A stretch of 64,000 nucleotides of DNA. It comes from Escherichia coli (GTDB lineage Bacteria; Pseudomonadota; Gammaproteobacteria; Enterobacterales; Enterobacteriaceae). The DNA lies in NCBI RefSeq assembly GCF_024502345.1, contig NZ_JALDNN010000001.1; one strand, 5' to 3'. Positions 1 through 64,000 of this stretch are shown here, in pieces; within the stretch, counting starts at the first letter, position 1, and each line of letters begins with the position of its first letter. The position numbers were made by a program, and so were the translations under genes. Under the pieces are notes generated by a model. That model was not told where the DNA came from and did not search any database. It was given only the letters and a program-made list of their open reading frames with translations.

Positions 1-1
1 C

Positions 2-352
2 TACGGTCTGGTAGGGGTTATCGTTAAGATTGATGACCTGGGGTATTGGCTGGCGGAAAAATCCAGCGCGCTGATGCAGGCATTAGGTAAAGGGTTATTG
101 ATCATTGCGCCCTGGCTGATGAAAGCGTTATCGATTGTCGGCACGCTGGCGATGTTCCTCGTCGGCGGCGGGATTGTGGTACATGGTATTGCGCCGCTGC
201 ATCACGCCATTGAACATTTCGCCGGGCAGCAAAGTGCAGTGGTGGCGATGATATTACCGACTGTTTTAAATCTGATTCTTGGATTTATCATCGGCGGCAT
301 CGTGGTGCTGGGAGTGAAAGCCGTAGCGAAAATACGCGGTCAGGCACATTAA
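2..352 (+). CDS. yedI: Inner membrane protein YedI (DUF808), C-terminal part; 5' end lies outside the window
   Basis: Open frame runs from position 2 with no stop; hydrophobic membrane-protein sequence; conserved position next to yodC/dgcQ. Confidence 0.7.
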
Positions 353-430
353 TACTCGCACAGGCTATTATGCAAAATTCGCCATCTTCAACTAAGGTGA
401 ACAAGTTTCACTCGAAAAAAGGAGGCGAGT

Positions 431-613
431 ATGAGCTTTATGGTTAGTGAGGAAGTTACGGTTAAAGAGGGCGGCCCGCGGATGATTGTCACCGGATACT
501 CCAGCGGTATGGTTGAGTGTCGTTGGTATGACGGTTACGGGGGCAAGCGGGAAGCTTTTCATGAAACCGAGCTTGTTCCGGGGGAGGGGAGTCGTTCTGC
601 GGAAGAAGTTTGA
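431..613 (+). CDS. yodC: Small protein YodC
   Basis: 60-aa ORF preceded by a GGAGG Shine-Dalgarno; conserved synteny. Confidence 0.65.
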   Translation: MSFMVSEEVTVKEGGPRMIVTGYSSGMVECRWYDGYGGKREAFHETELVPGEGSRSAEEV

Positions 614-768
614 AAGGGTATCATTAACACCAGGCCGGATCACTTCCGGCCTGGTGTGCCAATGCCTGCAATGAATGATAGTCGCGTCTTATCATGCCAC
701 CATTATAAAATTATCGCTGTTTTGCGGTACGCTATCGCCAGGTTATGCCAGAATCATAAAAAAGCAGG

Positions 769-3308
<2,540 letters not shown>

Positions 3309-3487
3309 TTACCAGGATGATTCTCAAAACAGCACAAATAATCAAAGATGATTTTTTCGGGAGCGATCCCGTTGACGCCAGAGCCACCAAGGGGTGACGC
3401 ACGTCACATTTCTATTCATAAGTAGCGTTAATCATTCATATCGCGAATATTTTCTTGTCAGCGAAAAAAATTGCGGATAAGGTGATG

Positions 3488-3574
3488 AACACATCAGATT
3501 TCCTGGTGTAACGAATTTTTTAAGTGCTTCTTGCTTAAGCAAGTTTCATCCCGACCCCCTCAGGGTCGGGATTT
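3488..3574 (+). ncRNA. dsrA: DsrA small regulatory RNA (Hfq-dependent regulator of rpoS and hns)
   Basis: Sequence AACACATCAGATTTCCTGGTGTAACGAATTTTTTAAGTGCTTCTTGCTTAAGCAAGTTTCATCCCGACCCCCTCAGGGTCGGGATTT matches DsrA as recalled, including the terminal intrinsic-terminator hairpin and T-run. Confidence 0.8.
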
Positions 3575-3587
3575 TTTTATTGTGCAT

Positions 3588-3815
3588 TCAACGATTCACT
3601 TCAGAGACGCTGAAGTCATGAATATCCAGTTCGAAGGCATCCGCCAATTCACGCCATGTATGATATTCACGTCCATCGACGCTAACGTGTTCAGAATCGT
3701 TCTGGCTGCGATGAACTTCGCTTTCGCTAATTTCATTGATCGCCGCCAGCAGGGCATCGACATCGACGCTGACCTCACGTTTTGCGGTATCGCTGTACTC
3801 TTTTGCGGTTTTCAT
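3588..3815 (-). CDS. yodD: Stress-induced small protein YodD
   Basis: ORF containing MKTAKEYSDTAKREV...; conserved location between dsrA and dsrB. Confidence 0.7.
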   Translation of the reverse strand: MKTAKEYSDTAKREVSVDVDALLAAINEISESEVHRSQNDSEHVSVDGREYHTWRELADAFELDIHDFSVSEVNR

Positions 3816-3887
3816 CATCTTTCCTCGCAACCGTTACTCTGTTGTTGCCGCCAGTCGTTAAGTCCGCCTGGCATCTCTTAAGTATAG

Positions 3888-4166
<279 letters not shown>

Positions 4167-4209
4167 TCTTATTCAGCCTGACTGGTGGGAAACCACCAGT
4201 CAGAATGTG

Positions 4210-4833
4210 TTAGCGCATGTTGACAAAAATACCATTAGTCACATTATCCGTCAGTCGGACGACATGGTAGATAACCTGTTTATTATGCGTTTTGATCTTA
4301 CGTTTAATATTACCTTTATGCGATGAAACGGTCTTGGCTTTGATATTCATTTGGTCAGAGATTTGAATGGTTCCCTGACCTGCCATCCACATTCGCAACA
4401 TACTCGATTCGGTTCGGCTCAATGATAACGTCGGCATATTTAAAAAAGAGGTTATCGTTGTCTCTTTTTTCAGAATATCGCCAAGGATATCGTCGAGAGA
4501 TTCCGGTTTAATCGATTTAGAACTTATCAATAAATTTTTTCTGACCAATAGATATTCATCAAAATGAACATTGGCAATTGCCATAAAAACGATAAATAAC
4601 GTATTGGGATGTTGATTAATGATGTGCTTGATGTGCTGACTGTTAGAAGCATCATGGATGAAACAGTCCTCATTAATAAACACCACTGAAGGGCGCTGTG
4701 AATCACAAGCTATGGCAAGGTCATCAACGGTTTCAATGTCGTTGATTTCTCTTTTTTTAACCCCTCTACTCAACAGATACCCGGTTAAACCTAGTCGGGT
4801 GTAACTACATAAATCCATAATAATCGTTGACAT
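4210..4833 (-). CDS. rcsA: Colanic acid capsule transcriptional activator RcsA (LuxR-type HTH)
   Basis: 207-aa [24 protein letters not shown]..., C-terminal LuxR-family HTH. Confidence 0.9.
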
Positions 4834-5117
4834 GGCATACCCTCACTCAATGCGTAACGATAATTCCCCTTACCTGAATATTTCATCATGACTAAACGGA
4901 ACAACATGGGTCACCTAATGCGCCACTCTCGCGATTTTTCAGGCGGACTTACTATCCCGTAAAGTGTTGTATAATTTGCCTGGAATTGTCTTAAAGTAAA
5001 TGTTGCGATATGTGAGTGAGCTTAAAACAAATATTTCGCCGCAGGAGTATCCTGGAAGATGTTCGTAGGTATTATTTTTCGGATAATCCTTAGGATAACA
5101 TGATAAACGTTACGGAA

Positions 5118-5903
5118 TTATATTAATGGCAATTCACTAATAATATCAGCCAGCAAATTAAACATCTCACTGAATAAATGTTCGCAAAAAGGTGCAATTA
5201 ACGGCATTAATGCCGCCATTAAAGAGATACCGACAGTCAGAGTTAATGGAAATCCAATAACAAAAATGGATAATTGCGGGGCCATACGATTCAGTAAACC
5301 TAATGCCAGATTCAGGGTCAGCAGCAGAGTAATGAGCGGTAACGCCAGCATCAGCCCGTTAAGGAAAATCAAACTCCCTGCTTTGGTGAGTGCCAGAAAC
5401 GCATTGCTGTTCAACGGTTCGCCACCAATTGGCAGGGTGTGAAAGGTATCGACCAGCAGTGAAATCAACCATAAATGACCATTAAATGTCAGGAACAGCA
5501 ATAACGCCAGCATATCCATGATACGGGCTAGAACGGGCATATTTAGATGGCTGGCCGGATCGACAAACGTCGCAAATGACAGCCCCATTTGCAGACCGAT
5601 AATTTCGCCAGCGGTTCGCACAGCGGCAAAGGCAAATTGCATGGTGAAACCAAGCGCAATGCCGATCAGGATCTGCTGCACGGCCAGCCACAGAGCAAAG
5701 AACGAAAAAACAGGAACATCGTTGGCAGGTAATGATGGGGCAATAGCGAACGTGATCATCATTGCCAGACCCAGTTTTACCCGTTTCGGCACGCTGCGTT
5801 CGCTCAGAATTGGCGCGGTAGAAATGAGCGCCAGCACGCGCAGTAACGGCCAGAAGTACAGACTTAGCCAGGAAAGCCATTGATCGCTTGTCACCTGCAT
5901 CAT
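5118..5903 (-). CDS. fliR: Flagellar export apparatus protein FliR
   Basis: 261-aa polytopic membrane protein; last gene of the fliL-R operon. Confidence 0.9.
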
Positions 5904-5911
5904 TGTACGGG

Positions 5912-6181
5912 CTACCCGATGATATACGGCAGGTTAGTGAACAAGGTGCGGACGTAATCCAGCAACAGATTGAGCATCCACGGTCCGGCAATAATAATGG
6001 CAATAAATACGGCGATGATTTTTGGAATAAACGACAGCGTCATTTCGTTGATCTGCGTGGCGGCCTGCAAAATACTGATGATAAGGCCCGTGACCAGCGC
6101 CACCAGCAACAGCGGGGCAGCCAGTGCCAGCGCGACTTTCATCGCTTCAGTCCCCATCATCATGACCGATTCAGGTGTCAT
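5912..6181 (-). CDS. fliQ: Flagellar export apparatus protein FliQ
   Basis: 89-aa membrane protein in conserved operon position. Confidence 0.9.
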
Positions 6182-6190
6182 TTTGCCTCT

Positions 6191-6928
6191 CTAGCTGTAA
6201 AAGCTCTGCGCCAGCGAACCGACCAGCAATTGCCAGCCATCCACCAGTACAAACAGCATCAGTTTAAAGGGCAGAGCAATGGTGGCGGGGGGAACCATCA
6301 TCATCCCTAATGCCATCAACACGCTGGCTATCACCAGGTCGATAATCAAAAAAGGGATGAAAATCGTGAAGCCTATCTGAAATGCGGTTTTCAACTCGCT
6401 GGTCACGTAGGCCGGGAGCAAAATGCGCATCGGCACGGCTTCAGGTCCCTGCAACGGGCCGGTATTCGCCAGTCTGGCAAACAACCCTAAATCTGCCTCA
6501 CGGGTCTGACGCAGCATAAACTCACGCAGCGGCTGCGCCCCTTTTTCCAGCGCCTCCTGCATTGATATTTTCTCTTCGCTGAATGGCTGGTACGCATCGA
6601 CATAAATTTTGTCGATCACCGGTGACATAATAAAAAAGGTCAAAAACAGTGCCAGCCCCAGCAATACCTGGTTAGGTGGCGCGGAGGGTGTTCCCAGCGC
6701 GTTACGCAATAAACCAAAAACAATGATGATGCGGGTGAAACTGGTCATCATCAGTAAAATTGCCGGAATAAACGTCAACGAGGTGATGAACACCAGCGTC
6801 TGCACCGGGAGCGACCAGCTTTGTCCACCGCCAGGCAGCGGCTGGCTGGTGATACCCGGCAGTTGCGCGAAGGCGAGGGGCGTAATCAGCCAGAGAAGGA
6901 CAGGTGCGACAGACAATAAACGACGCAT
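6191..6928 (-). CDS. fliP: Flagellar export apparatus protein FliP
   Basis: 245-aa ORF with signal peptide and conserved FliP core. Confidence 0.9.
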
Positions 6929-7293
6929 CAGGATCTCCCGCTACGCTTAAGCAAATTTTTCATGACCGACTGAAAATCGGTCTGCGGTATCTCTTCTGTT
7001 GGTGCAGAAGGGGGAAGTTTATGCAGCAGATTGATTTGCCCTGCGGTAACGCCGAGCACCAGCCGTGCATCATCCACATCGACCACCACAACCCGTTCAC
7101 GCGCGCCCAGCGAAGCACTGGCGCTAATTTTCAGACCGTTAACGCCAGTGCGTTTAGGGACAAATCCCAACCGTTTTACCAGCCAGGCAGCAGCGAGGAT
7201 CAGGGCAATAATGGCGATGAGTGCGCCGCTCACCTGCAGCAGTGGCGCAGCAGAAACCGGCGCGGAAGATTGCACAGTAGCGTGGTTATTCAT
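6928..7293 (-). CDS. fliO: Flagellar biosynthesis protein FliO
   Basis: About 121-aa single-pass membrane protein; operon position. Confidence 0.85.
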
Positions 7294-7295
7294 CA

Positions 7296-7709
7296 CTAAC
7301 GGCTCAGGCGGCGCATTCGCTCAGACGGAGTAATGATATCGGTGATCCGCACGCCATATTTATCGGCAACGACCACCACTTCGCCCTGGGCAATTAAATA
7401 ACCGTTGATCAGAATATCCAGTGGTTCGCCCGCCAGACCGTCCAGCGCCACGACGGACCCTTGCGTCAGACGCAACAGCTCTTTGATGGTCATCCGCGTA
7501 CGGCCCAGCTCGACGGTCAGCTTGACCGGAATATCCATAATCAGGTCGATATCCTGCAACGTTCCGCTGACATCACCACCGCCAAATTGCTGGAACACCG
7601 CGTCGGCAGCGCTTTTGCTGCTGGTTGATTTTTGTTCGCTCAAAGCTTCAGCCCACAGATCGTCCATTGCGCCGTTGTTGTCATCGGCCGGATTATTCAT
7701 GTCACTCAT
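7296..7709 (-). CDS. fliN: Flagellar motor switch protein FliN
   Basis: 137-aa ORF with SpoA-like C-terminal domain. Confidence 0.9.
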   Translation of the reverse strand: MSDMNNPADDNNGAMDDLWAEALSEQKSTSSKSAADAVFQQFGGGDVSGTLQDIDLIMDIPVKLTVELGRTRMTIKELLRLTQGSVVALDGLAGEPLDILINGYLIAQGEVVVVADKYGVRITDIITPSERMRRLSR

Positions 7710-8710
7710 TTGGGCTGTTCCTCGTTCAGAGAATTTAAAATCGGGTTAATCAAATGTTCTATCCGTAACGCATACTGACCGTTGAGGGTGCCGTACTGAC
7801 TGGTCAGTACCGGAACGCCGTCAACATGAGCGATGATGCGATCGGGTTTTTCTATCGGCAGGACGTCGCCGGGTTTCAGTTTTAAAATCTGCGACAGGCG
7901 TAGCGAGATATCGGCAAAGTTGGCGACCAACTCCAGCTGTGAATGCTGCACCTGGCGCACCAGGTTATCGCGCCAGTTCTGATCTTCATTACGCGAGTTT
8001 TCCAGCGGCGGGTTAACCAACAATTCCCGTAGCGGCTCGATCATGCTGAATGGCAGACAGATATTAAATTCGCCGGTCAGGTTGCCAATCTCCACATGGA
8101 ACGGCGTGTTAACCACAATGTCGTTCGGCGAGGTGGTGATATTGGTAAATTTCACCTGCATTTCCGAACGCACGTACTCAACTTCCAGCGGATTAATCGC
8201 CTTCCAGGCGTCGCTATAGCCTTCAAGCGCCAGCTTTAACATGCGGTTGATGACGCGCTGTTCGGTATGGGTAAACTCGCGACCTTCCACTTTGGTCGGG
8301 AAGCGTCCATCGCCGCCAAACAGGTTATCCACGGCGATAAACACCAGACTCGGTGAAAACACCACCAGCCCTGTGCCGCGCAGCGGTTTCAGATGGATAA
8401 GGTTCAGGTTGGTCGGCACCGGCAGGTTGCGGGCAAATTCATGGTACGGCTGAATGCGGATGGACCCGACGGTTATATCCGGGCTACGACGCAGCAGGTT
8501 GAACAGCCCCATACGAAAATGGCGGGCAAAGCGCTCATTAATGATTTCCAGCGCCTGCAAACGTTCGCGCACAACCCGTCGTTGGGTATTCGGATCGTAC
8601 GGACGAATGTCACTTTCGCCGCTAACACTGGCTGTCGGTTCGTCTTTGACTTCGCTGTCACCATTCAACAGCGCATCAATTTCAGCTTGAGAAAGAATAC
8701 TATCGCCCAT
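7706..8710 (-). CDS. fliM: Flagellar motor switch protein FliM; start taken at MGDSILSQAEIDALL, the longer ORF-track start is probably spurious
   Basis: Conserved FliM N-terminus and length (about 334 aa); overlaps the fliN start. Confidence 0.9.
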   Translation of the reverse strand: MGDSILSQAEIDALLNGDSEVKDEPTASVSGESDIRPYDPNTQRRVVRERLQALEIINERFARHFRMGLFNLLRRSPDITVGSIRIQPYHEFARNLPVPTNLNLIHLKPLRGTGLVVFSPSLVFIAVDNLFGGDGRFPTKVEGREFTHTEQRVINRMLKLALEGYSDAWKAINPLEVEYVRSEMQVKFTNITTSPNDIVVNTPFHVEIGNLTGEFNICLPFSMIEPLRELLVNPPLENSRNEDQNWRDNLVRQVQHSQLELVANFADISLRLSQILKLKPGDVLPIEKPDRIIAHVDGVPVLTSQYGTLNGQYALRIEHLINPILNSLNEEQPK

Positions 8711-8714
8711 GTCG

Positions 8715-9179
8715 TTATCGCAGAATAAAAGCGGTATACAGCACGTCGGTGACATCCTGTTTCGGTTGCCCGGCAACAAGCGGGGTGGAAAGCGTGGTTT
8801 TAATCTCGGCAATCAGGTTTTTCTTGCCTTCTTCTGTCGCCAGTACGGCAGCATCCTGACGCGAAAACAGTAACAGCAAACGGCTACGGACTTCCGGCAA
8901 ATACTCACTCAGCCGCGAGCGGGTAGCTTCATCTTTCAGGCGCAGGGTTATGCCGATATAAAGTACGCGATCTGCATCGCCCAGATTGACCGTAAAGGTA
9001 TCCAGCGCATAGAAGACCGGGGAGGGCACGACGCGTTGCTGCGCTTTGTCGTCAGCGGCAACCTGATGCGAATGCCAGTAGCTGTAACCTGCGCTGGCAC
9101 AGGCCGCGAGGGTAATGAATACCAGAATCGGGATCCAAAGCGATCGCTTGCTTTTCTTGCTTATCGCGTAATCAGTCAT
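8715..9179 (-). CDS. fliL: Flagellar basal-body-associated protein FliL
   Basis: 154-aa single-pass membrane protein; first gene of the fliL operon. Confidence 0.9.
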
Positions 9180-9283
9180 GTGTTGCGGTCTTCCTGTGTC
9201 GCTACTGCTTATCGGCTAATTATCCTGCGTCTTGAGCGCAACAAAGCGGGGAAAAGACGCGGATTACGGTGCTACCTCTGACG

Positions 9284-10411
9284 TTAGGCGAAAATATCAA
9301 CGCCGCTGTTGCCTGTTACACGTACTTGTAAAGAGACGGGAACCGGAAGCGTATCGTCGTCTTCCCCCGCCAGAGGTTCATGGTTTGCTGTGCGTTGGCT
9401 TTGCTGTTGCTGGGAAGCGGCCTGCTGCTGACCACTAAAGCTTTCGCCACTGATGTTGCTTTGCCCTAACTGAATGCCACTTTCGGCCAGCTGCGTTCGC
9501 AGTACCGGAAGCGCTGCTTCCAGGGCGGCGCGTACGTGTTGATGCGGTGAAACCATCTGGATTTGCGCCTGGTTATCATCCACTTTGAGGGAGATTTGCA
9601 CTTCACCTAAATCCTGCGGGTGCAGACGCAACTCTGCACTTTGTTGCCCCTGGCGGGTGAACAGCGAAATATGCTGGCTTAATGATTGTTGCCATTCGTG
9701 AGAACCCAGCGGTGCACTCAACACAGGCGCGGCGACGGTGGGCAGTGGCTGTGTCTGGTGTGGAGTGATTAGCGGGCTGGCGGCAGCGGTCACCGGTGAA
9801 GGTGTGCTGATGACTTCCGCTTTACCCTGGGCTTCTGCTACCAGCGGTGTTAATGGCTGAGCTGGCGTGCCGGGGGCATCATCAGGCTGTGCTGTTGTGA
9901 GTTGCGCAGAAGTCAGTTTTGTGAAGAGCGTTGGTTTCTCTGCCGGTAACACGGTTGACGGCACATCAGTCACTTTGGGCGTATTGTCAAAACCCGGCAA
10001 CATCGCAAAAAGGGCGCTCAGGCTTGCGGTGACGTCTTCATTCAGATCATCCGCTTTTTCGTCTTTTGCCGTATTGTTGCCAGCCACCGCAGCCAACGTC
10101 ATCGTTTGAGCGGTGGTTAATGGTGTTGATGTGGATTGTTCGTCGTTGATGACAGGCGGTGTTTCATCCACAGGGATCAGTAAATCCGCTTGTTGCGCAT
10201 CGGCAAGAATCTCGCTGACCAGCGGCTCGCCTTTTGTCGTGGGCTTATCTGTTGCCACCAGCAACTGGGGGGCCGCTTTGTCGGTAGTTGTCTCGCCTGC
10301 TAATGCTTCGCTCAACAACGCGAGAAAATCTTGTGCAGCATCGCTGGCTTTGCCGCCAGGCAATGTGGTGGTGTCAACGTCGGCGGTAATTAAGGGCGCT
10401 AAGCGAATCAT
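9284..10411 (-). CDS. fliK: Flagellar hook-length control protein FliK
   Basis: 375-aa Pro/Thr/Gln-rich protein with conserved C-terminal domain. Confidence 0.9.
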
Positions 10412-10851
10412 TCAGGTTTCCTCATGGCGGCGCGCTGGGCGAACTCATCCATCTTTTTCTGATCGAGGCGGTTTTCTGCAAGCAGTGCCGCCGTGGATTG
10501 CCGTTCCTGCAGTGTCTGCCAGGCCTGCAAACGTTGTTTCTTTTCTCGCCAGCTGTTCAGGGCAATGTCAACTTTCTGCGTCCACTGATTAAGTTGCTGG
10601 CGATGCTGAGTAATGGCTTTTTCCAGCGTCTGGATAAACTGCTGATAGTTGATCCAGCGGTTGCTGGTCATCCCGGCACTCATATCGCTGTTGAGGTTAT
10701 TGCGATATTCATTCTGATAATCGATCAGCATTTTGAGCTGTTCTTCCGCCTGCTGACACCCGCGACGCATTTCACCCAGCAGGCGCGCGGCATCCTCTAC
10801 CTCTTTTTCTGCCAGATCTTTCAGGGTCGCCAGCGCGCCATGTTCTGCCAT
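10408..10851 (-). CDS. fliJ: Flagellar export chaperone/stalk protein FliJ
   Basis: 147-aa coiled-coil protein. Confidence 0.9.
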
Positions 10852-10869
10852 CTGCCGTTATCTCCTGGG

Positions 10870-12242
10870 TTATGACACTGTCGGGAAAATACGCTTCAGC
10901 CCCTGGAGAGACGCTTCCCAGTCCGCGCGTTCAAAAATGCCTTGTTGCAAATAGCCCTCCAGCTGCGGCCACAGGGCGATGGCTTTGTCGAGCATCGGAT
11001 CGCTGCCTTTGGCATACGCGCCGACGCTAACCAGATCGCGGTTACGCTGAAAACTCGACAACAGCTGTTTGAAGGTGCGCACTCGCGCGTAATGTTGCTC
11101 ACTGATCAACGCCGTCATTGCGCGGCTGATCGACGCTTCAATATCGATAGCCGGATAGTGCCCGGCTTCCGCCAGTCGGCGAGACAGCACAATGTGACCG
11201 TCGAGGATTGCCCGCGCAGAGTCGGCAATGGGGTCCTGCTGGTCATCGCCTTCAGTGAGCACGGTATAAAACGCGGTAATCGATCCGCCGCCGCTAATGC
11301 CATTTCCGGCACGCTCGACCAGTGCCGGTAATTTGGCAAACACCGACGGGGGATAACCTTTAGTGGCGGGTGGTTCGCCAATCGCCAGCGCAATTTCACG
11401 CTGGGCCATCGCGTAGCGGGTGAGGGAGTCCATAATCAGCAACACATGCTGACCACGATCGCGAAAATCTTCGGCAATGCGCGTGGCATAGGCGGCACCC
11501 TGCATTCGCAGGAGAGGAGAAACATCCGCCGGAGCGGCAATCACCACGGAGCGTGCACGCCCTTCGGCACCGAGGATATTCTCAATAAAATCTTTTACTT
11601 CGCGTCCGCGTTCACCAATCAAACCCACGACAATGACATCGGCGCGGGTGTAACGTGCCATCATCCCCAGCAGCACACTTTTACCAACGCCGGACCCGGC
11701 AAACAGCCCCATACGCTGCCCACGCCCAACGGTAAGCAGGGCATTGATTGGGCGCACGCCGGTGTCCAGCACATGTTCAATCGGTGTACGTTGCAACGGG
11801 TTAAATGGCGGGGTAATCAGCGCACCGGTTTCCGTCGTATCGGGGGAGGGCAGGCCATCGAGTGGCTTACCGCTGCCGTCCAGAACGCGACCTAATAACG
11901 CCGGACCGAGCGGCAACTGCTTGCTGCTTTGCAGTCCTTCAGCCGAAATGTTTTTGGCATAAACCCGCGCGCCGGGCAGGACACCTTCCACTTCCTCCAG
12001 CGGCATTAAAAACAGCCGTTGACCGTTAAAGCCAACGACTTCGCTTTCTACTTCGTGCGTTTCGCTGCCGTTCTGGCGTTCAATGACACAGGTTGCGCCG
12101 AGCGGCAATTGTAATCCGGTGGCTTCCAGCACCAGCCCGGTAGCGCGGGTTAATCGCCCATAGCGACGTACCGCAGGCAACTGCGCCATTTTGGCTTCAA
12201 AGTTATCCAGCGTGGTTAGCCAGCGAGTCAGGCGCGTGGTCA

Positions 12243-12243
<1 letters not shown>
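10870..12243 (-). CDS. fliI: Flagellum-specific ATPase FliI
   Basis: 457-aa ORF with Walker A GSGVGKS and F1-ATPase-like core. Confidence 0.95.
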
Positions 12244-15568
<3,325 letters not shown>

Positions 15569-15782
15569 CGCGCACCTCGTGGCTGATTATGGACGGCGTT
15601 ATTGGCAAAGTGGAACAAGACTCACTCCCGGGTCAGCAAACTCGAAAAATTGACGCTGCCATTATTTGTGCTTTCGTTTTTTTCTATCCGCCAATAAACC
15701 CGTTTTTTTGTTGCTATTTAGCGCCTTTGTCTTATTGACTTACTGGTAGGCTTTGCTACCAGAAATTATCCAGGAGACGAAA
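15569..15782. promoter_or_regulatory. Divergent fliF / fliE promoter region (class 2, FlhDC-dependent, by established knowledge of the flagellar regulon)
   Basis: Intergenic region between divergently oriented fliF and fliE; individual sites not mapped here. Confidence 0.5.
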
Positions 15783-16097
15783 ATGTCAGCGATACAGGGG
15801 ATTGAAGGGGTTATCAGCCAGTTACAGGCTACGGCGATGAGTGCGCGTGCGCAGGATTCACTGCCGCAACCGACCATTAGTTTTGCCGGGCAGCTGCACG
15901 CCGCGCTCGATCGCATTAGCGATACACAAACAGCTGCCCGCACGCAGGCAGAAAAATTCACCCTCGGTGAACCCGGCGTGGCGTTAAACGATGTGATGAC
16001 CGATATGCAAAAAGCCTCAGTTTCTATGCAAATGGGGATTCAGGTGCGTAATAAGCTGGTGGCGGCGTATCAGGAAGTGATGTCCATGCAGGTGTAG
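15783..16097 (+). CDS. fliE: Flagellar hook-basal body protein FliE
   Basis: [16 protein letters not shown]... about 104 aa; ORF-track start is 10 codons upstream. Confidence 0.85.
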
Positions 16098-16299
16098 GTT
16101 TTGTAACCTGTTGTTAATTACTTCCAATCTCACCGCTTGGGGCATGGATGGGGCAAACTCACTCAATTTCTGGTTTAAAATGGATACCTGATCCTGAAAG
16201 TTTTCTGCCATCCACGATCCGTAAACGCGATAACATGTTTTGTCGGTGATGCTGCCAACTTACTGATTTAGTGTATGATGGTGTTTTTGAGGTGCTCCA

Positions 16300-16575
16300 G
16301 TGGCTTCTGTTTCTATCAGCTGTCCCTCCTGTTCAGCTACTGACGGGGTGGTGCGTAACGGCAAAAGCACCGCCGGACATCAGCGCTATCTCTGCTCTCA
16401 CTGCCGTAAAACATGGCAACTGCAGTTCACTTACACCGCTTCTCAACCCGGTACGCACCAGAAAATCATTGATATGGCCATGAATGGCGTTGGATGCCGG
16501 GCAACCGCCCGCATTATGGGCGTTGGCCTCAACACGATTTTCCGCCATTTAAAAAACTCAGGCCGCAGTCGGTAA
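16300..16575 (+). CDS. insA: IS1 InsA (transposition inhibitor / N-terminal part of transposase)
   Basis: 91-aa [46 protein letters not shown]... Confidence 0.9.
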
Positions 16576-16997
16576 CCTCGCGCATACAGCCGGGCAGTGA
16601 CGTCATCGTCTGCGCGGAAATGGACGAACAGTGGGGATACGTCGGGGCTAAATCGCGCCAGCGCTGGCTGTTTTACGCGTATGACAGGCTCCGGAAGACG
16701 GTTGTTGCGCACGTATTCGGTGAACGCACTATGGCGACGCTGGGGCGTCTTATGAGCCTGCTGTCACCCTTTGACGTGGTGATATGGATGACGGATGGCT
16801 GGCCGCTGTATGAATCCCGCCTGAAGGGAAAGCTGCACGTAATCAGCAAGCGATATACGCAGCGAATTGAGCGGCATAACCTGAATCTGAGGCAGCACCT
16901 GGCACGGCTGGGACGGAAGTCGCTGTCGTTCTCAAAATCGGTGGAGCTGCATGACAAAGTCATCGGGCATTATCTGAACATAAAACACTATCAATAA
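16494..16997 (+). CDS. insB: IS1 InsB frame (expressed as the InsAB' fusion)
   Basis: 167-aa ORF in the -1 frame relative to insA, inside IS1. Confidence 0.9.
16551..16557 (+). promoter_or_regulatory. IS1 programmed -1 ribosomal frameshift motif (AAAAAAC) generating the InsAB' transposase
   Basis: A6C heptamer at the insA/insB overlap. Confidence 0.75.
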
Positions 16998-17352
16998 GTT
17001 GGAGTCATTACCTTGCGTAAGATAGATGAGACAAACTGAGACGCATAATGGTTTGCAAGGCTCTAATACTTTGATGTTGAGGATGTGATGGGGCATGTAC
17101 GGGGCATAGTACAATGATGTCCATGCTGGTGTAGATAATCTCCAGGCTTATCCGGTGCGCCGTAAAACCCCGTCCTTCAGGGCAGGGATATAAGGCGTGG
17201 TTTTCCACCTAACCAGGTGTTTGCTGTTGTTCAATGTATTGGCGGATGACGGATATTGGCGCACCTCCGCAGCTACTGGCAAAATAGCCAGCACTCCACA
17301 AAACGCCTTTGTAGTAATACCTGACTGCAATATCTGGTCGATCTCGTCGCAG

Positions 17353-17640
17353 TCACCTACCCGATACGCCTTTGAGGCTGTTTACCAGACTGGATATCGC
17401 CAGTTTGGGAGGATAGTTAATTAACAAATGGACGTGATCTGGTTCGCCATCCATTTCAACCAGTTCAGCTTCAAAATCAGCACATACATTTGAAAAGTAA
17501 GTGCGTAGTTTTTCTGTCGCGTCATGGTCAAAAATCTGACGTCGGTATCTGGTGACAAAGACCAGGTGAACATGCATCAGGAAAACACAATGCCTTCCAC
17601 GCCGGATATCGGTTTCTTTTTTCACAGACCAAAGTATCAT
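17353..17640 (-). pseudogene. tnpA: IS200/IS605-family transposase TnpA, C-terminally truncated (HuH motif present, catalytic Tyr region missing)
   Basis: 95-aa ORF with the HuH motif HVHLL; IS200-type TnpA normally continues for about 50 more residues including the catalytic tyrosine. Confidence 0.6.
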
Positions 17641-17647
17641 TTGGCCT

Positions 17648-18856
17648 GTGAAACGACTACAAGCATTTAAATTCCAGTTAAGACCCGGTGGTCAACAGGA
17701 GCGTGAAATGAGGCGCTTCGCAGGCGCATGTCGTTTCGTTTTCAATCGTGCTCTGGCACGTCAGAATGAGAATCATGAGGCCGGTAATAAATACATCCCT
17801 TACGGGAAAATGGCTTCCTGGCTGGTTGAGTGGAAAAATGCCACTGAAACGCAATGGCTTAAAGATGCCCCGTCACAGCCATTGCAACAGTCACTGAAAG
17901 ACCTTGAGCGGGCTTACAAAAACTTCTTCCAGAATCGGGCTGCTTTTCCCCGATTCAAAAAGCGGGGACAGAATGATGTATTCCGCTACCCGCAGGGCGT
18001 TAAGCTCGATCAGGAAAACAGCCGTATTTTTCTGCCGAAACTGGGCTGGATGCGCTACCGGAACAGCCGTCAGGTCACGGGTGTTGTGAAAAATGTCACT
18101 GTCAGCCAGTCCTGCGGTAAGTGGTACATCAGTATTCAGACAGAAAGTGAAGTATCAACTCCGGTTCACCCTTCAGCATCAATGGTCGGGCTGGATGCTG
18201 GCGTGGCTAAACTCGCCACGCTGTCAGATGGCACAGTCTTTGAGCCTGTAAACAGTTTTCAGAAAAACCAGAAGAAGCTGGCGAGACTTCAGCGACAGTT
18301 AAGCCGCAAGGTCAAATTCAGCAACAACTGGCAGAAGCAGAAACGCAAAATACAGCGACTGCATTCCTGTATCGCAAATATCCGCAGGGACTACCTTCAC
18401 AAAGTCACAACGACCGTCAGCAAAAACCACGCAATGATAGTCATTGAGGATTTGAAGGTCAGCAACATGTCAAAGTCAGCAGCGGGTACGGTCAGCCAGC
18501 CGGGGCGCAATGTCCGGGCAAAATCAGGTTTAAACCGTTCGATACTGGATCAGGGCTGGTATGAAATGCGCCGCCAGCTTGAGTACAAGCAGCTCTGGCG
18601 TGGCGGTCAGGTGCTTGCTGTTCCGCCAGCGTACACAAGCCAGCGTTGCGCGTGCTGTGGTCATACAGCGAAAGAAAACCGCCTGTCACAAAGTAAATTC
18701 AGATGCCAGGTATGTGGATATACAGCGAACGCCGATGTAAATGGCGCTCGTAACATTTTAGCGGCGGGGCACGCCGTTCTTGCCTGTGGAGAGATGGTGC
18801 AGTCAGGCCGCCCGTTGAAGCAGGAACCCACCGAAATGATTCAGGCGACAGCCTGA
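17648..18856 (+). CDS. tnpB: IS200/IS605-family TnpB (OrfB): RuvC-like nuclease with C-terminal zinc finger, RNA-guided nuclease family
   Basis: 402-aa ORF; RuvC motifs (GLDAGV..., IVIEDLKV) and CxxC...CxxC zinc finger (CACCGH...CQVCGY); divergent from tnpA. Confidence 0.85.
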
Positions 18857-18895
18857 ACGTAGCAGGGATCCTCGTCCTTCAGGGCGTGGAGGATG

Positions 18896-19621
18896 TCAAC
18901 AAACAGGTTGAATTAACTCCGCGCCCTGGTTTTTGACATTACCTACCGCGCGCGATACCGGGTGCCAGGTGAACTGGTTTGCTGGCACACAGCCGTTGGT
19001 AGCAATTTCTGATGCTTCTTTACCGCCAATCTCTTGCCGCATCCATTCCTGTGCAGCTTCTGGCGACAGAACCAGCGGGCGGCGGTCATGAATGTCTACC
19101 AGACCCTGGTCTGCTGCAGCAGTGACAATTAAAAATCCTTCGGCTTCGTCACCACGCTCAAATGGTGTGCTACCTATCGCGGCCATAAAAATAGGTTGTC
19201 CATCAGCACGATAGATAAAAAAAGGCTGTTTTTTGTCGCCTTCTTTTTTCCACTCAAACCAGCCATCGGCAAAACAGATTGCCCGACCATGTTGCCAGAG
19301 CGGTTTAAACATGCGACTGGTTGCGGCAGTTTCTACGCGGGCGTTAATCAGCGGCGGTTTATCCCACCATCCGGGAGCATATCCCCAGAAAACCGGATCC
19401 AGATGAAGGTGTTCATCACGTTCACTGAGCAGAAGAACTTTGGTTCCCGGCGCGACGTTGTATCTGCCAATGGGTTCGGGATCGTAGGGAATATCGCGTT
19501 CAATATCTTCCGCGAGAAGCGCAAGGTAATCTTCACGCGAGGGAATATCGCGTTCAATATCTTCCGCGAGAAGCGCAAGGTAATCTTCACGCGTTTGGGA
19601 TTGGGCAAAGCGTCCACACAT
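18896..19621 (-). CDS. yedK: SOS-response-associated peptidase YedK (abasic-site crosslinking, SRAP family), carrying an in-frame 18-aa tandem duplication
   Basis: MCGRFAQS... with N-terminal catalytic Cys2; REDYLALLAEDIERDIP unit present twice. Confidence 0.85.
   Translation of the reverse strand: MCGRFAQSQTREDYLALLAEDIERDIPSREDYLALLAEDIERDIPYDPEPIGRYNVAPGTKVLLLSERDEHLHLDPVFWGYAPGWWDKPPLINARVETAATSRMFKPLWQHGRAICFADGWFEWKKEGDKKQPFFIYRADGQPIFMAAIGSTPFERGDEAEGFLIVTAAADQGLVDIHDRRPLVLSPEAAQEWMRQEIGGKEASEIATNGCVPANQFTWHPVSRAVGNVKNQGAELIQPVC
19497..19604. repeat. Perfect 54-bp tandem duplication (2 copies) inside yedK
   Basis: AGGGAATATCGCGTTCAATATCTTCCGCGAGAAGCGCAAGGTAATCTTCACGCG occurs twice head-to-tail (19497-19550 and 19551-19604). 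Confidence 0.9.
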
Positions 19622-19727
19622 AGAAACCTCCTGAGATCATACTGAAAAGAATAGGAGAGGGGGCGGGTAAAATCTATGTGTCAGAGGCAACGATGTTCCC
19701 GCTGTGGGTCACAGCGGGAATGAGGGA

Positions 19728-19961
19728 TTACTTCTGAATTAAATAACGAATGGTCGGCCCGTCTTGCTGAATATCCAGCACCGTATAGCCGTGATTACGC
19801 GCATCCAGTGGAATATTATTGATCGACTGCGGACAGTCGCTCACCACTTCCAGGATTTCCCCTTTTTTTAACTGCGGCATCGCCTCAAGGGTTGCGACTG
19901 CCGGATAAGGGCAGGGTTCACCCACCATATCAAGGCGGTAATCAGGAACGATATTTTTCAT
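19728..19961 (-). CDS. yedF: TusA-like sulfurtransferase YedF
   Basis: 77-aa ORF with the CPxP motif (GEPCPYP). Confidence 0.85.
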   Translation of the reverse strand: MKNIVPDYRLDMVGEPCPYPAVATLEAMPQLKKGEILEVVSDCPQSINNIPLDARNHGYTVLDIQQDGPTIRYLIQK

Positions 19962-21163
19962 GCGATCTCCTTAGCAGTCTGCGGTGCCGCACGGCGGAAG
20001 AAGCGTTTTTCCCAGCCGATAATCAACATCAGCGCAGCAAACAACAGCAAATATGTCACCAGCAGGCCACCCATCGGACCAAAGGTTTTCAGCAGGTTGA
20101 TTTTGTCCCAGTCGGTGGCCAGCGCCGGAGCGAAATCATCCCAGTAATACGCCAGAATCGTTGAGCCGATCACATTGCCCAGACCGACCCACCAGTAGTG
20201 CACCTGGCCTTCTACCGCGCGGTACATCCAGCCGGTTTCGCAGCCGCCAGCCAGCACGATGCCAAAACCAAACAGTAAACCACCAATTACCGCGTTTGGT
20301 CCCGCCCACATAATTTTGGGTTCAACGCCTAACTGTACGTAACTGAAGATCCCGATGGCACTCACCGCCATACCAATAATGATTGCTTTCGCCATATGGG
20401 TACGTCCGGTGATCCACATATCGCGGAACGCCGAAGTAAAGCAGATTTGCGCACGTTCAATCAGTAAACCAAAGCCGACGCCAAACAGCATTGCCAGCCC
20501 CAGTTTGGGTTGGTTCATCGCTGTGAGCAGCGCCCAGCCCAGCATGCCGAAAAAGACCAGCATCCCGAGACGAAAACGACGCCGCGCCTGATCCGGTTTT
20601 TGCGTCAGCGGTGAGGCGGCAGAAACTTTCTGCATTTTCACGGGAATACGGAAGATGGGCAGCAGGGTAAAGCGCGCGCCAAACCATGAACCAATGGCAG
20701 TGGCGATGGCAAAGAACCAGGCATGCAGCGAGAACTGAGGAATACCGGTAAAGAACGCCGCCAGGTTACAGCCCATTGCCAGACGCGCGCCAAAACCGGC
20801 GATAATGCCGCCAATGATGGCCTGCATAATGCGGATACGGCTGCGCGGCATTCGCAGTTTGACATTGTTGGCCCACAGCGCTGCGGCAAAGCAGCCGCCA
20901 AACATACCGAGGATCATCATCCCGTCGATGCGGGTTAATGGCGATCCTTCCAGATGGATAATTTTAAAGTAACCCCACTCTTCAGCATGGACGCCGAACA
21001 GTTGCAGGAGCTGGCCGCCCCAACGGGTAAATTCACCCGTGACAGCCCAAAAAGTGCCAGTAATGCCAAAATAGTAAGTGGAGAGAATACCCGCCGCGAT
21101 GACCGCGGGGATGGGCGCCCAGAATTTAATCAACCAGGAGTGTTTGAATTGCTGCCATGACAT
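19958..21163 (-). CDS. yedE: YedE family inner-membrane transporter (sulfur/selenium-related)
   Basis: 401-aa polytopic membrane protein; overlaps the yedF start. Confidence 0.85.
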   Translation of the reverse strand: MSWQQFKHSWLIKFWAPIPAVIAAGILSTYYFGITGTFWAVTGEFTRWGGQLLQLFGVHAEEWGYFKIIHLEGSPLTRIDGMMILGMFGGCFAAALWANNVKLRMPRSRIRIMQAIIGGIIAGFGARLAMGCNLAAFFTGIPQFSLHAWFFAIATAIGSWFGARFTLLPIFRIPVKMQKVSAASPLTQKPDQARRRFRLGMLVFFGMLGWALLTAMNQPKLGLAMLFGVGFGLLIERAQICFTSAFRDMWITGRTHMAKAIIIGMAVSAIGIFSYVQLGVEPKIMWAGPNAVIGGLLFGFGIVLAGGCETGWMYRAVEGQVHYWWVGLGNVIGSTILAYYWDDFAPALATDWDKINLLKTFGPMGGLLVTYLLLFAALMLIIGWEKRFFRRAAPQTAKEIA

Positions 21164-21346
21164 GAATGTAGCCTCTGAACTCAGAAGGTTTGAAACAAGA
21201 GTCGCGAATCATACACCATGCAAATTTATTTTCGGGGTAATAATTCACAAAAATAATAGTTAGATCAAATTTCTCTCTGAACCTGGAAAGGCTGGCGACA
21301 TCAGGGCTTTAATGCCACAATCCTCTTTTCTTCTCATGCAGGACGA

Positions 21347-21763
21347 ATGATGAAAAAACTCGCAATTGCAGGCGCGCTCATGTTGCTGGCGGGCTGTGCC
21401 GAAGTCGAAAACTATAACAATGTCGTGAAAACCCCCGCGCCGGACTGGCTGGCGGGCTACTGGCAGACCAAAGGGCCGCAACGTGCGCTGGTCAGCCCGG
21501 AAGCGATAGGCAGCCTGATTGTCACTAAAGAGGGCGATACCCTGGATTGCCGTCAGTGGCAGCGGGTGATTGCCGTGCCGGGTAAGTTGACATTGATGTC
21601 TGATGATCTCACTAACGTTACCGTAAAACGTGAGCTGTACGAGGTTGAGCGTGACGGTAACACCATTGAGTACGATGGTATGACGATGGAGCGTGTGGAT
21701 CGCCCGACAGCAGAGTGTGCCGCCGCGCTGGATAAAGCGCCGTTACCGACGCCACTGCCGTAA
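21347..21763 (+). CDS. yedD: Lipoprotein YedD
   Basis: 138-aa ORF with lipoprotein signal peptide (LLAGC lipobox). Confidence 0.8.
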   Translation: MMKKLAIAGALMLLAGCAEVENYNNVVKTPAPDWLAGYWQTKGPQRALVSPEAIGSLIVTKEGDTLDCRQWQRVIAVPGKLTLMSDDLTNVTVKRELYEVERDGNTIEYDGMTMERVDRPTAECAAALDKAPLPTPLP

Positions 21764-21796
21764 TGAAATCTCCCCGGCTTGCCGCCGGGGATGAAT

Positions 21797-23284
21797 TTAA
21801 ATCACCTCTTCGATAACCCACACGCTGACGCTGCCGCCGTTGCAAAAGAAGGTTGCTTCGCCGTTTTCGTCGGTCACTACGCTCTCTTGCCGGTTCCCCA
21901 GAAAATCACGCCAGGTTTTATTGCCGTAATTCTCTCCCAGATGAATGGTTTTTTCGCCATCATCCCCATTCGACATGACCACCACGCAGCCGGGATATTC
22001 GTCGGTGCCACTGCGGCTAAAGGCAATGCAGTTCGGATGGTCGAAAAATAACGTCTGTACACCGTGGGCGAAACGCTGACGGGCGAGAATTAACTCATCA
22101 AGCTGTTCGATTATTGGCATATCTATCGGATAGGTTTGCCCGTCACCACCGACATCTTCGTAATGCGCACCGTAGAGGTCCGGATAGAATACCGAAGGAA
22201 CGCCATTTTCCCGCAACAAAATTAAGGCATACGCCAGCGGTTTAAACCACGGTTCGACCGGCGCTTCGAGGGCTTGCAACGGTTGGGTGTCGTGATTGGC
22301 AACGAGCGTCACGGCGTGGAAAGGATCGGCTTCCACTAATGTACCCGTGAAAATCTGCGTCATGTCGTAGTCGCGCCCCATGCGCGATGCTTCATGGAAT
22401 TTCATCTGCAGCGGCGCATCGAACAGCATGGTTTTGCCTTCCACCTGATCAATATACGTTTGCAGTTTATCGACTTCATGCGACCAGTACTCCGCCACAA
22501 TAAACAGCGGCTTTGGCGCAACTTCCTGTACGTGTTCGATCCACTCTTTATAAAACCAGGCTGGAATATGTTTGACCGCATCAAGACGAAAACCGTCGCA
22601 TTGCGTTTGTTCCATCACCCAGCGCGCCCAGTATTTAATCTCTTCCGTCACGGCATGATTGCGAAAATCGATATTCTCGCCCATCAGATAATCGAAATTA
22701 CCTAATTCATCATCAACCTGATCGTTCCAGCCTTCGCCGGTGTAGTCGTTAACAATTTTAAATATGCCATCTTCATCAGGGTTTTCGATATGGTCGATAC
22801 CGCTAAAACATTTGAAATCCCAGATAAACTGTGAGTATTGCCCGGCACGGGCGGGGAAGGTGTAACGCGTCCAGCCTTCGCACTCAATGATTTCTTCATC
22901 AATTTGCGTACGGTCGTCAGCATTTACACGCTGCACGCGAATAGCTTCTTTTTCATCCGCGCCCATTTTGTGGTTGACTACCACGTCCAACAGCACCGCA
23001 ATGTCATTACGTTTCAGGGCGTCAATGGCGGCCAGCAGTTGTACTTTATCGCCATATTTAGTAGGGATGCTGCCTTTCTGATCAAACTCACCTAAATCAA
23101 ATAAATCATAGGAGTCGTAGCCGACCGAATACCCGCCCGATGCGCCTTTATAGGCGGGCGGCAACCAGACCATATTGATACCAATATCATTAAAACCGTC
23201 GGCGCGCTCGGCCAGTTCAGGCCAGAGCTTACCGCCTTCCGGGTAATACCAGTGAAAACATTGTAACAGCGTGGGATTACGCAT
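21797..23284 (-). CDS. amyA: Cytoplasmic alpha-amylase AmyA (GH13)
   Basis: 495-aa ORF, no signal peptide, GH13 motifs ([15 protein letters not shown]). Confidence 0.9.
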
Positions 23285-23361
23285 TCTTCGACTCCATTCA
23301 AGGGGAACATTAGAAGCGTAGCCGTAATCGGATTATTCGCGAGCCATCGACTCATTCAGAT

Positions 23362-23727
23362 TCAAAAGAGGTTATCCTGCGGAGCCAGCACAAAGCCGCC
23401 CTGATCGCCATAGGCACTTAACACCGATTTTTGCACCGATGACTGACCGACCAGTTTCGCCAGTTCATCCATCCGAATCTGTAATAACTGCTTTACCTTG
23501 CTTTCGTTGTCGAGAATCAGGCGCAGCATCGGGCGGAGCTGCTCCTGCATCGTGGTGGACGGGTCAATCTCTTCAGTCAGATGTGCAATCTCCTGCACCG
23601 CATTCACATACGCCATTTCGCTGGCGATGAGTTTGTCCCATTGTTCTTCCGTTGCCAGGCGTAACATGAGCTGGCTTTTTTCGACGAGTTGTTGCCAGGC
23701 GAAATACAAATGCGGTGCATGGTTCAT
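23362..23727 (-). CDS. fliT: Flagellar chaperone / anti-FlhDC factor FliT
   Basis: 121-aa ORF downstream of fliS. Confidence 0.85.
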
Positions 23728-24137
23728 CAGACTGGGTCCTGAATCAAAGAAGGGGAGAGTAACGACTCTTTCCAGGCATCGGCAATATTGCGCATTAATG
23801 TTTCCACTTCTTCGACTGCGGAGACATCGTTGCGTAAATTGGCTTGCAGCAAACGCCTGACCATATAGCTATAAAGAGCAATCAAGTTTTGGGTTAATTC
23901 GTCTTTGCTCTCTTCATCAAGACTCACCCGCAGTCCGTTCTCAATAATGTTGATCGCTTTTGACAAAGAGACGCCTTTGCCTTGCTGATTGTTGTCCTGC
24001 ATAAACAGGCGCGCTCTAACCAGTGCGCTCAGCACTCCATCAAATAGCATGGTGACCAGCTGCTGCTGGCTGGCGCTCATTACGGCGCTTTCGACGCCAA
24101 TTTGTGCATAGGCCTGGGTGCCTTTTGCCGCGTACAT
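23727..24137 (-). CDS. fliS: Flagellin-specific chaperone FliS
   Basis: 136-aa ORF; operon position. Confidence 0.9.
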
Positions 24138-24161
24138 GACCTGTCTCCCGATGAATATTGC

Positions 24162-25568
24162 TTACTTGGAATTACTGTTGTTTTCGAACTGCTGCGTTAA
24201 GTAGCTGCTTGTGCTGTTTAACGAGGTCATTAAAACGTCCAGTTGGGTAAATTGTTCTTTGTAGCGCGCGACCTGCGCATCAATGCGATCGCTGGCGGCG
24301 TTGTAGTCTTTAGTTAATTTATTCAGGGTCTTACTAACGCCATCGGTAGCGGCTTTAATAATGCCCGTTGTCGAAAGCCAACTGGTCAGGTTGCTGCCGA
24401 TGGTGGTCGTGATGCCGGTTTTTTTACCATCGCCAACAATCAATGCACCTACGCCGCTGGCATCTTTTTTCAGTGCAGCGGTGAGTTTGTCGGCATCCAG
24501 TTCCAGTTTGCCATCGCTGGGATCGGTCGTGATACCAATCTGCGCCAACGTTTTATAGCTGGAAGAACTGACGGTATTACTCAGCATCGACTTCAACTGC
24601 GTCTGAATCGTCCGCAGCGTGGAGTCGCCGAGCAGTGCGCCATTGCTAGAACTCTGGCTATCAGCTCCCGCATCTACGGCGGTGTATTTGGTCAGGCTGC
24701 TGAAGGTATCTATTAGCGAGTTATAGGCATTCACCCAGTCTTTAATCGCCGTTTGCGCTTTGGAGGTGTCCTGAGTGATGGTTAGCGTCTGGTTGCCCGT
24801 GATGACATCGTTCAGGTTCAGGGTGATGTTTTCCAGCGCGTCGCTGATGGTGTTGCTGCTGTTCTCAATGGCGACGTTGTTGACCGTCAGCTGCGCATTC
24901 TGGGCGGCGACCGAGACTTCCATACCGTTGCTGCTGGCACTGGCGTCATAGCCCATAAAACTTTGTAGCGCATCATCACCGCTGACCGAGAGTGTCATCG
25001 CATTATCAAGGCCGGTGTCATTTGATGTGACTGACAGACGATATTCACCGTTACCCACGTTAATGATGCTCGCACTTACTCCCGCTTTTGCGTTGTTGAT
25101 GGCATCACGGATCCCGCTTAACGACGAGTTAGCCGCGCTGATATCAATGGTAATCGGATCTTTGTCGCCGCCTTGTTGAATGGTGAGTTTACTGTCGCTG
25201 GTGGCGATCGCCGTTTTCGTATCATCTCTGGTGGTGCGCGTGGTCAGGGTTTGCGCCTGCGCCAGATGGGTGACGCTGATGGTGTATTTCCCGGCGATGG
25301 CGTTACCCGCGGTGGTGGCACTGAACGCGGTGGTGCTGCTGGTAGTGCTGGTGGCGGAAAAAAGATCGGCTTTAGACAATGCAGTATTGGCGGTCTGGAA
25401 AGTCGTCAACGCGCTTTTCAGCGTACCGTAGGCGCTAAGTTTAGCGGTAAACGACGATTGCTGATTTGAAATAGGGGTTAGCGTCGCTTTTTGCGCGGCG
25501 GTGAGGCTATCAAGGATTGAACTTAAATCCAGGCCTGACCCGACTCCCAGCGATGAAATACTTGCCAT
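24162..25568 (-). CDS. fliD: Flagellar filament cap protein FliD
   Basis: 468-aa ORF; first gene of fliDST. Confidence 0.9.
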   Translation of the reverse strand: MASISSLGVGSGLDLSSILDSLTAAQKATLTPISNQQSSFTAKLSAYGTLKSALTTFQTANTALSKADLFSATSTTSSTTAFSATTAGNAIAGKYTISVTHLAQAQTLTTRTTRDDTKTAIATSDSKLTIQQGGDKDPITIDISAANSSLSGIRDAINNAKAGVSASIINVGNGEYRLSVTSNDTGLDNAMTLSVSGDDALQSFMGYDASASSNGMEVSVAAQNAQLTVNNVAIENSSNTISDALENITLNLNDVITGNQTLTITQDTSKAQTAIKDWVNAYNSLIDTFSSLTKYTAVDAGADSQSSSNGALLGDSTLRTIQTQLKSMLSNTVSSSSYKTLAQIGITTDPSDGKLELDADKLTAALKKDASGVGALIVGDGKKTGITTTIGSNLTSWLSTTGIIKAATDGVSKTLNKLTKDYNAASDRIDAQVARYKEQFTQLDVLMTSLNSTSSYLTQQFENNSNSK

Positions 25569-25730
25569 GCGATTTCCTTTTATCTTTCGACACGTAAAAC
25601 GAATACCGGGGTTATCGGCCTGAATTGCGCAAAGTTTACGTTTAATTGTTTTTTTTAATAGCGGGAATAAGGGGCAGAGAAAAGAGTATTTCGGCGACTA
25701 ACAAAAAATGGCTGTTTGTGAAAAAAATTC

Positions 25731-25757
25731 TAAAGGTTGTTTTACGACAGACGATAA
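25731..25757 (+). promoter_or_regulatory. Sigma-28 (FliA) class 3 promoter of fliC
   Basis: TAAA-N15-GACGATAA matching the sigma-28 consensus TAAA-N15-GCCGATAA, about 80 bp upstream of the fliC start. Confidence 0.65.
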
Positions 25758-25833
25758 CAGGGTTGACGGCGATTGAGCCGACGGGTGGAAACCCAATACG
25801 TAATCAACGACTTGCAATATAGGATAACGAATC

Positions 25834-27846
25834 ATGGCACAAGTCATTAATACCAACAGCCTCTCGCTGATCACTCAAAATAATATCAACAAGAACCAGT
25901 CTGCGCTGTCGAGTTCTATCGAGCGTCTGTCTTCTGGCTTGCGTATTAACAGCGCGAAGGATGACGCCGCAGGTCAGGCGATTGCTAACCGTTTTACTTC
26001 TAACATTAAAGGCCTGACTCAGGCTGCACGTAACGCCAACGACGGTATTTCTGTTGCGCAGACCACCGAAGGCGCGCTGTCCGAAATCAACAACAACTTA
26101 CAGCGTATTCGTGAACTGACGGTTCAGGCGACGACCGGAACTAACTCCACCTCTGATCTGGACTCCATTCAGGACGAAATCAAATCCCGTCTTGATGAAA
26201 TTGACCGCGTATCCGGCCAAACCCAGTTCAACGGCGTGAACGTACTGTCAAAAGATGGCTCGATGAAAATTCAGGTCGGCGCGAACGATGGCGAAACGAT
26301 TACTATTGATCTGAAGAAAATTGACTCTGATACGCTGAATCTGGCTGGTTTTAACGTTAACGGTAAAGGTTCTGTAGCGAATACAGCTGCGACAAGCGAC
26401 GATTTAAAACTGGCTGGTTTCACTAAGGGCACCACAGATACCAATGGCGTGACCGCGTATACAAACACAATTAGTAATGACAAAGCCAAAGCTTCCGATC
26501 TGTTAGCTAATATCACCGATGGATCAGTGATCACTGGGGGAGGGGCAAACGCTTTTGGCGTGGCTGCAAAGAATGGTTACACCTATGATGCAGCAAGTAA
26601 ATCTTATAGTTTTGCTGCAGATGGTGCCGATTCAGCGAAGACGTTAAGCATCATTAATCCAAACACCGGTGATTCGTCGCAGGCGACAGTGACTATTGGT
26701 GGTAAAGAGCAGAAAGTTAATATTTCCCAGGATGGAAAAATTACTGCGGCAGATGATAATGCGACGCTGTATTTAGATAAACAGGGAAACTTGACAAAAA
26801 CGAATGCAGGTAACGATACCGCAGCGACTTGGGATGGTTTAATTTCCAACAGCGATTCTACCGGTGCGGTTCCAGTTGGGGTTGCAACTACAATTACAAT
26901 TACTTCTGGTACAGCTTCCGGAATGTCTGTTCAGTCCGCAGGAGCAGGAATTCAGACCTCAACAAATTCTCAGATTCTTGCAGGTGGTGCATTTGCGGCT
27001 AAGGTAAGTATTGAGGGAGGCGCTGCTACAGACATTTTGGTAGCAAGTAATGGAAACATAACAGCGGCTAATGGTAATGCACTTTATCTTGATGCGACTA
27101 CTGGTGGATTCACTACAACGGCTGGAGGAAATACAGCTGCTTCGTTAGATAATTTAATTGCTAACAGTAAGGATGCTACCTTAACCGTAACTTCAGGTAC
27201 CGGCCAGAACACTGTTTATAGCACAACAGGAAGTGGCGCTCAGTTCACCAGTTTAGCAAAAGTAGACACTGTCAATGTTACCAACGCACATGTCAGTGCC
27301 GAAGGTATGGCAAATCTGACAAAAAGCAATTTTACCATTGATATGGGCGGTACAGGTACAGTAACTTACACAGTTTCCAATGGGGAGGTGAAAGCTGCTG
27401 CAAATGCTGATGTTTATGTCGAAGATGGTGCACTTTCAGCCAATGCTACAAAAGATGTAACCTACTTTGAACAAAAAAATGGGGCTATTACCAACAGCAC
27501 CGGTGGTACCATCTATGAAACAGCTGATGGTAAGTTAACAACAGAAGCTACTACTGCATCCAGTTCCACCGCCGATCCCCTGAAAGCTCTGGACGAAGCG
27601 ATCAGCTCCATCGACAAATTCCGTTCTTCCCTGGGTGCGGTGCAGAACCGTCTGGATTCCGCAGTCACCAACCTGAATAACACCACTACCAACCTGTCCG
27701 AAGCGCAGTCCCGTATTCAGGACGCCGACTATGCGACCGAAGTGTCCAACATGTCGAAAGCGCAGATCATTCAGCAGGCCGGTAACTCCGTGCTGGCAAA
27801 AGCCAACCAGGTACCGCAGCAGGTTCTGTCTCTGCTGCAGGGTTAA
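25834..27846 (+). CDS. fliC: Flagellin FliC, long-variant (670 aa) with extended central variable domain
   Basis: Conserved N-terminus MAQVINTNSLSLITQNN... and C-terminus ...NQVPQQVLSLLQG; long Thr/Gly/Ala-rich central region. Confidence 0.95.
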   Translation: MAQVINTNSLSLITQNNINKNQSALSSSIERLSSGLRINSAKDDAAGQAIANRFTSNIKGLTQAARNANDGISVAQTTEGALSEINNNLQRIRELTVQATTGTNSTSDLDSIQDEIKSRLDEIDRVSGQTQFNGVNVLSKDGSMKIQVGANDGETITIDLKKIDSDTLNLAGFNVNGKGSVANTAATSDDLKLAGFTKGTTDTNGVTAYTNTISNDKAKASDLLANITDGSVITGGGANAFGVAAKNGYTYDAASKSYSFAADGADSAKTLSIINPNTGDSSQATVTIGGKEQKVNISQDGKITAADDNATLYLDKQGNLTKTNAGNDTAATWDGLISNSDSTGAVPVGVATTITITSGTASGMSVQSAGAGIQTSTNSQILAGGAFAAKVSIEGGAATDILVASNGNITAANGNALYLDATTGGFTTTAGGNTAASLDNLIANSKDATLTVTSGTGQNTVYSTTGSGAQFTSLAKVDTVNVTNAHVSAEGMANLTKSNFTIDMGGTGTVTYTVSNGEVKAAANADVYVEDGALSANATKDVTYFEQKNGAITNSTGGTIYETADGKLTTEATTASSSTADPLKALDEAISSIDKFRSSLGAVQNRLDSAVTNLNNTTTNLSEAQSRIQDADYATEVSNMSKAQIIQQAGNSVLAKANQVPQQVLSLLQG

Positions 27847-27882
27847 TCGTCCTAACCTGATTAACTGAGACTGACGGCAACG

Positions 27883-27988
<106 letters not shown>

Positions 27989-28021
27989 AACATAAAGCGC
28001 AATTTGTCAGCAACGTGCTTC

Positions 28022-28046
28022 CCCGCCACCGGCGGGGTTTTTTCTG
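28022..28046 (+). terminator. Rho-independent terminator downstream of fliC
   Basis: GC hairpin CCCCGCCACCGGCGGGG followed by a T-run. Confidence 0.7.
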
Positions 28047-28165
28047 CATGGAATTTACCGGTAACCCCCAAATAACCCCTCATTTCACCCACTAATCGTC
28101 CGATTAAAAACCCTGCAGAAACGGATAATCATGCCGATAACTCATATAACGCAGGGCTGTTTATC

Positions 28166-28885
28166 GTGAATTCACTCTATACCGCTGAAGGTGTAATGGA
28201 TAAACACTCGCTGTGGCAGCGTTATGTCCCGCTGGTGCGTCACGAAGCATTGCGCCTGCAGGTTCGACTGCCCGCGAGCGTGGAACTTGACGATCTGCTA
28301 CAGGCGGGCGGCATTGGGTTACTTAATGCCGTCGAACGCTATGACGCCCTACAAGGAACGGCATTTACAACTTACGCAGTGCAGCGTATCCGTGGCGCTA
28401 TGCTGGATGAACTTCGCAGCCGTGACTGGGTGCCGCGCAGCGTGCGTCGCAACGCGCGTGAAGTGGCACAGGCAATAGGGCAACTGGAGCAGGAACTTGG
28501 CCGCAACGCCACGGAAACTGAGGTAGCGGAACGTTTAGGGATCGATATTGCCGATTATCGCCAAATGTTGCTCGACACCAATAACAGCCAGCTCTTCTCC
28601 TACGATGAGTGGCGCGAAGAGCACGGCGATAGCATCGAACTGGTTACTGATGATCATCAGCGAGAAAACCCGCTACAACAACTGCTGGACAGTAATCTGC
28701 GCCAGCGGGTGATGGAAGCCATCGAAACGTTGCCGGAGCGCGAAAAACTGGTATTAACCCTCTATTACCAGGAAGAGCTGAATCTCAAAGAGATTGGTGC
28801 AGTGCTGGAGGTCGGGGAATCGCGGGTCAGTCAGTTACACAGCCAGGCCATTAAACGGTTACGCACTAAACTGGGTAAGTTATAA
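28166..28885 (+). CDS. fliA: Flagellar sigma factor sigma-28 FliA
   Basis: 239-aa sigma-70-family protein, MNSLYTAEGVMDKHSLWQRY... Confidence 0.95.
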   Translation: MNSLYTAEGVMDKHSLWQRYVPLVRHEALRLQVRLPASVELDDLLQAGGIGLLNAVERYDALQGTAFTTYAVQRIRGAMLDELRSRDWVPRSVRRNAREVAQAIGQLEQELGRNATETEVAERLGIDIADYRQMLLDTNNSQLFSYDEWREEHGDSIELVTDDHQRENPLQQLLDSNLRQRVMEAIETLPEREKLVLTLYYQEELNLKEIGAVLEVGESRVSQLHSQAIKRLRTKLGKL

Positions 28886-28930
28886 CGTCAGTAAATGCCG
28901 CACTTTAACTTTGACTACCAGGAGTTCTTA

Positions 28931-29482
28931 ATGATGGTGCAGCACCTGAAAAGACGGCCATTAAGCCGCTATCTTAAAGACTTTAAACACAGCCAGACCC
29001 ATTGCGCGCATTGCCGTAAATTACTCGACCGCATTACCCTCGTTCGCGACGGCAAAATAGTGAATAAAATCGAGATTTCCCGCCTGGACACGCTGCTTGA
29101 TGAAAATGGCTGGCAAGTGGAACAACAATCATGGGCGGCATTGTGCCGATTTTGCGGTGATTTACACTGCAAAACGCAGAGTGATTTTTTCGATATTATC
29201 GGCTTTAAGCAATTTCTTTTTGAGCAAACTGAAATGAGCCCAGGTACGGTGCGTGAATATGTCGTTCGTCTGCGCCGTTTGGGGAATCATCTACACGAGC
29301 AAAATATTTCCCTCGATCAGCTGCAGGACGGTTTCCTTGATGAAATCCTCGCCCCGTGGCTGCCCACCACCAGCACCAACAATTACCGCATCGCATTACG
29401 GAAGTATCAACACTATCAGCGTCAAACGTGTACCGGACTTGTGCAGAAATCCTCCAGCCTGCCTGCTTCTGATATATATTAA
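28931..29482 (+). CDS. fliZ: Regulator FliZ; start taken at MMVQHLKRRPL
   Basis: Immediately downstream of fliA; ORF track begins 12 codons earlier. Confidence 0.85.
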   Translation: MMVQHLKRRPLSRYLKDFKHSQTHCAHCRKLLDRITLVRDGKIVNKIEISRLDTLLDENGWQVEQQSWAALCRFCGDLHCKTQSDFFDIIGFKQFLFEQTEMSPGTVREYVVRLRRLGNHLHEQNISLDQLQDGFLDEILAPWLPTTSTNNYRIALRKYQHYQRQTCTGLVQKSSSLPASDIY

Positions 29483-29569
29483 ATAAGAATAAGATGTAGC
29501 GGAGTTGTTTTTGTGTTTACAAACAATGGCTCTACACTGCAAACAGACATAACAACATTCGGGGTGAAT

Positions 29570-31461
<1,892 letters not shown>

Positions 31462-31475
31462 CTCCGGGAACGCTC

Positions 31476-32144
31476 ATGCAAGAAAGTATACAACTGGTTA
31501 TTGATTCCTTGCCGTTCCTGCTGAAAGGGGCTGGGTATACGCTGCAACTCAGTATCGGCGGCATGTTTTTTGGCTTACTGCTCGGGTTTATTCTCGCGCT
31601 GATGCGCCTGTCGCCAATCTGGCCCGTGCGCTGGCTGGCGCGTTTTTATATCTCTATTTTTCGTGGTACGCCGCTCATCGCACAACTGTTTATGATCTAT
31701 TACGGCCTGCCGCAGTTTGGTATCGAATTAGATCCCATTCCGTCAGCAATGATTGGTCTGTCGCTCAACACTGCCGCCTATGCTGCCGAAACGCTGCGCG
31801 CCGCCATTTCTTCTATTGATAAAGGTCAGTGGGAAGCAGCTGCCAGTATTGGTATGACGCCATGGCAGACTATGCGTCGCGCGATTTTGCCACAGGCGGC
31901 GCGGGTGGCGTTGCCGCCGCTGTCGAACAGCTTTATCAGCCTGGTAAAGGATACGTCGCTGGCCGCGACAATCCAGGTGCCGGAGCTGTTCCGTCAAGCG
32001 CAGTTGATTACCTCGCGCACGCTGGAGGTGTTCACCATGTACCTGGCGGCTTCGCTCATCTACTGGATCATGGCGACAGTATTATCGACGTTGCAGAACC
32101 ATTTTGAGAATCAACTTAATCGCCAGGAGAGAGAACCAAAATGA
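31476..32144 (+). CDS. tcyL: Cystine ABC transporter permease TcyL (YecS)
   Basis: 222-aa polar-amino-acid ABC permease. Confidence 0.85.
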   Translation: MQESIQLVIDSLPFLLKGAGYTLQLSIGGMFFGLLLGFILALMRLSPIWPVRWLARFYISIFRGTPLIAQLFMIYYGLPQFGIELDPIPSAMIGLSLNTAAYAAETLRAAISSIDKGQWEAAASIGMTPWQTMRRAILPQAARVALPPLSNSFISLVKDTSLAATIQVPELFRQAQLITSRTLEVFTMYLAASLIYWIMATVLSTLQNHFENQLNRQEREPK

Positions 32145-32893
32145 GTGCCATTGAAGTTAAGAACCTGGTGAAAAAATTTCACGGTCAGACGGTGCTGCAC
32201 GGTATCGACCTTGAGGTAAAGCCTGGCGAAGTGGTGGCAATTATCGGTCCGAGTGGTTCCGGCAAAACCACGTTGCTACGTAGCATAAATCTGCTGGAAC
32301 AACCGGAAGCGGGAACGATCACCGTTGGCGATATCACTATTGATACTGCACGTTCATTAAGTCAGCAAAAATCGCTGATTCGCCAGTTGCGTCAGCACGT
32401 CGGGTTTGTCTTCCAGAACTTTAATTTGTTTCCGCATCGTACGGTGCTGGAAAACATTATTGAAGGGCCGGTGATCGTCAAAGGCGAACCGAAAGAAGAG
32501 GCCACGGCGCGCGCTCGCGAGCTGCTGGCGAAAGTTGGGCTGGCCGGTAAAGAAACCAGCTATCCACGTCGTTTGTCTGGCGGTCAACAGCAGCGTGTTG
32601 CGATTGCGCGTGCGCTGGCAATGCGTCCTGAGGTGATTTTGTTTGACGAGCCAACGTCAGCGCTGGATCCAGAGCTGGTGGGCGAAGTCCTGAACACAAT
32701 CCGCCAGCTGGCGCAGGAAAAGCGCACGATGGTGATTGTGACGCACGAAATGAGCTTTGCCCGGGATGTTGCGGACCGGGCGATTTTTATGGACCAGGGG
32801 CGGATAGTCGAGCAGGGGGCAGCAAAAGCGTTATTTGCCGATCCCCAGCAGCCTCGCACCCGACAGTTCCTCGAGAAGTTTCTGCTGCAATAA
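32141..32893 (+). CDS. tcyN: Cystine ABC transporter ATP-binding protein TcyN (YecC)
   Basis: Walker A GPSGSGKTT, ABC signature LSGGQQQRVAIARAL, Walker B ILFDEPTSALD. Confidence 0.9.
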   Translation: MSAIEVKNLVKKFHGQTVLHGIDLEVKPGEVVAIIGPSGSGKTTLLRSINLLEQPEAGTITVGDITIDTARSLSQQKSLIRQLRQHVGFVFQNFNLFPHRTVLENIIEGPVIVKGEPKEEATARARELLAKVGLAGKETSYPRRLSGGQQQRVAIARALAMRPEVILFDEPTSALDPELVGEVLNTIRQLAQEKRTMVIVTHEMSFARDVADRAIFMDQGRIVEQGAAKALFADPQQPRTRQFLEKFLLQ

Positions 32894-33088
32894 TAAGAAA
32901 AAATCAGCCCCGACGATTCACCTGTCGGGGCGGGACGCCATTTCAAGCGTGATAAAACTGCTTAACAAATCAGCATAACTCATTAATAACATAAGAGAAT
33001 GCGATGGCTTGCAAAAGTAATTCATTGCCTGAATAATATAAATTATATATAAATCTTATTTATGTGATAGTTTGAATTATCATTATAA

Positions 33089-33844
33089 ATGATACTCACT
33101 CTCAGGGGCGTTGCGGTTTACTATGCAGATACGGATTTTTTCAGCTGGCGTCGCACGATGCTGTTGCGTTTTCAGAGGATGGAGGCCGCAGAAGAGGTCT
33201 ACCATGAAATAGAGCTTCAGGCTCAGCAGCTGGAGTACGATTACTATTCGTTATGTGTTCGCCACCCGGTACCATTCACGCGACCTAAAGTGGCTTTCTA
33301 CACCAATTACCCTGAGTCGTGGGTTAGTTATTATCAGGCAAAAAATTTTCTCGCAATTGATCCTGTGCTGAACCCTGAAAACTTTAGTCAGGGCCATTTA
33401 ATGTGGAATGATGACTTATTCAGCGAAGCACAGCCATTATGGGAAGCCGCGCACGCACATGGTTTACGCCGCGGTGTCACTCAGTATTTAATGCTGCCAA
33501 ATCGGGCGCTGGGCTTTTTGTCCTTTTCCTGTTGCAGCACGCGCAAAATACCCATTCTTAGTGATGAACTGCAATTAAAAATGCAGTTACTGGTGCGCGA
33601 AAGTCTGATGGCTCTGATGCGCTTAAATGATGAAATAGTGATGACGCCAGAGATGAATTTCAGCAAGCGCGAAAAAGAAATTCTGAAATGGACGGCGGAA
33701 GGGAAGACATCAGCAGAGATAGCGATGATTTTGTCAATCTCTGAGAATACGGTCAATTTCCATCAGAAAAACATGCAGAAAAAAATCAATGCACCAAATA
33801 AGACCCAGGTGGCCTGTTACGCGGCCGCTACTGGCTTAATTTGA
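33089..33844 (+). CDS. sdiA: LuxR-type quorum-sensing regulator SdiA, with atypical N-terminus in this sequence
   Basis: Body matches SdiA as recalled (FFSWRRTMLLRFQRME...ACYAAATGLI); the canonical MQDKDFF start is not in frame here. Confidence 0.8.
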   Translation: MILTLRGVAVYYADTDFFSWRRTMLLRFQRMEAAEEVYHEIELQAQQLEYDYYSLCVRHPVPFTRPKVAFYTNYPESWVSYYQAKNFLAIDPVLNPENFSQGHLMWNDDLFSEAQPLWEAAHAHGLRRGVTQYLMLPNRALGFLSFSCCSTRKIPILSDELQLKMQLLVRESLMALMRLNDEIVMTPEMNFSKREKEILKWTAEGKTSAEIAMILSISENTVNFHQKNMQKKINAPNKTQVACYAAATGLI

Positions 33845-33870
33845 TCGCTTTTCTTTCTGCGTGCCAGATG

Positions 33871-33908
33871 CAAAAACCGGCTGAAAGGCACGCTCTCAGC
33901 CGGTTTTA
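33871..33908. terminator. Bidirectional intrinsic terminator between convergent sdiA and yecF
   Basis: Hairpin AAAACCGGCTGAAAGGCACGCTCTCAGCCGGTTTT with A/T runs on both sides. Confidence 0.65.
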
Positions 33909-33910
33909 TA

Positions 33911-34135
33911 TTACTGACGGTAGGCTTGTTTAATTTGCTTAACCGTTTTGGAAAATACTGCAGCCTGGGTTTCGTCTTCGATCAGCGCAAGCTGTTTTTC
34001 CATCTTTAACATCACGCGGCCCGCGTCAGCTTGTCCCATCGCCTGCAGCATCAGCGTCAGCATCGCTTTCAGGCAGGAGACTTCATTTGCCAGTTCTTGA
34101 TTATTCTCGGCAGTAGAAAAATCAGGCGTACTCAT
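33911..34135 (-). CDS. yecF: Small protein YecF (DUF2594)
   Basis: 74-aa ORF; conserved neighbour of sdiA. Confidence 0.75.
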
Positions 34136-34471
34136 TTATTTTCCTCGTCATGTTGCAATGAAAATTTGCGGTGAAAAATGTTAAGGCGGCGGAGTATACC
34201 ATAAGCTTTGCTAAAAATAGCAGTGGTTGTTTTTTGAGCGTGATATCGGCAGTGCTATAAAATACGTTAATATAATGACCAATAAATATTTTTATCATGA
34301 ATGTTTTTTGCCCGTATTGTTCGGGTTAATTAATGTTACATATTCAGCGGGCTGATTTTCATTTTTGCTGAATAAAGTCAATTTTTGTCACATTTCATCG
34401 CCGGGCTTACTGTGAAACGATCCCGGAAGCCGTTGGTGACGGGCGTGACCATAACTGTGGACAATCGAATT

Positions 34472-35528
34472 GGCTTTGTTGAATAAATCAGATTTCGGGT
34501 AAGTCTCCCCCGTAGCGGGTTGTGTTTTCAGGCAATACGCACGCTTTCAGGCATACCTGCTTTCGTCATTTTGTTCAGCGCTCGTACCAGGGCCATAGCC
34601 TCTGCAACCTGACCATCGTAGTCACGCAGTGTCAGTGAACCCCCGAACAGCTGTTTTACCCGGTACATCGCCGTTTCCGCTATCGAGCGACGGTTGTAAT
34701 CTGTTGTCCATTTCCACCGCGCATTACTCCCGGTCATTCGCTGATTAGCCACTGCACGGTTACGGTCTGCATATTCACCGGGCCAGTAACCCGCACCTTT
34801 TCGGGGAGGGATAAGCGCGCTGATTTTCTTACGCCGCAGTTCATCGTGACATAGCCGGGTATCGTAAGCGCCATCGGCGGCGGCTGACCTGATTTTCCGG
34901 TGGGTTTGCCGGATTAACCCGGGGAAGGCCTCTGAGTCCGTAACGTTGTTCAGCGACAGGTCAGCGCAGATGATTTCATGTGTTTTACTGTCAACGGCGA
35001 GATGCAGCTTACGCCAGATACGGCGGCGTTCCTGGCCATGCTTTTTGACTTTCCACTCGCCTTCACCGAAGACCTTCAGCCCGGTGGAATCAATTACCAG
35101 GTGTGCGATTTCACCCCGGGTGGGCGTTTTGAAACTGACATTAACCGACTTTGCCCGCCTGCTGACACAGCTGTAATCCGGGCAGCGTAGCGGAACGTTC
35201 ATCAGAGAAAAAATGGAATCAATAAAGCCCTGCGCAGCGCGCAGGGTCAGCCTGAATACGCGTTTAATGACCAGCACAGTCGTGATGGCAAGGTCAGAAT
35301 AGCGCTGAGGTCTGCCTCGTGAAGAAGGTGTTGCTGACTCATACCAGGCCTGAATAGCTTCATCATCCAGCCAGAAAGTTATGGAGCCACGGTTGATGAG
35401 GGCTTTATTGTAGGTGGGCCAGTTGGTGATTTTGAACTTTTGCTTTGCCACGGAACGGTCTGCGTTGTCGGGAAGATACGTGATCTGATCCTTCAACTCA
35501 GCAAAAGTTCGATTTATTCAACAAAGCC
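34472..35528 (-). mobile_element. IS903-type (IS5 family) insertion sequence, complete 1057 bp, flanked by 9-bp target-site duplication AATCGAATT
   Basis: Terminal inverted repeats GGCTTTGTTGAATAAATC at both ends; identical 9-mers at 34463-34471 and 35529-35537. Confidence 0.9.
34528..35496 (-). CDS. IS903-type DDE transposase
   Basis: ORF MKDQITYLPDNADRSVAKQKFKITNWPTYNKALINRGS... inside the IS. Confidence 0.9.
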   Translation of the reverse strand: MKDQITYLPDNADRSVAKQKFKITNWPTYNKALINRGSITFWLDDEAIQAWYESATPSSRGRPQRYSDLAITTVLVIKRVFRLTLRAAQGFIDSIFSLMNVPLRCPDYSCVSRRAKSVNVSFKTPTRGEIAHLVIDSTGLKVFGEGEWKVKKHGQERRRIWRKLHLAVDSKTHEIICADLSLNNVTDSEAFPGLIRQTHRKIRSAAADGAYDTRLCHDELRRKKISALIPPRKGAGYWPGEYADRNRAVANQRMTGSNARWKWTTDYNRRSIAETAMYRVKQLFGGSLTLRDYDGQVAEAMALVRALNKMTKAGMPESVRIA

Positions 35529-35659
35529 AATCGAATTTACAAAAACGAGAGAAAAATCGAATACCCACCATTTTTAACGTTTCAAAGTTGCAATAAAAAC
35601 CGCTAATATACGAATGACTAACTATCAGTAGCGTTATCCCTATTTCTGGAGATATTCCT

Positions 35660-36316
35660 TTGATCAACGTTCTACTTGTTGATGACCACGAACTGGTGCG
35701 CGCAGGGATACGACGCATTCTGGAAGATATAAAGGGTATAAAAGTCGTCGGTGAGGCATCGTGCGGTGAAGACGCCGTTAAGTGGTGCCGGACAAATGCC
35801 GTTGACGTGGTGCTAATGGACATGAGTATGCCGGGCATTGGCGGTCTTGAGGCGACGCGTAAAATCGCGCGTTCCACAGCTGATGTCAAAATCATCATGC
35901 TTACCGTCCATACAGAAAACCCTTTACCAGCGAAAGTCATGCAGGCCGGTGCTGCGGGCTACCTCAGCAAAGGCGCGGCTCCGCAGGAAGTCGTGAGTGC
36001 GATTCGTTCTGTCTATTCAGGGCAGCGTTACATTGCTTCTGACATCGCTCAACAAATGGCGTTAAGCCAGATCGAACCAGAAAAAACAGAAAGCCCATTT
36101 GCCAGTTTGTCTGAACGTGAATTGCAGATTATGCTGATGATCACCAAGGGCCAGAAGGTCAATGAGATCTCAGAACAGCTCAATCTCAGTCCGAAAACGG
36201 TGAACAGCTACCGCTATCGTATGTTCAGTAAACTAAACATTCATGGCGATGTTGAGCTGACTCACCTGGCAATTCGCCATGGTCTGTGTAATGCGGAGAC
36301 ATTATCAAGTCAGTGA
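35660..36316 (+). CDS. uvrY: Response regulator UvrY (BarA/UvrY two-component system, NarL/FixJ family)
   Basis: 218-aa [22 protein letters not shown]..., receiver domain plus LuxR HTH. Confidence 0.9.
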
Positions 36317-38145
36317 GTGATCAGTTTGACGCAAAAGCGTTTTTAAAAACCGTAACCAGCCAGCCAGGCGTTTATCGCATGTACGATGCTGGTGGTACGG
36401 TTATCTATGTCGGCAAAGCGAAAGACCTGAAAAAACGGCTTTCCAGCTATTTCCGTAGCAACCTCGCTTCGCGCAAAACCGAAGCGCTGGTCGCCCAGAT
36501 CCAGCAAATTGATGTAACGGTTACTCACACAGAAACCGAAGCGCTGTTGCTGGAACACAACTACATCAAACTCTATCAGCCGCGTTACAACGTTTTGCTA
36601 CGCGATGATAAATCATATCCTTTTATCTTCCTGAGTGGTGATACCCACCCGCGTCTGGCGATGCATCGTGGTGCGAAGCATGCCAAAGGTGAATATTTCG
36701 GCCCGTTCCCGAATGGCTATGCCGTACGTGAAACACTGGCGCTACTGCAAAAGATATTCCCCATTCGCCAGTGCGAAAATAGTGTTTATCGCAATCGCTC
36801 GCGTCCGTGTCTGCAATATCAGATAGGGCGCTGTCTGGGACCGTGCGTTGAAGGACTGGTGAGTGAAGAAGAATACGCTCAGCAGGTCGAGTATGTGCGC
36901 CTGTTTTTGTCTGGCAAAGATGATCAGGTGCTTACGCAACTCATTAGCCGTATGGAAACTGCCAGCCAGAATCTGGAGTTTGAAGAAGCTGCACGTATTC
37001 GCGACCAAATTCAGGCGGTGCGACGCGTCACCGAAAAACAATTCGTTTCCAATACCGGCGACGACCTCGACGTTATTGGTGTGGCGTTCGATGCGGGCAT
37101 GGCTTGTGTCCACGTATTGTTCATTCGTCAGGGCAAAGTGCTCGGCAGCCGCAGCTATTTCCCGAAAGTGCCTGGCGGTACGGAACTGAGCGAGGTGGTA
37201 GAAACCTTCGTAGGCCAGTTCTATTTACAAGGCAGCCAGATGCGCACCTTACCGGGTGAGATCCTGCTCGATTTTAATCTTAGCGATAAAACGCTGCTCG
37301 CCGATTCCCTTTCAGAACTGGCGGGACGCAAGATTAATGTTCAAACCAAACCTCGCGGCGATAGGGCGCGTTATCTGAAACTCGCGCGCACCAATGCGGC
37401 GACGGCCTTAACCAGCAAACTTTCGCAGCAATCTACCGTTCACCAGCGACTGACCGCGCTTGCCAGCGTGTTGAAATTGCCGGAAGTGAAGCGGATGGAG
37501 TGCTTTGACATCAGCCATACCATGGGCGAACAAACCGTCGCTTCCTGTGTGGTGTTTGATGCTAACGGCCCGCTGCGTGCGGAGTATCGGCGCTATAACA
37601 TTACAGGCATCACGCCGGGCGATGATTATGCGGCGATGAATCAGGTGCTGCGTCGGCGTTATGGTAAAGCCATTGACGACAGTAAGATCCCGGATGTGAT
37701 CCTTATCGACGGCGGCAAAGGCCAGCTTGCGCAGGCGAAAAATGTCTTCGCCGAACTGGATGTCTCATGGGATAAAAATCATCCACTGCTACTTGGCGTT
37801 GCCAAAGGAGCAGATCGTAAGGCTGGGCTGGAAACACTGTTCTTTGAGCCGGAAGGTGAGGGATTCAGTTTGCCGCCAGATTCTCCCGCGCTGCATGTTA
37901 TCCAGCATATTCGCGATGAATCACACGATCACGCGATTGGCGGGCACCGTAAAAAACGGGCGAAGGTCAAAAATACCAGCTCCCTGGAAACCATTGAAGG
38001 CGTCGGGCCAAAACGTCGGCAAATGTTGTTGAAATATATGGGCGGTTTGCAAGGTTTACGTAACGCCAGCGTCGAGGAAATTGCAAAAGTGCCGGGTATT
38101 TCGCAAGGTCTGGCAGAAAAGATCTTCTGGTCGTTGAAACATTGA
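36313..38145 (+). CDS. uvrC: Excinuclease ABC subunit C UvrC
   Basis: 610-aa ORF with GIY-YIG N-terminus ([23 protein letters not shown]) and C-terminal HhH. Confidence 0.9.
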
Positions 38146-38201
38146 TGTCTCTGTAGCAACATAGGGGTAATCTTACTGACAACAGATAGTTACCCGTCAT
38201 T

Positions 38202-38750
38202 ATGCAATTTAATATCCCTACGTTGCTTACACTGTTCCGTGTCATCCTTATCCCATTCTTTGTATTGGTCTTTTATCTGCCTGTCACCTGGTCGCCGTTT
38301 GCCGCCGCGCTCATTTTCTGCGTCGCGGCGGTGACTGACTGGTTCGATGGTTTTCTGGCACGCCGCTGGAACCAGAGTACCCGGTTTGGTGCTTTCCTTG
38401 ACCCTGTCGCAGATAAAGTTCTCGTGGCTATCGCCATGGTGCTGGTAACCGAGCATTATCACAGCTGGTGGGTGACCTTACCGGCAGCAACGATGATCGC
38501 CCGTGAAATTATTATTTCTGCGCTACGCGAATGGATGGCGGAGTTGGGTAAACGCAGTAGCGTGGCTGTCTCCTGGATTGGGAAAGTGAAAACCACTGCC
38601 CAGATGGTGGCGTTGGCATGGCTGCTGTGGCGTCCGAACATTTGGGTTGAGTACGCCGGTATTGCACTTTTCTTTGTGGCTGCGGTACTGACTCTGTGGT
38701 CAATGTTGCAATATTTGAGCGCTGCGCGTGCAGATTTGCTTGATCAGTGA
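38202..38750 (+). CDS. pgsA: CDP-diacylglycerol--glycerol-3-phosphate 3-phosphatidyltransferase PgsA
   Basis: 182-aa membrane protein with CDP-alcohol phosphatidyltransferase motif (DGFLAR...G...DPVADK). Confidence 0.9.
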
Positions 38751-38901
38751 TCGTTTCGGCGCAATTTTCAGCAAACGATCAAAAGTGGTGAAAAATATCG
38801 TTGACTCATCGCGCCAGGTAAGTAGAATGCAACGCATCGAACGGCGGCACTGATTGCCAGACGATAATAAAATCAAGTGATTAACTGATTGCTTGATGAA
38901 T

Positions 38902-38977
<76 letters not shown>

Positions 38978-39031
38978 GTTTAAAAGACATCGGCCTCAAG
39001 CGGATGTCTGGCTGAAAGGCCTGAAGAATTT

Positions 39032-39105
39032 GGCGCGTTAACAAAGCGGTTATGTAGCGGATTGCAAATCCGTCTAGTCCGGTTCGACTCCGGAACGCGC
39101 CTCCA
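39032..39105 (+). tRNA. cysT: tRNA-Cys (GCA anticodon)
   Basis: GGCGCGTTAACAAAGCGGTTATGTAGCGGATTGCAAATCCGTCTAGTCCGGTTCGACTCCGGAACGCGCCTCCA. Confidence 0.9.
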
Positions 39106-39117
39106 CTTTCTTCCCGA

Positions 39118-39204
39118 GCCCGGATGGTGGAATCGGTAGACACAAGGGATTTAAAATCCCTCGGCGTTCGCGCTGTGTGGGTTCAAGTCCCACTCCGGGT
39201 ACCA
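39118..39204 (+). tRNA. leuZ: tRNA-Leu (UAA anticodon), class II tRNA with long variable arm; integration site of the downstream island
   Basis: GCCCGGATGGTGGAATCGGTAGACACAAGGGATTTAAAATCCCTCGGCGTTCGCGCTGTGTGGGTTCAAGTCCCACTCCGGGTACCA. Confidence 0.9.
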
Positions 39205-39245
39205 TGGGAAACATCAGAATAATCAAAGCAATAAGCAGTGTCGTT

Positions 39246-39269
39246 AAACCACCTCCGGGTGGTTTTTTT
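39246..39269 (+). terminator. Rho-independent terminator of the glyW-cysT-leuZ operon
   Basis: AAACCACCTCCGGGTGGTTTTTTT hairpin plus T-run. Confidence 0.8.
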
Positions 39270-39445
39270 GTGCCTGAAATTCATGTCCTGTGCATATCCT
39301 GTGCTCACGGGGTGCGATGAGCTGCAATCTCCAGCCTGGCAATGACGAATCGAACGTGTCGCCTCCAGCATAGAGAACCAGGCCGCTTTGCCTGTTTTCC
39401 GGTACGCTTCCGGGAAGGGGGGCCTGCTGAGCAAGCTGTAATGCT

Positions 39446-40186
39446 CTAGCCACCCTGAGTACAAAGTTGCTTAATTCGTGCAATCACCTCATCTCTGTAC
39501 TTCTGGTGTCCGCGCATAGCCCGTGGATGGGCAATTCTGAAACAGATTGCATTACCTGTTTTGAACTCCCATAGCTTCCCCGGAATGACTGAAGAAGTCT
39601 CATAGCCGCCCAGCTCAGTAAGCACCTGTTTTATGATGTAGTCTGTTCTCCGGGCTCCAGATGCAAAGATGATGAAATCAGGCTCAAGGTGTTTAATTTG
39701 TACCGCCAGCAGCTTCAGCGAGGCTAATATGACTTCCTGCACTTCATTTTGAGGGCGATTGAGAGGGGTCAGTCCGTCGTAATCCCACGCCAGTAGATTG
39801 GCATACACGATTGCCTGGGGAAGAATATTAAGCTCCCGGGCCAGCCTGAAATGATATTGCGTGAAGCGGCTACGTGATTTGAGGTTGGTGGTGCCATCAT
39901 TTTGTACCGGAAGATGATTCCTGTAACGATCTACAGCTTCTTCAACCACCTGCCCGATGGTGACGTCAGGTATAAGTCCCAACACCCGTGATATCGTATT
40001 CTTACCATTCAGCGTATTCCAGCCTGCGGTTTCACGTCCAACCAGCATGATTTTTATCGGTGAATGCCAGTATTCTTCAAACGGCACGGGTAAAAAGACG
40101 CCTGAGTATTTATCTTCATTCAGGTTAAATGACTGGGCGTCAACTTCCTGTAATATCCGTTTGTACGCGTCTAATAGCTTTTCCAT
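39446..40186 (-). CDS. Island-encoded hypothetical protein, possibly a divergent uracil-DNA-glycosylase-superfamily protein
   Basis: 246-aa ORF between leuZ and the integrase; weak resemblance to UDG motifs (IMLVGRETAG; C-terminal IAHPRAMRG); assignment tentative. Confidence 0.45.
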   Translation of the reverse strand: MEKLLDAYKRILQEVDAQSFNLNEDKYSGVFLPVPFEEYWHSPIKIMLVGRETAGWNTLNGKNTISRVLGLIPDVTIGQVVEEAVDRYRNHLPVQNDGTTNLKSRSRFTQYHFRLARELNILPQAIVYANLLAWDYDGLTPLNRPQNEVQEVILASLKLLAVQIKHLEPDFIIFASGARRTDYIIKQVLTELGGYETSSVIPGKLWEFKTGNAICFRIAHPRAMRGHQKYRDEVIARIKQLCTQGG

Positions 40187-40236
40187 TCTTCAATCCTGCC
40201 CCGTAATAAAAACACCTTCAGATATATATTATCTCC

Positions 40237-41484
40237 ATGATATCAATCAGATACATGAGGATAAATATGCAAAAATCCTTCCGATTCACCAATTCATCCA
40301 TCAAAGCCCTTCCGGCAAACACAGATACCCGATCTACAGAGCTTGAGGTATCAGATACCGAGGTCATAGGCCTCAAATGTCTCTCAGGTCGAACGGGTAA
40401 CAAACGTTTCCTCCTGCGCTACACATTCCACGGTACCAAAAAAAGTATCAGTATTGGCAGATTCCCTGAAATCGATGTGGGGACAGCCCGTCAGATAGCT
40501 CGCCGTCATAAGGAGGCGATTGCACTTGGAAATGACCCCAAGGCAGAGCGCGATAATTATCGTGCGATGCCAACGCTTAGTGAGTTTTTTCACCTGACCT
40601 ATGTTCCGTTCATCAAGCGCCATAAAAAGTCCTGGGATAAGGATGTTCAGCGTTTCACGCAATACATTGAACCTCGTCTGGGGAAGATACGTTACTGCGA
40701 TCTCAGGGCCAGAGAGATACAACAGGTGCTGTTTGACATGCTGGAGGGGCGTATTCACGGGCAGCAATATGCGCCGTCTACCTGTAACAGAGCCCTTGCT
40801 ATTCTGAAAACGATGGGGCGTTATGCGTTGCGACAGGATGTGCTGGAAAAGAATGAAGCCGATAAGATCCCTTTACTGAAAGAGAATAATCAGCGGACGC
40901 GCTTTTTTGATGCTGATGAGATCAGGCGCATTCTTGACGCTGCTACCCAATATCCCAACAAAGCTGCCGGGGGATTGATAGCCATGTTGTTGTTAACCGG
41001 TACACGCAAATCAGAAATGCTTAATGTCAGGCATGAACATATCGACCGGGCCAATCGTACTCTGTTCATTCCTTATACAAAAAATGGTCGCAGTCGGACG
41101 GTATATCTAAGCGATGCAGCATTATCGATTATTGATGCTATCCCACGAGTTGGCAGTAATCCGTATCTGTTCGCCATTAAGGATAATGGAAAACCGATAT
41201 CGGAACCCCGATGGGCATATGAAAAAATACTGGCACAGTGCGGTATAGACAAGAATGAAGTCTGTTTTCACACCACACGTCATTCTGTTGCCTCTTTACT
41301 GGTTTCGAGTGGTCAATTCAGCCTGTATGACGTTAAAGCACAACTGGCGCATGCCAGTATTCAAAGTACGGAGCGCTACGCGAAATTGACACCAGAGCGT
41401 ATGCGTCAGACCGGGCAGGGCGTAACTGACCTTCTTTTGAACACCGTTACTGCCGGTAACAATGATGATTTTAGCACCCCTTGA
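40237..41484 (+). CDS. int: P4-type tyrosine recombinase / integrase (probable start MQKSFRFTNSSIKALP at about 40267)
   Basis: C-terminal catalytic region with HTTRHSVASLL and LAHASIQSTERYAKL; immediately next to a tRNA gene. Confidence 0.85.
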   Translation: MISIRYMRINMQKSFRFTNSSIKALPANTDTRSTELEVSDTEVIGLKCLSGRTGNKRFLLRYTFHGTKKSISIGRFPEIDVGTARQIARRHKEAIALGNDPKAERDNYRAMPTLSEFFHLTYVPFIKRHKKSWDKDVQRFTQYIEPRLGKIRYCDLRAREIQQVLFDMLEGRIHGQQYAPSTCNRALAILKTMGRYALRQDVLEKNEADKIPLLKENNQRTRFFDADEIRRILDAATQYPNKAAGGLIAMLLLTGTRKSEMLNVRHEHIDRANRTLFIPYTKNGRSRTVYLSDAALSIIDAIPRVGSNPYLFAIKDNGKPISEPRWAYEKILAQCGIDKNEVCFHTTRHSVASLLVSSGQFSLYDVKAQLAHASIQSTERYAKLTPERMRQTGQGVTDLLLNTVTAGNNDDFSTP

Positions 41485-41493
41485 ACGTGGAGT

Positions 41494-41751
41494 ATGAGTA
41501 TGCCGTTAAAATGTCCTAAGTGTGGTAGCCGAAATACAGTGACAGAAACTGCCGGAAAGATAGCAGAAGTGACTCGCGATGACCGGTTCCTGACATCGAC
41601 ATCCGGTTATATTAGCCCGGAGCAATTACCAGAATTGCTTAAAGAAATCATCAGGGCGATACAACGTCTCTTTAGATTCCTTGAACAGCGTGAAAGGAAT
41701 AATGCGCCAGTGCTGATCTGCAAGGATTGTGGATATTATGAAAGAATATAG
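41494..41751 (+). CDS. Small zinc-ribbon protein (two CxxC pairs)
   Basis: 85-aa ORF, CPKCGS...CKDCGY. Confidence 0.5.
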   Translation: MSMPLKCPKCGSRNTVTETAGKIAEVTRDDRFLTSTSGYISPEQLPELLKEIIRAIQRLFRFLEQRERNNAPVLICKDCGYYERI

Positions 41752-41796
41752 ATGACCACTGAAGGCAATTCCAGATTCTTTAGCCTGTCTATGTAA

Positions 41797-41830
41797 CCCC
41801 GATACTTAAAACGTATCGGGTTTTTTGTTT
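41797..41830 (+). terminator. Rho-independent terminator
   Basis: Hairpin CCCGATAC-TTAAAACG-TATCGGG followed by TTTTTTGTTT. Confidence 0.65.
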
Positions 41831-41844
41831 ATGAGGATTATTCA

Positions 41845-42216
41845 ATGAAATTTGTCTCGAACTGGCAAGACCTGCCGTCGCTCCTTCTTCCGGAGTCAGT
41901 AATGAGTCTGTTGAAAACAGAGCTGGTACTCCCATTTGAAGATGAATACTCTGCAATGAGTTTCTGGGATGAAGTCGGGGTGACATTAATATATGTCGAG
42001 CCCGATGATGTACCTGAAGATATTAAAGCGCAGGTATTAAATGTGATTCATCAGTTAATTGCAAATCCAGAATTTGTAGTCCGTCTGACAGATGACTATT
42101 ACCTGATGCTTTCTGTTACGGAAGATAACGGGAACGGTATTTATCTGTTATTTCACCCCGATTGCCCTCTGAAGGGTATTGATTTATTAATTTCTATGGC
42201 CGAATCACGCTATTAA
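41845..42216 (+). CDS. Hypothetical acidic protein
   Basis: 123-aa ORF with plausible SD; first of three co-oriented island genes. Confidence 0.45.
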   Translation: MKFVSNWQDLPSLLLPESVMSLLKTELVLPFEDEYSAMSFWDEVGVTLIYVEPDDVPEDIKAQVLNVIHQLIANPEFVVRLTDDYYLMLSVTEDNGNGIYLLFHPDCPLKGIDLLISMAESRY

Positions 42217-42241
42217 ACACAAGCAAAACCTGGAACGCAAA

Positions 42242-42775
42242 ATGAGTAAATCAAAATTAGTTAAAAATAATGTTGAGTCAGTTTCGAAGGAGATTAAAAA
42301 TGAGGCAGAGGTTATTCATGAAAATCTCAGTGCAGATGAACAAACATTATCTGATATAAAAGACTATCAGTTGCTCATTGAAACAGGCCAGGCAGAAAAA
42401 ATCAGTCCTAAGGCAAGTGGTATTCTGACATGGCAACTGGCGATATCAGAGGTGGACAATGAACTTTATCTTCGTCTGGTGGCAAATGGCTGTGGAGGGT
42501 TGTTCTCTAAGGACTGGATCTCACTTTCTAAGATTGCAACTGTTCTGGAAACACAACCTGCTACCGGCTTCTCATCCGGAGTATTCAGGCCGCTATTCAA
42601 AGGGGCAAGCGCCAACAATGCAGGTTTTCTGGCTGCTGTTTTACGCTCCCCGGATATATGTCTGCTGGAGGCACATCCAGAGAAGTTATTTACTCATGTA
42701 TTATACCCGGACTGGAGGGAGCGGTTGAATAAACTTAATACGATCAGTAGCCAGGGAAAGATTACAGAGGATTAA
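42242..42775 (+). CDS. Hypothetical protein
   Basis: 177-aa ORF, 25 bp after the preceding gene. Confidence 0.45.
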   Translation: MSKSKLVKNNVESVSKEIKNEAEVIHENLSADEQTLSDIKDYQLLIETGQAEKISPKASGILTWQLAISEVDNELYLRLVANGCGGLFSKDWISLSKIATVLETQPATGFSSGVFRPLFKGASANNAGFLAAVLRSPDICLLEAHPEKLFTHVLYPDWRERLNKLNTISSQGKITED

Positions 42776-42847
42776 TTTATTTCCTGCACTGTTATACAAC
42801 CAGAAATCACCACACACCACTATTTACTTTCTAAAGGAAAATTTATT

Positions 42848-43282
42848 ATGCAAACCCAATATGCCTTAAAACAGGCAGGATTAACTCTGCCTGTTACTAA
42901 AGAATTTCAGCAGCATATTACTACTCTTCTGGCAAATCAGGTTTTACAAAAAATAACTGAGGCAGTGGTTATTAATTTCCGCGATCCGGACTACAGTGCA
43001 GAATCCGGGGGCTTTCATCCCGTTGAAATACGGTTTATCCGTAAGAATAATGAATGGTATTTTGATTATGTCACAGATTTTAGTTATATGGGGCGTGTCT
43101 ACCCTGAGCTGGAAAAAGAAATTGATTTTTGCTGGTCGGGGAATTATGTCTTCCATTATCTGATTGGGGATATTTCACTGGCAGCAGAGAGGAATGAACT
43201 CTGGTCTCTGTGGGAGCGTAATTTTATGGAGTATCTCTCTATGGGGATTTACCGGGTAACGGTAACTGTGGAAAGTTGTTGA
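42848..43282 (+). CDS. Hypothetical protein
   Basis: 144-aa ORF, co-oriented. Confidence 0.45.
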   Translation: MQTQYALKQAGLTLPVTKEFQQHITTLLANQVLQKITEAVVINFRDPDYSAESGGFHPVEIRFIRKNNEWYFDYVTDFSYMGRVYPELEKEIDFCWSGNYVFHYLIGDISLAAERNELWSLWERNFMEYLSMGIYRVTVTVESC

Positions 43283-43583
43283 CCCGTTATGAACAGGAAG
43301 AAAGCGGGCGGCTTTGTAATCTACAGCATGTGGTGTGCATCACAGCATGGAGATGATGTCTCTTTTTCCTGGCTGTTCGCATAAACAAGTGCAGACACGG
43401 GGGATCTCAGATCCCTCGTGATTTTTGCCCCCTATGGTGCATTCTTCTGTAGCAGGGTGATAACGGTTAATCCATTACCCCAACGACAGTATTACACCGG
43501 TAATAAATGTTCATGAATACAGTTAGTTATGTGGGTTTTGAGGTGGGCTATGTCATCGTTGACGATAACTGAAGGTTTTACAG

Positions 43584-43811
43584 ATGTATAAAACTCGCGG
43601 TGAAAGGATCGCAGAAAGGCTGTGCTGGATATTACTTCAACTGTATACCGGTAATACGGTATCGGTTAATGATATATGTCAGCGTTTCGCGGTCAGTCGC
43701 CGAACCGGACAGCGTGATTTGTTGAGAGTTGAAACTGTAACGGAAACTATTTCACCTGGAAGGGTAAGGCTGGCAAATTTGATAAGGGAACGAGTTAGAC
43801 GAAATTTTTAA
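43584..43811 (+). pseudogene. Remnant of a WYL/BrxR-type regulator gene (N-terminal HTH only)
   Basis: 75-aa ORF resembling the N-terminal HTH of the 300-aa regulator at 44773-45675; no WYL domain follows. Confidence 0.4.
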
Positions 43812-43892
43812 TCGAATCCATATCAATTCTATAAAATATGAAACTTAACGGGAGTAAATATACACTCCCGTTATAATGCAACCTTTTTTTAA

Positions 43893-44711
43893 CTACTCAA
43901 ATGATATTAATTTAGGTGCGACAGTGTTTTTATGACATGTTAAATTCGCAAGATCAATAATATCATGAAACAATTTTATGTCGTCGTCAGTGAGCTCTAC
44001 GTCTGGATCAGCTAAATCGGCACAGGTAACATTTAACCAGTGTGTTAATGAATCAATCCTGTTTGAAGTAATATATTCAGTGTGACCAATATCCCACTTC
44101 CAGTTGATCACCCGAGCAGGTCTGAATCTCACCTCCCGAACCCCAATTGGCGTTACTGACTCTACGAGAGGGTATATCGTGTTAAGTACTTTATCATGTT
44201 CACTGTAGATATTTAAATGCCCCATTTTTGAACCGTAAGCCATTTTCATTATGTTCTCTGTATAACTTGTTATTGGGGTGGCTCCGGCCATAGAGATTGT
44301 TAAGAGAATATTATCATTTTTAATATAGGGTAATGTATTGTTTATTAATCGAGTCCCTAAAGAATGACCCATTATGATCACATTACGCTTTTCTTTAACG
44401 TATATCTCGTTTATTACGTGTGCTAATTTTTCTCTGTTATTAACTGCTGCTTTCGTTGCATTATACCAGGCCTGACGCGCTTTAAATGGAATGGAGATTG
44501 ATGACAATAAAGGAGATGTTCTCAGGGGGAAGAGAGTATATAACCCCCACTTGTTCGCTATGTCAGAACTTAATATGGATAGTAGATTTGCCGATTCCCA
44601 TTTATAGTATCTGACATCAAGGCCACACCCTGCTTTAATTCGGTTAAACCATGATATATCATTTTCGGTCAGAAACCCTGATACAACAAGAAGAACCGGG
44701 CATTTTTTCAT
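43893..44711 (-). CDS. Alpha/beta-hydrolase-fold protein with GHSLG nucleophile elbow (esterase/lipase-like), function unknown
   Basis: 272-aa ORF; GxSxG motif GHSLG; candidate Asp/His downstream; immediately downstream of the WYL regulator gene. Confidence 0.6.
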   Translation of the reverse strand: MKKCPVLLVVSGFLTENDISWFNRIKAGCGLDVRYYKWESANLLSILSSDIANKWGLYTLFPLRTSPLLSSISIPFKARQAWYNATKAAVNNREKLAHVINEIYVKEKRNVIIMGHSLGTRLINNTLPYIKNDNILLTISMAGATPITSYTENIMKMAYGSKMGHLNIYSEHDKVLNTIYPLVESVTPIGVREVRFRPARVINWKWDIGHTEYITSNRIDSLTHWLNVTCADLADPDVELTDDDIKLFHDIIDLANLTCHKNTVAPKLISFE

Positions 44712-44772
44712 GGTAACTCCATTTTTTAGCTTACAAAAATAGCACTCAATGAAAATTATATTATCCGTGTCA

Positions 44773-45675
44773 TTACGGGGCGTTACTTGGCTGGGTGTAA
44801 CGTTTCAGTGCGGATTGTATATCTTCAGCAAGTTGTTGACGGATTGAGGCCGGTTGTATTACTTCGACATCCGGTATCCAGTATTTCATTAAAGGCATTA
44901 TCTGATCTGTGTGTGTTACACGTGATATCACCAGTAAATCGCCAGACCGGGAAGTATGAATTATTTCCTGTCCTGGCAATAGATGACGGTGGGTAAACCA
45001 CGGAGCAACATGTGCGGAAACTGAAATAAGAACTTCGATAAGGTCTTCGCTATACCAGATACCATCTGTCTTTTCTATTTTTTCATTAATTTCGGGGATT
45101 ATCCTGAAAGAGATATTACTCATGCAAACGTCTTTGACAGATGAGATAACAAAGCTTTTTAATGTACTGTCATGGGCGGCAGCGAGATACCACAATCCGT
45201 TGTCATTAACCAGCCTGTATGGCTCAACAGCCCGAAACTCTTTATCTTTGTAATTAAAATTTACTTTCTTCTGTGACAGGATGGCATCGGATAATACATT
45301 CAGAATTGACATGAATGATCCGCAGTTTTCGTATGGACGTTGTTTTATCAGAAACGGGTTGTTTTTCGTGTTACCTAACAAAATACTCAGTAGTCTGTCA
45401 TCCCAGCGAGGGAACAGCCCTTCAATACCCAGGATGCGCGTGAAATGACGTAAATCAGCATTGCTGCGTTGACCGAGAACACCGTCAGACAGGCGATAGC
45501 GACCATTTTGTCGAATCAGATTAAGATAGGACAGGCGCTGAGTAAGATCACGACGGATAGTTTTTTCGCAAACGTTAAATTCCTCAGATAACTCCCGGAC
45601 GGCTAGTGACTCACCATTGTTCAGGCGAGTTAATATCAATCCGAGTCGATATCCAAGTTTATCGTGCTTACCCAT
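44773..45675 (-). CDS. HTH + WYL-domain transcriptional regulator (BrxR/CapW-like, defence-island regulator family)
   Basis: 300-aa ORF; N-terminal DeoR-like HTH ([22 protein letters not shown]), central WYL-type segment ([10 protein letters not shown]). Confidence 0.65.
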
Positions 45676-45723
45676 TCGTTTATCCGGTTAATGCCAGCGA
45701 AGAGGATATTTTCAGCAAAGTAA

Positions 45724-45836
45724 CGGACAGGATGAGTCCACTTTTACTGTGACGGAGAAAAAAATTAACTCATTAATTATCAATATATTAAAACATTGCT
45801 GGAATCATCGAATAACATGTGGACTCATCCTGTCCA
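45724..45836. promoter_or_regulatory. Perfect 17-bp inverted repeat pair upstream of the WYL regulator gene (candidate operator)
   Basis: GGACAGGATGAGTCCAC at 45724-45740 and its exact reverse complement at 45820-45836. Confidence 0.45.
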
Positions 45837-46054
45837 TGTGTATTTTTACGTTCAGGGTGATAATTATTATCCTGACCTGTACATGACATGTTTTTGCTGC
45901 ATATTTGACCATGCACTTTTGCCATCAAGTCGGAGAGGCAGGGGGGAACGTAAGATCCGAAGGTTAGAGAGGTTATCAGCAATTACAATGATGATTAATA
46001 TTTTCATAATATCGGAGAACATCATATTAGTTGAAATAACATAAAGGTGGTTCT

Positions 46055-46381
46055 ATGTATTTACATATCAGAAAGTATCAACTCGTAAATGCGAGATGGC
46101 GTGATGTCATTGATCTGACAGATTATGAAGAAACAATCAGGCAGGTTGTCGGTACATTATTTGGAAATGATTTTATTGAGGTCAGCGTTGAAACAAATTG
46201 TTTTACTCTGACAGTAAACAGTACAAGCAGTAAAATACCACACGGCATACTGGTGAATATGGGGAAAAGGCTGGCGGCTAATCTCCAGAGTATCACCTGT
46301 CATGCCATGCGGATCTATCATGTAAATGGCCATCCTGACGCGCGGCAGTTATTTCACTGTTTTGATGCCGATTGCCTGTGA
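46055..46381 (+). CDS. Hypothetical protein
   Basis: 108-aa ORF convergent with the piPolB gene; weak support. Confidence 0.3.
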   Translation: MYLHIRKYQLVNARWRDVIDLTDYEETIRQVVGTLFGNDFIEVSVETNCFTLTVNSTSSKIPHGILVNMGKRLAANLQSITCHAMRIYHVNGHPDARQLFHCFDADCL

Positions 46382-46429
46382 TTAAGCCCCCAACTTCTGT
46401 TAAAGGAGTTGGGGGAGATTTAACGGTTA

Positions 46430-49093
46430 TCAGACTGGAAGACAGAATGTCGGATATTTACGGGCTATGATATCCATCAGTGACTTCATTCGCGGTGTTA
46501 CAGAACTAAATTTCATTTGGGGTATTTTTGCTCTTACCGCATTTTTTACATCAGTCACCGTTACTGAATAGCCTTCTGACGTCAGCCATTCAGCAACCTC
46601 TTTACAGGAATAACTTTTTTTATCTTTCAGCATCAGCCCCCATTGGCACTGAGTCAGCGCCCGGAGAAATAGTCTGACTAAAATATCATCACTACGTTTG
46701 CTTCCGACTTTTAGTTTCATATCAGAAAACACCGTCCGGCAATAGAGAAAATCACACCAGTCATCCCAGTCAGCCAGGGTCTTCAGTGTATGCGTTTGCC
46801 GCCAGTCGTCGAAAAGGGAGCGCTGCTGCAGAGCCTCTTCCATATTATCCCATGGGCGGGAAAACATCAGTAAATGCCCTTCATTCATGGCGGGCTGTAC
46901 GGGCTGGCGTTTGAAATCGAATTCCAGATTAAGACGGATATCCTGTTCCCGGGATACCAGATCGCTTTCCGACAGCCACATCTCACGCGTTGATATCAAC
47001 GTACTTCGGGATAAAGTCTGACCGGGTAAACGATTAAGGTAAAGATCTACCATATAGTCGTTATAGTCACTGCGTGGAATATCGGCAGGAGGTTTGACGC
47101 CAGCCCTGGCATGAACAACAGGTTTTCCCTGAATAGCTCTATAGGTTAACTGCCCCCGGGTTTTCATGGCGATAAGCTGGCTGACTTCATGCTTACATGT
47201 CAACATTGATGAACCCGGATCAACAATATCGCACAGCGACTGGAAGCGGGAAGACAGTGGACCGCTCATGTTTATCTTGTTAAGTGGGCAATTTGTCAAA
47301 AAGCCATCGGTTGTGACGCTGACAACCGATGAATCAGAAGGCAAAGCATTCATGAGTTCCCCGGCAACGGCGCGGATAAATCCCGTTACATGCGCAGCAA
47401 AGAATGGCTGAGTAACCGATGATGGTGGGAGGGATCTGTTTAATCCACGGGCAGTATCAAAGGCGGTTTTGGCGCGAAGGCCCTGAGCAAGTTTGCCATA
47501 AAGCGAGTTGCCAATTTCTTTCCAGAATTTCTCCTCCAGAGAACCTTTAATATGGCGATTACGGTTCTCACGGACCTGTTGAACAAAGGGAAGAAACACC
47601 GATGTTGATTCGCTGTTATGTGGGGAGGTGTCACAGATCCAGGGGACGATGATCCCATTATGGATCGTCATCTCTGCCCCGAGCGACAGAGCAAGTTCGA
47701 TTTCAGGTGCCGTTGCCCATGATTCGCCACTTAATGGAAAGAATAACCCATATTGATCGGTCCGAACCGGCAGGCTGGGATAGGGAACTGATTCCGGGAA
47801 CCGAAATGTGACAAGCGCAAATCCCATTACATGCCCACAGTAATCGTCCGGATTTTTACTGAGGCGGATGTTCCCGTAATCGGGTGTGAGGATATCTAAT
47901 AGCCCGGTGGTATACGCTCCAGCCAGATCGTAGTCATACCAGTGATCAGACGGTGTAACCCCCATCATAAAACACTCATTGCGTCCGCCGTGGTAACAGT
48001 TGATCGGGAACGTTTCAAACAACTCTCTTGAAGGAACACTGGCGGGGTTTTTAATCGTCCGGAATGCCTGTTTCTCCGTGAGCCAGAGTTCACGGGTTTT
48101 AATGTGTGTCCCAAGGCAGACTTCAGGAGACATATTGTTTTCTTTAAGTGTTTTGGTGAACCGTGAAACTGCCATCGCCCCGATGGTGGCGGGGACACGA
48201 TCAATCATCAGCTCCCGGGCGCAAAAATTGCGAACCTGTAAAGCATAACGAACCGCAATCTCGGCATCCCGCAGAGCATAGGCTTCAAACCCTGCTCTGT
48301 CGCCCAGAAGATATTCACGCATATTGGTTATGGAATAAGGTGCAGGAATGGTGAGTTTGGGAAGACCCAGTAATTCACCACATTCAGCCAGACCCATACC
48401 CCCGGGAGTGATAAGCAGTGTATCGATGAAAGCTACGTTACTGCAACGCGGAGGGGAAGTTCGTTTGTCAAACATTATCTGTTCAGTCTTTACGCGACGT
48501 TCCTGCTGTTCATCAAAATCGATACCGTAACGATTTTTGAAGCTGCTGACAGTACCGCGTATTCCTTTCAGAAGAATTTTGTAGTCTGACCAGAAATTGG
48601 CAAAGGAGGCGATATCCGCACGAATGAAATGCGCATATATATTAATAATACCGGGCCATTTTGTAATCACACCCGTTTCAAGAAGCGGTGTAATCGTTTG
48701 ACAGAGAAATTCCTTAAAAGACAGCCGGGATTTTTTCTGTGAGTCAGGTGGATAGATAATGTTCGATATACCTGTATTATCGGGTAAGATAACATAACTC
48801 TGATATGACAGAATATCATTCTGTCGTGTTTCAGGGTTGAAAACATATTCGGTATCAAAACCGATATGGAGTGTCAGGTCACTTGAAATAACAGATACTT
48901 TTTTTGATGCAGGTGGTATCACAGGATAATCATCAAGCGTTTTAGGTCTTTTACGATTGAGCGCTGGCTCTGAAGTCACGGACTGATACCCCGAGGCGGC
49001 AGCGAGGATGTCCTGCAAATTATTGCTCATAGTTAACTCCGAAAAAATGCCGGGAGCTGTGTCCCGGCATAAAGAATCAGGATTTAATAACAT
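46430..49093 (-). CDS. Family B DNA polymerase of the primer-independent (piPolB) type, pipolin hallmark gene
   Basis: 887-aa ORF; Exo I FDTE; motif B KEIGNSLYGK; motif C-like VTTDGF; KTRG in place of the canonical KxY motif (IAMKTRGQLTY). Confidence 0.8.
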   Translation of the reverse strand: MLLNPDSLCRDTAPGIFSELTMSNNLQDILAAASGYQSVTSEPALNRKRPKTLDDYPVIPPASKKVSVISSDLTLHIGFDTEYVFNPETRQNDILSYQSYVILPDNTGISNIIYPPDSQKKSRLSFKEFLCQTITPLLETGVITKWPGIINIYAHFIRADIASFANFWSDYKILLKGIRGTVSSFKNRYGIDFDEQQERRVKTEQIMFDKRTSPPRCSNVAFIDTLLITPGGMGLAECGELLGLPKLTIPAPYSITNMREYLLGDRAGFEAYALRDAEIAVRYALQVRNFCARELMIDRVPATIGAMAVSRFTKTLKENNMSPEVCLGTHIKTRELWLTEKQAFRTIKNPASVPSRELFETFPINCYHGGRNECFMMGVTPSDHWYDYDLAGAYTTGLLDILTPDYGNIRLSKNPDDYCGHVMGFALVTFRFPESVPYPSLPVRTDQYGLFFPLSGESWATAPEIELALSLGAEMTIHNGIIVPWICDTSPHNSESTSVFLPFVQQVRENRNRHIKGSLEEKFWKEIGNSLYGKLAQGLRAKTAFDTARGLNRSLPPSSVTQPFFAAHVTGFIRAVAGELMNALPSDSSVVSVTTDGFLTNCPLNKINMSGPLSSRFQSLCDIVDPGSSMLTCKHEVSQLIAMKTRGQLTYRAIQGKPVVHARAGVKPPADIPRSDYNDYMVDLYLNRLPGQTLSRSTLISTREMWLSESDLVSREQDIRLNLEFDFKRQPVQPAMNEGHLLMFSRPWDNMEEALQQRSLFDDWRQTHTLKTLADWDDWCDFLYCRTVFSDMKLKVGSKRSDDILVRLFLRALTQCQWGLMLKDKKSYSCKEVAEWLTSEGYSVTVTDVKNAVRAKIPQMKFSSVTPRMKSLMDIIARKYPTFCLPV

Positions 49094-49715
49094 TTACTAC
49101 AGATTTGAAAATATCGGTTTTGTGTGATTCATCATCTACATGGATAAAGGAAACGAGTTTCCTGCCTGCTTTAATCAGGATACCGCGTTGCGTCTTTTCC
49201 ACAGACGGGGTAACGTGTGCAGATAACAGACAATGTTCATGTAAATGAAGAAACTTTTTTGAGGCGTAGCCGCCATGTAATCGGGCTTGAATGTCAAGAT
49301 ACATATCATCAAGAGAACCGGGTTCTCCTGATTCACTCAATACCGGATAACCCTTCTTATCAAAGAGGTTAAGGATAGATTTACTATCATGTTCGAACAG
49401 GGTAACACCGTAAATGTATTTCATTCGAAAGGTGAGGGAATCGGTGGTGTAGACCTCCTCCTGACGATTGAAATTTTTGAGACGCCTGGCTAATTCATTA
49501 AAAACAGCACGAGCAGTAGCCGTGTCCTGCAGGGTGTAGGTATAAAGTACGAAGCCATCTGTGCCGATGAGCTTTACTAAGTTGTCCATAATCGTGATAG
49601 CGAGAACTAATGCAAAGGACAGATATTTTTCATCGTTGTCTACAGCTGTGTTTGCTGCTTCAGGAAGAATGTTCAGTGCATTATTAGCATTATTTGCTGT
49701 GTTCTTAGTAACCAT
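49077..49715 (-). CDS. Hypothetical protein, overlapping and probably translationally coupled to piPolB
   Basis: 212-aa ORF; stop overlaps the piPolB start; start overlaps the alpA-like stop. Confidence 0.5.
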   Translation of the reverse strand: MVTKNTANNANNALNILPEAANTAVDNDEKYLSFALVLAITIMDNLVKLIGTDGFVLYTYTLQDTATARAVFNELARRLKNFNRQEEVYTTDSLTFRMKYIYGVTLFEHDSKSILNLFDKKGYPVLSESGEPGSLDDMYLDIQARLHGGYASKKFLHLHEHCLLSAHVTPSVEKTQRGILIKAGRKLVSFIHVDDESHKTDIFKSVVNVIKS

Positions 49716-49905
49716 TTATATCACCTTTAAGTTTGTTTTGACGATGTGCATTTTCCCACTCAACAATATCATCAAGAGAGAATCGTATAGCCCGCCCAAT
49801 TCTGATGAAGGGCGGGAGTTTTCCTGGGTTGCGCGATATATCTGACGCAACCGTGGATGCGGAAAGATTAAATCTTTCTGCAAACTGCTTAATGGTTAAA
49901 TACAT
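49705..49905 (-). CDS. AlpA-family HTH protein (excisionase / transcriptional regulator)
   Basis: 66-aa ORF, MYLTIKQFAERFNLSASTV...; typical partner of integrases in islands. Confidence 0.65.
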   Translation of the reverse strand: MYLTIKQFAERFNLSASTVASDISRNPGKLPPFIRIGRAIRFSLDDIVEWENAHRQNKLKGDINGY

Positions 49906-50055
49906 AAACCTCCGGTTTTAGAGAAGAAGAAACCACGCGGATTTAATATCAATCCACATTCTTTGATGACTTAATGCAGGGCCCTGCAGAAGCATGCAAT
50001 GACAATACCGTCCTTAAACGAGTGTTGCATCAATCACGAATCACAGATCATAGGT

Positions 50056-51186
50056 TCATTTTTTCGTGTCATAACTTTCTATGACCTGAGAAACCACTGC
50101 GTGCGATGTCGCTGCATTGTGAAAAGCGTAGCGACGGGTCGCCGTGAGTGAATGGTGATTTAGCAGATGGGAAGCGATTGCAATATCCCCGGTCGCCTGT
50201 AGTACCCGGGTGGCAAAGGTACGGCGCAGGTCATGCATCCGCAGGTTATCAATGTTGGCATCCCGACAAATACGGGCAAAGGTTGCACGCGGATATGCCA
50301 GAGGGCGGGCATTGTCGGTTAGTTGTGGAAAAATGTAAGTTTTGCTGAGCATCAGGTCTTGCTGGCACTGGACAACTGCAATGGCTGGAGGTGCAAGTGG
50401 GCAGGTGAAAGGGTGTCCGGACTTTGTATCAGGCAGTATGAGTTGATGCATATCCGGGTGCCAGTACTCCCATTTCAGGGTACATACCTCACCAATACGC
50501 ATCCCCGTATAAAGAGCAAGCAATATAGAATCAGCTGCCGGTGTTTGCAGCGCTGTTGCCGCGTCAATAAAGCGCGGGATTTCTGTCGCTGATAGTGTGC
50601 GATAGCGAATGTTATTTTCTTTCAGATAGCGGACATGTGACATCGGGGAATGTGTGATCCATCCAGCACGTACTGCCAGAGAGCATATTTTGGACAATAT
50701 TGCGAGGATACGGTTTACTGTTGACGGACGTAATTTTTCCCGTAAGCCAGCAGCATATTGTTCTAGTTCCCCTGCCGTGATGTCGCGAAGTTGCCGCTTG
50801 CCCCAGAACGGGCGAACGTAGAGGTTGAGTTTTGACAACTCTGACTGAGGACTCTTTTTATACAACTGCAAATCCGGTAGCCACAGGTCATTGATGGCCT
50901 GTTCCACAGTGAATCGACGGGACTGAACCGCAAGACGATTTTTATCAGCAAGCAGTTTCATCACATGCTGACGGGCATCCTCAACGCAGAGCTGAGGGAA
51001 CTGACCCAGGGTTTCATATATACGCTGATTGTTTATAGTGGCACGAAAGGCCAGCGTGATCCGATTGGGATACACCAGAGCACGCAGGTTTTGGCAGTGA
51101 ATATCACGGTATTCCTGACAACCCGTGAGGGGATGTGGAAGTTGGTGAAGTGATTTGTTGCTGAAACGCAGATCCAGAATAGGCAT
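50056..51186 (-). CDS. Second tyrosine recombinase (XerC/D-like integrase)
   Basis: C-terminal catalytic motifs HDLRRTFATR, LLNHH, TATRRYAF. Confidence 0.8.
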   Translation of the reverse strand: MPILDLRFSNKSLHQLPHPLTGCQEYRDIHCQNLRALVYPNRITLAFRATINNQRIYETLGQFPQLCVEDARQHVMKLLADKNRLAVQSRRFTVEQAINDLWLPDLQLYKKSPQSELSKLNLYVRPFWGKRQLRDITAGELEQYAAGLREKLRPSTVNRILAILSKICSLAVRAGWITHSPMSHVRYLKENNIRYRTLSATEIPRFIDAATALQTPAADSILLALYTGMRIGEVCTLKWEYWHPDMHQLILPDTKSGHPFTCPLAPPAIAVVQCQQDLMLSKTYIFPQLTDNARPLAYPRATFARICRDANIDNLRMHDLRRTFATRVLQATGDIAIASHLLNHHSLTATRRYAFHNAATSHAVVSQVIESYDTKK

Positions 51187-51329
51187 CGTATTTCTCCTGT
51201 AAATGACACTGGAAAAATACGATGTGAGGTTATAGTCTGCCAGTTACAGCTTTCACAGTTCATCAGGTGAAAAAACGCAGATTCGGATATAATGGCAACA
51301 CAATTCCATGTCGCCATTATATTAAGAAA

Positions 51330-52460
51330 CTACAGTTTCATGATCTTGTTCGCTATTTTTTCGAAGTAAACCTCATTCTTAAGAAGAGTGATATTGTTTG
51401 TTTGAACACCCAGACCACTGGAGGTTGACTGGAAGTTGAGTGAACCACTTATCACTGTGGACTTTCCTGATAAAAATGAAATCAACTCCTTGGAAGATGG
51501 TGCCCACTCAGGGTTTAAGAGTAATGCAATATAGATATATGTCTTACGAAGCAATTGTTCTATATCTTTTTTATGCCCTGTAGTGTTTTGCTTACCTTTA
51601 ATGCAAATAGATTTGATTATGAACTCATCAGGGCTGGTTAAAGGCGTTTTAAACTCACTCAGTGATCCATCGTTATGAATGACTTCATAAGGCAGCATAG
51701 ATAAAATGATCAATGCAATCATTTTAGGATGATAAAGGTAGTTATCACGAATGATTTTTCCTGCCTTCATTGTATTGAGCGTTGTTTGAATAAATACAAA
51801 AAGATATTCAGAGCAAAAGTAACAAAACACAAGCCAGGATAGGTCAATGGATGGAATGTTAATATCCTTAGGTAGTTTGTTTAGCCAGTATTCAGACTTC
51901 AAAAAGGTCCTGATTTCAACAGTATATTCATGCATTTTTGCGCTGAAATCAAGCATTGCTACTTGACCTGATTGTTCCGTAACTGTGTGGTCTATAAATG
52001 TTAGTGTATTGCACATTTTATCCAGCGTGTTTTGAAAACAAGAAAGGAGTTCGGCATTATTATTACCATTAACCGCAGATGAAAGTTCAGTTTTAATAAA
52101 TGCATCCAGTAGCATACAGATTTCTTTCGGAATGACATTTTTACGGGATTGCTGTGAATAGAAATGTACTGCCAGTAAATTAAAGGCAGTGCACTCCTTT
52201 TTTAACCATTGTTCGAGCACTGGGACGTGCTGAAAAAAATTGATATGCTTAGCAGTAGATGCTGATGGAGATAGTACATGAAGAATATCTACAGCAGGCT
52301 TCATTTGCAATATTTGATCGGATTCGGTAGTCGTCATTAGTTCCAGTAATTGCTGTTCAGAAAATAGTTTAGACAGGTGATCAATGTCTTTTTGGTATTG
52401 ATTAAGTTTTGTTAAATTCCCCGGTATACGGGTTACATTGTTTTTCATTTTCTCGAACAT
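51330..52460 (-). CDS. Hypothetical protein (AT-rich gene, no recognisable motifs)
   Basis: 376-aa ORF, Lys/Asn/Ile-rich; long uninterrupted frame in a strongly AT-rich stretch. Confidence 0.5.
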   Translation of the reverse strand: MFEKMKNNVTRIPGNLTKLNQYQKDIDHLSKLFSEQQLLELMTTTESDQILQMKPAVDILHVLSPSASTAKHINFFQHVPVLEQWLKKECTAFNLLAVHFYSQQSRKNVIPKEICMLLDAFIKTELSSAVNGNNNAELLSCFQNTLDKMCNTLTFIDHTVTEQSGQVAMLDFSAKMHEYTVEIRTFLKSEYWLNKLPKDINIPSIDLSWLVFCYFCSEYLFVFIQTTLNTMKAGKIIRDNYLYHPKMIALIILSMLPYEVIHNDGSLSEFKTPLTSPDEFIIKSICIKGKQNTTGHKKDIEQLLRKTYIYIALLLNPEWAPSSKELISFLSGKSTVISGSLNFQSTSSGLGVQTNNITLLKNEVYFEKIANKIMKL

Positions 52461-52966
52461 AATTTTATCCTCGTTTGAATTATTACACTGATTTAAAAAG
52501 TAGCATGTCGTGTTAGCGAGGTAATCCTAAAACGTGAATGGCAGCAGGGGCAAGCTTGAATCTGCGTAAGGATATGGCTTGAATTTAATGGTGTAATCAG
52601 TGAGTTAGAGGCTTATAGCCATTTAAATACAATAAGTTATGATAATATATGGCGGGTGTAAATCGGTTAGTTTTTATGGTTAAAATATGAGCATTGTGAG
52701 ATTTGAGATATGATGGTTTTTAAATTACATACAAGTTACCCCTGATGATCAGTATTAATACCAGAATGATACATGCGAGCAGCACCCAATCCTGTACTAT
52801 TTATGATGGCTATACAAGGCTGAAACTTTGAGTCGTATGTTGCCAGGAGGATTAATGTCCACAAGGCCCAGATAGAATGATTTCTCAGATATTAAAGTTG
52901 AAACTTATTAACTATGTGAGAGGCTGATATTTATTCAGTCTCTCATTTGTTTTTATCGTTTTAAAG

Positions 52967-54202
52967 TTAAAAGGAAATAAATAATGCCTTCCGCCGATGA
53001 ATCAGTGTACTGATTTCTCGAAAATCAGCCTCAATACTACCAACATCACCAAAGACTTCACCACTAATCTCTCTTCGATTTTTCATGAAATTGGTGCTTA
53101 ATAAGCTTTCTTTTTTTAGTGTCACTAATTTTGGTTTTATATCGTTATAGAAATGCTTACGGCTTACCCTGATGCTATGAATCGAGTAGTAAACTGTTTT
53201 ATACATCAAAAATATAAGTAACTGGCCGAGAAGATATTCTTTTTCAATGTATTTATATTGAGAGGATTTTTCGCGTTTCGCCAGGTAGAAAACATGAGGT
53301 GCGATGATGGTGGGGATGAAATCCAGTGCTGGAGAGGTTTTGGTTTTTTCTGTTTCTCTTCCGGATTGAAGATGTTGAAGTACAGAGTATACAATGCTTA
53401 AAATTATGGCGTTACTTATATTATTAATTGCAGTTGGGTAAATATGCAGATTGCTTATCAATTCTGAAAGGCAAAGTAAAACACCAGTGATGTTGGGTTT
53501 TCTGCCGGAGATTGTGGTGCTGTTGAAAATGTGACGATTCTTACGACTTATATTGACAAGTTTATGAGTGCAGAACTCTATATGTTCGACGATTTTATCT
53601 TGACTATTTTTAATGTATTTTGAAATGTTAGTGATCCGGCCATTCAACGTTAGTTCATCAAGCAATATATCATTTTTAATATTGCGAATTTCATCGCAAT
53701 GTTCACATTGAGAAACTATCTCATGTAATACATAACTCGACGTATTGCGGGGTGACGCTGATATGTAATCTAAAATAGAAGGCTCGATTTTGATTTTTTG
53801 TTTGTATTTTTTAATGCACTGTTTGATTGTTTTTTGTAGAGTATTTGAGATGTGTTTTTTATATTCTTTTAGAAAATCTTGCTCTAAAAAGAGTGAGGAG
53901 AAGATCAACTGCTGGCGAGATAATTTAATCTCAGGCTTGATCAATTTAATCCGAAAAACTCTTCCCTCCAACTCATAGCTGAACATGGAAGATAAGTCAT
54001 AGTGGGGTGATAAATGTTCGAGTAACGACATTCGTGTATTCATTAGCCGCTTGAATTTATGGTCAGCATACATAAGTGTTTTTTTTATTTGCTCATCATA
54101 AAGTGGGCCGATAGCGCAGTTGGCAATACTCATTCTATCCGGAGACCTCCAGTCAGCAGGGGAATCACATTGACGGTCATCATTACTATCAAAGGGCATC
54201 AA
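52967..54202 (-). CDS. Hypothetical protein (AT-rich gene, no recognisable motifs)
   Basis: 411-aa ORF, similar composition to the preceding gene; divergent from hsdM. Confidence 0.5.
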   Translation of the reverse strand: MMPFDSNDDRQCDSPADWRSPDRMSIANCAIGPLYDEQIKKTLMYADHKFKRLMNTRMSLLEHLSPHYDLSSMFSYELEGRVFRIKLIKPEIKLSRQQLIFSSLFLEQDFLKEYKKHISNTLQKTIKQCIKKYKQKIKIEPSILDYISASPRNTSSYVLHEIVSQCEHCDEIRNIKNDILLDELTLNGRITNISKYIKNSQDKIVEHIEFCTHKLVNISRKNRHIFNSTTISGRKPNITGVLLCLSELISNLHIYPTAINNISNAIILSIVYSVLQHLQSGRETEKTKTSPALDFIPTIIAPHVFYLAKREKSSQYKYIEKEYLLGQLLIFLMYKTVYYSIHSIRVSRKHFYNDIKPKLVTLKKESLLSTNFMKNRREISGEVFGDVGSIEADFREISTLIHRRKALFISF

Positions 54203-54505
54203 CGTTGCCGATTATGGATCATGTCAGCTCCACACACCAGAACGGGTGATATATGGATCATCATTACCCCAACGGCAGTTTTACACCATGGCTAATATGG
54301 ATGCTATCTTACTAAGATAATTGGTTTTTAGCGAGTGACGAGCCCGGTTGTGTCAGTCTGTCTCATGTCGATATTACGGGGATGATGCAAACCTGAATGC
54401 TGCGATATTGGCGTGTCAGGGGAGGCATCTTACGGTATCATTTACCGCAATTTTTAAGATGCAAAGCCCTGCATCGCTAGCTTTTTCTTCAGACCAGGAT
54501 GATTC

Positions 54506-56029
54506 ATGAACGACAAAATCAGTCAGGACACGATCAACAAAGCCCTGTGGGCCGCGTGTGATACGTTCCGTGGCACCATCAGTGCTGATACCTATAAAGA
54601 CTTTATCCTTACCATGCTATTCCTTAAGTACATTTCGGATGTCTGGCAGGATCACTACGACGAATATAAAGTGCAATATGGTGATGAGCCGGAACTGATT
54701 GAAGCGATGATGGCGAACGAGCGCTTCGTGTTGCCGAAAAGCGCCAGTTTCTATGCGTTGTACGAGCGACGTCATGAGCCGGGCAACGGTGAGCGTATCG
54801 ATCAGGCGCTGCATGCGATTGAAGAAGCCAACGGCACCAAACTGAAAGATGCCGGGAAAAGTGTCTTCCAGGATATTTCGTTTAACACTGACCGTCTGGG
54901 CGAAGAAAAACAGAAGAACACCATCCTGCGTCAGTTGCTGGAAGACTTTGCCGGTGAAGATCTTAACCTGAAGCCAAGCCGTGTCGGTACGCTGGACGTT
55001 ATCGGTAATGCTTACGAATATCTGATCAAAAACTTTGCTGCCAGCGGTGGGCAGAAAGCCGGGGAATTCTATACCCCACCGGAAGTTTCGGATCTCATCG
55101 CTGAACTGCTTGATCCTCAACCCGGTGATACAATCTGCGACCCGGCCTGTGGTTCCGGTTCGTTGCTAATGAAGTGCGGGCGTAAAATTGTCTCAGGACA
55201 TGATAGCCGCAACTATGCGTTGTTCGGTCAGGAAGCGATTGGCTCCACGTGGTCGCTGGCGAAAATGAACATGTTCCTGCACGGCGAAGATAACCACAAA
55301 ATCGAGTGGGGCGATACCATTCGTAACCCGAAGTTGTTGGATAAAAACGGCGACCTGATGCTGTTTGATATCGTGACCGCAAACCCACCGTTCAGCCTGG
55401 ATAAGTGGGGCCATGACGAGGCCGAGAATGATAAGTTTGGGCGTTTCCGTCGCGGTGTACCGCCGAAGACTAAAGGGGATTACGCCTTTATCTCGCATAT
55501 GATCGAAACCCTGAAACCGGGAACGGGTCGTATGGGCGTAGTGGTGCCGCACGGTGTGCTGTTCCGTGGCTCCAGCGAAGGCAAAATTCGTCAGAAGCTG
55601 ATTGATGAAAACCTACTCGATGCGGTGATTGGCCTGCCTGAAAAACTGTTCTACGGTACGGGTATTCCTGCTGCAATTCTGATTTTTAAAAAGCAGAAAG
55701 TGGATGACAAGGTGCTGTTTATCGACGCCAGCCGTGAATTTAAGGCAGGTAAAAACCAGAACCAGCTCAGCGCAGAAAACATCGAGAAAATCGTCAAGAC
55801 CTACCGTGATGGCGATAGCGTCGAGAAATATGCCTACCTTGCCAGCCTGAAGGAGATTCAGGACAACGATTACAACCTCAATATTCCGCGCTATGTCGAT
55901 ACCTTTGAAGAAGAAGAAGATATCGATTTACTTGCCGTTCGTGCTGAGCGGGAGGAATTGAAAGCGGAACTGGCGAAATTGGAAACGCAGATGGCGGGTT
56001 ATCTGGAGGAGCTGGGTTATGGTGCCTAA
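54506..56029 (+). CDS. hsdM: Type I restriction-modification system methyltransferase subunit HsdM
   Basis: 507-aa ORF; SAM-binding motif DPACGSGSLL and catalytic NPPF (TANPPFSLDKW). Confidence 0.9.
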   Translation: MNDKISQDTINKALWAACDTFRGTISADTYKDFILTMLFLKYISDVWQDHYDEYKVQYGDEPELIEAMMANERFVLPKSASFYALYERRHEPGNGERIDQALHAIEEANGTKLKDAGKSVFQDISFNTDRLGEEKQKNTILRQLLEDFAGEDLNLKPSRVGTLDVIGNAYEYLIKNFAASGGQKAGEFYTPPEVSDLIAELLDPQPGDTICDPACGSGSLLMKCGRKIVSGHDSRNYALFGQEAIGSTWSLAKMNMFLHGEDNHKIEWGDTIRNPKLLDKNGDLMLFDIVTANPPFSLDKWGHDEAENDKFGRFRRGVPPKTKGDYAFISHMIETLKPGTGRMGVVVPHGVLFRGSSEGKIRQKLIDENLLDAVIGLPEKLFYGTGIPAAILIFKKQKVDDKVLFIDASREFKAGKNQNQLSAENIEKIVKTYRDGDSVEKYAYLASLKEIQDNDYNLNIPRYVDTFEEEEDIDLLAVRAEREELKAELAKLETQMAGYLEELGYGA

Positions 56030-57266
56030 GGGGTGGAAACGAGTACCGATTAAGGATGTGTGCGAGTCTATAATCGATTGCGTAAATAAAACAGCTCCAG
56101 TTGTTGATTATGAAACTCCCTTTAAGATGATTCGTACCACGAATGTACGTAATGGAAGGGTTAATACTGAAGACGTCAGATATGTGACTGAAGACACTTA
56201 CCTGCAATGGGTTCGACGCGGAAAACCGCAAGTAGGTGATATCATCTTTACACGTGAAGCACCTGTAGGAGAAGCAGGTGTCCTGCAAGATGCTGAAGGT
56301 ATTTTCCTCGGGCAAAGAACGATGATGTATCGAGCTGATACCTGCCTTTCAGATAACTATTTCTTGTTCTACTCGTTATCAAGTCCCTTCTGCCAGAAAC
56401 AAATTGAAGATTTTAGCAATGGCGGTACTGTAGCTCATATGAGAGTTCCAGATTGCGGTGAGATATTGATCAATCTACCGCCTTTCCTCGAACAAAAGAA
56501 AATCGCCCAAATCCTGTCAACCTGGGATAAGGCGATTTCGGTGACGGAAAAGCTTCTCACCAACAGCCAGCAGCAGAAAAAAGCCCTGATGCAGCAATTG
56601 CTTACTGGGAAGAAACGCTTGCTGGATGAGAATGGGACAAGGTTTTCTGAAACTTGGAAATTATATGCCTTATCGAAATTATTTCAGAGAGTTACGACTA
56701 AAAACAATGGAAAAAGCAACAATGTTGTAACCATTTCTGGACAACATGGTTTGATTAAACAGGAAGACTTTTTCAAGAAAACAGTCGCATCAGATACCCT
56801 TGATGGTTATTTCTTATTAAAAAAAGGGCAGTTTGCTTACAATAAAAGTTACTCTAATGGTTATCCGATGGGTGCAATAAAAAGATTAAATCGATATCCA
56901 GAGGGAGTAGTAACAACTCTGTATATATGTTTTGAACTTACTACACCCAAAAAATCATGTGGTGACTATTGGGAGCATTATTTTGAGTCAGGGCTTTTGA
57001 ATAACAGTTTGTCTCAAATTGCTCATGAAGGTGGACGGGCTCATGGCTTGCTAAATGTAAAACCTTCGGACTTCTTTTCATTAAAAGTTGCGGTTCCTGG
57101 CTTTGAAGAGCAACAAAAAATCGCATTAGTTCTGTCCGCTGCCGACACCGAAATCTCCACACTGGAGAAAAAACTCGCCTGCCTGAAAGACGAGAAGAAA
57201 GCCTTGATGCAGCAACTGCTGACCGGGAAACGTCGGGTGAAAGTGGATGAGGCGGTTGCCGTATGA
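56019..57266 (+). CDS. hsdS: Type I restriction-modification system specificity subunit HsdS
   Basis: 415-aa ORF with two target-recognition domains separated by conserved repeats (KKALMQQLLTGKKRLL and KKALMQQLLTGKRRVK); overlaps the hsdM end. Confidence 0.85.
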   Translation: MVPKGWKRVPIKDVCESIIDCVNKTAPVVDYETPFKMIRTTNVRNGRVNTEDVRYVTEDTYLQWVRRGKPQVGDIIFTREAPVGEAGVLQDAEGIFLGQRTMMYRADTCLSDNYFLFYSLSSPFCQKQIEDFSNGGTVAHMRVPDCGEILINLPPFLEQKKIAQILSTWDKAISVTEKLLTNSQQQKKALMQQLLTGKKRLLDENGTRFSETWKLYALSKLFQRVTTKNNGKSNNVVTISGQHGLIKQEDFFKKTVASDTLDGYFLLKKGQFAYNKSYSNGYPMGAIKRLNRYPEGVVTTLYICFELTTPKKSCGDYWEHYFESGLLNNSLSQIAHEGGRAHGLLNVKPSDFFSLKVAVPGFEEQQKIALVLSAADTEISTLEKKLACLKDEKKALMQQLLTGKRRVKVDEAVAV

Positions 57267-57946
57267 AACTGACGAAAAGCGGTCCACTGACTGACCGGGA
57301 AATCGACTGGCTGGAAGAAATATTAATGAAGTATGGAATGGATGATTCTGTACTCTGTTTCTCTGAGCTGGATGGATTGCTGACGGCGATTTTATCAGGT
57401 CCAAATATGGTTTCACCCAATATCTGGCTGAGTGCTATTTGGGGAGGAGGCGATTATCATCCGAAATGGTCATCTGAGAGAGAGATGGAGCGTTTTGTCA
57501 GTCTGTGTTTTCAGCATATGAACGATATCGCTGGTTGCCTTTATGACGCCCCTGAACTGTTTGAGCCGATTTTCAATGAGCGTGAGGTAAAGGGGGAAAA
57601 ATATACCATTGTGGAAGAGTGGTGTTTTGGTTATATGAAAGGAAAGTCACTGGATGACTGGTCTGGTCTTCCCGGTGAGTTACGGCCTTCTCTGGAAGTG
57701 ATCGCTCTTCATGGCGTGGAGAAGAATTTTCCTGTACTTGAGAAAATGACCGGAGAGCAGTTTGAGAAAAGTATTTCCCTTATTCAGCCTGCTGCACTGG
57801 CACTTTATCAGTACTGGTTGTCAGTGAGAATGTCAGAGGCATCATCCCGGCCTGTTCCAGTGAAGGGGGCAGAAAACATGCCCGGGCGAAATGACCCGTG
57901 TCCGTGTGGCAGCGGTAAAAAATTTAAGAAGTGCTGTCTGCATTGA
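57263..57946 (+). CDS. YecA-like (UPF0149) protein with C-terminal SEC-C zinc motif, embedded in the Type I R-M operon
   Basis: 227-aa ORF; C-terminal GRNDPCPCGSGKKFKKCCLH; start overlaps the hsdS stop (ATGA). Confidence 0.8.
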   Translation: MKLTKSGPLTDREIDWLEEILMKYGMDDSVLCFSELDGLLTAILSGPNMVSPNIWLSAIWGGGDYHPKWSSEREMERFVSLCFQHMNDIAGCLYDAPELFEPIFNEREVKGEKYTIVEEWCFGYMKGKSLDDWSGLPGELRPSLEVIALHGVEKNFPVLEKMTGEQFEKSISLIQPAALALYQYWLSVRMSEASSRPVPVKGAENMPGRNDPCPCGSGKKFKKCCLH

Positions 57947-57995
57947 TGAATCTTCATGTGACCAGTAGCGAGTAGCGCCAGAAAGAAAAGGATTA

Positions 57996-60900
57996 ATGAT
58001 GAACCAGACGTACACGCCAAAATTCCAGGAAGAATACAGCGCCAAAATTCCGGCACTGACGTTACTGACCAGCCTCGGCTGGACGTTTTTATCTCCGAAA
58101 CAGATTATGGATTACCGGGGCTATAAACAGGATGAGGTGGTGCTGCGTCCGGTTCTGCGTGAAGAGCTGTCGAAGCGTTCCTTTATGGCGGGTGGCAAAA
58201 CCTGCCAGTTATCGGAAAAAGCACTGGATAACCTGATATCACAGGTCTGTTCTCCGGCGCTGAATGAAGGGCTGCTCAAAGCCAATGAACGGATGTATAA
58301 CCATCTGCTCTACGGTATCGCCGTCACGGAGTTTGTCGATGGCAAGAAGGTCAACCCCACCATTGCGCTGATCGACTGGGAACATCCGGAAAATAACCAG
58401 TTCCACTTTACTGAAGAATTTACGGTATTGCGGTCAGGTGGTGTTGAAACCCGGAGGCCAGATATTGTCTGCTTTGTTAATGGTATCCCGCTGGCTGTTA
58501 TTGAAGCGAAAAGCCCGGCTGGTCATGGCAAGAAAGGGCCAACCATTGACGAGGGGATATCCCAGAGTATCCGCAACCAGTTCAACGATGAAATCCCGCA
58601 GCTGTTTGTCTACAGCCAGTTATTACTTTCGATTAACGGTCATGACGGGCGCTACGGTACATGCCATACGCCAATGAAATTCTGGGCGGCATGGCGCGAA
58701 GAAGATATTACCGATGCGCAGATGTATGCTCTGCGCAACCATCCTTTATCGACTGAACAAATTCATGCGTTGTTTGATCATCGTCCATCAGCCGATCTCA
58801 ACTGGTACCAACAGTTAATCGCCGCCGGTGAACTGGCTGTCAGTGGACAGGACAAACTGCTCATCAGCCTGCTTTCGCCGGAACGTCTGCTGGAGATGAC
58901 CCGCTTCTTCACTCTGTTTGATAAAAAGACCGGGAAAATTGTCGCCCGCTATCAGCAGGTGTTCGGTATTAAAAGACTGCTGGAGCGCATCAGTACCCGC
59001 AGACCCGATGGGGGCAGGGAAGGTGGTGTTATCTGGCATACCACCGGCTCTGGCAAATCGTACACCATGGTGTTCCTCAGCAAGGCGCTGATTCTTCATG
59101 ACAGCCTGAAGCGGTGTCGTATCGTGGTGGTGACGGACCGTATCGATCTTGAAGAACAGCTCAGCAGTACCTTTGCATCCGGCGGCGAGTTGGCCGGGAA
59201 AAAAGACAAAGCCAATGCAATGGCGACATCCGGGCAGATGCTGGCGAAACAGATTGGCTCCGGTAAAGAACGCATCATTTTCACCCTAATCCAGAAATTT
59301 AATTCAGCGACAAAACTTCCTGAATGCGTCAATACCAGCCCCGATATCATCGTTCTGGTTGATGAAGGACACCGTAGCCAGGGTGGTGAGAACCATGTGC
59401 GAATGAAACTGGCACTGCCGAACGCCGCCTTTGTGGCATTTACTGGTACGCCATTGCTAAAAGAAGATAAGACCACCAATAAATTCGGACCGATTGTCCA
59501 CGCTTATACCATGCAGCGAGCGGTAGAAGATAAAGCCGTTACACCTTTGCTGTATGAAGAACGTATTCCCGACCTTGAGGTTAACGATCGGGCAATAGAT
59601 GCCTGGTTTGATCGTATTACCGATGGGTTAAGCGAAGCGCAAAAAGCCGACCTGAAGCGTAAATATGCCCGTAAAGGTGAGGTTTATAGTGCAGATGATC
59701 GCATCCGTCTGATCGCACTCGATATCGCCACGCACTTCTCGAAGAATATTGATGAGGGACTGAAAGGCCAGCTTGCCTGCGACAGCAAGATTTCCGCCAT
59801 CAAATATAAAAAGTATCTTGATGAAGCCGGGTTGTTTGAGTCAGCTGTAGTTATCAGCCCGCCGGATACCCGGGAAGGGAATACCGAAGTGGATGAAAGC
59901 AAACTGCCGGAAGTGACGAAATGGTGGAAGGATAATGTCGGCACGCAGGATGAGTCTGTGTATACCCGTAATGTCATCAGTCGTTTCGATACCGATGAGA
60001 AGCTCAAATTGCTGATAGTCGTTGATAAACTGCTCACCGGGTTTGATGAGCCGAAGAATACCGTGCTGTATATCGACAAGCCGCTTAAGTCCCACAACCT
60101 TATCCAGGCGATTGCGCGGGTGAACCGACTGCATCCACTAAAAAAGTTCGGTCTGCTGATTGATTATCGCGGTATTCTGGCTGAGCTGGACACGACTATC
60201 GGCAAATATCAGGACCTCGCCTCCCGAACTCAGGGCGGATACGATATCAAAGATATTGACGGGCTGTACAGCGCCATGAGCTCTGAATACAAGCGCCTGC
60301 CGCATCTGTATAACCAGCTGTGGGCCATATTTGCCGGTGTTAAAAACAAAAATGATACTGAGCAGTTACGTGCGGTACTGGTGCCTAAAATGGAAGAACG
60401 TGACGGAGAGATGGTCGATATCCATCAGAAAACCCGTGATGATTTCTTCGAGGCGTTAACGGCCTTTGCCGGATGCCTGAAAGTGGCACTGCAGTCCGCT
60501 ACCTTCTTCACCGACAAGAGCTTTACGGAACAAGACCGAAATCTCTATAAAGAAACCGTAAAACAGATGTCCAGCCTGCGCCAGTGGGCGATGCAGGTAA
60601 GTGGAGAGCAGGTCAATTATGACGACTACGCTGAGCAGGTGAAAAAACTGCTGGATAAGCATGTCACCGGCGTTGAAGTTCGTGAACCGGATGGCGTGTA
60701 TGAAGTCGGTAAAATGGGCAAGAGCGAAAAGCCCGAAGAGTGGGACAACAATAAAACCCGCAATGAAACCGACATCATTAAAACCCGTGTGACAAAGATG
60801 ATTGAGCAGGAATTGCGTGATGACCCGTATGCTCAGGAGGCATTTTCAAAACTCCTGCGTATGGCTATCGAAGAGGCTGAAAAACTGTTTGACCATCCGC

Positions 60901-61283
60901 TGAAACAGTACCTTTTGTTCCGTGAATTTGAAGAACAGGTTGAAGCCCGTAAGCTCAGCGATATCCCGGATGCACTGGCGGTAAACAAGCATGCTCAGGC
61001 GTATTACGGTGTATTTAAAAAAGAGCTACCTGAGGTTTTTGCGGTAAACGACGTTCAGGTGCAGGATAAGTGGACGAAGCTGGCTTTTGAAGTGGACAAC
61101 ATTATCGTCAAAGCGGTGGCAGAAAACTCCCTGAACCCCCAGGACATTGAGAAAGTCGTTAAGACAAGTCTGCTACCACTGCTGTTTACGGCCTGCCGGG
61201 AAATTGGTGCCGGAATGAATCAGGTTAACCGTATTGTTGAAACCATCATCCAGATACTGCGCGTTGGTTTGATGAAATCATGA
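57996..61283 (+). CDS. hsdR: Type I restriction-modification system endonuclease/helicase subunit HsdR
   Basis: 1095-aa ORF; Walker A TGSGKS, DEAH-type motif VLVDEGHRSQ, helicase C region. Confidence 0.9.
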   Translation: MMNQTYTPKFQEEYSAKIPALTLLTSLGWTFLSPKQIMDYRGYKQDEVVLRPVLREELSKRSFMAGGKTCQLSEKALDNLISQVCSPALNEGLLKANERMYNHLLYGIAVTEFVDGKKVNPTIALIDWEHPENNQFHFTEEFTVLRSGGVETRRPDIVCFVNGIPLAVIEAKSPAGHGKKGPTIDEGISQSIRNQFNDEIPQLFVYSQLLLSINGHDGRYGTCHTPMKFWAAWREEDITDAQMYALRNHPLSTEQIHALFDHRPSADLNWYQQLIAAGELAVSGQDKLLISLLSPERLLEMTRFFTLFDKKTGKIVARYQQVFGIKRLLERISTRRPDGGREGGVIWHTTGSGKSYTMVFLSKALILHDSLKRCRIVVVTDRIDLEEQLSSTFASGGELAGKKDKANAMATSGQMLAKQIGSGKERIIFTLIQKFNSATKLPECVNTSPDIIVLVDEGHRSQGGENHVRMKLALPNAAFVAFTGTPLLKEDKTTNKFGPIVHAYTMQRAVEDKAVTPLLYEERIPDLEVNDRAIDAWFDRITDGLSEAQKADLKRKYARKGEVYSADDRIRLIALDIATHFSKNIDEGLKGQLACDSKISAIKYKKYLDEAGLFESAVVISPPDTREGNTEVDESKLPEVTKWWKDNVGTQDESVYTRNVISRFDTDEKLKLLIVVDKLLTGFDEPKNTVLYIDKPLKSHNLIQAIARVNRLHPLKKFGLLIDYRGILAELDTTIGKYQDLASRTQGGYDIKDIDGLYSAMSSEYKRLPHLYNQLWAIFAGVKNKNDTEQLRAVLVPKMEERDGEMVDIHQKTRDDFFEALTAFAGCLKVALQSATFFTDKSFTEQDRNLYKETVKQMSSLRQWAMQVSGEQVNYDDYAEQVKKLLDKHVTGVEVREPDGVYEVGKMGKSEKPEEWDNNKTRNETDIIKTRVTKMIEQELRDDPYAQEAFSKLLRMAIEEAEKLFDHPLKQYLLFREFEEQVEARKLSDIPDALAVNKHAQAYYGVFKKELPEVFAVNDVQVQDKWTKLAFEVDNIIVKAVAENSLNPQDIEKVVKTSLLPLLFTACREIGAGMNQVNRIVETIIQILRVGLMKS

Positions 61284-62035
61284 GTGAAAAAGAATCGCCA
61301 TCAATGAAAGCGTTACGCATTGTCTATGGTGATGAGGTCATCGTCGTACAGTGTGTTCCGCGTCAGGTCGTAAAGGGCAGGGTGCTCATTAAGGTTTATC
61401 CGGACTGCCGGGTTGTGGCCTCTGTACCGCCTGAAACACCGGAGCACGAGGTATTGTCTGCGCTGAAAAAACGTGGGCGCTGGATATACCAGCAACTGCG
61501 TGATTTCAGGGAGCAACAGATACACATTGTTCCGCGTCAGTATGTCAGCGGAGAAAGCCATTATTATCTCGGTAAGCAATATCAGTTGAAAGTGACAGAA
61601 GACGCTACTGTGCCGCAACGAGTGAAAATGTTGCGTGGACGTCTGGAAGTGACTGTCAGACACAAATCGGCAGAAAAGATTAAAGCCTTGCTGGCTGAAT
61701 GGTATCGGGAACGTGCCAGAGATGTTTTTCAGCGCAGGCTTGATTTACTGATTCCGCAGACCCTTTGGGTCAGTGAGCGTCCTCCGATACGTCTGCGGGC
61801 GATGCAAACGCAATGGGGCAACTGTTCAGCAAAAGGCTGTCTGACCCTGAATCCATGGCTGGTTAAGGCATCTTCAGAATGTATCGATTATGTTTTGCTA
61901 CATGAGTTATGCCATGTGGCTGAGCACAACCACAGCGAGGAGTTTTACCGTCTGATGGGACAGGTTATGCCGGGCTGGGAAAAGGTTAAGAAGCGACTGG
62001 ATGGTATGGCTGGGATGTTGTTGGCAGATATGTAA
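61280..62035 (+). CDS. YgjP-like (DUF45 / M48 family) zinc metallopeptidase, coupled to hsdR
   Basis: 251-aa ORF with HExxH motif (LLHELCHVAEHNH); start overlaps the hsdR stop (ATGA). Confidence 0.75.
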   Translation: MSEKESPSMKALRIVYGDEVIVVQCVPRQVVKGRVLIKVYPDCRVVASVPPETPEHEVLSALKKRGRWIYQQLRDFREQQIHIVPRQYVSGESHYYLGKQYQLKVTEDATVPQRVKMLRGRLEVTVRHKSAEKIKALLAEWYRERARDVFQRRLDLLIPQTLWVSERPPIRLRAMQTQWGNCSAKGCLTLNPWLVKASSECIDYVLLHELCHVAEHNHSEEFYRLMGQVMPGWEKVKKRLDGMAGMLLADM

Positions 62036-62060
62036 CTTATCAATATGAGTTCTTAAGAGT

Positions 62061-63932
62061 TTGGTCAGTCTCGTTAATGCAGGGAGTATAATAATGAGTA
62101 AGTTAGATAATAAAATTGAAGCACGCCATCGTAATTTGTTTGATGTTCTAAATGCGCAAAAATATACCGTTGATTACTTTCAGCGCGAGTATAGCTGGGG
62201 TGAGAAACATATTGAAGAGTTGGTTACAGACTTAACATCTGCGTTTCTCAATGAATACACAGTCGGTGATTCTCGGGAGCAGGGTGAAAACTACAATAAT
62301 TATTACTTAGGACCATTTGTTGTGAGTAGTAAAGATGGAAAGCGGAGTATTATTGATGGTCAGCAACGACTGACTTCATTAACTTTATTTCTAATTTACC
62401 TCCATAATCTTCAGAAAGAACTTAAATATGAAGAGAAAATAGAATCAATGATTTTCTCCGAGCTACGTGGCAGCAAATCATTCAATATAGTAGTTGAAGA
62501 CAGAATTCCTTGCATGGAAGCATTGTTTAATTTTGGTAGCTATAGTTTAGTTGATGGGGATGATGAGTCAACCCATAACATGGTGGAGAGATATCAGAAT
62601 ATCACAGATGCTTTTCCTGATGAGTTAAAAGGTCAGGCTTTTCCTTTTTTTATCGACTGGCTTAAGTATAACGTTATTATGGTTGAGATAGTCGCCTATT
62701 CAGATGAAAACGCATATACCATCTTTGAGACTATGAATGACCGAGGATTGAATCTTACTCCGTCCGAAATGCTTAAAGGTTTTTTACTTTCACGTTTTCA
62801 TCAGGGAGATAAACGCCAAAAGGCAAATGAACTCTGGAAAAAAGCGATGATGGATTTAAAAAGCTATGACAAAGATGAAGACCAACGTTTTTTCCAGTCA
62901 TGGTTGCGTGCTCAATATGCTGATACAATACGCCCGGGTAAAGCTGGTTCAAAAAATGAAGACTTTGAAAAAATAGGTACGCGTTTTCATAGCTGGGTTA
63001 GAGATAATCTTCAGGCGGTGGGATTGGACCCAGATAATGGTGAGACATTCGAACGATTTATACAAAAAAACTTTTTGTTTTATTTGAATGCCTATACACA
63101 AATACTGAATGCTGAGAGAGTATTAACGCACCAACTGGAATATGTATTTTATATCCACCATTGGGGTATTGCACCTACTTTAAGTTTTCCTTTGATGTTG
63201 GCTCCATTAAATGTAGGTGACAGTCCTGAGGCTGTGATAGCCAAAATAAACCTAGTGGCTCGCTATATTGAAACGTTTGTTGTTCGTCGTTCTGTTAATT
63301 TCCGAAAATTCTCTGCCAGTTCTATTCGTTACACAATGTACAGTCTTGTTAAAGAGATTCGTGGTAAAAGTTTTGAAGAATTAAAAGATTTATTATCTAA
63401 GAAGTTATCCGAAATGCCAGATACTTTTGCAGGAATGGAAGAGTTTCGTCTCCATGGTCAAAACTATCGTTTTGTGAAGTTTTTGCTTTCTCGTATAACT
63501 GCGTGGGTTGAGCAACAAGCCGGAATGAGTACAACCTTCATTACATATTATCAGCCAGAACACGGTAAGCCATTTGAAGTCGAGCATATTTGGGCCGATA
63601 AATATGAACGTTACTCTGATGAGTTTGAACAAGAGCACGAATTTAACAATTACAGAAATCGCTTAGGTGATTTGGTTTTATTACCTAGAGGCTCAAACCA
63701 GTCATATGGTGATTTGTGTTACGATCAAAAGCAACCTCATTACATCAAAGAGAATCTCCTGGCTAAATCGTTATGCCCATTGGCATATATGAATAACCCT
63801 AATTTCAATCAGTTGAGAAATGTATTCGGATTGCCTTTCAAACCACATGATTCATTTAAAAAACAAGATGTCGATGAACGACAGTCTTTGTATAAAATAA
63901 TTTGTGAGAATATTTGGGGCCATAATTTATAG
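62061..63932 (+). CDS. GmrSD-family Type IV restriction endonuclease (N-terminal DUF262 ParB-like domain, C-terminal DUF1524 HNH-like nuclease)
   Basis: 623-aa ORF; DUF262 signature IIDGQQRLTSL; C-terminal segment EVEHIWADKYERYSDEFEQEHEFNNYRNRLGDLVLLP. Confidence 0.75.
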   Translation: MVSLVNAGSIIMSKLDNKIEARHRNLFDVLNAQKYTVDYFQREYSWGEKHIEELVTDLTSAFLNEYTVGDSREQGENYNNYYLGPFVVSSKDGKRSIIDGQQRLTSLTLFLIYLHNLQKELKYEEKIESMIFSELRGSKSFNIVVEDRIPCMEALFNFGSYSLVDGDDESTHNMVERYQNITDAFPDELKGQAFPFFIDWLKYNVIMVEIVAYSDENAYTIFETMNDRGLNLTPSEMLKGFLLSRFHQGDKRQKANELWKKAMMDLKSYDKDEDQRFFQSWLRAQYADTIRPGKAGSKNEDFEKIGTRFHSWVRDNLQAVGLDPDNGETFERFIQKNFLFYLNAYTQILNAERVLTHQLEYVFYIHHWGIAPTLSFPLMLAPLNVGDSPEAVIAKINLVARYIETFVVRRSVNFRKFSASSIRYTMYSLVKEIRGKSFEELKDLLSKKLSEMPDTFAGMEEFRLHGQNYRFVKFLLSRITAWVEQQAGMSTTFITYYQPEHGKPFEVEHIWADKYERYSDEFEQEHEFNNYRNRLGDLVLLPRGSNQSYGDLCYDQKQPHYIKENLLAKSLCPLAYMNNPNFNQLRNVFGLPFKPHDSFKKQDVDERQSLYKIICENIWGHNL

Positions 63933-64000
63933 CAAAGTTGGGGTGTTAATTAATGTGTAATGGCATCATGATTTTTAAAAGGAGGTTGAATTGCGTTCTG

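Follow-up and report, generated by a model that had tools for sequence, protein, structure and literature searches.

A putative DUF726-family hydrolase gene as swappable cargo behind a probably DriD-like WYL regulator in the conserved arm of an Escherichia coli pipolin

DriD of Caulobacter crescentus and PafBC of mycobacteria are ssDNA-sensing WYL activators with a wHTH–WYL–WCX architecture; they are chromosomally encoded and govern a multi-gene DNA-damage regulon. The three-domain architecture is also found in BrxR and CapW, which are WYL repressors encoded beside BREX, CBASS, and other defense systems. Among effectors, CapV is a patatin-fold enzyme with a Ser-Asp dyad whose activator, acting post-translationally, is a cyclic nucleotide. 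Cinquedea of Haloferax larsenii is a bactericidal phospholipase A of the DUF726/DUF900 type and the only characterized prokaryotic enzyme of that type found in the literature searched (bioRxiv 10.64898/2026.06.10.730825). The pipolin core has been described as tRNA-Leu, IntSXT, orphans, DUF2787, WYL, and piPolB, with the WYL gene as a named core marker within this maintenance core and the defense genes placed in a distal cargo arm (PMC11551731). The text of that article mentions neither a hydrolase nor DUF726 nor a variable slot behind the WYL gene.

The locus described here lies in the core arm of an E. coli pipolin and was analyzed in a 64-kb window, that is, the whole stretch of DNA under study. 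An earlier note had placed a co-oriented regulator–hydrolase pair, regulator first, in a defense-rich mobile element between the integrase-proximal genes and piPolB, and this layout was confirmed. Both ORFs are on the minus strand, with the 300-aa wHTH–WYL–WCX regulator gene at 44773–45675 and the 272-aa alpha/beta-hydrolase gene, the cargo of the slot, at 43893–44711. The element is integrated at tRNA-Leu (39118–39204), which is followed in order by the IntSXT integrase, DUF2787, the regulator/hydrolase pair, piPolB (46430–49093), and a second integrase; beyond the latter are a type I RM system, PDC-S12, and HEC-06. The hydrolase ATG is preceded by a GGAG ribosome-binding site in the 61-nt intergenic spacer (44712–44772, minus strand), in which neither a terminator-like nor a minus-strand promoter-like site was detected. 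Since the spacer has no terminator, co-transcription of the WYL gene and the hydrolase gene is implied, and a terminator-like hairpin (TAACGGGAGT-N8-ACTCCCGTTA; 43846–43873), located where the hydrolase gene converges with a 75-aa HTH gene, marks the operon end. As detailed below, what the conserved pipolin arm holds here is a cargo gene that is regulated and can be swapped, not a self-contained mobile two-gene defense system.

In agreement with the HTH and WYL domains noticed earlier, the regulator matched the Pfam families HTH_DeoR (5.6e-8, residues 10–61), WYL (2.5e-10, residues 124–183), and WCX (1.7e-9, residues 212–290), as well as PADLOC WYL models (7.5e-22). A phmmer search of the PDB with the single regulator sequence gave no match and a profile was needed; the 16-sequence profile, compared with all PDB chains, matched PafBC (7.6e-11) and DriD chains (3.2e-9 to 7.3e-9), and chains of BrxR or CapW were missing from the list even with a cutoff of E ≤ 10. 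The label "BrxR-like" that the earlier note had attached to the protein was not upheld by these matches, nor by its operator, which is of the DriD GAC-N7-GTC design. Together, these sequence comparisons strongly support a regulator that resembles DriD and PafBC rather than BrxR and CapW. The similarity to DriD and PafBC is, however, remote and confined to the WYL–WCX half, and the pipolin regulator differs from both in that its gene is carried on a mobile element, upstream of cargo that can be swapped.

The predicted operator consists of two 17-nt boxes (GGACAGGATGAGTCC) that lie upstream of the WYL gene and match each other perfectly in inverted orientation. The proximal box, GGACAGGATGAGTCCAC (45725–45741), with the core GAC-N7-GTC, overlaps the −35/spacer region, ~50–66 nt ahead of the WYL ATG, and the distal box (45819–45835), located by repeat search and box scans, stands in inverted orientation 94 bp from the proximal one. 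GGAC-AGGATGA-GTCC occurs twice in the window, both times at the regulator promoter, and neither a further copy of the 17-nt box nor a conserved-type box was found elsewhere in the 64 kb. Since these two GAC-N7-GTC boxes are the only intergenic ones in the pipolin, the predicted regulon is this operon, in contrast to the multi-gene regulons of DriD and PafBC. Control of piPolB or the integrases by the regulator was considered and rejected because no conserved-type box is present elsewhere in the element.

Fifteen of 17 gammaproteobacterial orthologue promoters carried a box at the same position, which was conserved down to ~32% regulator identity, and box density in orthologue promoters was 1.49 per kb against a background of 0.166 per kb. 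The orthologue boxes, at ~−63 and ~−150/−175, are strictly GAC-N7-GTC and keep an inner AGGWTGW; the distal box (−148 to −176) is conserved in enterobacterial orthologues, and a CGAC-N7-GTCG version is present in the Aeromonas, Gallibacterium, and L009 orthologues. The DriD consensus box, ATACGAC-N7-GTCGTAT (PMC10853764), has the same half-site and spacing as the pipolin operator, and each palindrome lies in its regulator's own promoter. A −10-like hexamer, GAAAAT (45708–45713, minus strand), proposed from the sequence only, was found 11 nt downstream of the 17-nt proximal-box arm and 12 nt from its GAC-N7-GTC core, and an alignment of orthologue promoters shows GAWAAT at a constant spacing from the box. 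No −35 hexamer was present at the proper spacing from GAAAAT at this promoter; its absence where the box sits recalls activator-dependent promoters and favors, if only suggestively, activation of the DriD/PafBC type.

The surroundings of the regulator gene were compared by a related-locus scan of species genomes seeded from the WYL side, using the regulator alignment. WYL orthologues of 32–98% identity keep synteny with IntSXT, the orphan genes p123 and p177, DUF2787, and piPolB across genera, as expected of a core gene of gammaproteobacterial pipolins (PMC11551731), and the gene behind them varies. In sister pipolins with core genes 70–94% identical, the slot holds p146 (146 aa) and a LeoBC-like GTPase; in Cedecea and Mangrovibacter islands, it holds a 144–149-aa protein; in L009, a 326-aa protein with a signal peptide and multiple TM segments; and a 35%-identical WYL orthologue heads LeoA-like dynamins. 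We considered the L009 gene as a cryptic hydrolase and rejected it (hhalign probability, 0.1%; no Pfam match). The hydrolase was absent from the Intestinirhabdus, Buttiauxella (two species), Enterobacter, and Aeromonas pipolins and lay behind none of 63 other WYL genes (4 sister pipolins and 59 other loci); likewise, none of eight loci with hydrolase homologues had a WYL gene beside the homologue. The pairing thus proved to be restricted to E. coli/Citrobacter-type pipolins when its conserved co-occurrence was checked, as had been proposed, and the idea of a two-gene module had to be given up, since the WYL gene has been published as part of the pipolin core (PMC11551731) and the slot holds other genes in sister pipolins and islands. 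At the level of gene order, these results strongly support the position behind the regulator as a swappable slot, filled with unrelated genes in sister elements, and they show the predicted hydrolase to be lineage-specific cargo inside the pipolin "core."

This arrangement resembles that of BrxR and CapW, in that the regulator comes first, is co-oriented with what follows, and has varied genes downstream, and also in that the 35%-identical and sister-pipolin orthologues precede LeoA/LeoBC-like GTPases; unlike in those systems, the gene downstream of the pipolin regulator is no known defense gene (0 PADLOC matches). The WYL protein might instead serve pipolin or host stress physiology, with the hydrolase as an accessory "moron" that has no role in phage or plasmid conflict and acts, for example, in lipid or ester turnover, envelope remodeling under DNA-damage stress, or virulence. 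Such a role would suit a WYL gene that belongs to the core while the defense genes occupy the other arm (PMC11551731), and a regulator whose closest solved relatives, DriD and PafBC, control DNA-damage responses and not immunity. The exchange of the slot for unrelated genes in sister elements is, however, a turnover more typical of conflict genes, and, with the points on either side given below, we regard a conflict-free role as a serious possibility that is nonetheless somewhat unlikely.

The hydrolase matched DUF726 (PF05277; 1.5e-6 over residues 80–196), LCAT (2.6e-5), and DUF900 in Pfam. Its close homologues have precomputed PF05277 assignments, and the top AFDB50 Foldseek matches of its structural model are DUF726 proteins (E 1e-9 to 1e-16). 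By these matches it is a member of the DUF726 family, and a divergent one, given the weak Pfam match. DUF726 is a domain of unknown function that is also present in eukaryotes and archaea. The AlphaFold model, built from a 99-sequence alignment, was a confident alpha/beta-hydrolase (pLDDT 88, pTM 0.87), and its structural neighbors in the PDB are lipases, esterases, PLA1, and thioesterases. The GHSLG motif, correctly recognized beforehand in a 272-aa alpha/beta hydrolase, occupies residues 115–119. The predicted triad, S117–D173–H210, is invariant in 40 homologues, and its residues follow strands 111–116, 165–169, and 201–205 of the model, in the canonical alpha/beta-hydrolase order. Neither a signal peptide nor a TM segment was found in the sequence, which strongly supports a soluble, cytoplasmic location for the predicted enzyme. 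Membrane anchoring via the poorly modeled insertion at residues 41–75 was rejected, as the maximum 19-residue hydropathy of 1.1 indicates that the protein has no TM helix.

No family in PADLOC-DB v2.0 matched the hydrolase at E ≤ 1, as might be expected of a gene uninvolved in immunity; no NCBIfam model matched it either, hence no curated metabolic family, which weighs against a role outside conflict. With neither collection yielding a match, the earlier statement that the effector fits no nameable defense system stands. The "Hydrolase-3TM" defense system was examined as a match and discarded, as its enzyme is HAD-like and not an alpha/beta hydrolase. Cinquedea shares with the hydrolase its Pfam neighborhood, an x-H-S-L-G nucleophile motif, and a Ser-Asp-His triad, and illustrates the capacity of such enzymes to destroy bacterial membranes. 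The likeness is one of family and motif: Cinquedea is secreted, archaeal, larger, and encoded as a single-gene unit, whereas the E. coli hydrolase is cytoplasmic by prediction. CapV-type CBASS phospholipases would be a functional analogue only, in that the hydrolase may likewise cleave lipids inside an infected cell to abort infection. Its fold, in contrast to that of CapV, is canonical alpha/beta, its control is probably transcriptional, and no cyclase or other sensor gene was found beside the pair among the locus ORFs.

A word-index protein search recovered only five relatives of the hydrolase and a full HMMER scan was needed, which identified 162 representatives at E ≤ 1e-3 among 1.84 billion sequences. 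The homologues are rare, patchily distributed single genes, nearly all on mobile elements, in contexts that include RexAB and a methylase in a prophage late region, type I RM, AbiEi/T5orf172, and P4-like integrase islands; RexAB, type I RM, or AbiEi was near a homologue in 3 of ~8 independent contexts, a small sample. This rarity and mobile-element setting, with some homologues beside RexAB, RM, or AbiEi, are not those of a housekeeping esterase family, the finding by which the earlier note had said its proposal would fall, and they also count against a gene that plays no part in conflict. Scans of other collections gave one weak match in 72,556 plasmids, no homologue in 50,697 phage genomes, and, in IMG/VR scans with the hydrolase homologues P0013 and P0016, one locus for P0013 (a close relative) and none for P0016. 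Such near-absence from plasmids and phages is unlike widely exchanged defense genes.

P0013, a homologue with ~32% identity, is encoded directly after the Q antiterminator and upstream of holin–lysozyme in a lambdoid prophage, a position that suggests late production on induction. The placement invites the reading that the hydrolase helps in lysis or release, attacking envelope lipid once DNA damage or replication of the element is sensed and thereby freeing pipolin or prophage DNA, comparable to phage lysis esterases; the pipolin and prophage settings would then both tie expression to DNA-damage-type signals. The hydrolase, however, lacks both a signal peptide and a membrane segment, its neighborhood in the pipolin contains neither a holin nor an endolysin gene, and, to our knowledge, pipolins have no particle or release route. 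Given in addition the lack of homologues in phage genomes and the single P0013 relative in IMG/VR, we consider a release function very improbable.

The pair, which RefSeq annotates in complete E. coli genomes as "helix-turn-helix transcriptional regulator/YafY" and "DUF726 domain-containing protein," was 95–99.7% conserved in 317 of 5426 such genomes. An intact hydrolase was present in ~182 of ~295 E. coli pipolins (182/5426 complete genomes, ~3%) and in two Citrobacter species. Its dN/dS of 0.056 relative to a 67%-identical allele indicates long-term purifying selection, and among close alleles the ratio is relaxed (0.43–0.63). Conservation, the low dN/dS, and the confident fold indicate that these are real genes and not chance ORFs. 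The hydrolase and the C-terminal half of the WYL protein have diverged together in a second pipolin lineage, both to 66–67% identity, and the pairing is therefore old within this clade. Approximately 40% of E. coli pipolins have lost the WYL gene and half of the hydrolase gene by an IS1-associated deletion, and this dispensability, together with the relaxed ratios among close alleles, fits an accessory gene outside any conflict. The frequent deletions and elevated ratios, with the weak Pfam match, might also be taken as signs of a generic esterase or a gene heading for loss; against this, the ratio to the 67%-identical allele is low, the triad is invariant, intact copies persist in 182 complete genomes and in Citrobacter, and the promoter architecture is conserved, so we judge an ordinary or decaying gene to be highly improbable.

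The regulator and the catalytic half of the hydrolase are lost jointly in the common deletion, and among the variants seen the regulator alone was never lost. Such a pattern would be expected of an addiction or stabilization module in which a WYL repressor restrains a toxic hydrolase and loss or disturbance of the pipolin, or loss of the repressor, frees the toxin, thereby selecting for retention. A regulator-first autoregulatory operon with its operator over the −35/spacer region would suit this scheme, as would the bactericidal activity of the related Cinquedea phospholipase, but with a single transcript the repressor can neither outlive nor segregate from the toxin as in classical systems. 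In the L016/L017 allele, moreover, the WYL gene is apparently frameshifted and the hydrolase is intact; the shift, which falls within a homopolymer (A7), may reflect a sequencing or assembly error, and we gave it little weight as evidence against toxicity. Addiction accordingly appears improbable to us.

Our preferred reading, to which we assign a probability of roughly 40%, is that the locus is a signal-switched, single-effector cargo operon whose induced hydrolase acts as an abortive-infection-type conflict effector. In this mechanism, a regulator dimer would bind the GAC-N7-GTC boxes, and its WYL domain would sense ssDNA or a similar nucleic-acid signal, which could be produced by a replicating phage, by DNA damage, or by the pipolin itself as piPolB drives its replication. 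Binding of this ligand would turn the operon on, probably by activation, with relief of repression as the alternative. The induced hydrolase might then, by analogy with Cinquedea, cleave an ester bond, most likely in a membrane phospholipid, and as a result the compromised cell would be arrested or die, or the invader would be damaged. A defense role of the operon is plausible. Several results count against the conflict-effector reading: the missing PADLOC match, the absence of the pairing from the 63 WYL and eight hydrolase loci, the ~40% loss in E. coli pipolins, the scarcity in plasmids and phages, the ~8 contexts available, and the position of WYL in the maintenance core and not in the distal defense arm (PMC11551731).

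In its fullest form, the proposal would make the locus a previously undescribed mini-hotspot in the "core" of gammaproteobacterial pipolins, in which a DriD-type ssDNA-sensing WYL switch with a fixed GAC-N7-GTC operator is combined with exchanged effectors (DUF726 hydrolase, p146 plus GTPase, membrane protein, dynamins), the E. coli effector being a new abortive-infection cytoplasmic DUF726 lipase/phospholipase that is transcriptionally induced on infection or DNA damage. Taken as a whole, this is unlikely to be right in every part. If the conflict reading is true, ~3% of complete E. coli genomes (182/5426) would hold an unrecognized, transcriptionally armed lipase-type effector, and a bacterial role open to testing could be assigned to DUF726, whose first immune function in bacteria this would be. 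The pipolin "core" would then be more than a maintenance unit and would include a cargo slot anchored to a sensor, where new effectors could easily be sought; several candidates, still unannotated, already lie at this position in sister elements. Each step can be tested directly through the predicted operator, −10 element, and catalytic triad. Should the conflict reading be wrong, the locus would still show clearly how a mobile element has domesticated a DriD-like regulator.

On its right-hand side, the slot is bounded by a conserved stand-alone DeoR-type HTH gene (75 aa; 43584–43811, plus strand), assigned by paralogy, synteny, and PHROG 13105. Its product is 34% identical to residues 3–63 of the WYL regulator and is thus a paralogue of the N-terminal domain, and it may have a role in this system. 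The gene adjoins the slot in other islands as well, where it is 43–79% conserved.

The regulator is encoded by a 300-aa minus-strand ORF (44773–45675) with Pfam HTH_DeoR, WYL, and WCX matches, followed on the same strand by a 272-aa hydrolase ORF (43893–44711) with weak Pfam matches to DUF726, LCAT, and DUF900 and a GHSLG motif at residues 115–119; the genes and architecture are thus as the earlier note described them. The 61-nt spacer between the ORFs contains a GGAG ribosome-binding site but lacks any terminator-like site, and a hairpin (43846–43873) lies 3′ of the hydrolase gene. The 2.6-kb stretch carrying the pair was found at 95–99.7% identity in 317 of 5426 complete E. coli genomes, chromosomal in every case, where RefSeq names the products an HTH/YafY regulator and a "DUF726 domain-containing protein."

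The window comes from the E. coli chromosome and contains a pipolin (a piPolB-bearing mobile element) at tRNA-Leu(taa). The order is tRNA-Leu, a 246-aa gene, an IntSXT-type integrase, three small genes, DUF2787, a 75-aa HTH gene, hydrolase, WYL, a 108-aa gene, piPolB (887 aa), a 212-aa gene, an excisionase-like HTH, and a second integrase, past which the cargo arm carries type I RM (M, S, R), PDC-S12, and HEC-06. This order and cargo confirm the earlier placement of the pair in a defence-rich mobile element, between integrase and piPolB. A left arm with exactly such gene content was defined as the conserved pipolin core in a published analysis, which names WYL, DUF2787, IntSXT, and piPolB as core markers, assigns defence genes to the distal arm, and does not mention the hydrolase in its main text (PMC11551731).

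A species-level genome scan with the WYL family yielded 65 loci, among which only Citrobacter koseri and C. amalonaticus carried the full E. coli-type pipolin including the hydrolase (93–94% identity). Four sister pipolins (Intestinirhabdus alba, two Buttiauxella species, and an Enterobacter MAG) displayed the E. coli gene order, with piPolB 70–71%, IntSXT 89–94%, DUF2787 82–88%, and WYL 70–72% identical, and the hydrolase gene was missing from all four. Their slot, the space between the WYL gene and the 75-aa HTH gene, held genes for a 146-aa protein without a Pfam match, for a 299-aa TRAFAC GTPase that has an Era/Der-like G domain and weak PADLOC matches (LeoBC, 3e-12; LeoA, 1.4e-8), and for two small secreted proteins. 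Elsewhere, the slot contained a 144–149-aa relative of the 146-aa protein alone (Cedecea, Mangrovibacter), such a relative together with the GTPase (Limnobaculum), proteins of 246 and 241 aa (an Aeromonas pipolin), a multi-TM protein with a signal peptide (locus L009), or nothing (Yersinia). At the related locus L010, it held two small genes (102 and 66 aa) and three dynamin-like GTPase genes, the first matching PADLOC LeoA (2e-12), an Eleos-like arrangement with a WYL regulator in front.

Co-occurrence of the pair was not conserved: the hydrolase-family HMM found no members in the other 63 WYL loci, and no WYL-profile match was obtained, even at E ≤ 1, in eight hydrolase-homologue loci (L002–L005, L012–L015). 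The "two-gene module" proposed earlier therefore gives way to a pairing restricted to one lineage, as sister pipolins keep the WYL gene and carry other slot genes. What evolves as a unit is a DriD-like regulator that is a fixture of the pipolin core and has a conserved autoregulatory operator; behind it lies a slot in which unrelated genes replace one another and which the E. coli/Citrobacter lineage fills with a DUF726 serine hydrolase. The locus is well defined and the pairing narrow.

The regulator had been labeled BrxR-like, a label that the structural matches do not support. The single sequence gave no match in the PDB; a 16-sequence profile matched PafBC (7.6e-11) and DriD (~3e-9) over the WYL–WCX part, with BrxR and CapW missing from the matches even at E ≤ 10. 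Upstream of the WYL gene lies a perfect 17-nt inverted pair whose arms, the proximal (45725–45741) and distal (45819–45835) boxes, are each palindromic (GGAC-N7-GTCC) and are the sole copies within the 64-kb window. A GAC-AGGWTGW-GTC motif was present at the same two positions upstream of WYL orthologues from two unassigned contigs and from Citrobacter, Intestinirhabdus, Buttiauxella, Cedecea, Limnobaculum, Mangrovibacter, Yersinia, Aeromonas, and Gallibacterium, with boxes starting at about −63 (proximal) and −148 to −176 (distal) relative to the start codon. The strict GAC-N7-GTC box occurred in 15 of 17 distinct gammaproteobacterial WYL promoters, at 1.49 per kb in all 57 promoters versus 0.166 per kb in whole loci; the motif was missing upstream of the ~30%-identical Campylobacterota WYL homologues. 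The half-site and spacing of this predicted operator equal those of the DriD box (ATACGAC-N7-GTCGTAT), which a DriD dimer binds, its own promoter included (PMC10853764).

In the aligned WYL promoters, a GAWAAT −10-like hexamer was conserved 11–12 nt beyond the proximal box on its downstream side, with no −35 hexamer at a fitting spacing, which places the proximal box over the −35/spacer region. Judged from sequence, this geometry would be compatible with either occlusion or −35-replacing activation. Since the two WYL-promoter boxes were the only ones among six generic GAC-N7-GTC sites in the pipolin part of the window to be intergenic with the conserved inner sequence, the predicted regulon inside the element is the WYL–hydrolase operon alone. 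A generic GAC-N7-GTC palindrome, GACAAAATCAGTC at 54512–54524, falls on codons 3–7 of the methylase gene in the type I RM system; the inner sequence conserved in the WYL boxes is absent from it, and the site is probably due to chance.

The hydrolase belongs to a rare family: a word-index search across 5.8 billion proteins returned five matches, and HMMER against 1.84 billion representatives returned 162 at E ≤ 1e-3 and just 19 at E ≤ 1e-10. In a 40-sequence alignment (20–30% identity to the query, two close E. coli alleles excepted), Ser117, Asp173, and His210 were invariant, as were G12, W38, G119, L176, and G190. A structure model from a 99-sequence alignment was confident (pLDDT 88, pTM 0.87) and placed the triad after strands 111–116, 165–169, and 201–205, the canonical alpha/beta-hydrolase positions; poorly modelled regions were limited to an insertion (~41–75) and the C-terminal tail. 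Structural neighbors in the AlphaFold database were DUF726 proteins from bacteria, archaea, and ciliates, and those among solved structures were generic lipases, esterases, and thioesterases, including a LipA-type lipase, APT2, a carboxylesterase, hornet PLA1, and pancreatic-lipase-related proteins. The sequence shows neither a signal peptide nor a membrane helix. Neither PADLOC nor NCBIfam models matched the protein, in line with the earlier view that a hydrolase-only effector arrangement fits no defence system that could be named. Our literature search found cinquedea, a secreted, bactericidal archaeal DUF726/DUF900-type phospholipase A (bioRxiv 10.64898/2026.06.10.730825), as the sole characterised prokaryotic enzyme from the DUF726/DUF900 Pfam neighborhood; by analogy, it may serve as a lead on activity. 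The dN/dS of 0.056 against a 67%-identical allele indicates that the gene is kept by selection. An ordinary or decaying esterase is a very improbable reading.

Among complete E. coli genomes, 295 had piPolB, 302 had the hydrolase gene (intact in 182), and 191 had the WYL gene (intact in 180). In the single shortfall genome inspected (E. coli L6-21, L083 6001–7147, equivalent to window ~44288–46000), IS1 replaces the deleted WYL gene and hydrolase 5′ half. About 120 of ~300 E. coli pipolins carry a partial hydrolase gene, several sharing the same 395-nt 3′ remnant, which fits the deleted pipolin clade mentioned in PMC11551731. That the locus acts as an addiction module is unlikely. In another, deeply divergent E. 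coli pipolin lineage (L016/L017), the stretch between the C-terminal half of WYL and the 75-aa HTH gene, both included along with the hydrolase, is 66–73% identical, while flanking core genes are mostly 93–98% and piPolB 87% identical, a pattern that suggests recombination. Since the WYL C-terminal half and the hydrolase diverged as one block, their association is old within the clade. The WYL gene there (9032–9930) has an apparent frameshift at about codon 145, with the hydrolase (67% identity) intact; either genuine inactivation or a mistake in assembly may explain the shift, and we gave it no weight because it lies in an A7 run.

Hydrolase homologues compared for context (~25–33% identity) were located in an integrase/AlpA island (L002), among small genes next to a 254-aa partner (L004/L005), on a Vibrio plasmid behind parAB together with a 454-aa partner (L012), in a P4-like integrase/DUF3987 island (L084), in an integrase-remnant hotspot adjoining type I RM (L087), and in a region with IS66, T5orf172, and AbiEi (L088). 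Those in lambdoid prophages (L013–L015) are preceded by the Q antiterminator and followed by methylase, RexA, RexB, holin, and lysozyme genes. Among 72,556 plasmids the family had a single weak match, and it had no match among 50,697 phage genomes; two IMG/VR scans with hydrolase homologues yielded 0 loci and 1 locus. A role as a lysis or release helper, which the holin and lysozyme neighbors would suit, is quite improbable when set beside these phage counts. The ~32%-identical prophage homologue lies directly after the Q antiterminator (L013 10001–10780; also L014, L015, and L089), in a late-transcribed accessory region.

Slot turnover, the family's patchy, mobile-element-only distribution, its occasional RexAB, RM, or Abi neighbors, and the presence of GTPase and dynamin (Eleos-like) genes in the corresponding slot of other elements are expected of conflict genes, as would be, by analogy, the bactericidal DUF726/DUF900 phospholipase precedent. 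From the observed gene structures, triad, fold, conserved operator, and slot variability, we infer a scheme in which the regulator would sense ssDNA or damage as ligand and turn the operon on, and the induced cytoplasmic lipase/esterase would cleave its substrate as an abortive-infection-type effector against phages. This ssDNA- or damage-sensing switch is our best explanation, which we tentatively put at a probability of about 0.4. Its main rival, a stress-linked passenger gene without a part in conflict, is somewhat unlikely. That WYL regulators stand in front of accessory or defence genes on mobile elements is already known; new here are the DriD-type operator, the variable slot within the pipolin "core," and the DUF726 hydrolase that this slot carries as cargo.

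The stand-alone 75-aa DeoR-type HTH gene at the slot border (43584–43811, plus strand) is convergent with the hydrolase gene. Its product shares 34% identity with the DNA-binding domain at the N terminus of the WYL regulator and is conserved (43–79% identity) at the slot's right border in Cedecea, Buttiauxella, Intestinirhabdus, and other islands; this protein might recognise the GAC-N7-GTC boxes as well. The 146-aa protein and GTPase genes, a candidate unannotated cargo pair, occupy the hydrolase's slot at L020 10887–12207 and also at L022, L024, L025, and L023. At L010 10001–17737 (and likewise at L011), the apparent operon is headed by a WYL orthologue of 35% identity that has a box of the same type.

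Divergent from the WYL promoter region is a 108-aa orphan gene (46055–46381, plus strand) with no family match, limited to E. coli/Citrobacter-type pipolins (84–100% identity) and missing in sister pipolins. Two minus-strand ORFs, of 376 aa (51330–52460) and 411 aa (52967–54202), separate the second integrase from the type I RM operon; neither has a PADLOC match, and RefSeq lists both as "hypothetical" in a near-identical strain. The PDC-S12 candidate defence gene (57263–57946, plus strand; match 3.9e-99) is embedded in the type I RM operon between hsdS and hsdR, and a DUF262 protein gene with the HEC-06 match (62061–63932, plus strand) lies downstream of an M48 peptidase gene; both are of the same cargo types as those reported exchanged among enterobacterial pipolins.

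What the first reader, a model, noticed from the sequence alone, without database searches (positions are those of the whole stretch)
45724..45836. Perfect 17-bp inverted repeats upstream of the WYL regulator gene
GGACAGGATGAGTCCAC (45724-45740) and its exact reverse complement (45820-45836) lie 49-161 bp upstream of the regulator start codon on the minus strand. WYL/BrxR-type regulators typically autoregulate by binding palindromic operators in their own promoter, so these are candidate operator half-sites. A 113-bp miniature inverted-repeat element is the alternative explanation.
Basis: seen in the sequence. Interest (0 to 1): 0.5.

Follow-up and report, generated by a model that had tools for sequence, protein, structure and literature searches.

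The report
Paired operators of a pipolin WYL regulator
The two perfect 17-bp inverted repeats are two separate, conserved binding sites for the neighbouring WYL-type regulator of an E. coli pipolin (a mobile defence island), one of them built into the regulator's own promoter in the way known for the DNA-damage activators DriD and PafBC; this is a new example of a known kind of control element, not a transposon-like repeat.

Summary
The repeat is real but 1 bp off. The arms are 45725-45741 and 45819-45835, 17/17 complementary, with a 77-nt AT-rich spacer. It lies in a pipolin at tRNA-Leu, upstream of an HTH-WYL-WCX regulator (44773-45675, minus strand).

It is not a MITE. It is single-copy in 183 of 5,426 E. 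coli genomes and always in this context. It is not an invertible switch: 0 of 174 genomes carry the flipped form.

Orthologous regulators (57-98% identity, about 10 genera) keep both sites: consensus GGACAGGTTGAGTCC and its reverse complement, 82-96 bp apart. The proximal core always starts 63-64 nt before the ATG. Each arm has its own dyad (TGGAC-N7-GTCCA), so each is a whole operator, not a half-site.

The core GAC-N7-GTC matches the published DriD site. The proximal site sits where a -35 would be, and GTC-N12-(NAnnnT -10) holds in 15 of 15 promoters. My count gives the same spacing for DriD and PafBC promoters. The regulator's fold is closest to DriD and PafBC, not BrxR.

An IHF-consensus site (45778-45790) lies between the arms and is conserved in most lineages.

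Best reading: paired autoregulatory operators. Whether the regulator activates or represses is unresolved; I favour activation. Looping between the sites is not established.

The parts
45725..45741 (-). Promoter-proximal operator (O_P). Read with the gene it is GTGGACTCATCCTGTCC, with core GGAC-N7-GTCC at 45725-45739. It covers about -38 to -24 of the predicted promoter, where a -35 would lie.
   Evidence: Perfect inverted-repeat arm. The core starts 63-64 nt before the ATG in every enterobacterial orthologue (in L014 after moving the start to the ATG seen). It is followed by 11 nt and then a -10-like hexamer in every lineage. No variation in 7 E. coli variants.
45819..45835 (-). Distal operator (O_D). 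Read with the gene it is GGACAGGATGAGTCCAC. It has the same motif in inverted orientation, 96 bp (centre to centre) upstream of O_P.
   Evidence: Perfect inverted-repeat arm. Conserved in orthologues 82-96 bp from O_P, and 111 bp away in a 47%-identity homologue. Absent from two 35%-identity homologues. No variation in 7 E. coli variants.
45742..45818 (.). AT-rich spacer between the operators (74% A+T).
   Evidence: Its sequence diverges between genera while the arms do not. Only 2 variable columns among E. coli variants, one of them a 1-nt indel.
45778..45790 (+). IHF-consensus site TATCAATATATTA (WATCAANNNNTTR, 9 of 9 specified positions), near the midpoint between the operators.
   Evidence: 5 matches in the 64-kb window, 3.2 expected, so the match alone is weak; at the homologous place, always 38 nt upstream of the O_P core, the match is 9/9 in the window, Citrobacter, L071 and L082, and 8/9 in L006, L012, L017 and L019, with the N4 varying. 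It is weak in the Buttiauxella group and in L089. IHF binding is inferred.
45708..45713 (-). Predicted -10 hexamer GAAAAT of the regulator promoter. The predicted transcription start is near 45701 and the 5' UTR is about 25 nt. There is no recognisable -35.
   Evidence: Not found by the consensus scan, which requires a -35. Identified by conservation: (G/C)A(T/A)AAT exactly 11 nt after the O_P core in 13 of 13 lineages. NAnnnT occurs 12 nt after GTC in 14 of 15 scored promoters (15 of 15 once the L090 site is used), against 0-4 of 15 at any other offset. The transcription start has not been mapped.
44773..45675 (-). Gene of the HTH-WYL-WCX regulator (300 aa), the presumed binder of both operators.
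   Evidence: Pfam: HTH_DeoR 5.6e-8, WYL 2.5e-10, WCX 1.7e-9. PADLOC WYL models match. RefSeq calls it a 'helix-turn-helix transcriptional regulator'. Foldseek best hits: DriD 2e-12, PafBC 4e-10, BrxR 1.5e-7, CapW 6.5e-7.
43893..44711 (-). Downstream gene, probably co-transcribed: a DUF726/LCAT-like alpha/beta hydrolase (272 aa). It is the likely regulated cargo in E. coli.
   Evidence: Pfam: DUF726 1.5e-6, LCAT 2.6e-5. Same strand, 61 nt after the regulator's stop. Other lineages carry different genes in this slot: a GTPase in L004 and small unknown proteins in L005/L006. Co-transcription is inferred.
45847..45852 (+). Candidate divergent -10 (TACGTT) 11 nt after O_D when read on the plus strand, pointing toward ORF108 (46055-46381). 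Low confidence.
   Evidence: It has the same operator-N11-TAnnnT geometry, but only in E. coli and Citrobacter (the two lineages that have a divergent ORF108) and in Yersinia. It is absent from the other 8 lineages.

Best explanation
The two arms are two complete operators for the dimeric HTH-WYL-WCX regulator encoded just downstream in this E. coli pipolin. Each arm is a 15-17-bp pseudo-palindrome, TGGAC-N7-GTCCA, of the same GAC-N7-GTC type as the published DriD site.

The proximal operator is part of the regulator's own promoter. It occupies the position of the missing -35 element, and its GTC triplet sits exactly 12 nt upstream of a conserved -10 hexamer (GAAAAT at 45708-45713). A regulator bound there therefore controls transcription of the regulator gene and the hydrolase gene that follows it.

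I think the regulator most likely recruits RNA polymerase at this promoter when its WYL domain binds a nucleic-acid ligand, as DriD, PafBC and SiwR do. I put about 0.55 on that, against about 0.30 for plain steric autorepression as in BrxR or CapW.

The distal operator lies 82-96 bp upstream in inverted orientation, with an IHF-type bend site between the two. It is an auxiliary site found only in the pipolin clade. It most likely lets a second dimer cooperate with the first through bent or looped DNA, sharpening or limiting autoregulation.

Shown here: the sites, their conservation, their fixed geometry relative to the -10, and the family of the protein. Inferred: binding by this protein, the sign of regulation, the ligand, IHF binding and looping.
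For: 1. Conservation. Both sites are kept in front of orthologous regulators of 57-98% identity in Citrobacter, Cedecea, Yersinia, Buttiauxella, Intestinirhabdus, Limnobaculum, Mangrovibacter and metagenomic relatives, while flanks and spacer diverge.
2. The arms change together between lineages (TAAG in both arms of L014, TTGTG in both arms of L006). But arm-to-arm identity (11-15 of 15) is no better than arm-to-consensus identity (10-15 of 15). That is what a shared protein-recognition motif predicts, and not what base-pairing predicts.
3. Within E. coli there are 0 variable positions in either arm, the -10 or the IHF-like core, against 38 variable columns in the 419-nt region.
4. Geometry. 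NAnnnT occurs at offset 12 after GTC in 14 of 15 promoters as scored, and 15 of 15 once L090 is taken, against 0-4 of 15 at other offsets. The set includes homologues of 35-47% identity in other gene contexts and a second promoter in related pipolins.
5. Published parallels. The DriD site is ATACGAC(N7)GTCGTAT, it overlaps the -35 position at a constant distance from the -10, and DriD promoters lack a -35 (PMC13004042). The PafBC motif is tGTCgg(N10)tA(N3)T (PMC8635444). My count on the promoter sequences printed gives G(T/G)C-N12-CAAnnn for driD, didA and bapE. SiwR binds a 19-bp palindrome between -35 and -10 and is an activator.
6. The protein. The PDB profile search hits PafBC (7.6e-11) and DriD (about 7e-9) and gives no BrxR or CapW hit. 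The fold search ranks DriD, then PafBC, then BrxR, then CapW. In the HMMER alignment, DriD ligand residues Y168, R176, Y192, R204 and W206 align with Y142, K145, Y163, K173 and F175 (read by eye).
7. IHF-like core: 9/9 or 8/9 at the homologous position in 8 lineages.
Against: There are no binding, transcription-start or expression data, so the promoter is predicted from conservation only. The sigma-70 consensus scan found nothing here.

A repressor would also be expected to overlap the -35 region, and the WYL regulators known from defence islands (BrxR, CapW) are repressors. DriD-type or PafBC-type activation has been shown only in Caulobacter and mycobacteria, not with E. coli sigma-70.

Helical phasing is not established. 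Spacings of 82, 83, 85, 94, 95 and 96 bp fit 8 or 9 turns within about 0.2 turn, but they come from only a few independent indels, and the 47%-identity homologue has 111 bp, about 10.6 turns.

The IHF-like motif is weak in the Buttiauxella group and in L089. A single consensus match in AT-rich DNA is not rare: 5 in the window against 3.2 expected.

The conserved asymmetry of the central 7 bp and the constant inverted orientation of the two sites are not explained by a symmetric dimer alone. The AlphaFold model is of moderate quality (pLDDT 75.6, pTM 0.45).
Confidence: 0.8

Rival explanations
1. Autorepression of the BrxR or CapW kind. The regulator binds both operators without ligand. O_P blocks RNA polymerase at the -35/spacer region, and O_D plus an IHF bend form a repression loop. 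A signal such as phage infection or DNA damage releases the protein. The parts are the same as in the best explanation; the sign of regulation is opposite.
For: O_P spans about -38 to -24 of the predicted promoter, a classical repressor position. BrxR and CapW, the WYL regulators of defence islands, are repressors that bind inverted repeats at their own promoters. The pipolin is a defence island: a type I restriction-modification system lies in the window, and PMC11551731 describes pipolins this way. Two operators with a bend site between them are typical of repression loops (general knowledge, from memory).
Against: The promoter has no recognisable -35 in any lineage, so it would be weak without help. 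The exact GTC-N12-(-10) register is kept across 35-100% identity and at a second promoter, which is stricter than occlusion needs, and it equals the register of the DriD and PafBC activator promoters. The protein is closer to DriD and PafBC than to BrxR or CapW. The BrxR operator layout is not present.
Confidence: 0.3
2. The two arms are half-sites of a single palindromic operator contacted by one regulator dimer.
For: The arms are perfect reverse complements. WYL regulators do bind inverted repeats.
Against: The centres are 96 bp apart. Published WYL operators are 19-27 bp in total. Each arm has its own internal dyad, GGAC-N7-GTCC. Single sites suffice upstream of homologues L090 and L091 and at the second pipolin promoter.
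Confidence: 0.03
3. A 111-113-bp miniature inverted-repeat transposable element (MITE) or another dispersed repeat that happened to land upstream of the regulator.
For: Terminal inverted repeats flank a short AT-rich, non-coding segment.
Against: There are only two copies of the 17-mer in 64 kb, even with 3 mismatches. The intergenic region is present in 183 of 5,426 complete E. coli genomes, with a median of one place per genome, never on plasmids and always between the same genes. The pair is syntenic and diverges along with the regulator across genera. The inner arm is locked to the -10 of the gene. A metagenome scan for the paired motif returned the regulator context (8 loci) plus other loci with different sequences and no detected WYL gene.
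Confidence: 0.02
4. An invertible promoter switch. A site-specific recombinase flips the 77-bp segment between the inverted repeats, with IHF assisting, to turn the regulator or the divergent ORF108 on or off.
For: Perfect inverted repeats flank an AT-rich segment with an IHF-consensus site, between divergent genes, in an element that encodes two tyrosine recombinases.
Against: A query carrying the flipped form matched 174 E. coli genomes across at least 80% of its length at only 84% identity. The one hit of higher identity covered less than 80% of the query. So no genome holds the flipped form. All 10 aligned lineages have the spacer, including the asymmetric IHF-like core, in the same orientation relative to the gene. 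The arms are imperfect in most lineages. The predicted -10 lies outside the segment.
Confidence: 0.02
5. An RNA or DNA secondary structure: the arms pair in a transcript (5' UTR hairpin, processing site or terminator after piPolB) or extrude as a cruciform. A related possibility is a replication origin for the excised pipolin.
For: If transcribed, the unit folds into a 19-bp stem, -42.2 kcal/mol, z = -6.1. piPolB lies upstream on the same strand. An AT-rich core flanked by repeats with an IHF site resembles an origin.
Against: The stability follows trivially from the repeat. In orthologues the arms match each other no better than they match the family consensus, with 2-4 mismatches in 15. Each arm's internal dyad is unexplained by long-range pairing. 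The conserved -10 lies downstream of the proximal arm, so the regulator's mRNA should not contain the arms. No T-run follows the proximal arm, and there is no Rfam match. Single sites with the same geometry occur in non-pipolin contexts.
Confidence: 0.04

Closest known systems
DriD operator and DriD-dependent promoters (Caulobacter crescentus; PMC9186387, PMC13004042)
   Same: The site is a pseudo-palindrome with a GAC-N7-GTC core (DriD: ATACGAC(N7)GTCGTAT; here TGGAC-N7-GTCCA). It overlaps the position of a missing -35 and lies at a constant distance from the -10. By my count on the printed sequences, the distance is 12 nt from G(T/G)C to the hexamer in both. The regulator has the same wHTH-WYL-WCX build and is the best structural match. 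DriD also acts on its own promoter, and the bapE promoter has two putative sites.
   Different: Only about 15% sequence identity. The flanking half-site bases differ (TGGAC against ATACGAC). Here there are two inverted sites 82-96 bp apart with an IHF-like site between them. The host is E. coli sigma-70 and the regulator belongs to a mobile element rather than being a chromosomal DNA-damage regulator. ssDNA sensing and activation are untested here.
PafBC -26 element and 'sigma adaptation' promoters (mycobacteria; PMC8635444); SiwR (PMC10693628)
   Same: These promoters lack a -35, and a GTC-containing element sits at a fixed distance from the -10. tGTCgg(N10)tA(N3)T has the same GTC-N12-hexamer register as here. 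PafBC is the best PDB hit by sequence profile. SiwR is a homodimer that binds a 19-bp palindrome between -35 and -10.
   Different: PafBC is a pseudo-heterodimer that contacts DNA through one HTH only and cannot bind DNA without RNA polymerase. Here there is a full dyad, as expected for a homodimer. No distal site or IHF site has been described for PafBC or SiwR.
BrxR R-BOX operators (pEFER and Acinetobacter BREX; PMC9122601) and CapW operators
   Same: An HTH-WYL-WCX regulator encoded at the head of variable defence-island genes, with inverted repeats in its own upstream region and autoregulation expected.
   Different: BrxR sites are 10-11-bp repeats separated by 5 bp, one dimer per pair, placed just downstream of the promoter, and they repress. 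That layout is absent here. The protein is more distant from BrxR and CapW (Foldseek 1e-7 to 1e-6 against 1e-12 for DriD; no hit by sequence profile).
Two-operator loops helped by a DNA-bending protein (for example GalR with HU, or NagC with CAP; recalled from memory, not checked here)
   Same: Two like operators about 8-11 helical turns apart, with a bend site between them, at an autoregulated promoter.
   Different: No evidence that the WYL regulator forms tetramers. The phasing is only partly consistent: 82-96 bp fits, 111 bp does not.

Membership tests
HTH-WYL-WCX transcription factors (the regulator gene) | N-terminal (winged) HTH DNA-binding domain | tested here: met
   Pfam HTH_DeoR 5.6e-8, residues 10-61.
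HTH-WYL-WCX transcription factors (the regulator gene) | WYL domain followed by a WCX dimerisation domain | tested here: met
   WYL 2.5e-10 (residues 124-183) and WCX 1.7e-9 (residues 212-290). Fold matches to DriD, PafBC, BrxR and CapW.
DriD/PafBC-type WYL-activator promoter | Operator with a GAC-N7-GTC pseudo-palindrome (DriD) or a GTC-containing element (PafBC) | tested here: met
   GGAC-N7-GTCC in both arms and in all enterobacterial orthologues. Published motifs.
DriD/PafBC-type WYL-activator promoter | Site covers the -35 position at a constant distance from the -10, and the promoter lacks a -35 consensus | tested here: met
   GTC-N12-NAnnnT in 14 of 15 promoters as scored, 15 of 15 once L090 is taken, against 0-4 of 15 at other offsets. 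The hexamer at the 16-18-nt positions matches TTGACA at only 2 of 6 in E. coli (by inspection). The consensus scan found no promoter here. The -10 is predicted, not mapped.
DriD/PafBC-type WYL-activator promoter | Ligand (ssDNA) pocket residues in the WYL domain | tested here: inconclusive
   In the HMMER alignment, DriD Y168, R176, Y192, R204 and W206 (roles) align with Y142, K145, Y163, K173 and F175. R178 and R207 are not matched. Read by eye from a profile alignment.
DriD/PafBC-type WYL-activator promoter | Ligand-dependent activation of transcription | not testable with these tools
   Needs in vitro transcription or reporter assays.
BrxR-type operator (R-BOX) | Two 10-11-bp inverted repeats separated by about 5 bp, bound by one dimer | tested here: not met
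   The arms are 17 bp and 77 bp apart, and each has a 4-5-bp dyad with a 7-bp gap. BrxR layout from PMC9122601.
BrxR-type operator (R-BOX) | The regulator is a close relative of BrxR | tested here: not met
   No BrxR hit in the PDB sequence or profile searches. In the fold search it ranks below DriD and PafBC by about 5 orders of magnitude in E-value.
BrxR-type operator (R-BOX) | Heads a recognised phage-defence system | tested here: inconclusive
   The downstream DUF726-like hydrolase has no PADLOC or NCBIfam match. The island does carry a type I restriction-modification system elsewhere.
MITE or dispersed repeat | Many copies at unrelated genomic positions | tested here: not met
   Two arms only in the window. 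The region occurs at a median of one place per genome in 183 E. coli genomes, always in the same context.
Invertible DNA switch | Both orientations found among genomes or reads | tested here: not met
   None of 174 E. coli genomes carries the flipped form. The orientation is the same in 10 lineages. Read-level heterogeneity was not testable.
IHF-assisted loop between two operators | IHF consensus between the sites, conserved | tested here: met
   9/9 match in the window. 9/9 or 8/9 at the homologous position in 8 lineages, weak in the others. Binding was not tested.
IHF-assisted loop between two operators | Operators kept on the same helical face | tested here: inconclusive
   Spacings of 82, 83, 85, 94, 95 and 96 bp are near 8 or 9 turns, but 111 bp in L089 is about 10.6 turns. 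Few independent events.

The most novel reading that the evidence does not exclude
The core WYL regulator of enterobacterial pipolins is a DriD-like sensor of single-stranded DNA. It activates promoters that lack a -35 together with E. coli sigma-70 RNA polymerase, using the same GTC-N12-(-10) register as DriD and PafBC. It would thereby couple expression of itself and of an exchangeable downstream cargo gene to DNA damage, phage attack or replication by the pipolin's own primer-independent polymerase. In this window the cargo is a DUF726-like hydrolase; in relatives it is a GTPase or small secreted proteins. The distal operator and the IHF bend would act as a built-in limiter of the positive feedback. 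This would extend the DriD/PafBC type of activation to Enterobacteria and to a mobile element, and would give pipolins their first defined regulatory circuit.
Probability: 0.35. Interest if true: 0.65.

Novelty: new member of a known kind. Interest (0 to 1): 0.45.

Why it matters
Pipolins are widespread mobile defence islands. Their WYL gene is one of the few core genes (PMC11551731), yet a full-text search found no paper that mentions pipolins together with a promoter and a regulator.

The paired sites give a concrete, testable cis-element. They define a predicted promoter and a small predicted regulon: the regulator's own operon, plus a second promoter in non-E. coli pipolins.

The register shared with DriD and PafBC promoters suggests that this mode of promoter recognition by WYL factors is older and more widespread than the two model systems. 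For annotation, the result shows that the repeat is not a mobile repeat. It also shows that 'BrxR-like repressor' is not a safe default label for WYL regulators in defence islands.

Tried and rejected
- MITE or dispersed repeat: rejected on copy number and synteny.
- Invertible switch: I built the flipped form and searched 5,426 E. coli genomes. No genome carries it.
- RNA element: no Rfam match. The strong fold is a trivial result of the repeat, and orthologue arms do not pair better than they match the motif.
- The distal site as a general divergent promoter: the mirror-image -10 exists only in E. coli, Citrobacter and Yersinia. I kept it only as a low-confidence, lineage-specific idea.
- Strict helical phasing: attractive for spacings of 82-96 bp but contradicted by 111 bp in L089. 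Downgraded to 'not established'.
- Extra operator copies elsewhere in the window: none with 3 or fewer mismatches, apart from one poor match at 60933 inside the type I R-M restriction-subunit ORF (57996-61283).
- ORF108 (46055-46381) as a homologue of the 106-108-aa genes behind the third site in other pipolins: no similarity.
- A dual distant-repeat layout in Campylobacterota homologues: not found. They have single GAC-N8-GTC palindromes instead.
- The search for related loci with the 16-sequence alignment failed for lack of a conserved stretch. It worked with 9 sequences.
- The degenerate paired-motif scan of metagenomes mostly returned inverted-repeat families with no detected WYL gene, from termite-gut and soil samples. 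I did not pursue these.

Full report
**Observation.** The window carries a perfect 17-nt inverted repeat, GGACAGGATGAGTCCAC at 45725-45741 and its reverse complement at 45819-45835, separated by 77 nt of 74% A+T DNA. The next base outward does not pair, so 17 nt is the full length. Allowing three mismatches, these are the only two copies in 64 kb; shuffles gave a mean of 0.12, and none of 100 reached two.

**Context.** The window is E. coli chromosome: uvrY, uvrC and pgsA, followed (in the identical region of strain 214-4) by tRNA-Gly, tRNA-Cys and tRNA-Leu. An integrated pipolin follows, with:
- an integrase at 40237-41484;
- a DUF2787 protein at 42848-43282;
- a primer-independent PolB-like ORF at 46430-49093;
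- a second recombinase at 50056-51186;
- a type I restriction-modification system.

PMC11551731 names the integrases, DUF2787 and a WYL protein as the conserved pipolin core in Gammaproteobacteria. The 300-aa ORF at 44773-45675 (minus strand) is HTH_DeoR + WYL + WCX. A DUF726/LCAT-like hydrolase follows it on the same strand. The repeat lies in the 379-bp gap between this regulator and a divergent 108-aa ORF.

**It is not a mobile repeat or a switch.**
- The intergenic region occurs in 183 of 5,426 complete E. coli genomes, with a median of one place per genome, never on a plasmid, and between the same genes.
- I built the form in which the segment between the arms is flipped and searched the same genomes. 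All 174 full-length matches had only 84% identity, which is what the unflipped form gives. No genome holds the flipped form.
- There is no Rfam match.
- The strong predicted RNA stem (z = -6.1) follows trivially from the repeat.

**Comparative evidence.** I collected homologues of the regulator.
- In Citrobacter, Cedecea, Yersinia, Buttiauxella, Intestinirhabdus, Limnobaculum, Mangrovibacter and metagenomic relatives (57-98% protein identity), two sites in inverted orientation are present upstream of the gene.
- The consensus is GGACAGGTTGAGTCC for the distal site (read with the gene) and its reverse complement for the proximal site.
- The proximal core starts 63 or 64 nt before the ATG in every case (L014 after moving its start to the ATG seen). 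The distal core lies 82-96 bp further upstream.
- The spacer and flanks align poorly.
- Substitutions are shared by the two arms of a lineage (TAAG in L014, TTGTG in L006). Even so, the arms resemble each other (11-15 of 15) no more than each resembles the family consensus (10-15 of 15). That fits a common protein-recognition motif and does not fit selection for pairing.
- Among seven E. coli variants of the region there are 38 variable columns. None falls in either arm.

**The promoter.** Exactly 11 nt after the proximal core, every lineage has (G/C)A(T/A)AAT; in the window this is GAAAAT at 45708-45713 on the minus strand.
- I scored NAnnnT at every offset from 6 to 19 after the GTC triplet in 15 promoters. 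Offset 12 scored 14 of 15; the miss was a mis-picked site in L090, which also fits. Every other offset scored 0-4 of 15.
- The set includes homologues of 35-47% identity in different gene neighbourhoods (L089-L091).
- It also includes a third copy of the motif that I found 2-3 kb away in non-E. coli pipolins. That copy sits in front of a pair of small signal-peptide genes and is followed by N11 and TAGGCT or TATGCT.
- No lineage has a recognisable -35. With a 17-nt spacer, the -35 position falls on the last base of GAC plus five bases of the N7 tract. The consensus scanner accordingly found no promoter here.

**Comparison with known WYL regulators.**
- DriD binds ATACGAC(N7)GTCGTAT. Its target promoters lack a -35, and the site overlaps the -35 position at a constant distance from the -10 (PMC13004042).
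- From the promoter sequences printed in that paper I count G(T/G)C-N12-CAATCT, CAAGGT and CAAGCC for the three sequences the methods label driD, didA and bapE. The authors' 'optimised -35' construct replaces the last base of GAC plus five bases of N7, the same register as here.
- The PafBC motif tGTCgg(N10)tA(N3)T (PMC8635444) also puts 12 nt between GTC and the hexamer.
- SiwR, a homodimeric WYL activator, binds a 19-bp palindrome between -35 and -10.
- BrxR, by contrast, binds 10-11-bp repeats 5 bp apart placed just after the promoter, and it represses.
- A profile of the pipolin regulator family hits PafBC (7.6e-11) and DriD (about 7e-9) in the PDB, and neither BrxR nor CapW.
- An AlphaFold model (pLDDT 75.6) matches DriD best (2e-12), then PafBC, then BrxR (1.5e-7) and CapW.
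- Several DriD ligand-contact residues align with conserved Tyr, Lys and Phe residues here.

**The distal site and the spacer.**
- The plus strand at 45778-45790 reads TATCAATATATTA, a complete match to the IHF core WATCAANNNNTTR. On its own this is weak: the window has five matches against 3.2 expected.
- At the homologous position, always 38 nt upstream of the proximal core, four lineages match 9 of 9 and four match 8 of 9, with the N4 varying. The motif is weak in the Buttiauxella group and in L089.
- The operator spacings cluster at 82-85 and 94-96 bp, near 8 and 9 helical turns, which suggests same-face placement. The underlying events are few, however, and a 47%-identity homologue has 111 bp, about 10.6 turns. 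I therefore treat looping as a reasonable but unproven role.
- Two 35%-identity homologues have only the proximal site. The distal site is thus an addition specific to the pipolin clade.
- In about 30%-identity Campylobacterota homologues, a single GAC-N8-GTC palindrome lies within 150 nt upstream in 11 of 25 loci, a 13-fold enrichment. The half-site therefore seems to be a family trait.

**Conclusion.** The arms are two whole operators of the adjacent regulator, not half-sites and not a MITE. The proximal one is a structural part of a promoter that lacks a -35, in the DriD/PafBC register. This makes ligand-dependent activation the more likely mode (about 0.55), ahead of BrxR-like autorepression (about 0.30). 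Binding, the transcription start, the ligand, IHF involvement and looping are all inferred. This is a new member of a known class with an unusual two-site layout. It is of moderate interest, mainly because I found no description of pipolin regulation in the searched literature.

Noticed in passing
window 43584-43811 (+): A 75-aa ORF encodes an HTH-only protein. It is 77% identical to a 78-aa gene in related pipolins (L005 6237-6473), and that protein is 36% identical to residues 3-63 of the WYL regulator. So it is a stand-alone paralogue of the regulator's DNA-binding domain. RefSeq does not annotate it in strain 214-4. It might compete for the same operators.
   Followed up: partly
L005 6210-6224; also L006 6248, L011/L013/L015/L016 about 7081, L012 6248, L019 6251, L053 6440, L066 10204, L079 8856: A third copy of the operator motif (GGACATAACCTGTCC when read with the downstream gene). 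It lies between the HTH-only gene and a pair of small signal-peptide genes (106-108 and 130 aa) and is followed by N11 and TAGGCT or TATGCT. It looks like a second promoter of the regulon in non-E. coli pipolins. E. coli lacks both the site and these genes.
   Followed up: partly
window 45852-45875 (with 45847-45852): An imperfect 24-bp palindrome, TCAGGGTGATAATTATTATCCTGA, directly follows a candidate divergent -10 (TACGTT) located 11 nt after the distal operator on the plus strand. It is present only in E. coli and Citrobacter, the lineages that have ORF108. It may be an operator for another regulator.
   Followed up: no
window 46055-46381 (+): ORF108 is a lineage-specific gene inserted between piPolB and the WYL regulator. 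It has no Pfam-like, NCBIfam or convincing PADLOC match (HamB 0.003 only) and is unrelated to the 106-108-aa genes of other pipolins. The half of the intergenic region next to it is far more variable among E. coli strains than the half next to the regulator: 34 against 4 variable columns.
   Followed up: partly
L003 (E. coli PSJ-29) 3295-3992; L002 (PK8241) 2219-2731: In strain PSJ-29 an IS1 replaces the hydrolase, the WYL regulator and both operators. In PK8241 the hydrolase gene is annotated only as a 513-nt ORF. So this module is dispensable in some strains.
   Followed up: no
L004 1144-2028; L005 4920-5315; L006 4905-5339; L090 3904-6894; L091 1408-4354: The gene slot directly after the WYL regulator holds different cargo in different lineages: a DUF726 hydrolase, a small GTPase, 131-144-aa unknown proteins, dynamin-like GTPases, and a GTPase plus a NERD/UvrD-like helicase. 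This pattern is typical of a regulator heading exchangeable defence-like genes.
   Followed up: no
L054-L088 (for example L070 3394-3486, L065 4145-4245): The degenerate paired-motif scan of metagenomes also returned about 28 loci with no detected WYL gene. Some have true inverted repeats such as GGACAGGATCGGTCC...GGACCGATCCTGTCC, 78-90 bp apart, in gene-poor contigs from termite-gut samples. Another recurring family comes from soil contigs. Their sequences differ from the pipolin sites and they were not identified.
   Followed up: no
window 46430-49093 (-): The 887-aa ORF that I take to be the pipolin's primer-independent PolB, judging from its position and the pipolin literature, is annotated only as 'hypothetical protein' in RefSeq (866 aa, with a later start) and has no PADLOC hit. 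I did not verify it with a domain search.
   Followed up: no
L043 upstream region, -110 and -86 from the gene start: One Campylobacterota homologue has two tandem TGGACA-N-TGTC(C) sites 24 bp apart (TTGGACAATTTTTGTCCACATTATTTGGACATCTTTTGTCTC). This is a different two-site layout for the same half-site.
   Followed up: no

What the first reader, a model, noticed from the sequence alone, without database searches (positions are those of the whole stretch)
46430..49093. Family-B DNA polymerase with KTRG motif (primer-independent PolB type) in an alpA-orf212-polB operon
The 887-aa ORF carries ordered PolB motifs: Exo I (FDTE), motif B (KEIGNSLYGK), a TTDG-type motif C, and KTRG where canonical PolBs have KxY. 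That is the signature reported for piPolBs, which can start DNA synthesis de novo. The gene overlaps a 212-aa unknown ORF, which in turn overlaps the AlpA-like gene, suggesting a translationally coupled replication/excision module.
Basis: partly seen in the sequence, partly recalled or inferred. Interest (0 to 1): 0.75.

Follow-up and report, generated by a model that had tools for sequence, protein, structure and literature searches.

The report
Known E. coli pipolin primer-independent polymerase
This gene is the already-described self-priming family-B DNA polymerase (piPolB) of an E. coli "pipolin" island inserted at a leucine tRNA gene, so the identification is right but not new; the only fresh points are a terminator hairpin and a small partner gene that sit just in front of it in many bacteria.

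Summary
The ORF is real and intact, and it is a piPolB. All seven residues mutated in the characterised E. coli enzyme (D59, E61, D368, K613, H614, K623, R625) fall at the same numbers if translation starts at the second ATG (49030, 866 aa). A confident AlphaFold model is closest to phi29 DNA polymerase. The neighbours reproduce the published gammaproteobacterial pipolin core next to tRNA-Leu: IntSXT-type integrase, DUF2787, WYL regulator, piPolB, excisionase, IntP2. The gene occurs in 295 of 5,426 complete E. coli genomes. This is already known (Cell Rep 2017; Sci Rep 2020; NAR 2024).

The "translationally coupled alpA-orf212-polB operon" is only partly right. alpA and orf212 overlap by 11 nt. 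The polB/orf212 overlap depends on an upstream ATG with no Shine-Dalgarno sequence. The likely start lies 46 nt after orf212, behind a terminator-like hairpin.

Two points were not found in the pipolin papers I could search. First, a GC hairpin, usually with a T-run, sits directly before piPolB in many lineages. Second, orf212 is probably an enlarged member of a ~70-residue protein family encoded immediately upstream of piPolB; 6 of 6 independently retrieved members are so placed.

The parts
39118..39204 (+). tRNA-Leu(UAA), last gene of a Gly-Cys-Leu tRNA cluster; integration target of the element
   Evidence: ARAGORN and Rfam. The literature gives tRNA-Leu between pgsA and yecA as the E. coli pipolin site.
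39149..39276 (.). tRNA-proximal att copy: the 3' 56 nt of tRNA-Leu plus 72 nt downstream
   Evidence: Repeated at 93.8% identity over 130 nt between hhe and yecA in the ~98% collinear strain C1. No second copy lies inside the window.
39446..40186 (-). 246-aa ORF at the tRNA-proximal end, function unverified; the literature places a type-4 UDG-like gene here
   Evidence: ORF; PHROG of unknown function; no Pfam hit; literature statement.
40237..41484 (+). Tyrosine recombinase next to the tRNA (IntSXT-type by position)
   Evidence: NCBIfam XerC/XerD-like hits. Annotated as site-specific integrase in strain C1. 87-93% identical copies in related pipolins.
41845..42775 (+). Two orphan core genes (123 aa and 177 aa)
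   Evidence: Conserved with the polymerase in Citrobacter, Buttiauxella-type, Photobacterium and Marinomonas loci.
42848..43282 (+). DUF2787 core gene
   Evidence: RefSeq annotation in strain C1. PF10980 in independent pipolin loci. Named a core gene in the NAR 2024 paper.
44773..45675 (-). WYL-domain transcriptional regulator (HTH_DeoR + WYL + WCX)
   Evidence: Pfam families on the same gene in contigs carrying the identical polymerase; RefSeq annotation.
46430..49030 (-). piPolB gene, 866 aa (stop codon 46430-46432, start ATG 49028-49030)
   Evidence: RefSeq start. Residue numbering matches the characterised enzyme.
49031..49093 (-). 21-codon upstream extension of the maximal ORF, probably untranslated leader
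   Evidence: No SD before ATG 49093. The 887-aa form is absent from the protein collection. The stretch holds the hairpin, T-run and SD.
49037..49040 (-). Shine-Dalgarno GGAG, 6 nt before the piPolB ATG
   Evidence: Sequence read directly.
49042..49070 (-). Intrinsic-terminator-like element: 9-bp stem ATGCCGGGA/TCCCGGCAT with a 6-nt loop (49047-49070), followed by TTTTT (49042-49046)
   Evidence: Top hit of the terminator scan. The gap folds at -16.1 kcal/mol, z = -4.5. Identical in E. coli variants and Citrobacter. Analogous hairpins occur in 16 other lineages.
49077..49715 (-). orf212, an orphan protein with three predicted beta-sheet-plus-helix modules; probable enlarged member of the piPolB-adjacent small-protein family
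   Evidence: Enterobacterales only, two subtypes; model, pLDDT 76; family link.
49705..49905 (-). Excisionase / AlpA-like HTH protein (66 aa), overlapping orf212 by 11 nt
   Evidence: TIGR01764 below cutoff; PHROG 66 excisionase; PF12728 HTH_17; sequence.
50056..51186 (-). Second tyrosine recombinase (IntP2-type by position, upstream of the excisionase)
   Evidence: NCBIfam hits; RefSeq annotation; synteny in other pipolins; literature.
54506..62035 (+). Cargo module: type I restriction-modification genes (hsdM, hsdS, hsdR) with a YecA-family gene and an M48 peptidase
   Evidence: ORFs. RefSeq annotation of the 97-98% identical stretch in strain C1.

Best explanation
The ORF is the piPolB gene of a pipolin, an integrative island inserted at tRNA-Leu in the E. 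coli chromosome.

What the protein is (inferred from sequence and model): a family-B DNA polymerase with an N-terminal 3'-5' proofreading exonuclease and a phi29-like polymerase core. It has the two family signatures: motif C is TTDG, with only the second catalytic Asp, and KxY is replaced by KH-X8-KTRG.

[quoted passage not shown] K613 is important for priming.

Proposed but never shown in vivo: after excision by the element's tyrosine recombinases and excisionase, piPolB primes and copies the circular element. It may also help the host restart blocked replication.

Expression (my inference from the sequence): translation starts at ATG 49030, giving 866 aa. The gene has no recognisable promoter of its own. 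It lies directly behind a hairpin plus T-run that follows orf212. It would therefore be made only from transcripts that read through this terminator from the IntP2-excisionase-orf212 unit, which would keep polymerase levels low.
For: ORF and motifs.

Residue numbers D59/E61, D368, K613/H614 and K623/R625 from the paper coincide with numbering from M22.

Family: 2,041 clusters at E<=0.001. Signature residues are invariant or nearly invariant in 62 diverse members. 49 of 62 members hit Pfam PF03175.

Context: tRNA-Leu, two tyrosine recombinases, excisionase, DUF2787, WYL regulator and type I R-M cargo, matching the published core. The gene is in 295 of 5,426 complete E. coli genomes and is always chromosomal.

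Start site and terminator. No minus-strand sigma-70-like site was found between orf212 and the piPolB start, or within orf212.
Against: The E. coli protein alone gives only marginal profile hits: Pfam E=0.014, no NCBIfam family, and no PDB sequence hit even with a family profile. Homology to PolB therefore rests on transitive family evidence and a predicted fold.

I could not obtain the reference enzyme's sequence, so identity to it is inferred from collinear numbering and from >=95% nucleotide identity among E. coli copies.

The second att copy is outside the window, and the window diverges from strain C1 after about position 62,030.

Excision was reported as negligible under standard conditions, so the replicative role is unproven.

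The terminator and read-through model is purely computational. The promoter scan covers only consensus sigma-70 sites.
Confidence: 0.92

Rival explanations
1. alpA, orf212 and polB form one translationally coupled operon. In this reading polB starts at ATG 49093 and overlaps orf212 by 17 nt.
For: The maximal ORF does start at 49093 and overlaps orf212. All three genes are co-directional and close together. alpA and orf212 do overlap by 11 nt.
Against: There is no SD before ATG 49093, whereas GGAG precedes ATG 49030. RefSeq annotates 866 aa in all four records inspected. The 887-aa protein is absent from the protein collection. Homologues 71% identical begin at the equivalent of residues 2-4 of the 866-aa form. 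The 21 extra codons coincide with a stable hairpin and T-run. Conservation in the family starts only at about residue 50.
Confidence: 0.06
2. The polymerase is a protein-primed PolB (phi29/Bam35 type) from a cryptic phage or linear plasmid, and needs a terminal protein.
For: The closest solved structure is phi29 DNA polymerase. The Pfam family hit is the 'organellar and viral' PolB type. A gene of unknown function (orf212) sits where terminal-protein genes sit in such phages (own knowledge).
Confidence: 0.02
3. The gene is a decayed or silent remnant with no activity.
For: Excision and episomal copies were not detected in E. coli. A terminator-like hairpin sits before the gene, and no promoter of its own was found.
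Against: The 2.6-kb reading frame is intact. All catalytic and signature residues are kept. The identical protein occurs in over 200 collection blocks. The gene is >=95% identical across 295 genomes, 281 of them with at least 80% coverage.
Confidence: 0.02
4. piPolB's main role is not to replicate the element. Instead it acts in trans for the host or the island, for example re-priming after DNA damage or contributing to the island's defence function.
For: Expression of wild-type but not D368A piPolB improved survival after mitomycin C and UV. Pipolins are described as defence islands whose excision is negligible. [quoted passage not shown]
Against: The survival experiment used over-expression in a laboratory strain. 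The tight linkage of piPolB to integrases and excisionase across phyla fits an element-maintenance role.
Confidence: 0.3

Closest known systems
piPolB of the E. coli 3-373-03_S1_C2 pipolin (Redrejo-Rodriguez et al., Cell Rep 2017, PMC5695915)
   Same: Same species and same insertion site. Collinear residue numbering for all seven mutated residues. Same motif set: Exo I-III, Pol A, Pol B, TTDG and KH-X8-KTRG. Same gene neighbourhood.
   Different: The exact percent identity to that allele could not be measured here. E. coli copies differ by up to about 5% at the DNA level. The cargo genes of this island differ from other strains.
Protein-primed PolBs (phi29, Bam35, PRD1 DNA polymerases)
   Different: About 11-13% identity. 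KTRG instead of KxY, and TTDG instead of DTDS. No terminal protein needed. About 50 disordered N-terminal residues and roughly 215 extra conserved C-terminal residues.
Gammaproteobacterial pipolins as defined in NAR 2024 (PMC11551731)
   Same: IntSXT-type integrase next to the tRNA, orphan genes, DUF2787, WYL regulator, piPolB, excisionase, IntP2, then a variable defence cargo (type I R-M here).
   Different: None in kind. The distal end and the second att copy lie outside the window.
Casposons and polintons (other PolB-encoding 'self-synthesising' elements)
   Same: Mobile elements that carry their own family-B polymerase.
   Different: They use Cas1 or retroviral-type integrases and primed or protein-primed polymerases. 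Pipolins use tyrosine recombinases and a self-priming polymerase.
Internal terminator of the rpsU-dnaG-rpoD operon of E. coli (own knowledge)
   Same: A terminator placed inside a co-directional gene string directly before a priming enzyme gene, which keeps that enzyme scarce. This is a functional analogy for the hairpin before piPolB.
   Different: No sequence relationship. The pipolin hairpin has not been tested experimentally.

Membership tests
piPolB (primer-independent family-B DNA polymerase) | Family-B polymerase fold with an N-terminal 3'-5' exonuclease domain, closest to protein-primed PolBs | tested here: met
piPolB (primer-independent family-B DNA polymerase) | Exonuclease motifs Exo I, II and III with catalytic acidic residues | tested here: met
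   D59/E61 (FDTE), D139 (HFIRAD) and Y251/D255 (YALRD). These are conserved in 55-61 of 62 relatives.
piPolB (primer-independent family-B DNA polymerase) | Polymerase motifs A (catalytic Asp) and B (Kx3NSxYG) | tested here: met
   D368 and Y373 are invariant. K504, N508, Y511 and G512 are invariant or nearly so.
piPolB (primer-independent family-B DNA polymerase) | Motif C with the first Asp substituted (TTDG-type instead of DTDS) | tested here: met
   T573-T574-D575-G576. T574, D575 and G576 are invariant in 62 sequences. Definition.
piPolB (primer-independent family-B DNA polymerase) | [quoted passage not shown] | tested here: met
   K613-H614, eight residues, then K623-T-R625-G. K613 is invariant and R625 is present in 61 of 62. 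Definition.
piPolB (primer-independent family-B DNA polymerase) | TPR1 and TPR2 insertions shared with protein-primed PolBs | tested here: inconclusive
   490 of 571 phi29 residues superpose, which leaves room for both insertions. The tools gave no residue-level alignment, so I could not check them individually.
piPolB (primer-independent family-B DNA polymerase) | De novo (primer-independent) DNA synthesis | not testable with these tools
   Shown biochemically for an E. coli enzyme with the same residue numbering. Not measured for this allele.
Pipolin (piPolB-encoding integrative element) | Carries a piPolB gene | tested here: met
   See the rows above.
Pipolin (piPolB-encoding integrative element) | Integrated at a tRNA gene and bounded by att-like direct repeats | tested here: inconclusive
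   The element abuts tRNA-Leu. No second repeat lies in the window. In the ~98% collinear strain C1 a 130-nt repeat (93.8% identical) lies about 35 kb away, next to yecA.
Pipolin (piPolB-encoding integrative element) | Gammaproteobacterial core: IntSXT, DUF2787, WYL protein, and IntP2 followed by an excisionase near piPolB | tested here: met
   for the genes. Synteny is conserved in Citrobacter, Buttiauxella-type, Aeromonas and other loci. Definition.
Protein-primed PolB (pPolB) | Canonical KxY and DTDS motifs, and an associated terminal-protein gene | tested here: not met
   KTRG and TTDG are present instead. No terminal-protein-like gene was recognised. The orf212 model resembles only generic PH-like or LytTR-like folds.

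The most novel reading that the evidence does not exclude
piPolB genes across Proteobacteria sit in a conserved three-part cassette that I did not find described in the pipolin papers I could search. The first part is a gene for a small protein built from a ~70-residue beta-strands-plus-helix domain (signature LPxG...WI..D..A...PDWSxL); E. coli orf212 would be an enlarged, multi-module version. The second part is a GC-rich hairpin, usually a full intrinsic terminator. The third is the Shine-Dalgarno sequence and piPolB itself. In this reading the small protein is a dedicated partner or regulator of the polymerase, and the terminator gates polymerase expression. That would explain why pipolin replication is not seen under standard conditions.
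Probability: 0.4. Interest if true: 0.55.

Novelty: already known. Interest (0 to 1): 0.3.

Why it matters
The polymerase itself matters because it is the only family-B polymerase group known to start DNA chains without a primer, and it is already used for whole-genome amplification. That was established in 2017, and this window adds one more copy.

What could matter for specialists is the conserved arrangement in front of the gene. If the terminator really limits piPolB expression, and if the small upstream protein is a cofactor or regulator, then both suggest concrete experiments on an open question: when and how pipolins replicate, and what piPolB does in the cell.

Tried and rejected
- Sequence searches of the PDB with the single protein and with a 62-sequence profile found no polymerase. 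NCBIfam has no model for it. Pfam on the protein alone is marginal. Homology had to be shown through family members and a predicted fold.
- A search for att direct repeats inside the window found none. The second copy was found only in a related strain, and the window is not identical to that strain.
- Rfam found nothing but tRNAs, so the leader hairpin is not a described RNA family.
- The terminal-protein idea for orf212 was considered and rejected as unsupported.
- The profile-profile comparison of orf212 with the small-protein family was weak (probability 12%), so that link is reported as probable only.
- The built-in terminator scan confirmed the hairpin in E. coli and Aeromonas L014 but missed L018 and L093.
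- One literature search was badly posed and returned nothing useful. The NAR 2024 supplements are not held, so I could not check whether orf212 is one of that paper's two "orphan" core genes.
- The 246-aa ORF next to the tRNA could not be confirmed as a uracil-DNA glycosylase.
Full report
**1. The observation**

An 887-codon ORF runs from 49093 to 46430 on the minus strand. It also contains Exo II (HFIRAD), Exo III (YALRD) and Pol A (DYDLAGAYTT). An intact frame of this length carrying seven ordered motifs is far beyond chance.

**2. Where the window comes from**

The polymerase gene is 100% identical to E. coli strain C1. It is found, always on the chromosome, in 295 of 5,426 complete E. coli genomes at >=95% identity.

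The RefSeq annotation of strain C1 places the gene in an island that begins right after a tRNA-Gly/Cys/Leu cluster downstream of pgsA. The island contains:
- a site-specific integrase;
- orphan genes;
- a DUF2787 gene;
- a DUF726 gene;
- an HTH/WYL regulator;
- the polymerase;
- a 212-aa hypothetical protein;
- a small HTH protein;
- a second tyrosine recombinase;
- a type I restriction-modification system.

The window is not strain C1 itself. It is about 98% identical over the core, differs in hsdS, lacks one cargo gene, and diverges after about position 62,030.

**3. It is a known thing**

The literature describes exactly this element.
- Redrejo-Rodriguez et al. 2017 (PMC5695915) defined piPolBs and pipolins. 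They purified the E. coli 3-373-03_S1_C2 enzyme and showed proofreading, strand displacement, translesion synthesis and de novo DNA priming. They defined the TTDG-type motif C and the KH-X8-KTRG motif.
- Flament-Simon et al. 2020 (PMC7385651) showed that E. coli pipolins sit at the Leu-tRNA gene between att repeats, and that excision is negligible under standard conditions.
- Mateo-Caceres and Redrejo-Rodriguez 2024 (PMC11551731) defined the gammaproteobacterial core (IntSXT, DUF2787, WYL, piPolB, excisionase, IntP2) plus a defence cargo.

Every element of that core is present in the window.

**4. Membership tests**

Numbering from the second in-frame Met (M22 of the 887-aa ORF) puts D59, E61, D368, K613, H614, K623 and R625 at exactly the positions mutated in the paper.

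A full HMMER scan of 1.84 billion representatives found 2,041 related clusters. In an alignment of 62 full-length members 30-48% identical to the query:
- D368, Y373, K504, G512, T574-D575-G576 and K613 are invariant;
- D59, E61, Y251, D255, N508, Y511 and R625 are nearly invariant.

On its own the E. coli protein barely touches Pfam DNA_pol_B_2 (E=0.014). However, 49 of the 62 members hit that family, the best at 4e-15. Sequence searches against the PDB found nothing.

Neither is met.

**5. The element's boundary**

The 3' 56 nt of tRNA-Leu plus 72 nt downstream (39149-39276) recur at 93.8% identity between hhe and yecA in strain C1, about 35 kb away. No second copy lies inside the window. 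The distal boundary of this particular island is therefore inferred, not seen.

**6. The operon claim**

alpA (49905-49705) has a GGAGG Shine-Dalgarno sequence, and its last 11 nt overlap the orf212 ATG. That part holds.

The polB/orf212 overlap does not hold:
- ATG 49093 has no SD, whereas ATG 49030 has GGAG 6 nt upstream.
- RefSeq annotates the 866-aa form in all four records inspected.
- Gene callers on other contigs that carry the identical protein do the same.
- The exact 866-aa protein is in the protein collection, and the 887-aa form is not.
- Relatives 71% identical begin at the equivalent of residues 2-4.

The 46-nt gap reads TGA-ttcttt-ATGCCGGGA-cacagc-TCCCGGCAT-TTTTT-c-GGAG-ttaact-ATG. 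It is the top hit of the terminator scan. It folds at -16.1 kcal/mol with z = -4.5. It is identical in E. coli variants whose flanking codons differ. No minus-strand sigma-70-like site lies between orf212 and the start codon, or within orf212.

The most economical reading is that piPolB is expressed by read-through of this terminator, not by translational coupling. This is an inference.

**7. The hairpin is conserved in position, not in sequence**

I fetched 80 piPolB loci from one genome per species. The order IntP2, excisionase, one ORF, piPolB recurs in Citrobacter, Buttiauxella, Intestinirhabdus, Enterobacter, Aeromonas, Marinobacter, Photobacterium, Shewanella and others.

The gap after that ORF holds a GC-rich hairpin in every case examined, usually followed by a T-run and then directly by the SD and the start codon, 16-37 nt downstream. 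Two Buttiauxella-group variants differ by a compensatory change in the stem, GTGTC/GACAC versus GTGCC/GGCAC.

With my own detector:
- 20 of 43 upstream-gene-to-piPolB junctions carry a terminator-like site;
- 30 of 373 other short co-directional junctions in the same loci do (Fisher p = 1e-9);
- the figure is 19 of 27 among lineages >=35% identical to the E. coli enzyme.

All 17 gaps that I folded form a dominant hairpin, with z from -1.6 to -4.9.

Caveats:
- The loci are not phylogenetically independent, although about 17 different hairpin sequences are involved.
- The built-in scan confirms E. coli and L014 but misses L018 and L093.
- Some lineages lack the T-run.
- Terminators after genes are common in any case. 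What is unusual here is how close the hairpin lies to the piPolB start codon.

The words terminator, promoter and operon do not occur in the two main pipolin papers.

**8. orf212**

orf212 has no Pfam, NCBIfam or PHROG family. Its detectable relatives are confined to Enterobacterales and fall into two subtypes about 30% identical to each other. In the same loci piPolB is 71% identical, the excisionase 58% and IntP2 78%. So it is a real gene that evolves fast.

The ORFs of 65-95 aa in the same slot of distant pipolins form a family with a ~70-residue signature.
- Iterative searches from three seeds recover 24-32 slot ORFs out of 5,333, and include E. coli-type orf212.
- 26 of 32 hits meet a strict positional criterion that only 2.1% of ORFs satisfy.
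- An HMM that never saw orf212 scores it at E=0.003 in 5,643 ORFs, through two domain matches (residues 27-84 and 164-211). No non-slot ORF scores at E<=10.
- hhalign is weak (probability 12%) but aligns the same region in the same register.

As an unbiased check, I searched the global protein database with the family profile. It returned 36 clusters, all hypothetical and without Pfam domains. All six that I looked up lie 75-255 nt upstream of, and co-directional with, a PF03175 polymerase gene inside a pipolin core.

The family's linkage to piPolB is therefore solid. Membership of orf212 in it is probable, at about 0.7. Its function is unknown.

**9. Verdict**

The finding is a correct recognition of a known enzyme in a known element. 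It is already known, and its interest is low to moderate. That cassette is worth an experiment.

Noticed in passing
window 49042-49070 (minus strand); analogous sites in L004, L006-L012, L014, L018, L020, L023, L026, L029, L033, L090-L095: A GC-rich hairpin, usually followed by a T-run, lies between the upstream ORF and the SD and start codon of piPolB in many lineages. Its position is conserved but its sequence is not. It is enriched about 6-fold over other co-directional junctions (20 of 43 versus 30 of 373).
   Followed up: yes
window 49077-49715; L016:5367-5621, L018:5529-5789, L022:5432-5716, and L090-L095 around 4001-4216: A family of small proteins (~65-95 aa, ~70-residue domain, no Pfam family) is encoded immediately upstream of piPolB across Proteobacteria. 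6 of 6 members retrieved independently of the polymerase are so placed. orf212 is probably a multi-module member.
   Followed up: yes
L090:4369-7314, L092:4374-7310, L093:4468-7470, L094:4349-7305, L095:4361-7344: In Vibrio, Shewanella and related pipolins the piPolB is split. Residues ~53-603 lie in a 621-633-aa ORF, and residues ~607-864 in a downstream ORF (two ORFs in L094 and L095). The break falls just before the KH-X8-KTRG motif, with an ~82-85-aa ORF in between in L090, L092, L094 and L095 (a 285-nt gap without a called gene in L093). Several 50%-identity clusters of ~600-635 aa align only to residues ~50-605, which suggests a stable split rather than random decay.
   Followed up: partly
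window 46430-47080 (piPolB residues ~650-866): The polymerase has about 215 residues beyond the KTRG region, ending in an all-helical domain (helices between residues 730 and 858). This extension is as conserved across the family as the catalytic core and has no counterpart in the 575-residue phi29 enzyme. The phrase 'C-terminal' does not occur in the main text of the 2017 paper.
   Followed up: no
window 49077-49715 compared with L006:5331-5933: orf212 diverges much faster than its neighbours. It is 30% identical between the E. coli and Buttiauxella types, where piPolB is 71%, the excisionase 58% and IntP2 78%.
   Followed up: partly
window 39446-40186 (minus strand): [quoted passage not shown] It has no Pfam hit even at E<=10, and only a PHROG of unknown function.
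   Followed up: partly
window 41494-41751 (plus strand): An 85-aa ORF just after the integrase has two CxxC pairs (CPKCG ... CKDCG), which suggests a zinc ribbon. It is not annotated in strain C1.
   Followed up: no
window 56019-57266 and 62035-64000: The cargo differs from the closest complete genome. The hsdS gene is only partly alignable (83% identical over about 840 bases). A cold-shock-domain gene present in strain C1 is absent. Similarity to C1 ends at about 62,035, where a 623-aa ORF (62061-63932, low GC) begins.
   Followed up: no
L005:5974-8572 (Citrobacter koseri NCTC10786): The piPolB copy appears disrupted. There is a 1-nt difference near codon 9, and the match ends at residue 798.
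   Followed up: no
L022 and L030 (same contig JAQTWB010000006.1, 34 kb apart): Two piPolB loci lie on one contig, with identical upstream small ORFs and hairpins. This may be a tandem or duplicated pipolin.
   Followed up: no

What the first reader, a model, noticed from the sequence alone, without database searches (positions are those of the whole stretch)
51330..54202. Two large co-oriented ORFs of unknown function in a strongly AT-rich block
ORFs of 376 and 411 aa are encoded on the minus strand, upstream of the second tyrosine recombinase and divergent from hsdM. Both are Lys/Asn/Ile-rich with no Walker, nuclease, or other motifs I can recognise. Their composition differs sharply from the host core, consistent with recent acquisition from a low-GC donor. 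Position among restriction systems suggests a defence, anti-defence, or abortive-infection role. A roughly 500-bp AT-rich non-coding gap (52461-52966) separates them and may carry its own promoter or a small RNA.
Basis: partly seen in the sequence, partly recalled or inferred. Interest (0 to 1): 0.65.

Follow-up and report, generated by a model that had tools for sequence, protein, structure and literature searches.

The report
Orphan gene pair inside E. coli pipolin
The two AT-rich ORFs are real, conserved genes of unknown function that sit in a highly variable slot beside the second integrase of a pipolin (a known self-replicating mobile island of E. coli) and are not part of the neighbouring restriction system; their function is still unknown.

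Summary
Both ORFs exist, are 35-36% GC against about 51% for the host, and are under purifying selection (dN/dS 0.07-0.25). ORF-B most likely starts 23 codons later than listed (52967-54133, 388 aa).

The window is an E. coli pipolin at tRNA-Leu, with IntSXT, DUF2787, a WYL regulator, piPolB (SVTTDG and KH-X8-KTRG motifs), an excisionase, IntP2 and type I R-M cargo.

- **ORF-A** is a family found only in Enterobacterales. In every IntP2-type pipolin examined it lies immediately upstream of IntP2. Its alleles are deeply divergent: 32-47% identity where IntP2 is 91% and piPolB 87%.
- **ORF-B** is an extreme orphan (8 hits among 1.84 billion representative proteins). It is optional, and once sits upstream of a different integrase in a piPolB-less island.

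Neither protein matches Pfam, NCBIfam, PADLOC, PHROGs, PDB or any known fold. Both look like soluble all-alpha proteins.

The 506-bp gap shows no known RNA family and no unusual structure. It contains one hairpin and a poorly conserved region just upstream of ORF-A.

A 27-nt direct repeat specific to pipolins brackets the whole ORF-B-to-WYL/DUF726 module.

My best guess (about 0.4) is that these are element-specific, non-enzymatic partner-recognition proteins tied to the IntP2/Xis/piPolB module. A defence role (about 0.25) is not excluded.

The parts
51330..52460 (-). ORF-A, 376 aa. Pipolin-restricted, soluble all-alpha protein. Blocks 21-40, 241-260 and 301-340 are conserved; the middle (121-180) is hypervariable; the loop motif GKxNxTG (288-295) is invariant.
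   Evidence: ORF and SD GAGGA. dN/dS 0.15-0.25. Homologues only in Enterobacterales. Always directly upstream of IntP2. AF2 pLDDT 75 with no fold match. Conservation by region. No TM helix.
52461..52966 (.). 506-bp AT-rich intergenic gap. It probably holds the ORF-B terminator region and the ORF-A promoter and 5' UTR. No conserved RNA was detected.
   Evidence: No Rfam match. Folding z-scores +0.55 and -1.05. Only ORFs of 42 aa or less. Identity to C. amalonaticus drops to 62-71% at 52500-52700. The gap is 304 bp in Edwardsiella.
52916..52946 (.). 12-bp-stem hairpin 20 nt after the ORF-B stop codon. The T-tract lies on the + strand side, so it may be a bidirectional or + strand terminator.
   Evidence: Terminator scan; sequence; present in both MFE folds.
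52967..54133 (-). ORF-B, most likely 388 aa from the MSI start (the open frame extends to 54202). Basic, all-alpha orphan protein with conserved motif SGRxPNITG.
   Evidence: 8 hits in 1.84e9 representatives. Start site. dN/dS 0.07-0.23. AF2 pLDDT 39, unusable.
54262..54288 (-). DR1: 27-nt motif TGGTGTAAAACTGCCGTTGGGGTAATG, 216-220 nt from the hsdM start and 65-90 nt (tblastn hit offsets) upstream of the first gene of the slot in other elements; in this window about 128 nt upstream of the ORF-B MSI start.
   Evidence: Motif identity 0.96 against 0.42-0.49 for the inner flank.
43473..43499 (-). DR2: second copy of the motif in direct orientation (3 mismatches), 194-196 nt from the DUF2787 stop. 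With DR1 it brackets ORF-B, ORF-A, IntP2, Xis, p212, piPolB, p108, WYL and DUF726.
   Evidence: (family D2).
50056..51186 (-). IntP2-type tyrosine recombinase, the 'second recombinase' immediately downstream of ORF-A.
   Evidence: 'IntP2' naming follows PMC11551731.
49705..49905 (-). Excisionase/AlpA-like HTH protein, 66 aa.
   Evidence: TIGR01764 excise, E 3.5e-5 (below the curated cutoff). HTH_17 in homologues.
49077..49715 (-). 212-aa orphan overlapping both Xis and piPolB; fast-evolving backbone gene.
   Evidence: 30-47% identity where piPolB is 66-71%. No family hit.
46430..49093 (-). piPolB, the primer-independent family B DNA polymerase that is the pipolin hallmark.
   Evidence: Translation contains SVTTDG and KH-X8-KTRG, the motifs described in PMC5695915. 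RefSeq calls it 'DNA polymerase'. Weak DNA_pol_B_2 hit.
44773..45675 (-). HTH-WYL regulator of the pipolin core.
54506..56029 (+). hsdM, first gene of the type I R-M cargo (hsdM-hsdS-PDC-S12/YecA-like-hsdR), divergent from ORF-B.
39118..39204 (+). tRNA-Leu(taa), the pipolin integration site next to pgsA.
   Evidence: Integration site as stated in PMC11551731.
40237..41484 (+). IntSXT-type integrase of the pipolin, next to the tRNA.

Best explanation
**Context (shown, confidence about 0.9).** The two ORFs are genuine protein-coding genes of an E. coli pipolin integrated at tRNA-Leu. They fill a 2.8-kb AT-rich, hypervariable slot. One side of the slot is a conserved 27-nt repeat (DR1) next to the type I R-M cargo. 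The other side is the IntP2 recombinase, followed by the excisionase, p212 and piPolB. ORF-A occupied this slot in every enterobacterial IntP2-type pipolin examined. ORF-B is an optional orphan found only together with two ORF-A clades.

**Mechanism (inferred, about 0.4).** Both are soluble, non-enzymatic alpha-helical proteins that work by binding. ORF-A has conserved N- and C-terminal blocks, which suggest a scaffold role. Its hypervariable central helices would then recognise a variable partner. That partner could be a protein of a phage or competing element, or type-specific DNA just upstream. Binding would gate or protect the adjacent IntP2/Xis/piPolB mobilisation-replication module, in the way the hypervariable regulators next to the integrases of phage satellites work. 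ORF-B is possibly a distant paralogue that adds a second specificity. They are not subunits or regulators of the R-M system.
For: **Pipolin identity.**
- tRNA-Leu beside pgsA; IntSXT, DUF2787, WYL, IntP2, excisionase and 'DNA polymerase' in the published order.
- piPolB motifs SVTTDG and KH-X8-KTRG.
- Published core and bimodular description.

**Real genes.**
- dN/dS 0.07-0.25.

**Fixed synteny of ORF-A with IntP2.**
- Seen in Serratia, Enterobacter, Edwardsiella, Buttiauxella, Citrobacter, Intestinirhabdus and metagenome contigs, regardless of cargo.

**Restricted to pipolins.**
- 61 ORF-A homologues, all named ones from Enterobacterales.
- Neither protein has a relative in phage genomes, and ORF-A has none in IMG/VR contigs.
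- On plasmids, only an IS1-cut 94-codon remnant of ORF-A dragged along with the R-M genes; no trace of ORF-B.

**Allelic replacement.**
- An E. coli pipolin with IntP2 91%, Xis 95% and piPolB 87% identity has ORF-A at 32-47%. It shows no DNA similarity between window 54471 and 51263.
- Against the 375-aa-type elements, dN is 0.64 for ORF-A, 0.15 for IntP2 and 0.22 for piPolB.

**Modular conservation.**
- Between-clade identity is 0.57-0.75 in blocks 21-40, 241-260 and 301-340. It is 0.22-0.24 in residues 121-180.
- The DNA immediately upstream is specific to each ORF-A type.

**ORF-B and integrases.**
- Its most divergent homologue (45%) sits directly upstream of a different tyrosine integrase plus a DUF927 protein. 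That island is pipolin-like but lacks piPolB.

**No enzymatic or membrane signature.**
- No catalytic family hit in Pfam, NCBIfam, PADLOC or PHROGs, and no PDB sequence hit.
- No TM helix: apparent insertion free energy +1.7 kcal/mol or higher, mostly +3 or above.
Against: - No direct evidence for any binding partner or regulatory effect.
- No HTH or other DNA-binding domain was detected in ORF-A, which is charge-neutral with an acidic candidate 'recognition' helix.
- ORF-A and ORF-B are separated by 506 bp and a hairpin, so they are probably not one operon. Their paralogy is only weakly indicated: hhalign P 0.027, and cross-HMM scores of 4.6-6.7 bits against a shuffle maximum of 4.8.
- Truncated alleles are common. 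A 354-aa ORF-B form has 1082 member sequences, and ORF-A is frameshifted in L025 and strain G8. The genes are therefore dispensable for keeping the element.
- AT-rich composition, orphan status and a position next to defence cargo fit a defence or abortive-infection gene equally well.
Confidence: 0.4

Rival explanations
1. One reading: ORF-A and/or ORF-B are anti-phage defence or abortive-infection proteins that benefit the host. They would occupy an integrase-adjacent hotspot like those of P4-like satellites and P2-like prophages.
For: - Pipolins are described as defence islands.
- The slot borders the type I R-M/PDC-S12 cargo.
- The genes are AT-rich orphans, as many Abi genes are (my own knowledge).
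- ORF-A shows deep allelic diversity reshuffled relative to the backbone.
- ORF-B is patchily present.
- Truncated alleles are frequent, which is typical of accessory genes.
Against: - No PADLOC hit at E up to 1.
- The AbiJ_NTD4 hit is at chance level: E 0.03, and only 2 of 7 members at E of 0.1 or better.
- The slot always holds the same family rather than alternating unrelated systems.
- ORF-A is absent from the phage, plasmid and viral-contig collections, and ORF-B from the phage and plasmid collections. Genuine pipolin defence cargo is reported to be exchanged with other elements.
- No effector-like domain (nuclease, pore, NADase) was found.
Confidence: 0.25
2. They are anti-defence or inter-element exclusion proteins that help the pipolin establish itself in new hosts or keep out rival elements at the same tRNA-Leu site.
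For: - Hypervariable middle region with a conserved scaffold.
- Position at one end of the DR-bracketed module.
- ORF-B is basic, with 61 K+R against 44 D+E.
- No catalytic motif.
Against: - No similarity to any known anti-restriction or anti-defence family or fold.
- At 376-388 aa they are much larger than typical anti-restriction proteins (my own knowledge).
- No evidence of early expression.
Confidence: 0.12
3. They are decaying, H-NS-silenced selfish remnants with no current function.
For: - About 35% GC.
- Common truncated or frameshifted alleles.
- One strain has deleted the whole block without any evident consequence.
Against: - Purifying selection in every comparison (dN/dS 0.07-0.25), including across genera.
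- Invariant motifs are retained at 36% identity.
- Intact strong Shine-Dalgarno sequences.
Confidence: 0.07
4. ORF-A is a membrane-inserting helical effector, similar to the SLATT/DUF4231 two-TM effector domain.
For: - Weak Foldseek hits are dominated by transporters.
Against: - The best 19-residue windows have apparent insertion free energy of +1.7 to +7.8 kcal/mol in all 24 ORF-A family members, against -2.5 for LacY.
- Charged residues sit in the middle of the most hydrophobic helix.
Confidence: 0.03
5. The ORFs are untranslated chance frames in AT-rich DNA.
For: None beyond the AT-rich composition.
Against: - Probability of about 4e-12 per frame.
- dN/dS far below 1 in frame, and about 1-2 out of frame.
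- Conserved homologues down to 36% identity across genera.
Confidence: 0.005

Closest known systems
Enterobacterial pipolins (piPolB-encoding integrative elements at tRNA-Leu; Redrejo-Rodriguez 2017 PMC5695915; Flament-Simon 2020 PMC7385651; Mateo-Caceres and Redrejo-Rodriguez 2024 PMC11551731)
   Same: The window has the published integration site. It has the published core: IntSXT, DUF2787, WYL, piPolB, and IntP2 followed by an excisionase. It also has the published bimodular layout with type I R-M/PDC-S12 cargo. The literature already notes that pipolins carry 'orphan' genes and lists two unnamed orphan proteins among six core markers.
   Different: The papers I could read do not name or describe these two proteins. 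They do not report that ORF-A is the hypervariable occupant of the IntP2-upstream slot, and they do not mention the 27-nt internal direct repeats. The att repeats they describe are derived from the tRNA.
Integrase-adjacent hypervariable loci of phage satellites and prophages (SaPI/PICI Stl-type regulators; P4/P2 defence hotspots). This comparison rests on my own knowledge and was not tested here.
   Same: A gene next to the integrase of an integrative element. It is present in all relatives but exists in deeply divergent alleles, flanked by conserved backbone.
   Different: ORF-A shows no detectable HTH and no sequence or fold similarity to Stl or to any hotspot system. It is co-oriented with the integrase rather than divergent from it. 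The slot always holds the same family rather than unrelated systems.
Lactococcal-type abortive infection genes (AT-rich orphan one- or two-gene systems, e.g. AbiJ)
   Same: Low GC, orphan status, no recognisable domains, carried on a mobile element.
   Different: The only link, a Pfam AbiJ_NTD4 match, is at chance level. There is no toxicity or phage data, and the two genes are 506 bp apart rather than forming a tight operon.

Membership tests
Pipolin (the element that contains the ORFs) | Encodes a piPolB: a family B polymerase with the SxTTDG PolC variant and the KH-X8-KTRG motif | tested here: met
   The 887-aa ORF 46430-49093 contains SVTTDG and KHEVSQLIAMKTRG. Motifs are as defined in PMC5695915. 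RefSeq calls it 'DNA polymerase'. Pfam DNA_pol_B_2 is only weak, E 0.015.
Pipolin (the element that contains the ORFs) | Integrated at tRNA-Leu next to pgsA, with the enterobacterial core genes IntSXT, DUF2787, WYL and IntP2 plus excisionase | tested here: met
   Published core. The second tRNA-derived att repeat lies outside the window and was not examined.
Type I restriction-modification system | ORF-A or ORF-B is homologous to HsdR, HsdM, HsdS or a known accessory, and travels with the R-M genes | tested here: not met
   No family hits. ORF-A keeps its position where the R-M genes are replaced by helicase, methylase and ResIII genes in Serratia. On a Klebsiella plasmid the R-M genes moved with only a truncated ORF-A stub.
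Known or candidate anti-phage defence systems (PADLOC-DB 2.0) | Match to a PADLOC protein model | tested here: not met
   No families at E up to 1 for either protein. As positive controls in the same window, the YecA-like gene hits PDC-S12 and the WYL regulator hits WYL models.
AbiJ abortive infection protein | Significant AbiJ N-terminal domain match shared by the family | tested here: not met
   AbiJ_NTD4 at E 0.03 in the window protein. Only 2 of 7 members reach E of 0.1 and none reaches 0.001.
Two-gene toxin-antitoxin or Abi operon | Tightly linked, co-transcribed gene pair that always co-occurs | tested here: not met
   A 506-bp gap with a hairpin after ORF-B. ORF-A occurs without ORF-B in most genera, and an ORF-B homologue occurs without ORF-A.
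SLATT/DUF4231 two-TM effectors | Two transmembrane helices | tested here: not met
Stl-like or repressor-type element regulator | Recognisable DNA-binding (HTH) domain and cognate operators | tested here: inconclusive
   No HTH found by Pfam, NCBIfam or fold search. The AF2 model shows a helix-helix-beta-hairpin at residues 15-53 and the upstream DNA is type-specific. DNA binding cannot be tested with these tools.
attL/attR pair of a tyrosine recombinase (for the 27-nt direct repeats) | Direct repeats flanking a module that encodes an integrase and an excisionase, with divergent interior and conserved exterior | tested here: met
   Two same-strand copies per element in all complete loci. Motif identity is 0.90-0.96. 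At DR1 the inner flank (0.42-0.49) is clearly less conserved than the outer flank (0.73-0.77); at DR2 the difference is small (inner 0.57-0.61, outer 0.64-0.67).
attL/attR pair of a tyrosine recombinase (for the 27-nt direct repeats) | Existence of recombinant junctions: an empty attB-type site or a circular attP-type junction | tested here: not met
   No attB-type junction in 5426 E. coli genomes; the only DUF2787-hsdM junction, in strain I4, keeps both repeats. No attP pattern in metagenome contigs. All 36 interpretable metagenome hits and all hits among 100,044 species genomes are native junctions. Assemblies rarely capture excised forms, so this is weak negative evidence.

The most novel reading that the evidence does not exclude
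The 27-nt direct repeats would be the attachment sites of IntP2/Xis. The 'core' of enterobacterial pipolins would then be a nested, separately excisable 9-11 kb mini-element: ORF-A (with or without ORF-B), IntP2, Xis, p212, piPolB and WYL. It would sit inside an IntSXT defence island. ORF-A would be its hypervariable specificity or control factor. This would explain why pipolins carry two recombinases, and why the inner and outer modules differ in divergence. Between the window and C. amalonaticus, inner genes have dS of about 0.05 against 0.46-0.72 for outer genes. Against the other types the pattern reverses: inner genes are saturated and outer genes have dS of about 0.5.
Probability: 0.25. 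Interest if true: 0.75.

Novelty: new member of a known kind. Interest (0 to 1): 0.4.

Why it matters
Pipolins are a recently recognised class of self-replicating defence islands. How they are mobilised, and what their second recombinase does, is unknown.

This analysis gives three concrete handles on that biology:
- ORF-A is the only hypervariable backbone-linked gene, and it is always next to IntP2.
- A strictly conserved, pipolin-specific 27-nt repeat pair brackets the piPolB module.
- Both points can be tested directly by inverse PCR for a circular junction and by deleting ORF-A.

The two proteins also define families with no detectable sequence or fold relatives, so a structure or phenotype would be new information. 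If they turn out to be ordinary accessory genes, the result is still useful: it stops them being mis-filed as part of the type I R-M system.

Tried and rejected
- **AbiJ_NTD4 (ORF-B), TagK and NBAS (ORF-A).** Chance-level matches not shared by family members.
- **Remote homology.** A profile of ORF-B against 1.84e9 representatives gave only 8 close or fragmentary hits. A profile of ORF-A found only Enterobacterales. PDB profile searches gave nothing at E up to 10.
- **Fold search for ORF-A.** Only generic helical bundles. The ORF-B model was too poor to search (pLDDT 39).
- **Membrane protein idea.** Rejected.
- **PD-(D/E)xK and HEPN Rx4-6H motifs in ORF-A.** The candidate residues are not conserved across the alignment (inspection).
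- **ORF-A/ORF-B paralogy.** Only a weak shared loop motif; inconclusive.
- **Small RNA in the gap.** No Rfam hit, no significant structure, poor conservation.
- **'hsdM was recently exchanged'.** Withdrawn: its dS is 0.44-0.60, so it is simply highly constrained.
- **Sharp identity breakpoint at DR1 against C. amalonaticus.** Not seen; the region is mosaic.
- **attB and attP junction searches.** Negative.
- **Strain I4.** It looked like an empty site but keeps both repeats. Its junction has a 6-bp microhomology, so it is read as a secondary deletion.
- **The repeat as a relic of the tRNA-derived att.** No copy near tRNA-Leu, even allowing 6 mismatches.


Full report
**Observation.** The ORF list shows minus-strand ORFs at 51330-52460 (376 aa, ATG) and 52967-54202 (411 aa, TTG). 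A 506-bp gap separates them. A tyrosine recombinase (50056-51186) lies downstream and hsdM (54506-56029, + strand) is divergent upstream. GC is 0.358, 0.348 and 0.348 for ORF-A, the gap and ORF-B. The flanking IntP2 and hsdM are at 0.50 and the host side of the window is at 0.51. The AT-rich block ends exactly at 51330 and 54133. With the local base composition, a stop-free run of this length has probability about 4e-12.

**The ORFs are genes.** Codon-aligned comparisons with orthologues give the following:

| Gene | Comparison | dN/dS |
|---|---|---|
| ORF-A | C. amalonaticus | 0.25 |
| ORF-A | Edwardsiella | 0.15 |
| ORF-B | five comparisons | 0.07-0.23 |

A run in which I mistakenly took ORF-B out of frame gave 0.9-2.0, a useful internal control. 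All ORF-B homologues begin at 'MSI', residue 23 of the E. coli frame. That ATG (window 54133) has GGAGG 12 nt upstream. All 11 substitutions seen in the 22 upstream codons are non-synonymous, and database entries use the MSI start. ORF-B is therefore most likely 52967-54133, 388 aa.

**Where the ORFs sit.**
- The 3.3-kb region is present at over 99% identity in E. coli chromosomes and is annotated 'hypothetical protein' twice.
- Annotation of one such genome and the tRNA scan place the window downstream of pgsA and tRNA-Gly/Cys/Leu.
- Gene order from tRNA-Leu is: an integrase, DUF2787, a WYL regulator, a 'DNA polymerase', a 212-aa protein, an excisionase-like HTH, and a second recombinase. Then come ORF-A, ORF-B, and a type I R-M system with an embedded YecA-like gene (PADLOC PDC-S12).
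- The 887-aa polymerase carries SVTTDG and KH-X8-KTRG. These are the motifs that define primer-independent PolB (PMC5695915).
- This is the published enterobacterial pipolin. The integration site, the IntSXT plus IntP2-excisionase pair, DUF2787, WYL, and the 'bimodular' conserved core plus exchangeable defence cargo all match (PMC11551731; PMC7385651).
- Among 5426 complete E. coli genomes, full-length matches number 281 for piPolB, 233 for this ORF-A allele and 248 for ORF-B.

**ORF-A.**
- Sequence and profile searches find only Enterobacterales proteins of 372-382 aa, down to 35% identity, none with a Pfam domain.
- In every locus I could read, the ORF-A homologue lies immediately upstream of, and co-oriented with, IntP2 -> HTH/Xis -> ~200-aa protein -> piPolB. 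These loci come from Serratia, E. hormaechei, Edwardsiella, Buttiauxella, Citrobacter, Intestinirhabdus, further E. coli and metagenome contigs.
- This holds whether the neighbour on the other side is hsdM or a UvrD/PDDEXK-methylase-ResIII set. In Serratia a 54-aa stub of hsdM remains there.
- ORF-A is absent from phage genomes and IMG/VR contigs.
- On plasmids it appears only as a 94-codon stub cut by IS1, next to a transferred copy of the R-M system.
- It evolves unlike its neighbours. Against the 375-aa-type elements, dN is 0.64, compared with 0.15 for IntP2 and 0.22 for piPolB.
- In one E. coli pipolin with IntP2 91%, Xis 95% and piPolB 87% identical to the window, ORF-A is only 32-47% identical and frameshifted. 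There is no DNA similarity at all between window 54471 and 51263. This is allelic replacement of a cassette, not clock-like drift.
- Between clades, residues 21-40, 241-260 and 301-340 are conserved (0.57-0.75). Residues 121-180 are hypervariable (0.22-0.24).
- The AF2 model (pLDDT 75, pTM 0.68) is all-alpha. An invariant GKxNxTG motif lies in a low-confidence loop.
- No segment has membrane-insertion propensity.

**ORF-B.**
- A profile search of 1.84 billion representative proteins returned 8 hits, all close relatives or fragments. PDB, Pfam, NCBIfam, PADLOC and PHROGs gave nothing credible.
- It is present only in elements carrying ORF-A clades 1 and 2 (E. coli, Citrobacter, Intestinirhabdus, Franconibacter, Edwardsiella, Salmonella). 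It is absent from the Serratia, E. hormaechei and Buttiauxella types.
- Its most divergent homologue (45%, also about 33% GC) lies directly upstream of a different tyrosine integrase followed by a DUF927 protein. That island has IntSXT, DUF2787, p177 and WYL relatives but no piPolB and no ORF-A. The literature mentions such 'piPolB-less pipolin-like islands'.
- A 354-aa C-terminally truncated allele accounts for 1082 database sequences.
- The AF2 model is unusable (pLDDT 39) but predicts an all-alpha protein. Its helix-helix-beta-hairpin-long-helix order resembles that of ORF-A.
- ORF-A GKxNxTG and ORF-B SGRxPNITG align (hhalign P 0.027). Cross-HMM scores (4.6-6.7 bits) slightly exceed all shuffles (maximum 4.8). 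Paralogy is possible but not established.

**The gap.**
- No Rfam family matches at E up to 1.
- Folding energies are ordinary, with z-scores of +0.55 and -1.05.
- It holds only ORFs of 42 aa or less, and promoter-like hits are fewer than in shuffles.
- A 12-bp-stem hairpin at 52916-52946 follows the ORF-B stop codon. Its T-tract is on the + strand side.
- Against C. amalonaticus, the half nearest ORF-B is 90-95% identical. The 250 bp upstream of ORF-A is only 62-71% identical, the least conserved DNA in the region.
- The gap is 304 bp in Edwardsiella.
- The simplest reading is an ORF-B terminator plus a type-specific ORF-A promoter and leader. This is an inference.

**An unexpected feature.**
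- Aligning upstream regions showed an invariant 27-nt motif, TGGTGTAAAACTGCCGTTGGGGTAATG. It lies upstream of ORF-B in E. coli but directly upstream of ORF-A where ORF-B is absent.
- The window has exactly two copies, in direct orientation: 54262-54288 and 43473-43499. The number expected by chance is 0.00.
- Together they bracket ORF-B, ORF-A, IntP2, Xis, p212, piPolB, p108, WYL and DUF726.
- The same pair occurs in every complete pipolin locus.
- Across one genome from each of 100,044 species, the motif occurs in only 16 stretches. Fifteen are on Enterobacterales contigs; one is a 2.7-kb contig labelled Candidatus Nanosynbacter that carries the same hsdM. All lie in this context.
- In metagenomes, 36 of the 38 stretches returned have the same two contexts.
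- Motif identity is 0.96 (DR1) and 0.90 (DR2). The inner flank of DR1 is at 0.42-0.49 and the outer flanks at 0.64-0.77.
- Inner and outer genes differ in divergence:

| Comparison | Inner genes (dS) | Outer genes (dS) |
|---|---|---|
| Window vs C. amalonaticus | about 0.05 (piPolB, WYL, Xis) | 0.46-0.72 (hsdM, DUF2787, IntSXT) |
| Window vs other types | saturated | about 0.5 |

- This is the pattern expected of attL/attR sites around a separately mobile module that encodes an integrase and an excisionase. I found no recombinant junction, however.
- The single E. coli genome lacking the module (strain I4) keeps both repeats, and its junction has a 6-bp microhomology.
- An explicit attP pattern was absent from metagenomes.
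- The pipolin papers I read mention only tRNA-derived att repeats.
- The repeat could equally be an operator, for example for the WYL regulator. I leave it as unexplained and put the att reading at about 0.25.

**Interpretation.**
- Shown: the ORFs are real genes. They belong to a pipolin, not to the R-M system. ORF-A is pipolin-specific, was found next to IntP2 in every locus examined, and is hypervariable by allelic replacement. ORF-B is an optional orphan also found next to an integrase elsewhere. Neither has a detectable enzymatic, membrane or known defence signature.
- Inferred (about 0.4): they are binding proteins whose variable parts recognise a variable partner. Through that recognition they control or protect the adjacent IntP2/Xis/piPolB module.
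- The main rival (about 0.25) is a defence or Abi function. AT-richness, orphan status, dispensability and the neighbourhood favour it. Confinement to one element family and a slot always occupied by the same family count against it.
- Anti-defence or exclusion (0.12), decaying remnants (0.07), a membrane effector (0.03) and chance ORFs (below 0.01) follow.

**Novelty and score.** The element type is known, and the genes are already deposited as hypothetical proteins. The literature acknowledges orphan core genes without describing them. The finding is therefore a new, uncharacterised member of a known kind, of moderate interest (0.4). The interest comes mainly from two points that make the unexplained role of IntP2 in pipolins experimentally testable: ORF-A's hypervariability next to IntP2, and the conserved repeat pair.

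Noticed in passing
window 54262-54288 and 43473-43499 (also L002, L004, L006, L019, L025, L046, L053): A pipolin-specific 27-nt direct repeat (consensus GGTGTAAaACtGcCGTTGGGGTAAtg, with weaker similarity extending to about 45-57 nt) brackets the IntP2/piPolB module in every element. It is far more conserved than its flanks. The pipolin papers I read do not mention it.
   Followed up: partly
L007 (E. coli strain I4, NZ_CP195978) against window 43616-54139: One complete genome has lost the whole ORF-B-to-DUF726 block but keeps both 27-nt repeats 259 bp apart. The junction shows a CGCAGA/CGGAGA microhomology, and its right end is 6 nt upstream of the ORF-B MSI start codon.
   Followed up: yes
L027 5450-10385: A piPolB-less pipolin-like island (IntSXT, DUF2787, p177 and WYL relatives). 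An ORF-B homologue sits upstream of a different tyrosine integrase and a DUF927 protein. The 27-nt motif is not detectable there.
   Followed up: partly
window 57263-57946: The YecA/SEC-C-like gene embedded between hsdS and hsdR matches the PADLOC candidate defence model PDC-S12 (E 4e-99).
   Followed up: no
window 49705-49905: The excisionase/AlpA-like 66-aa protein also matches the PADLOC model 'mad1' (mads_1), E 8e-9.
   Followed up: no
window 45725-45741 and 45819-45835: A perfect 17-nt inverted repeat (GGACAGGATGAGTCCAC) with a 77-nt spacer. It lies in the intergenic region between the WYL regulator and the 108-aa gene and could be an operator.
   Followed up: no
window 43396-43428: A GC-rich hairpin (CACGGGGGATCTCAGATCCCTCGTG) followed by ATTTTTG, just downstream of DUF2787 and just outside DR2. 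It is conserved across genera and looks like the terminator of the DUF2787 operon.
   Followed up: no
window 16245-17012; L047 and L064: A 768-bp element in the window, IS1-sized, is about 91% identical to a sequence inserted at window-equivalent position 54211 (the ORF-B leader) in two metagenome contigs. IS1 also interrupts this region in strain NCTC9080, and it truncates ORF-A on a Klebsiella plasmid (L024).
   Followed up: partly
L002 9530-9694 (Serratia marcescens): A 54-aa ORF is a remnant of the hsdM 5' end. It shows that the type I R-M cargo was replaced by UvrD/PDDEXK helicase, N6/N4 methylase and ResIII genes through a break inside hsdM.
   Followed up: partly
window 49077-49715: The 212-aa orphan that overlaps both Xis and piPolB evolves almost as fast as ORF-A (30-31% identity where piPolB is 71%). 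It has no family hit, and its role next to the polymerase is unknown.
   Followed up: no
Foldseek hit A0A2T5DWI5 (Vibrio splendidus, 371 aa): This is the only non-family structural hit for ORF-A (E 0.15, probability 0.82) and it has the same length. It might be the ORF-A counterpart in Vibrio pipolins, but I could not retrieve its sequence or context.
   Followed up: no
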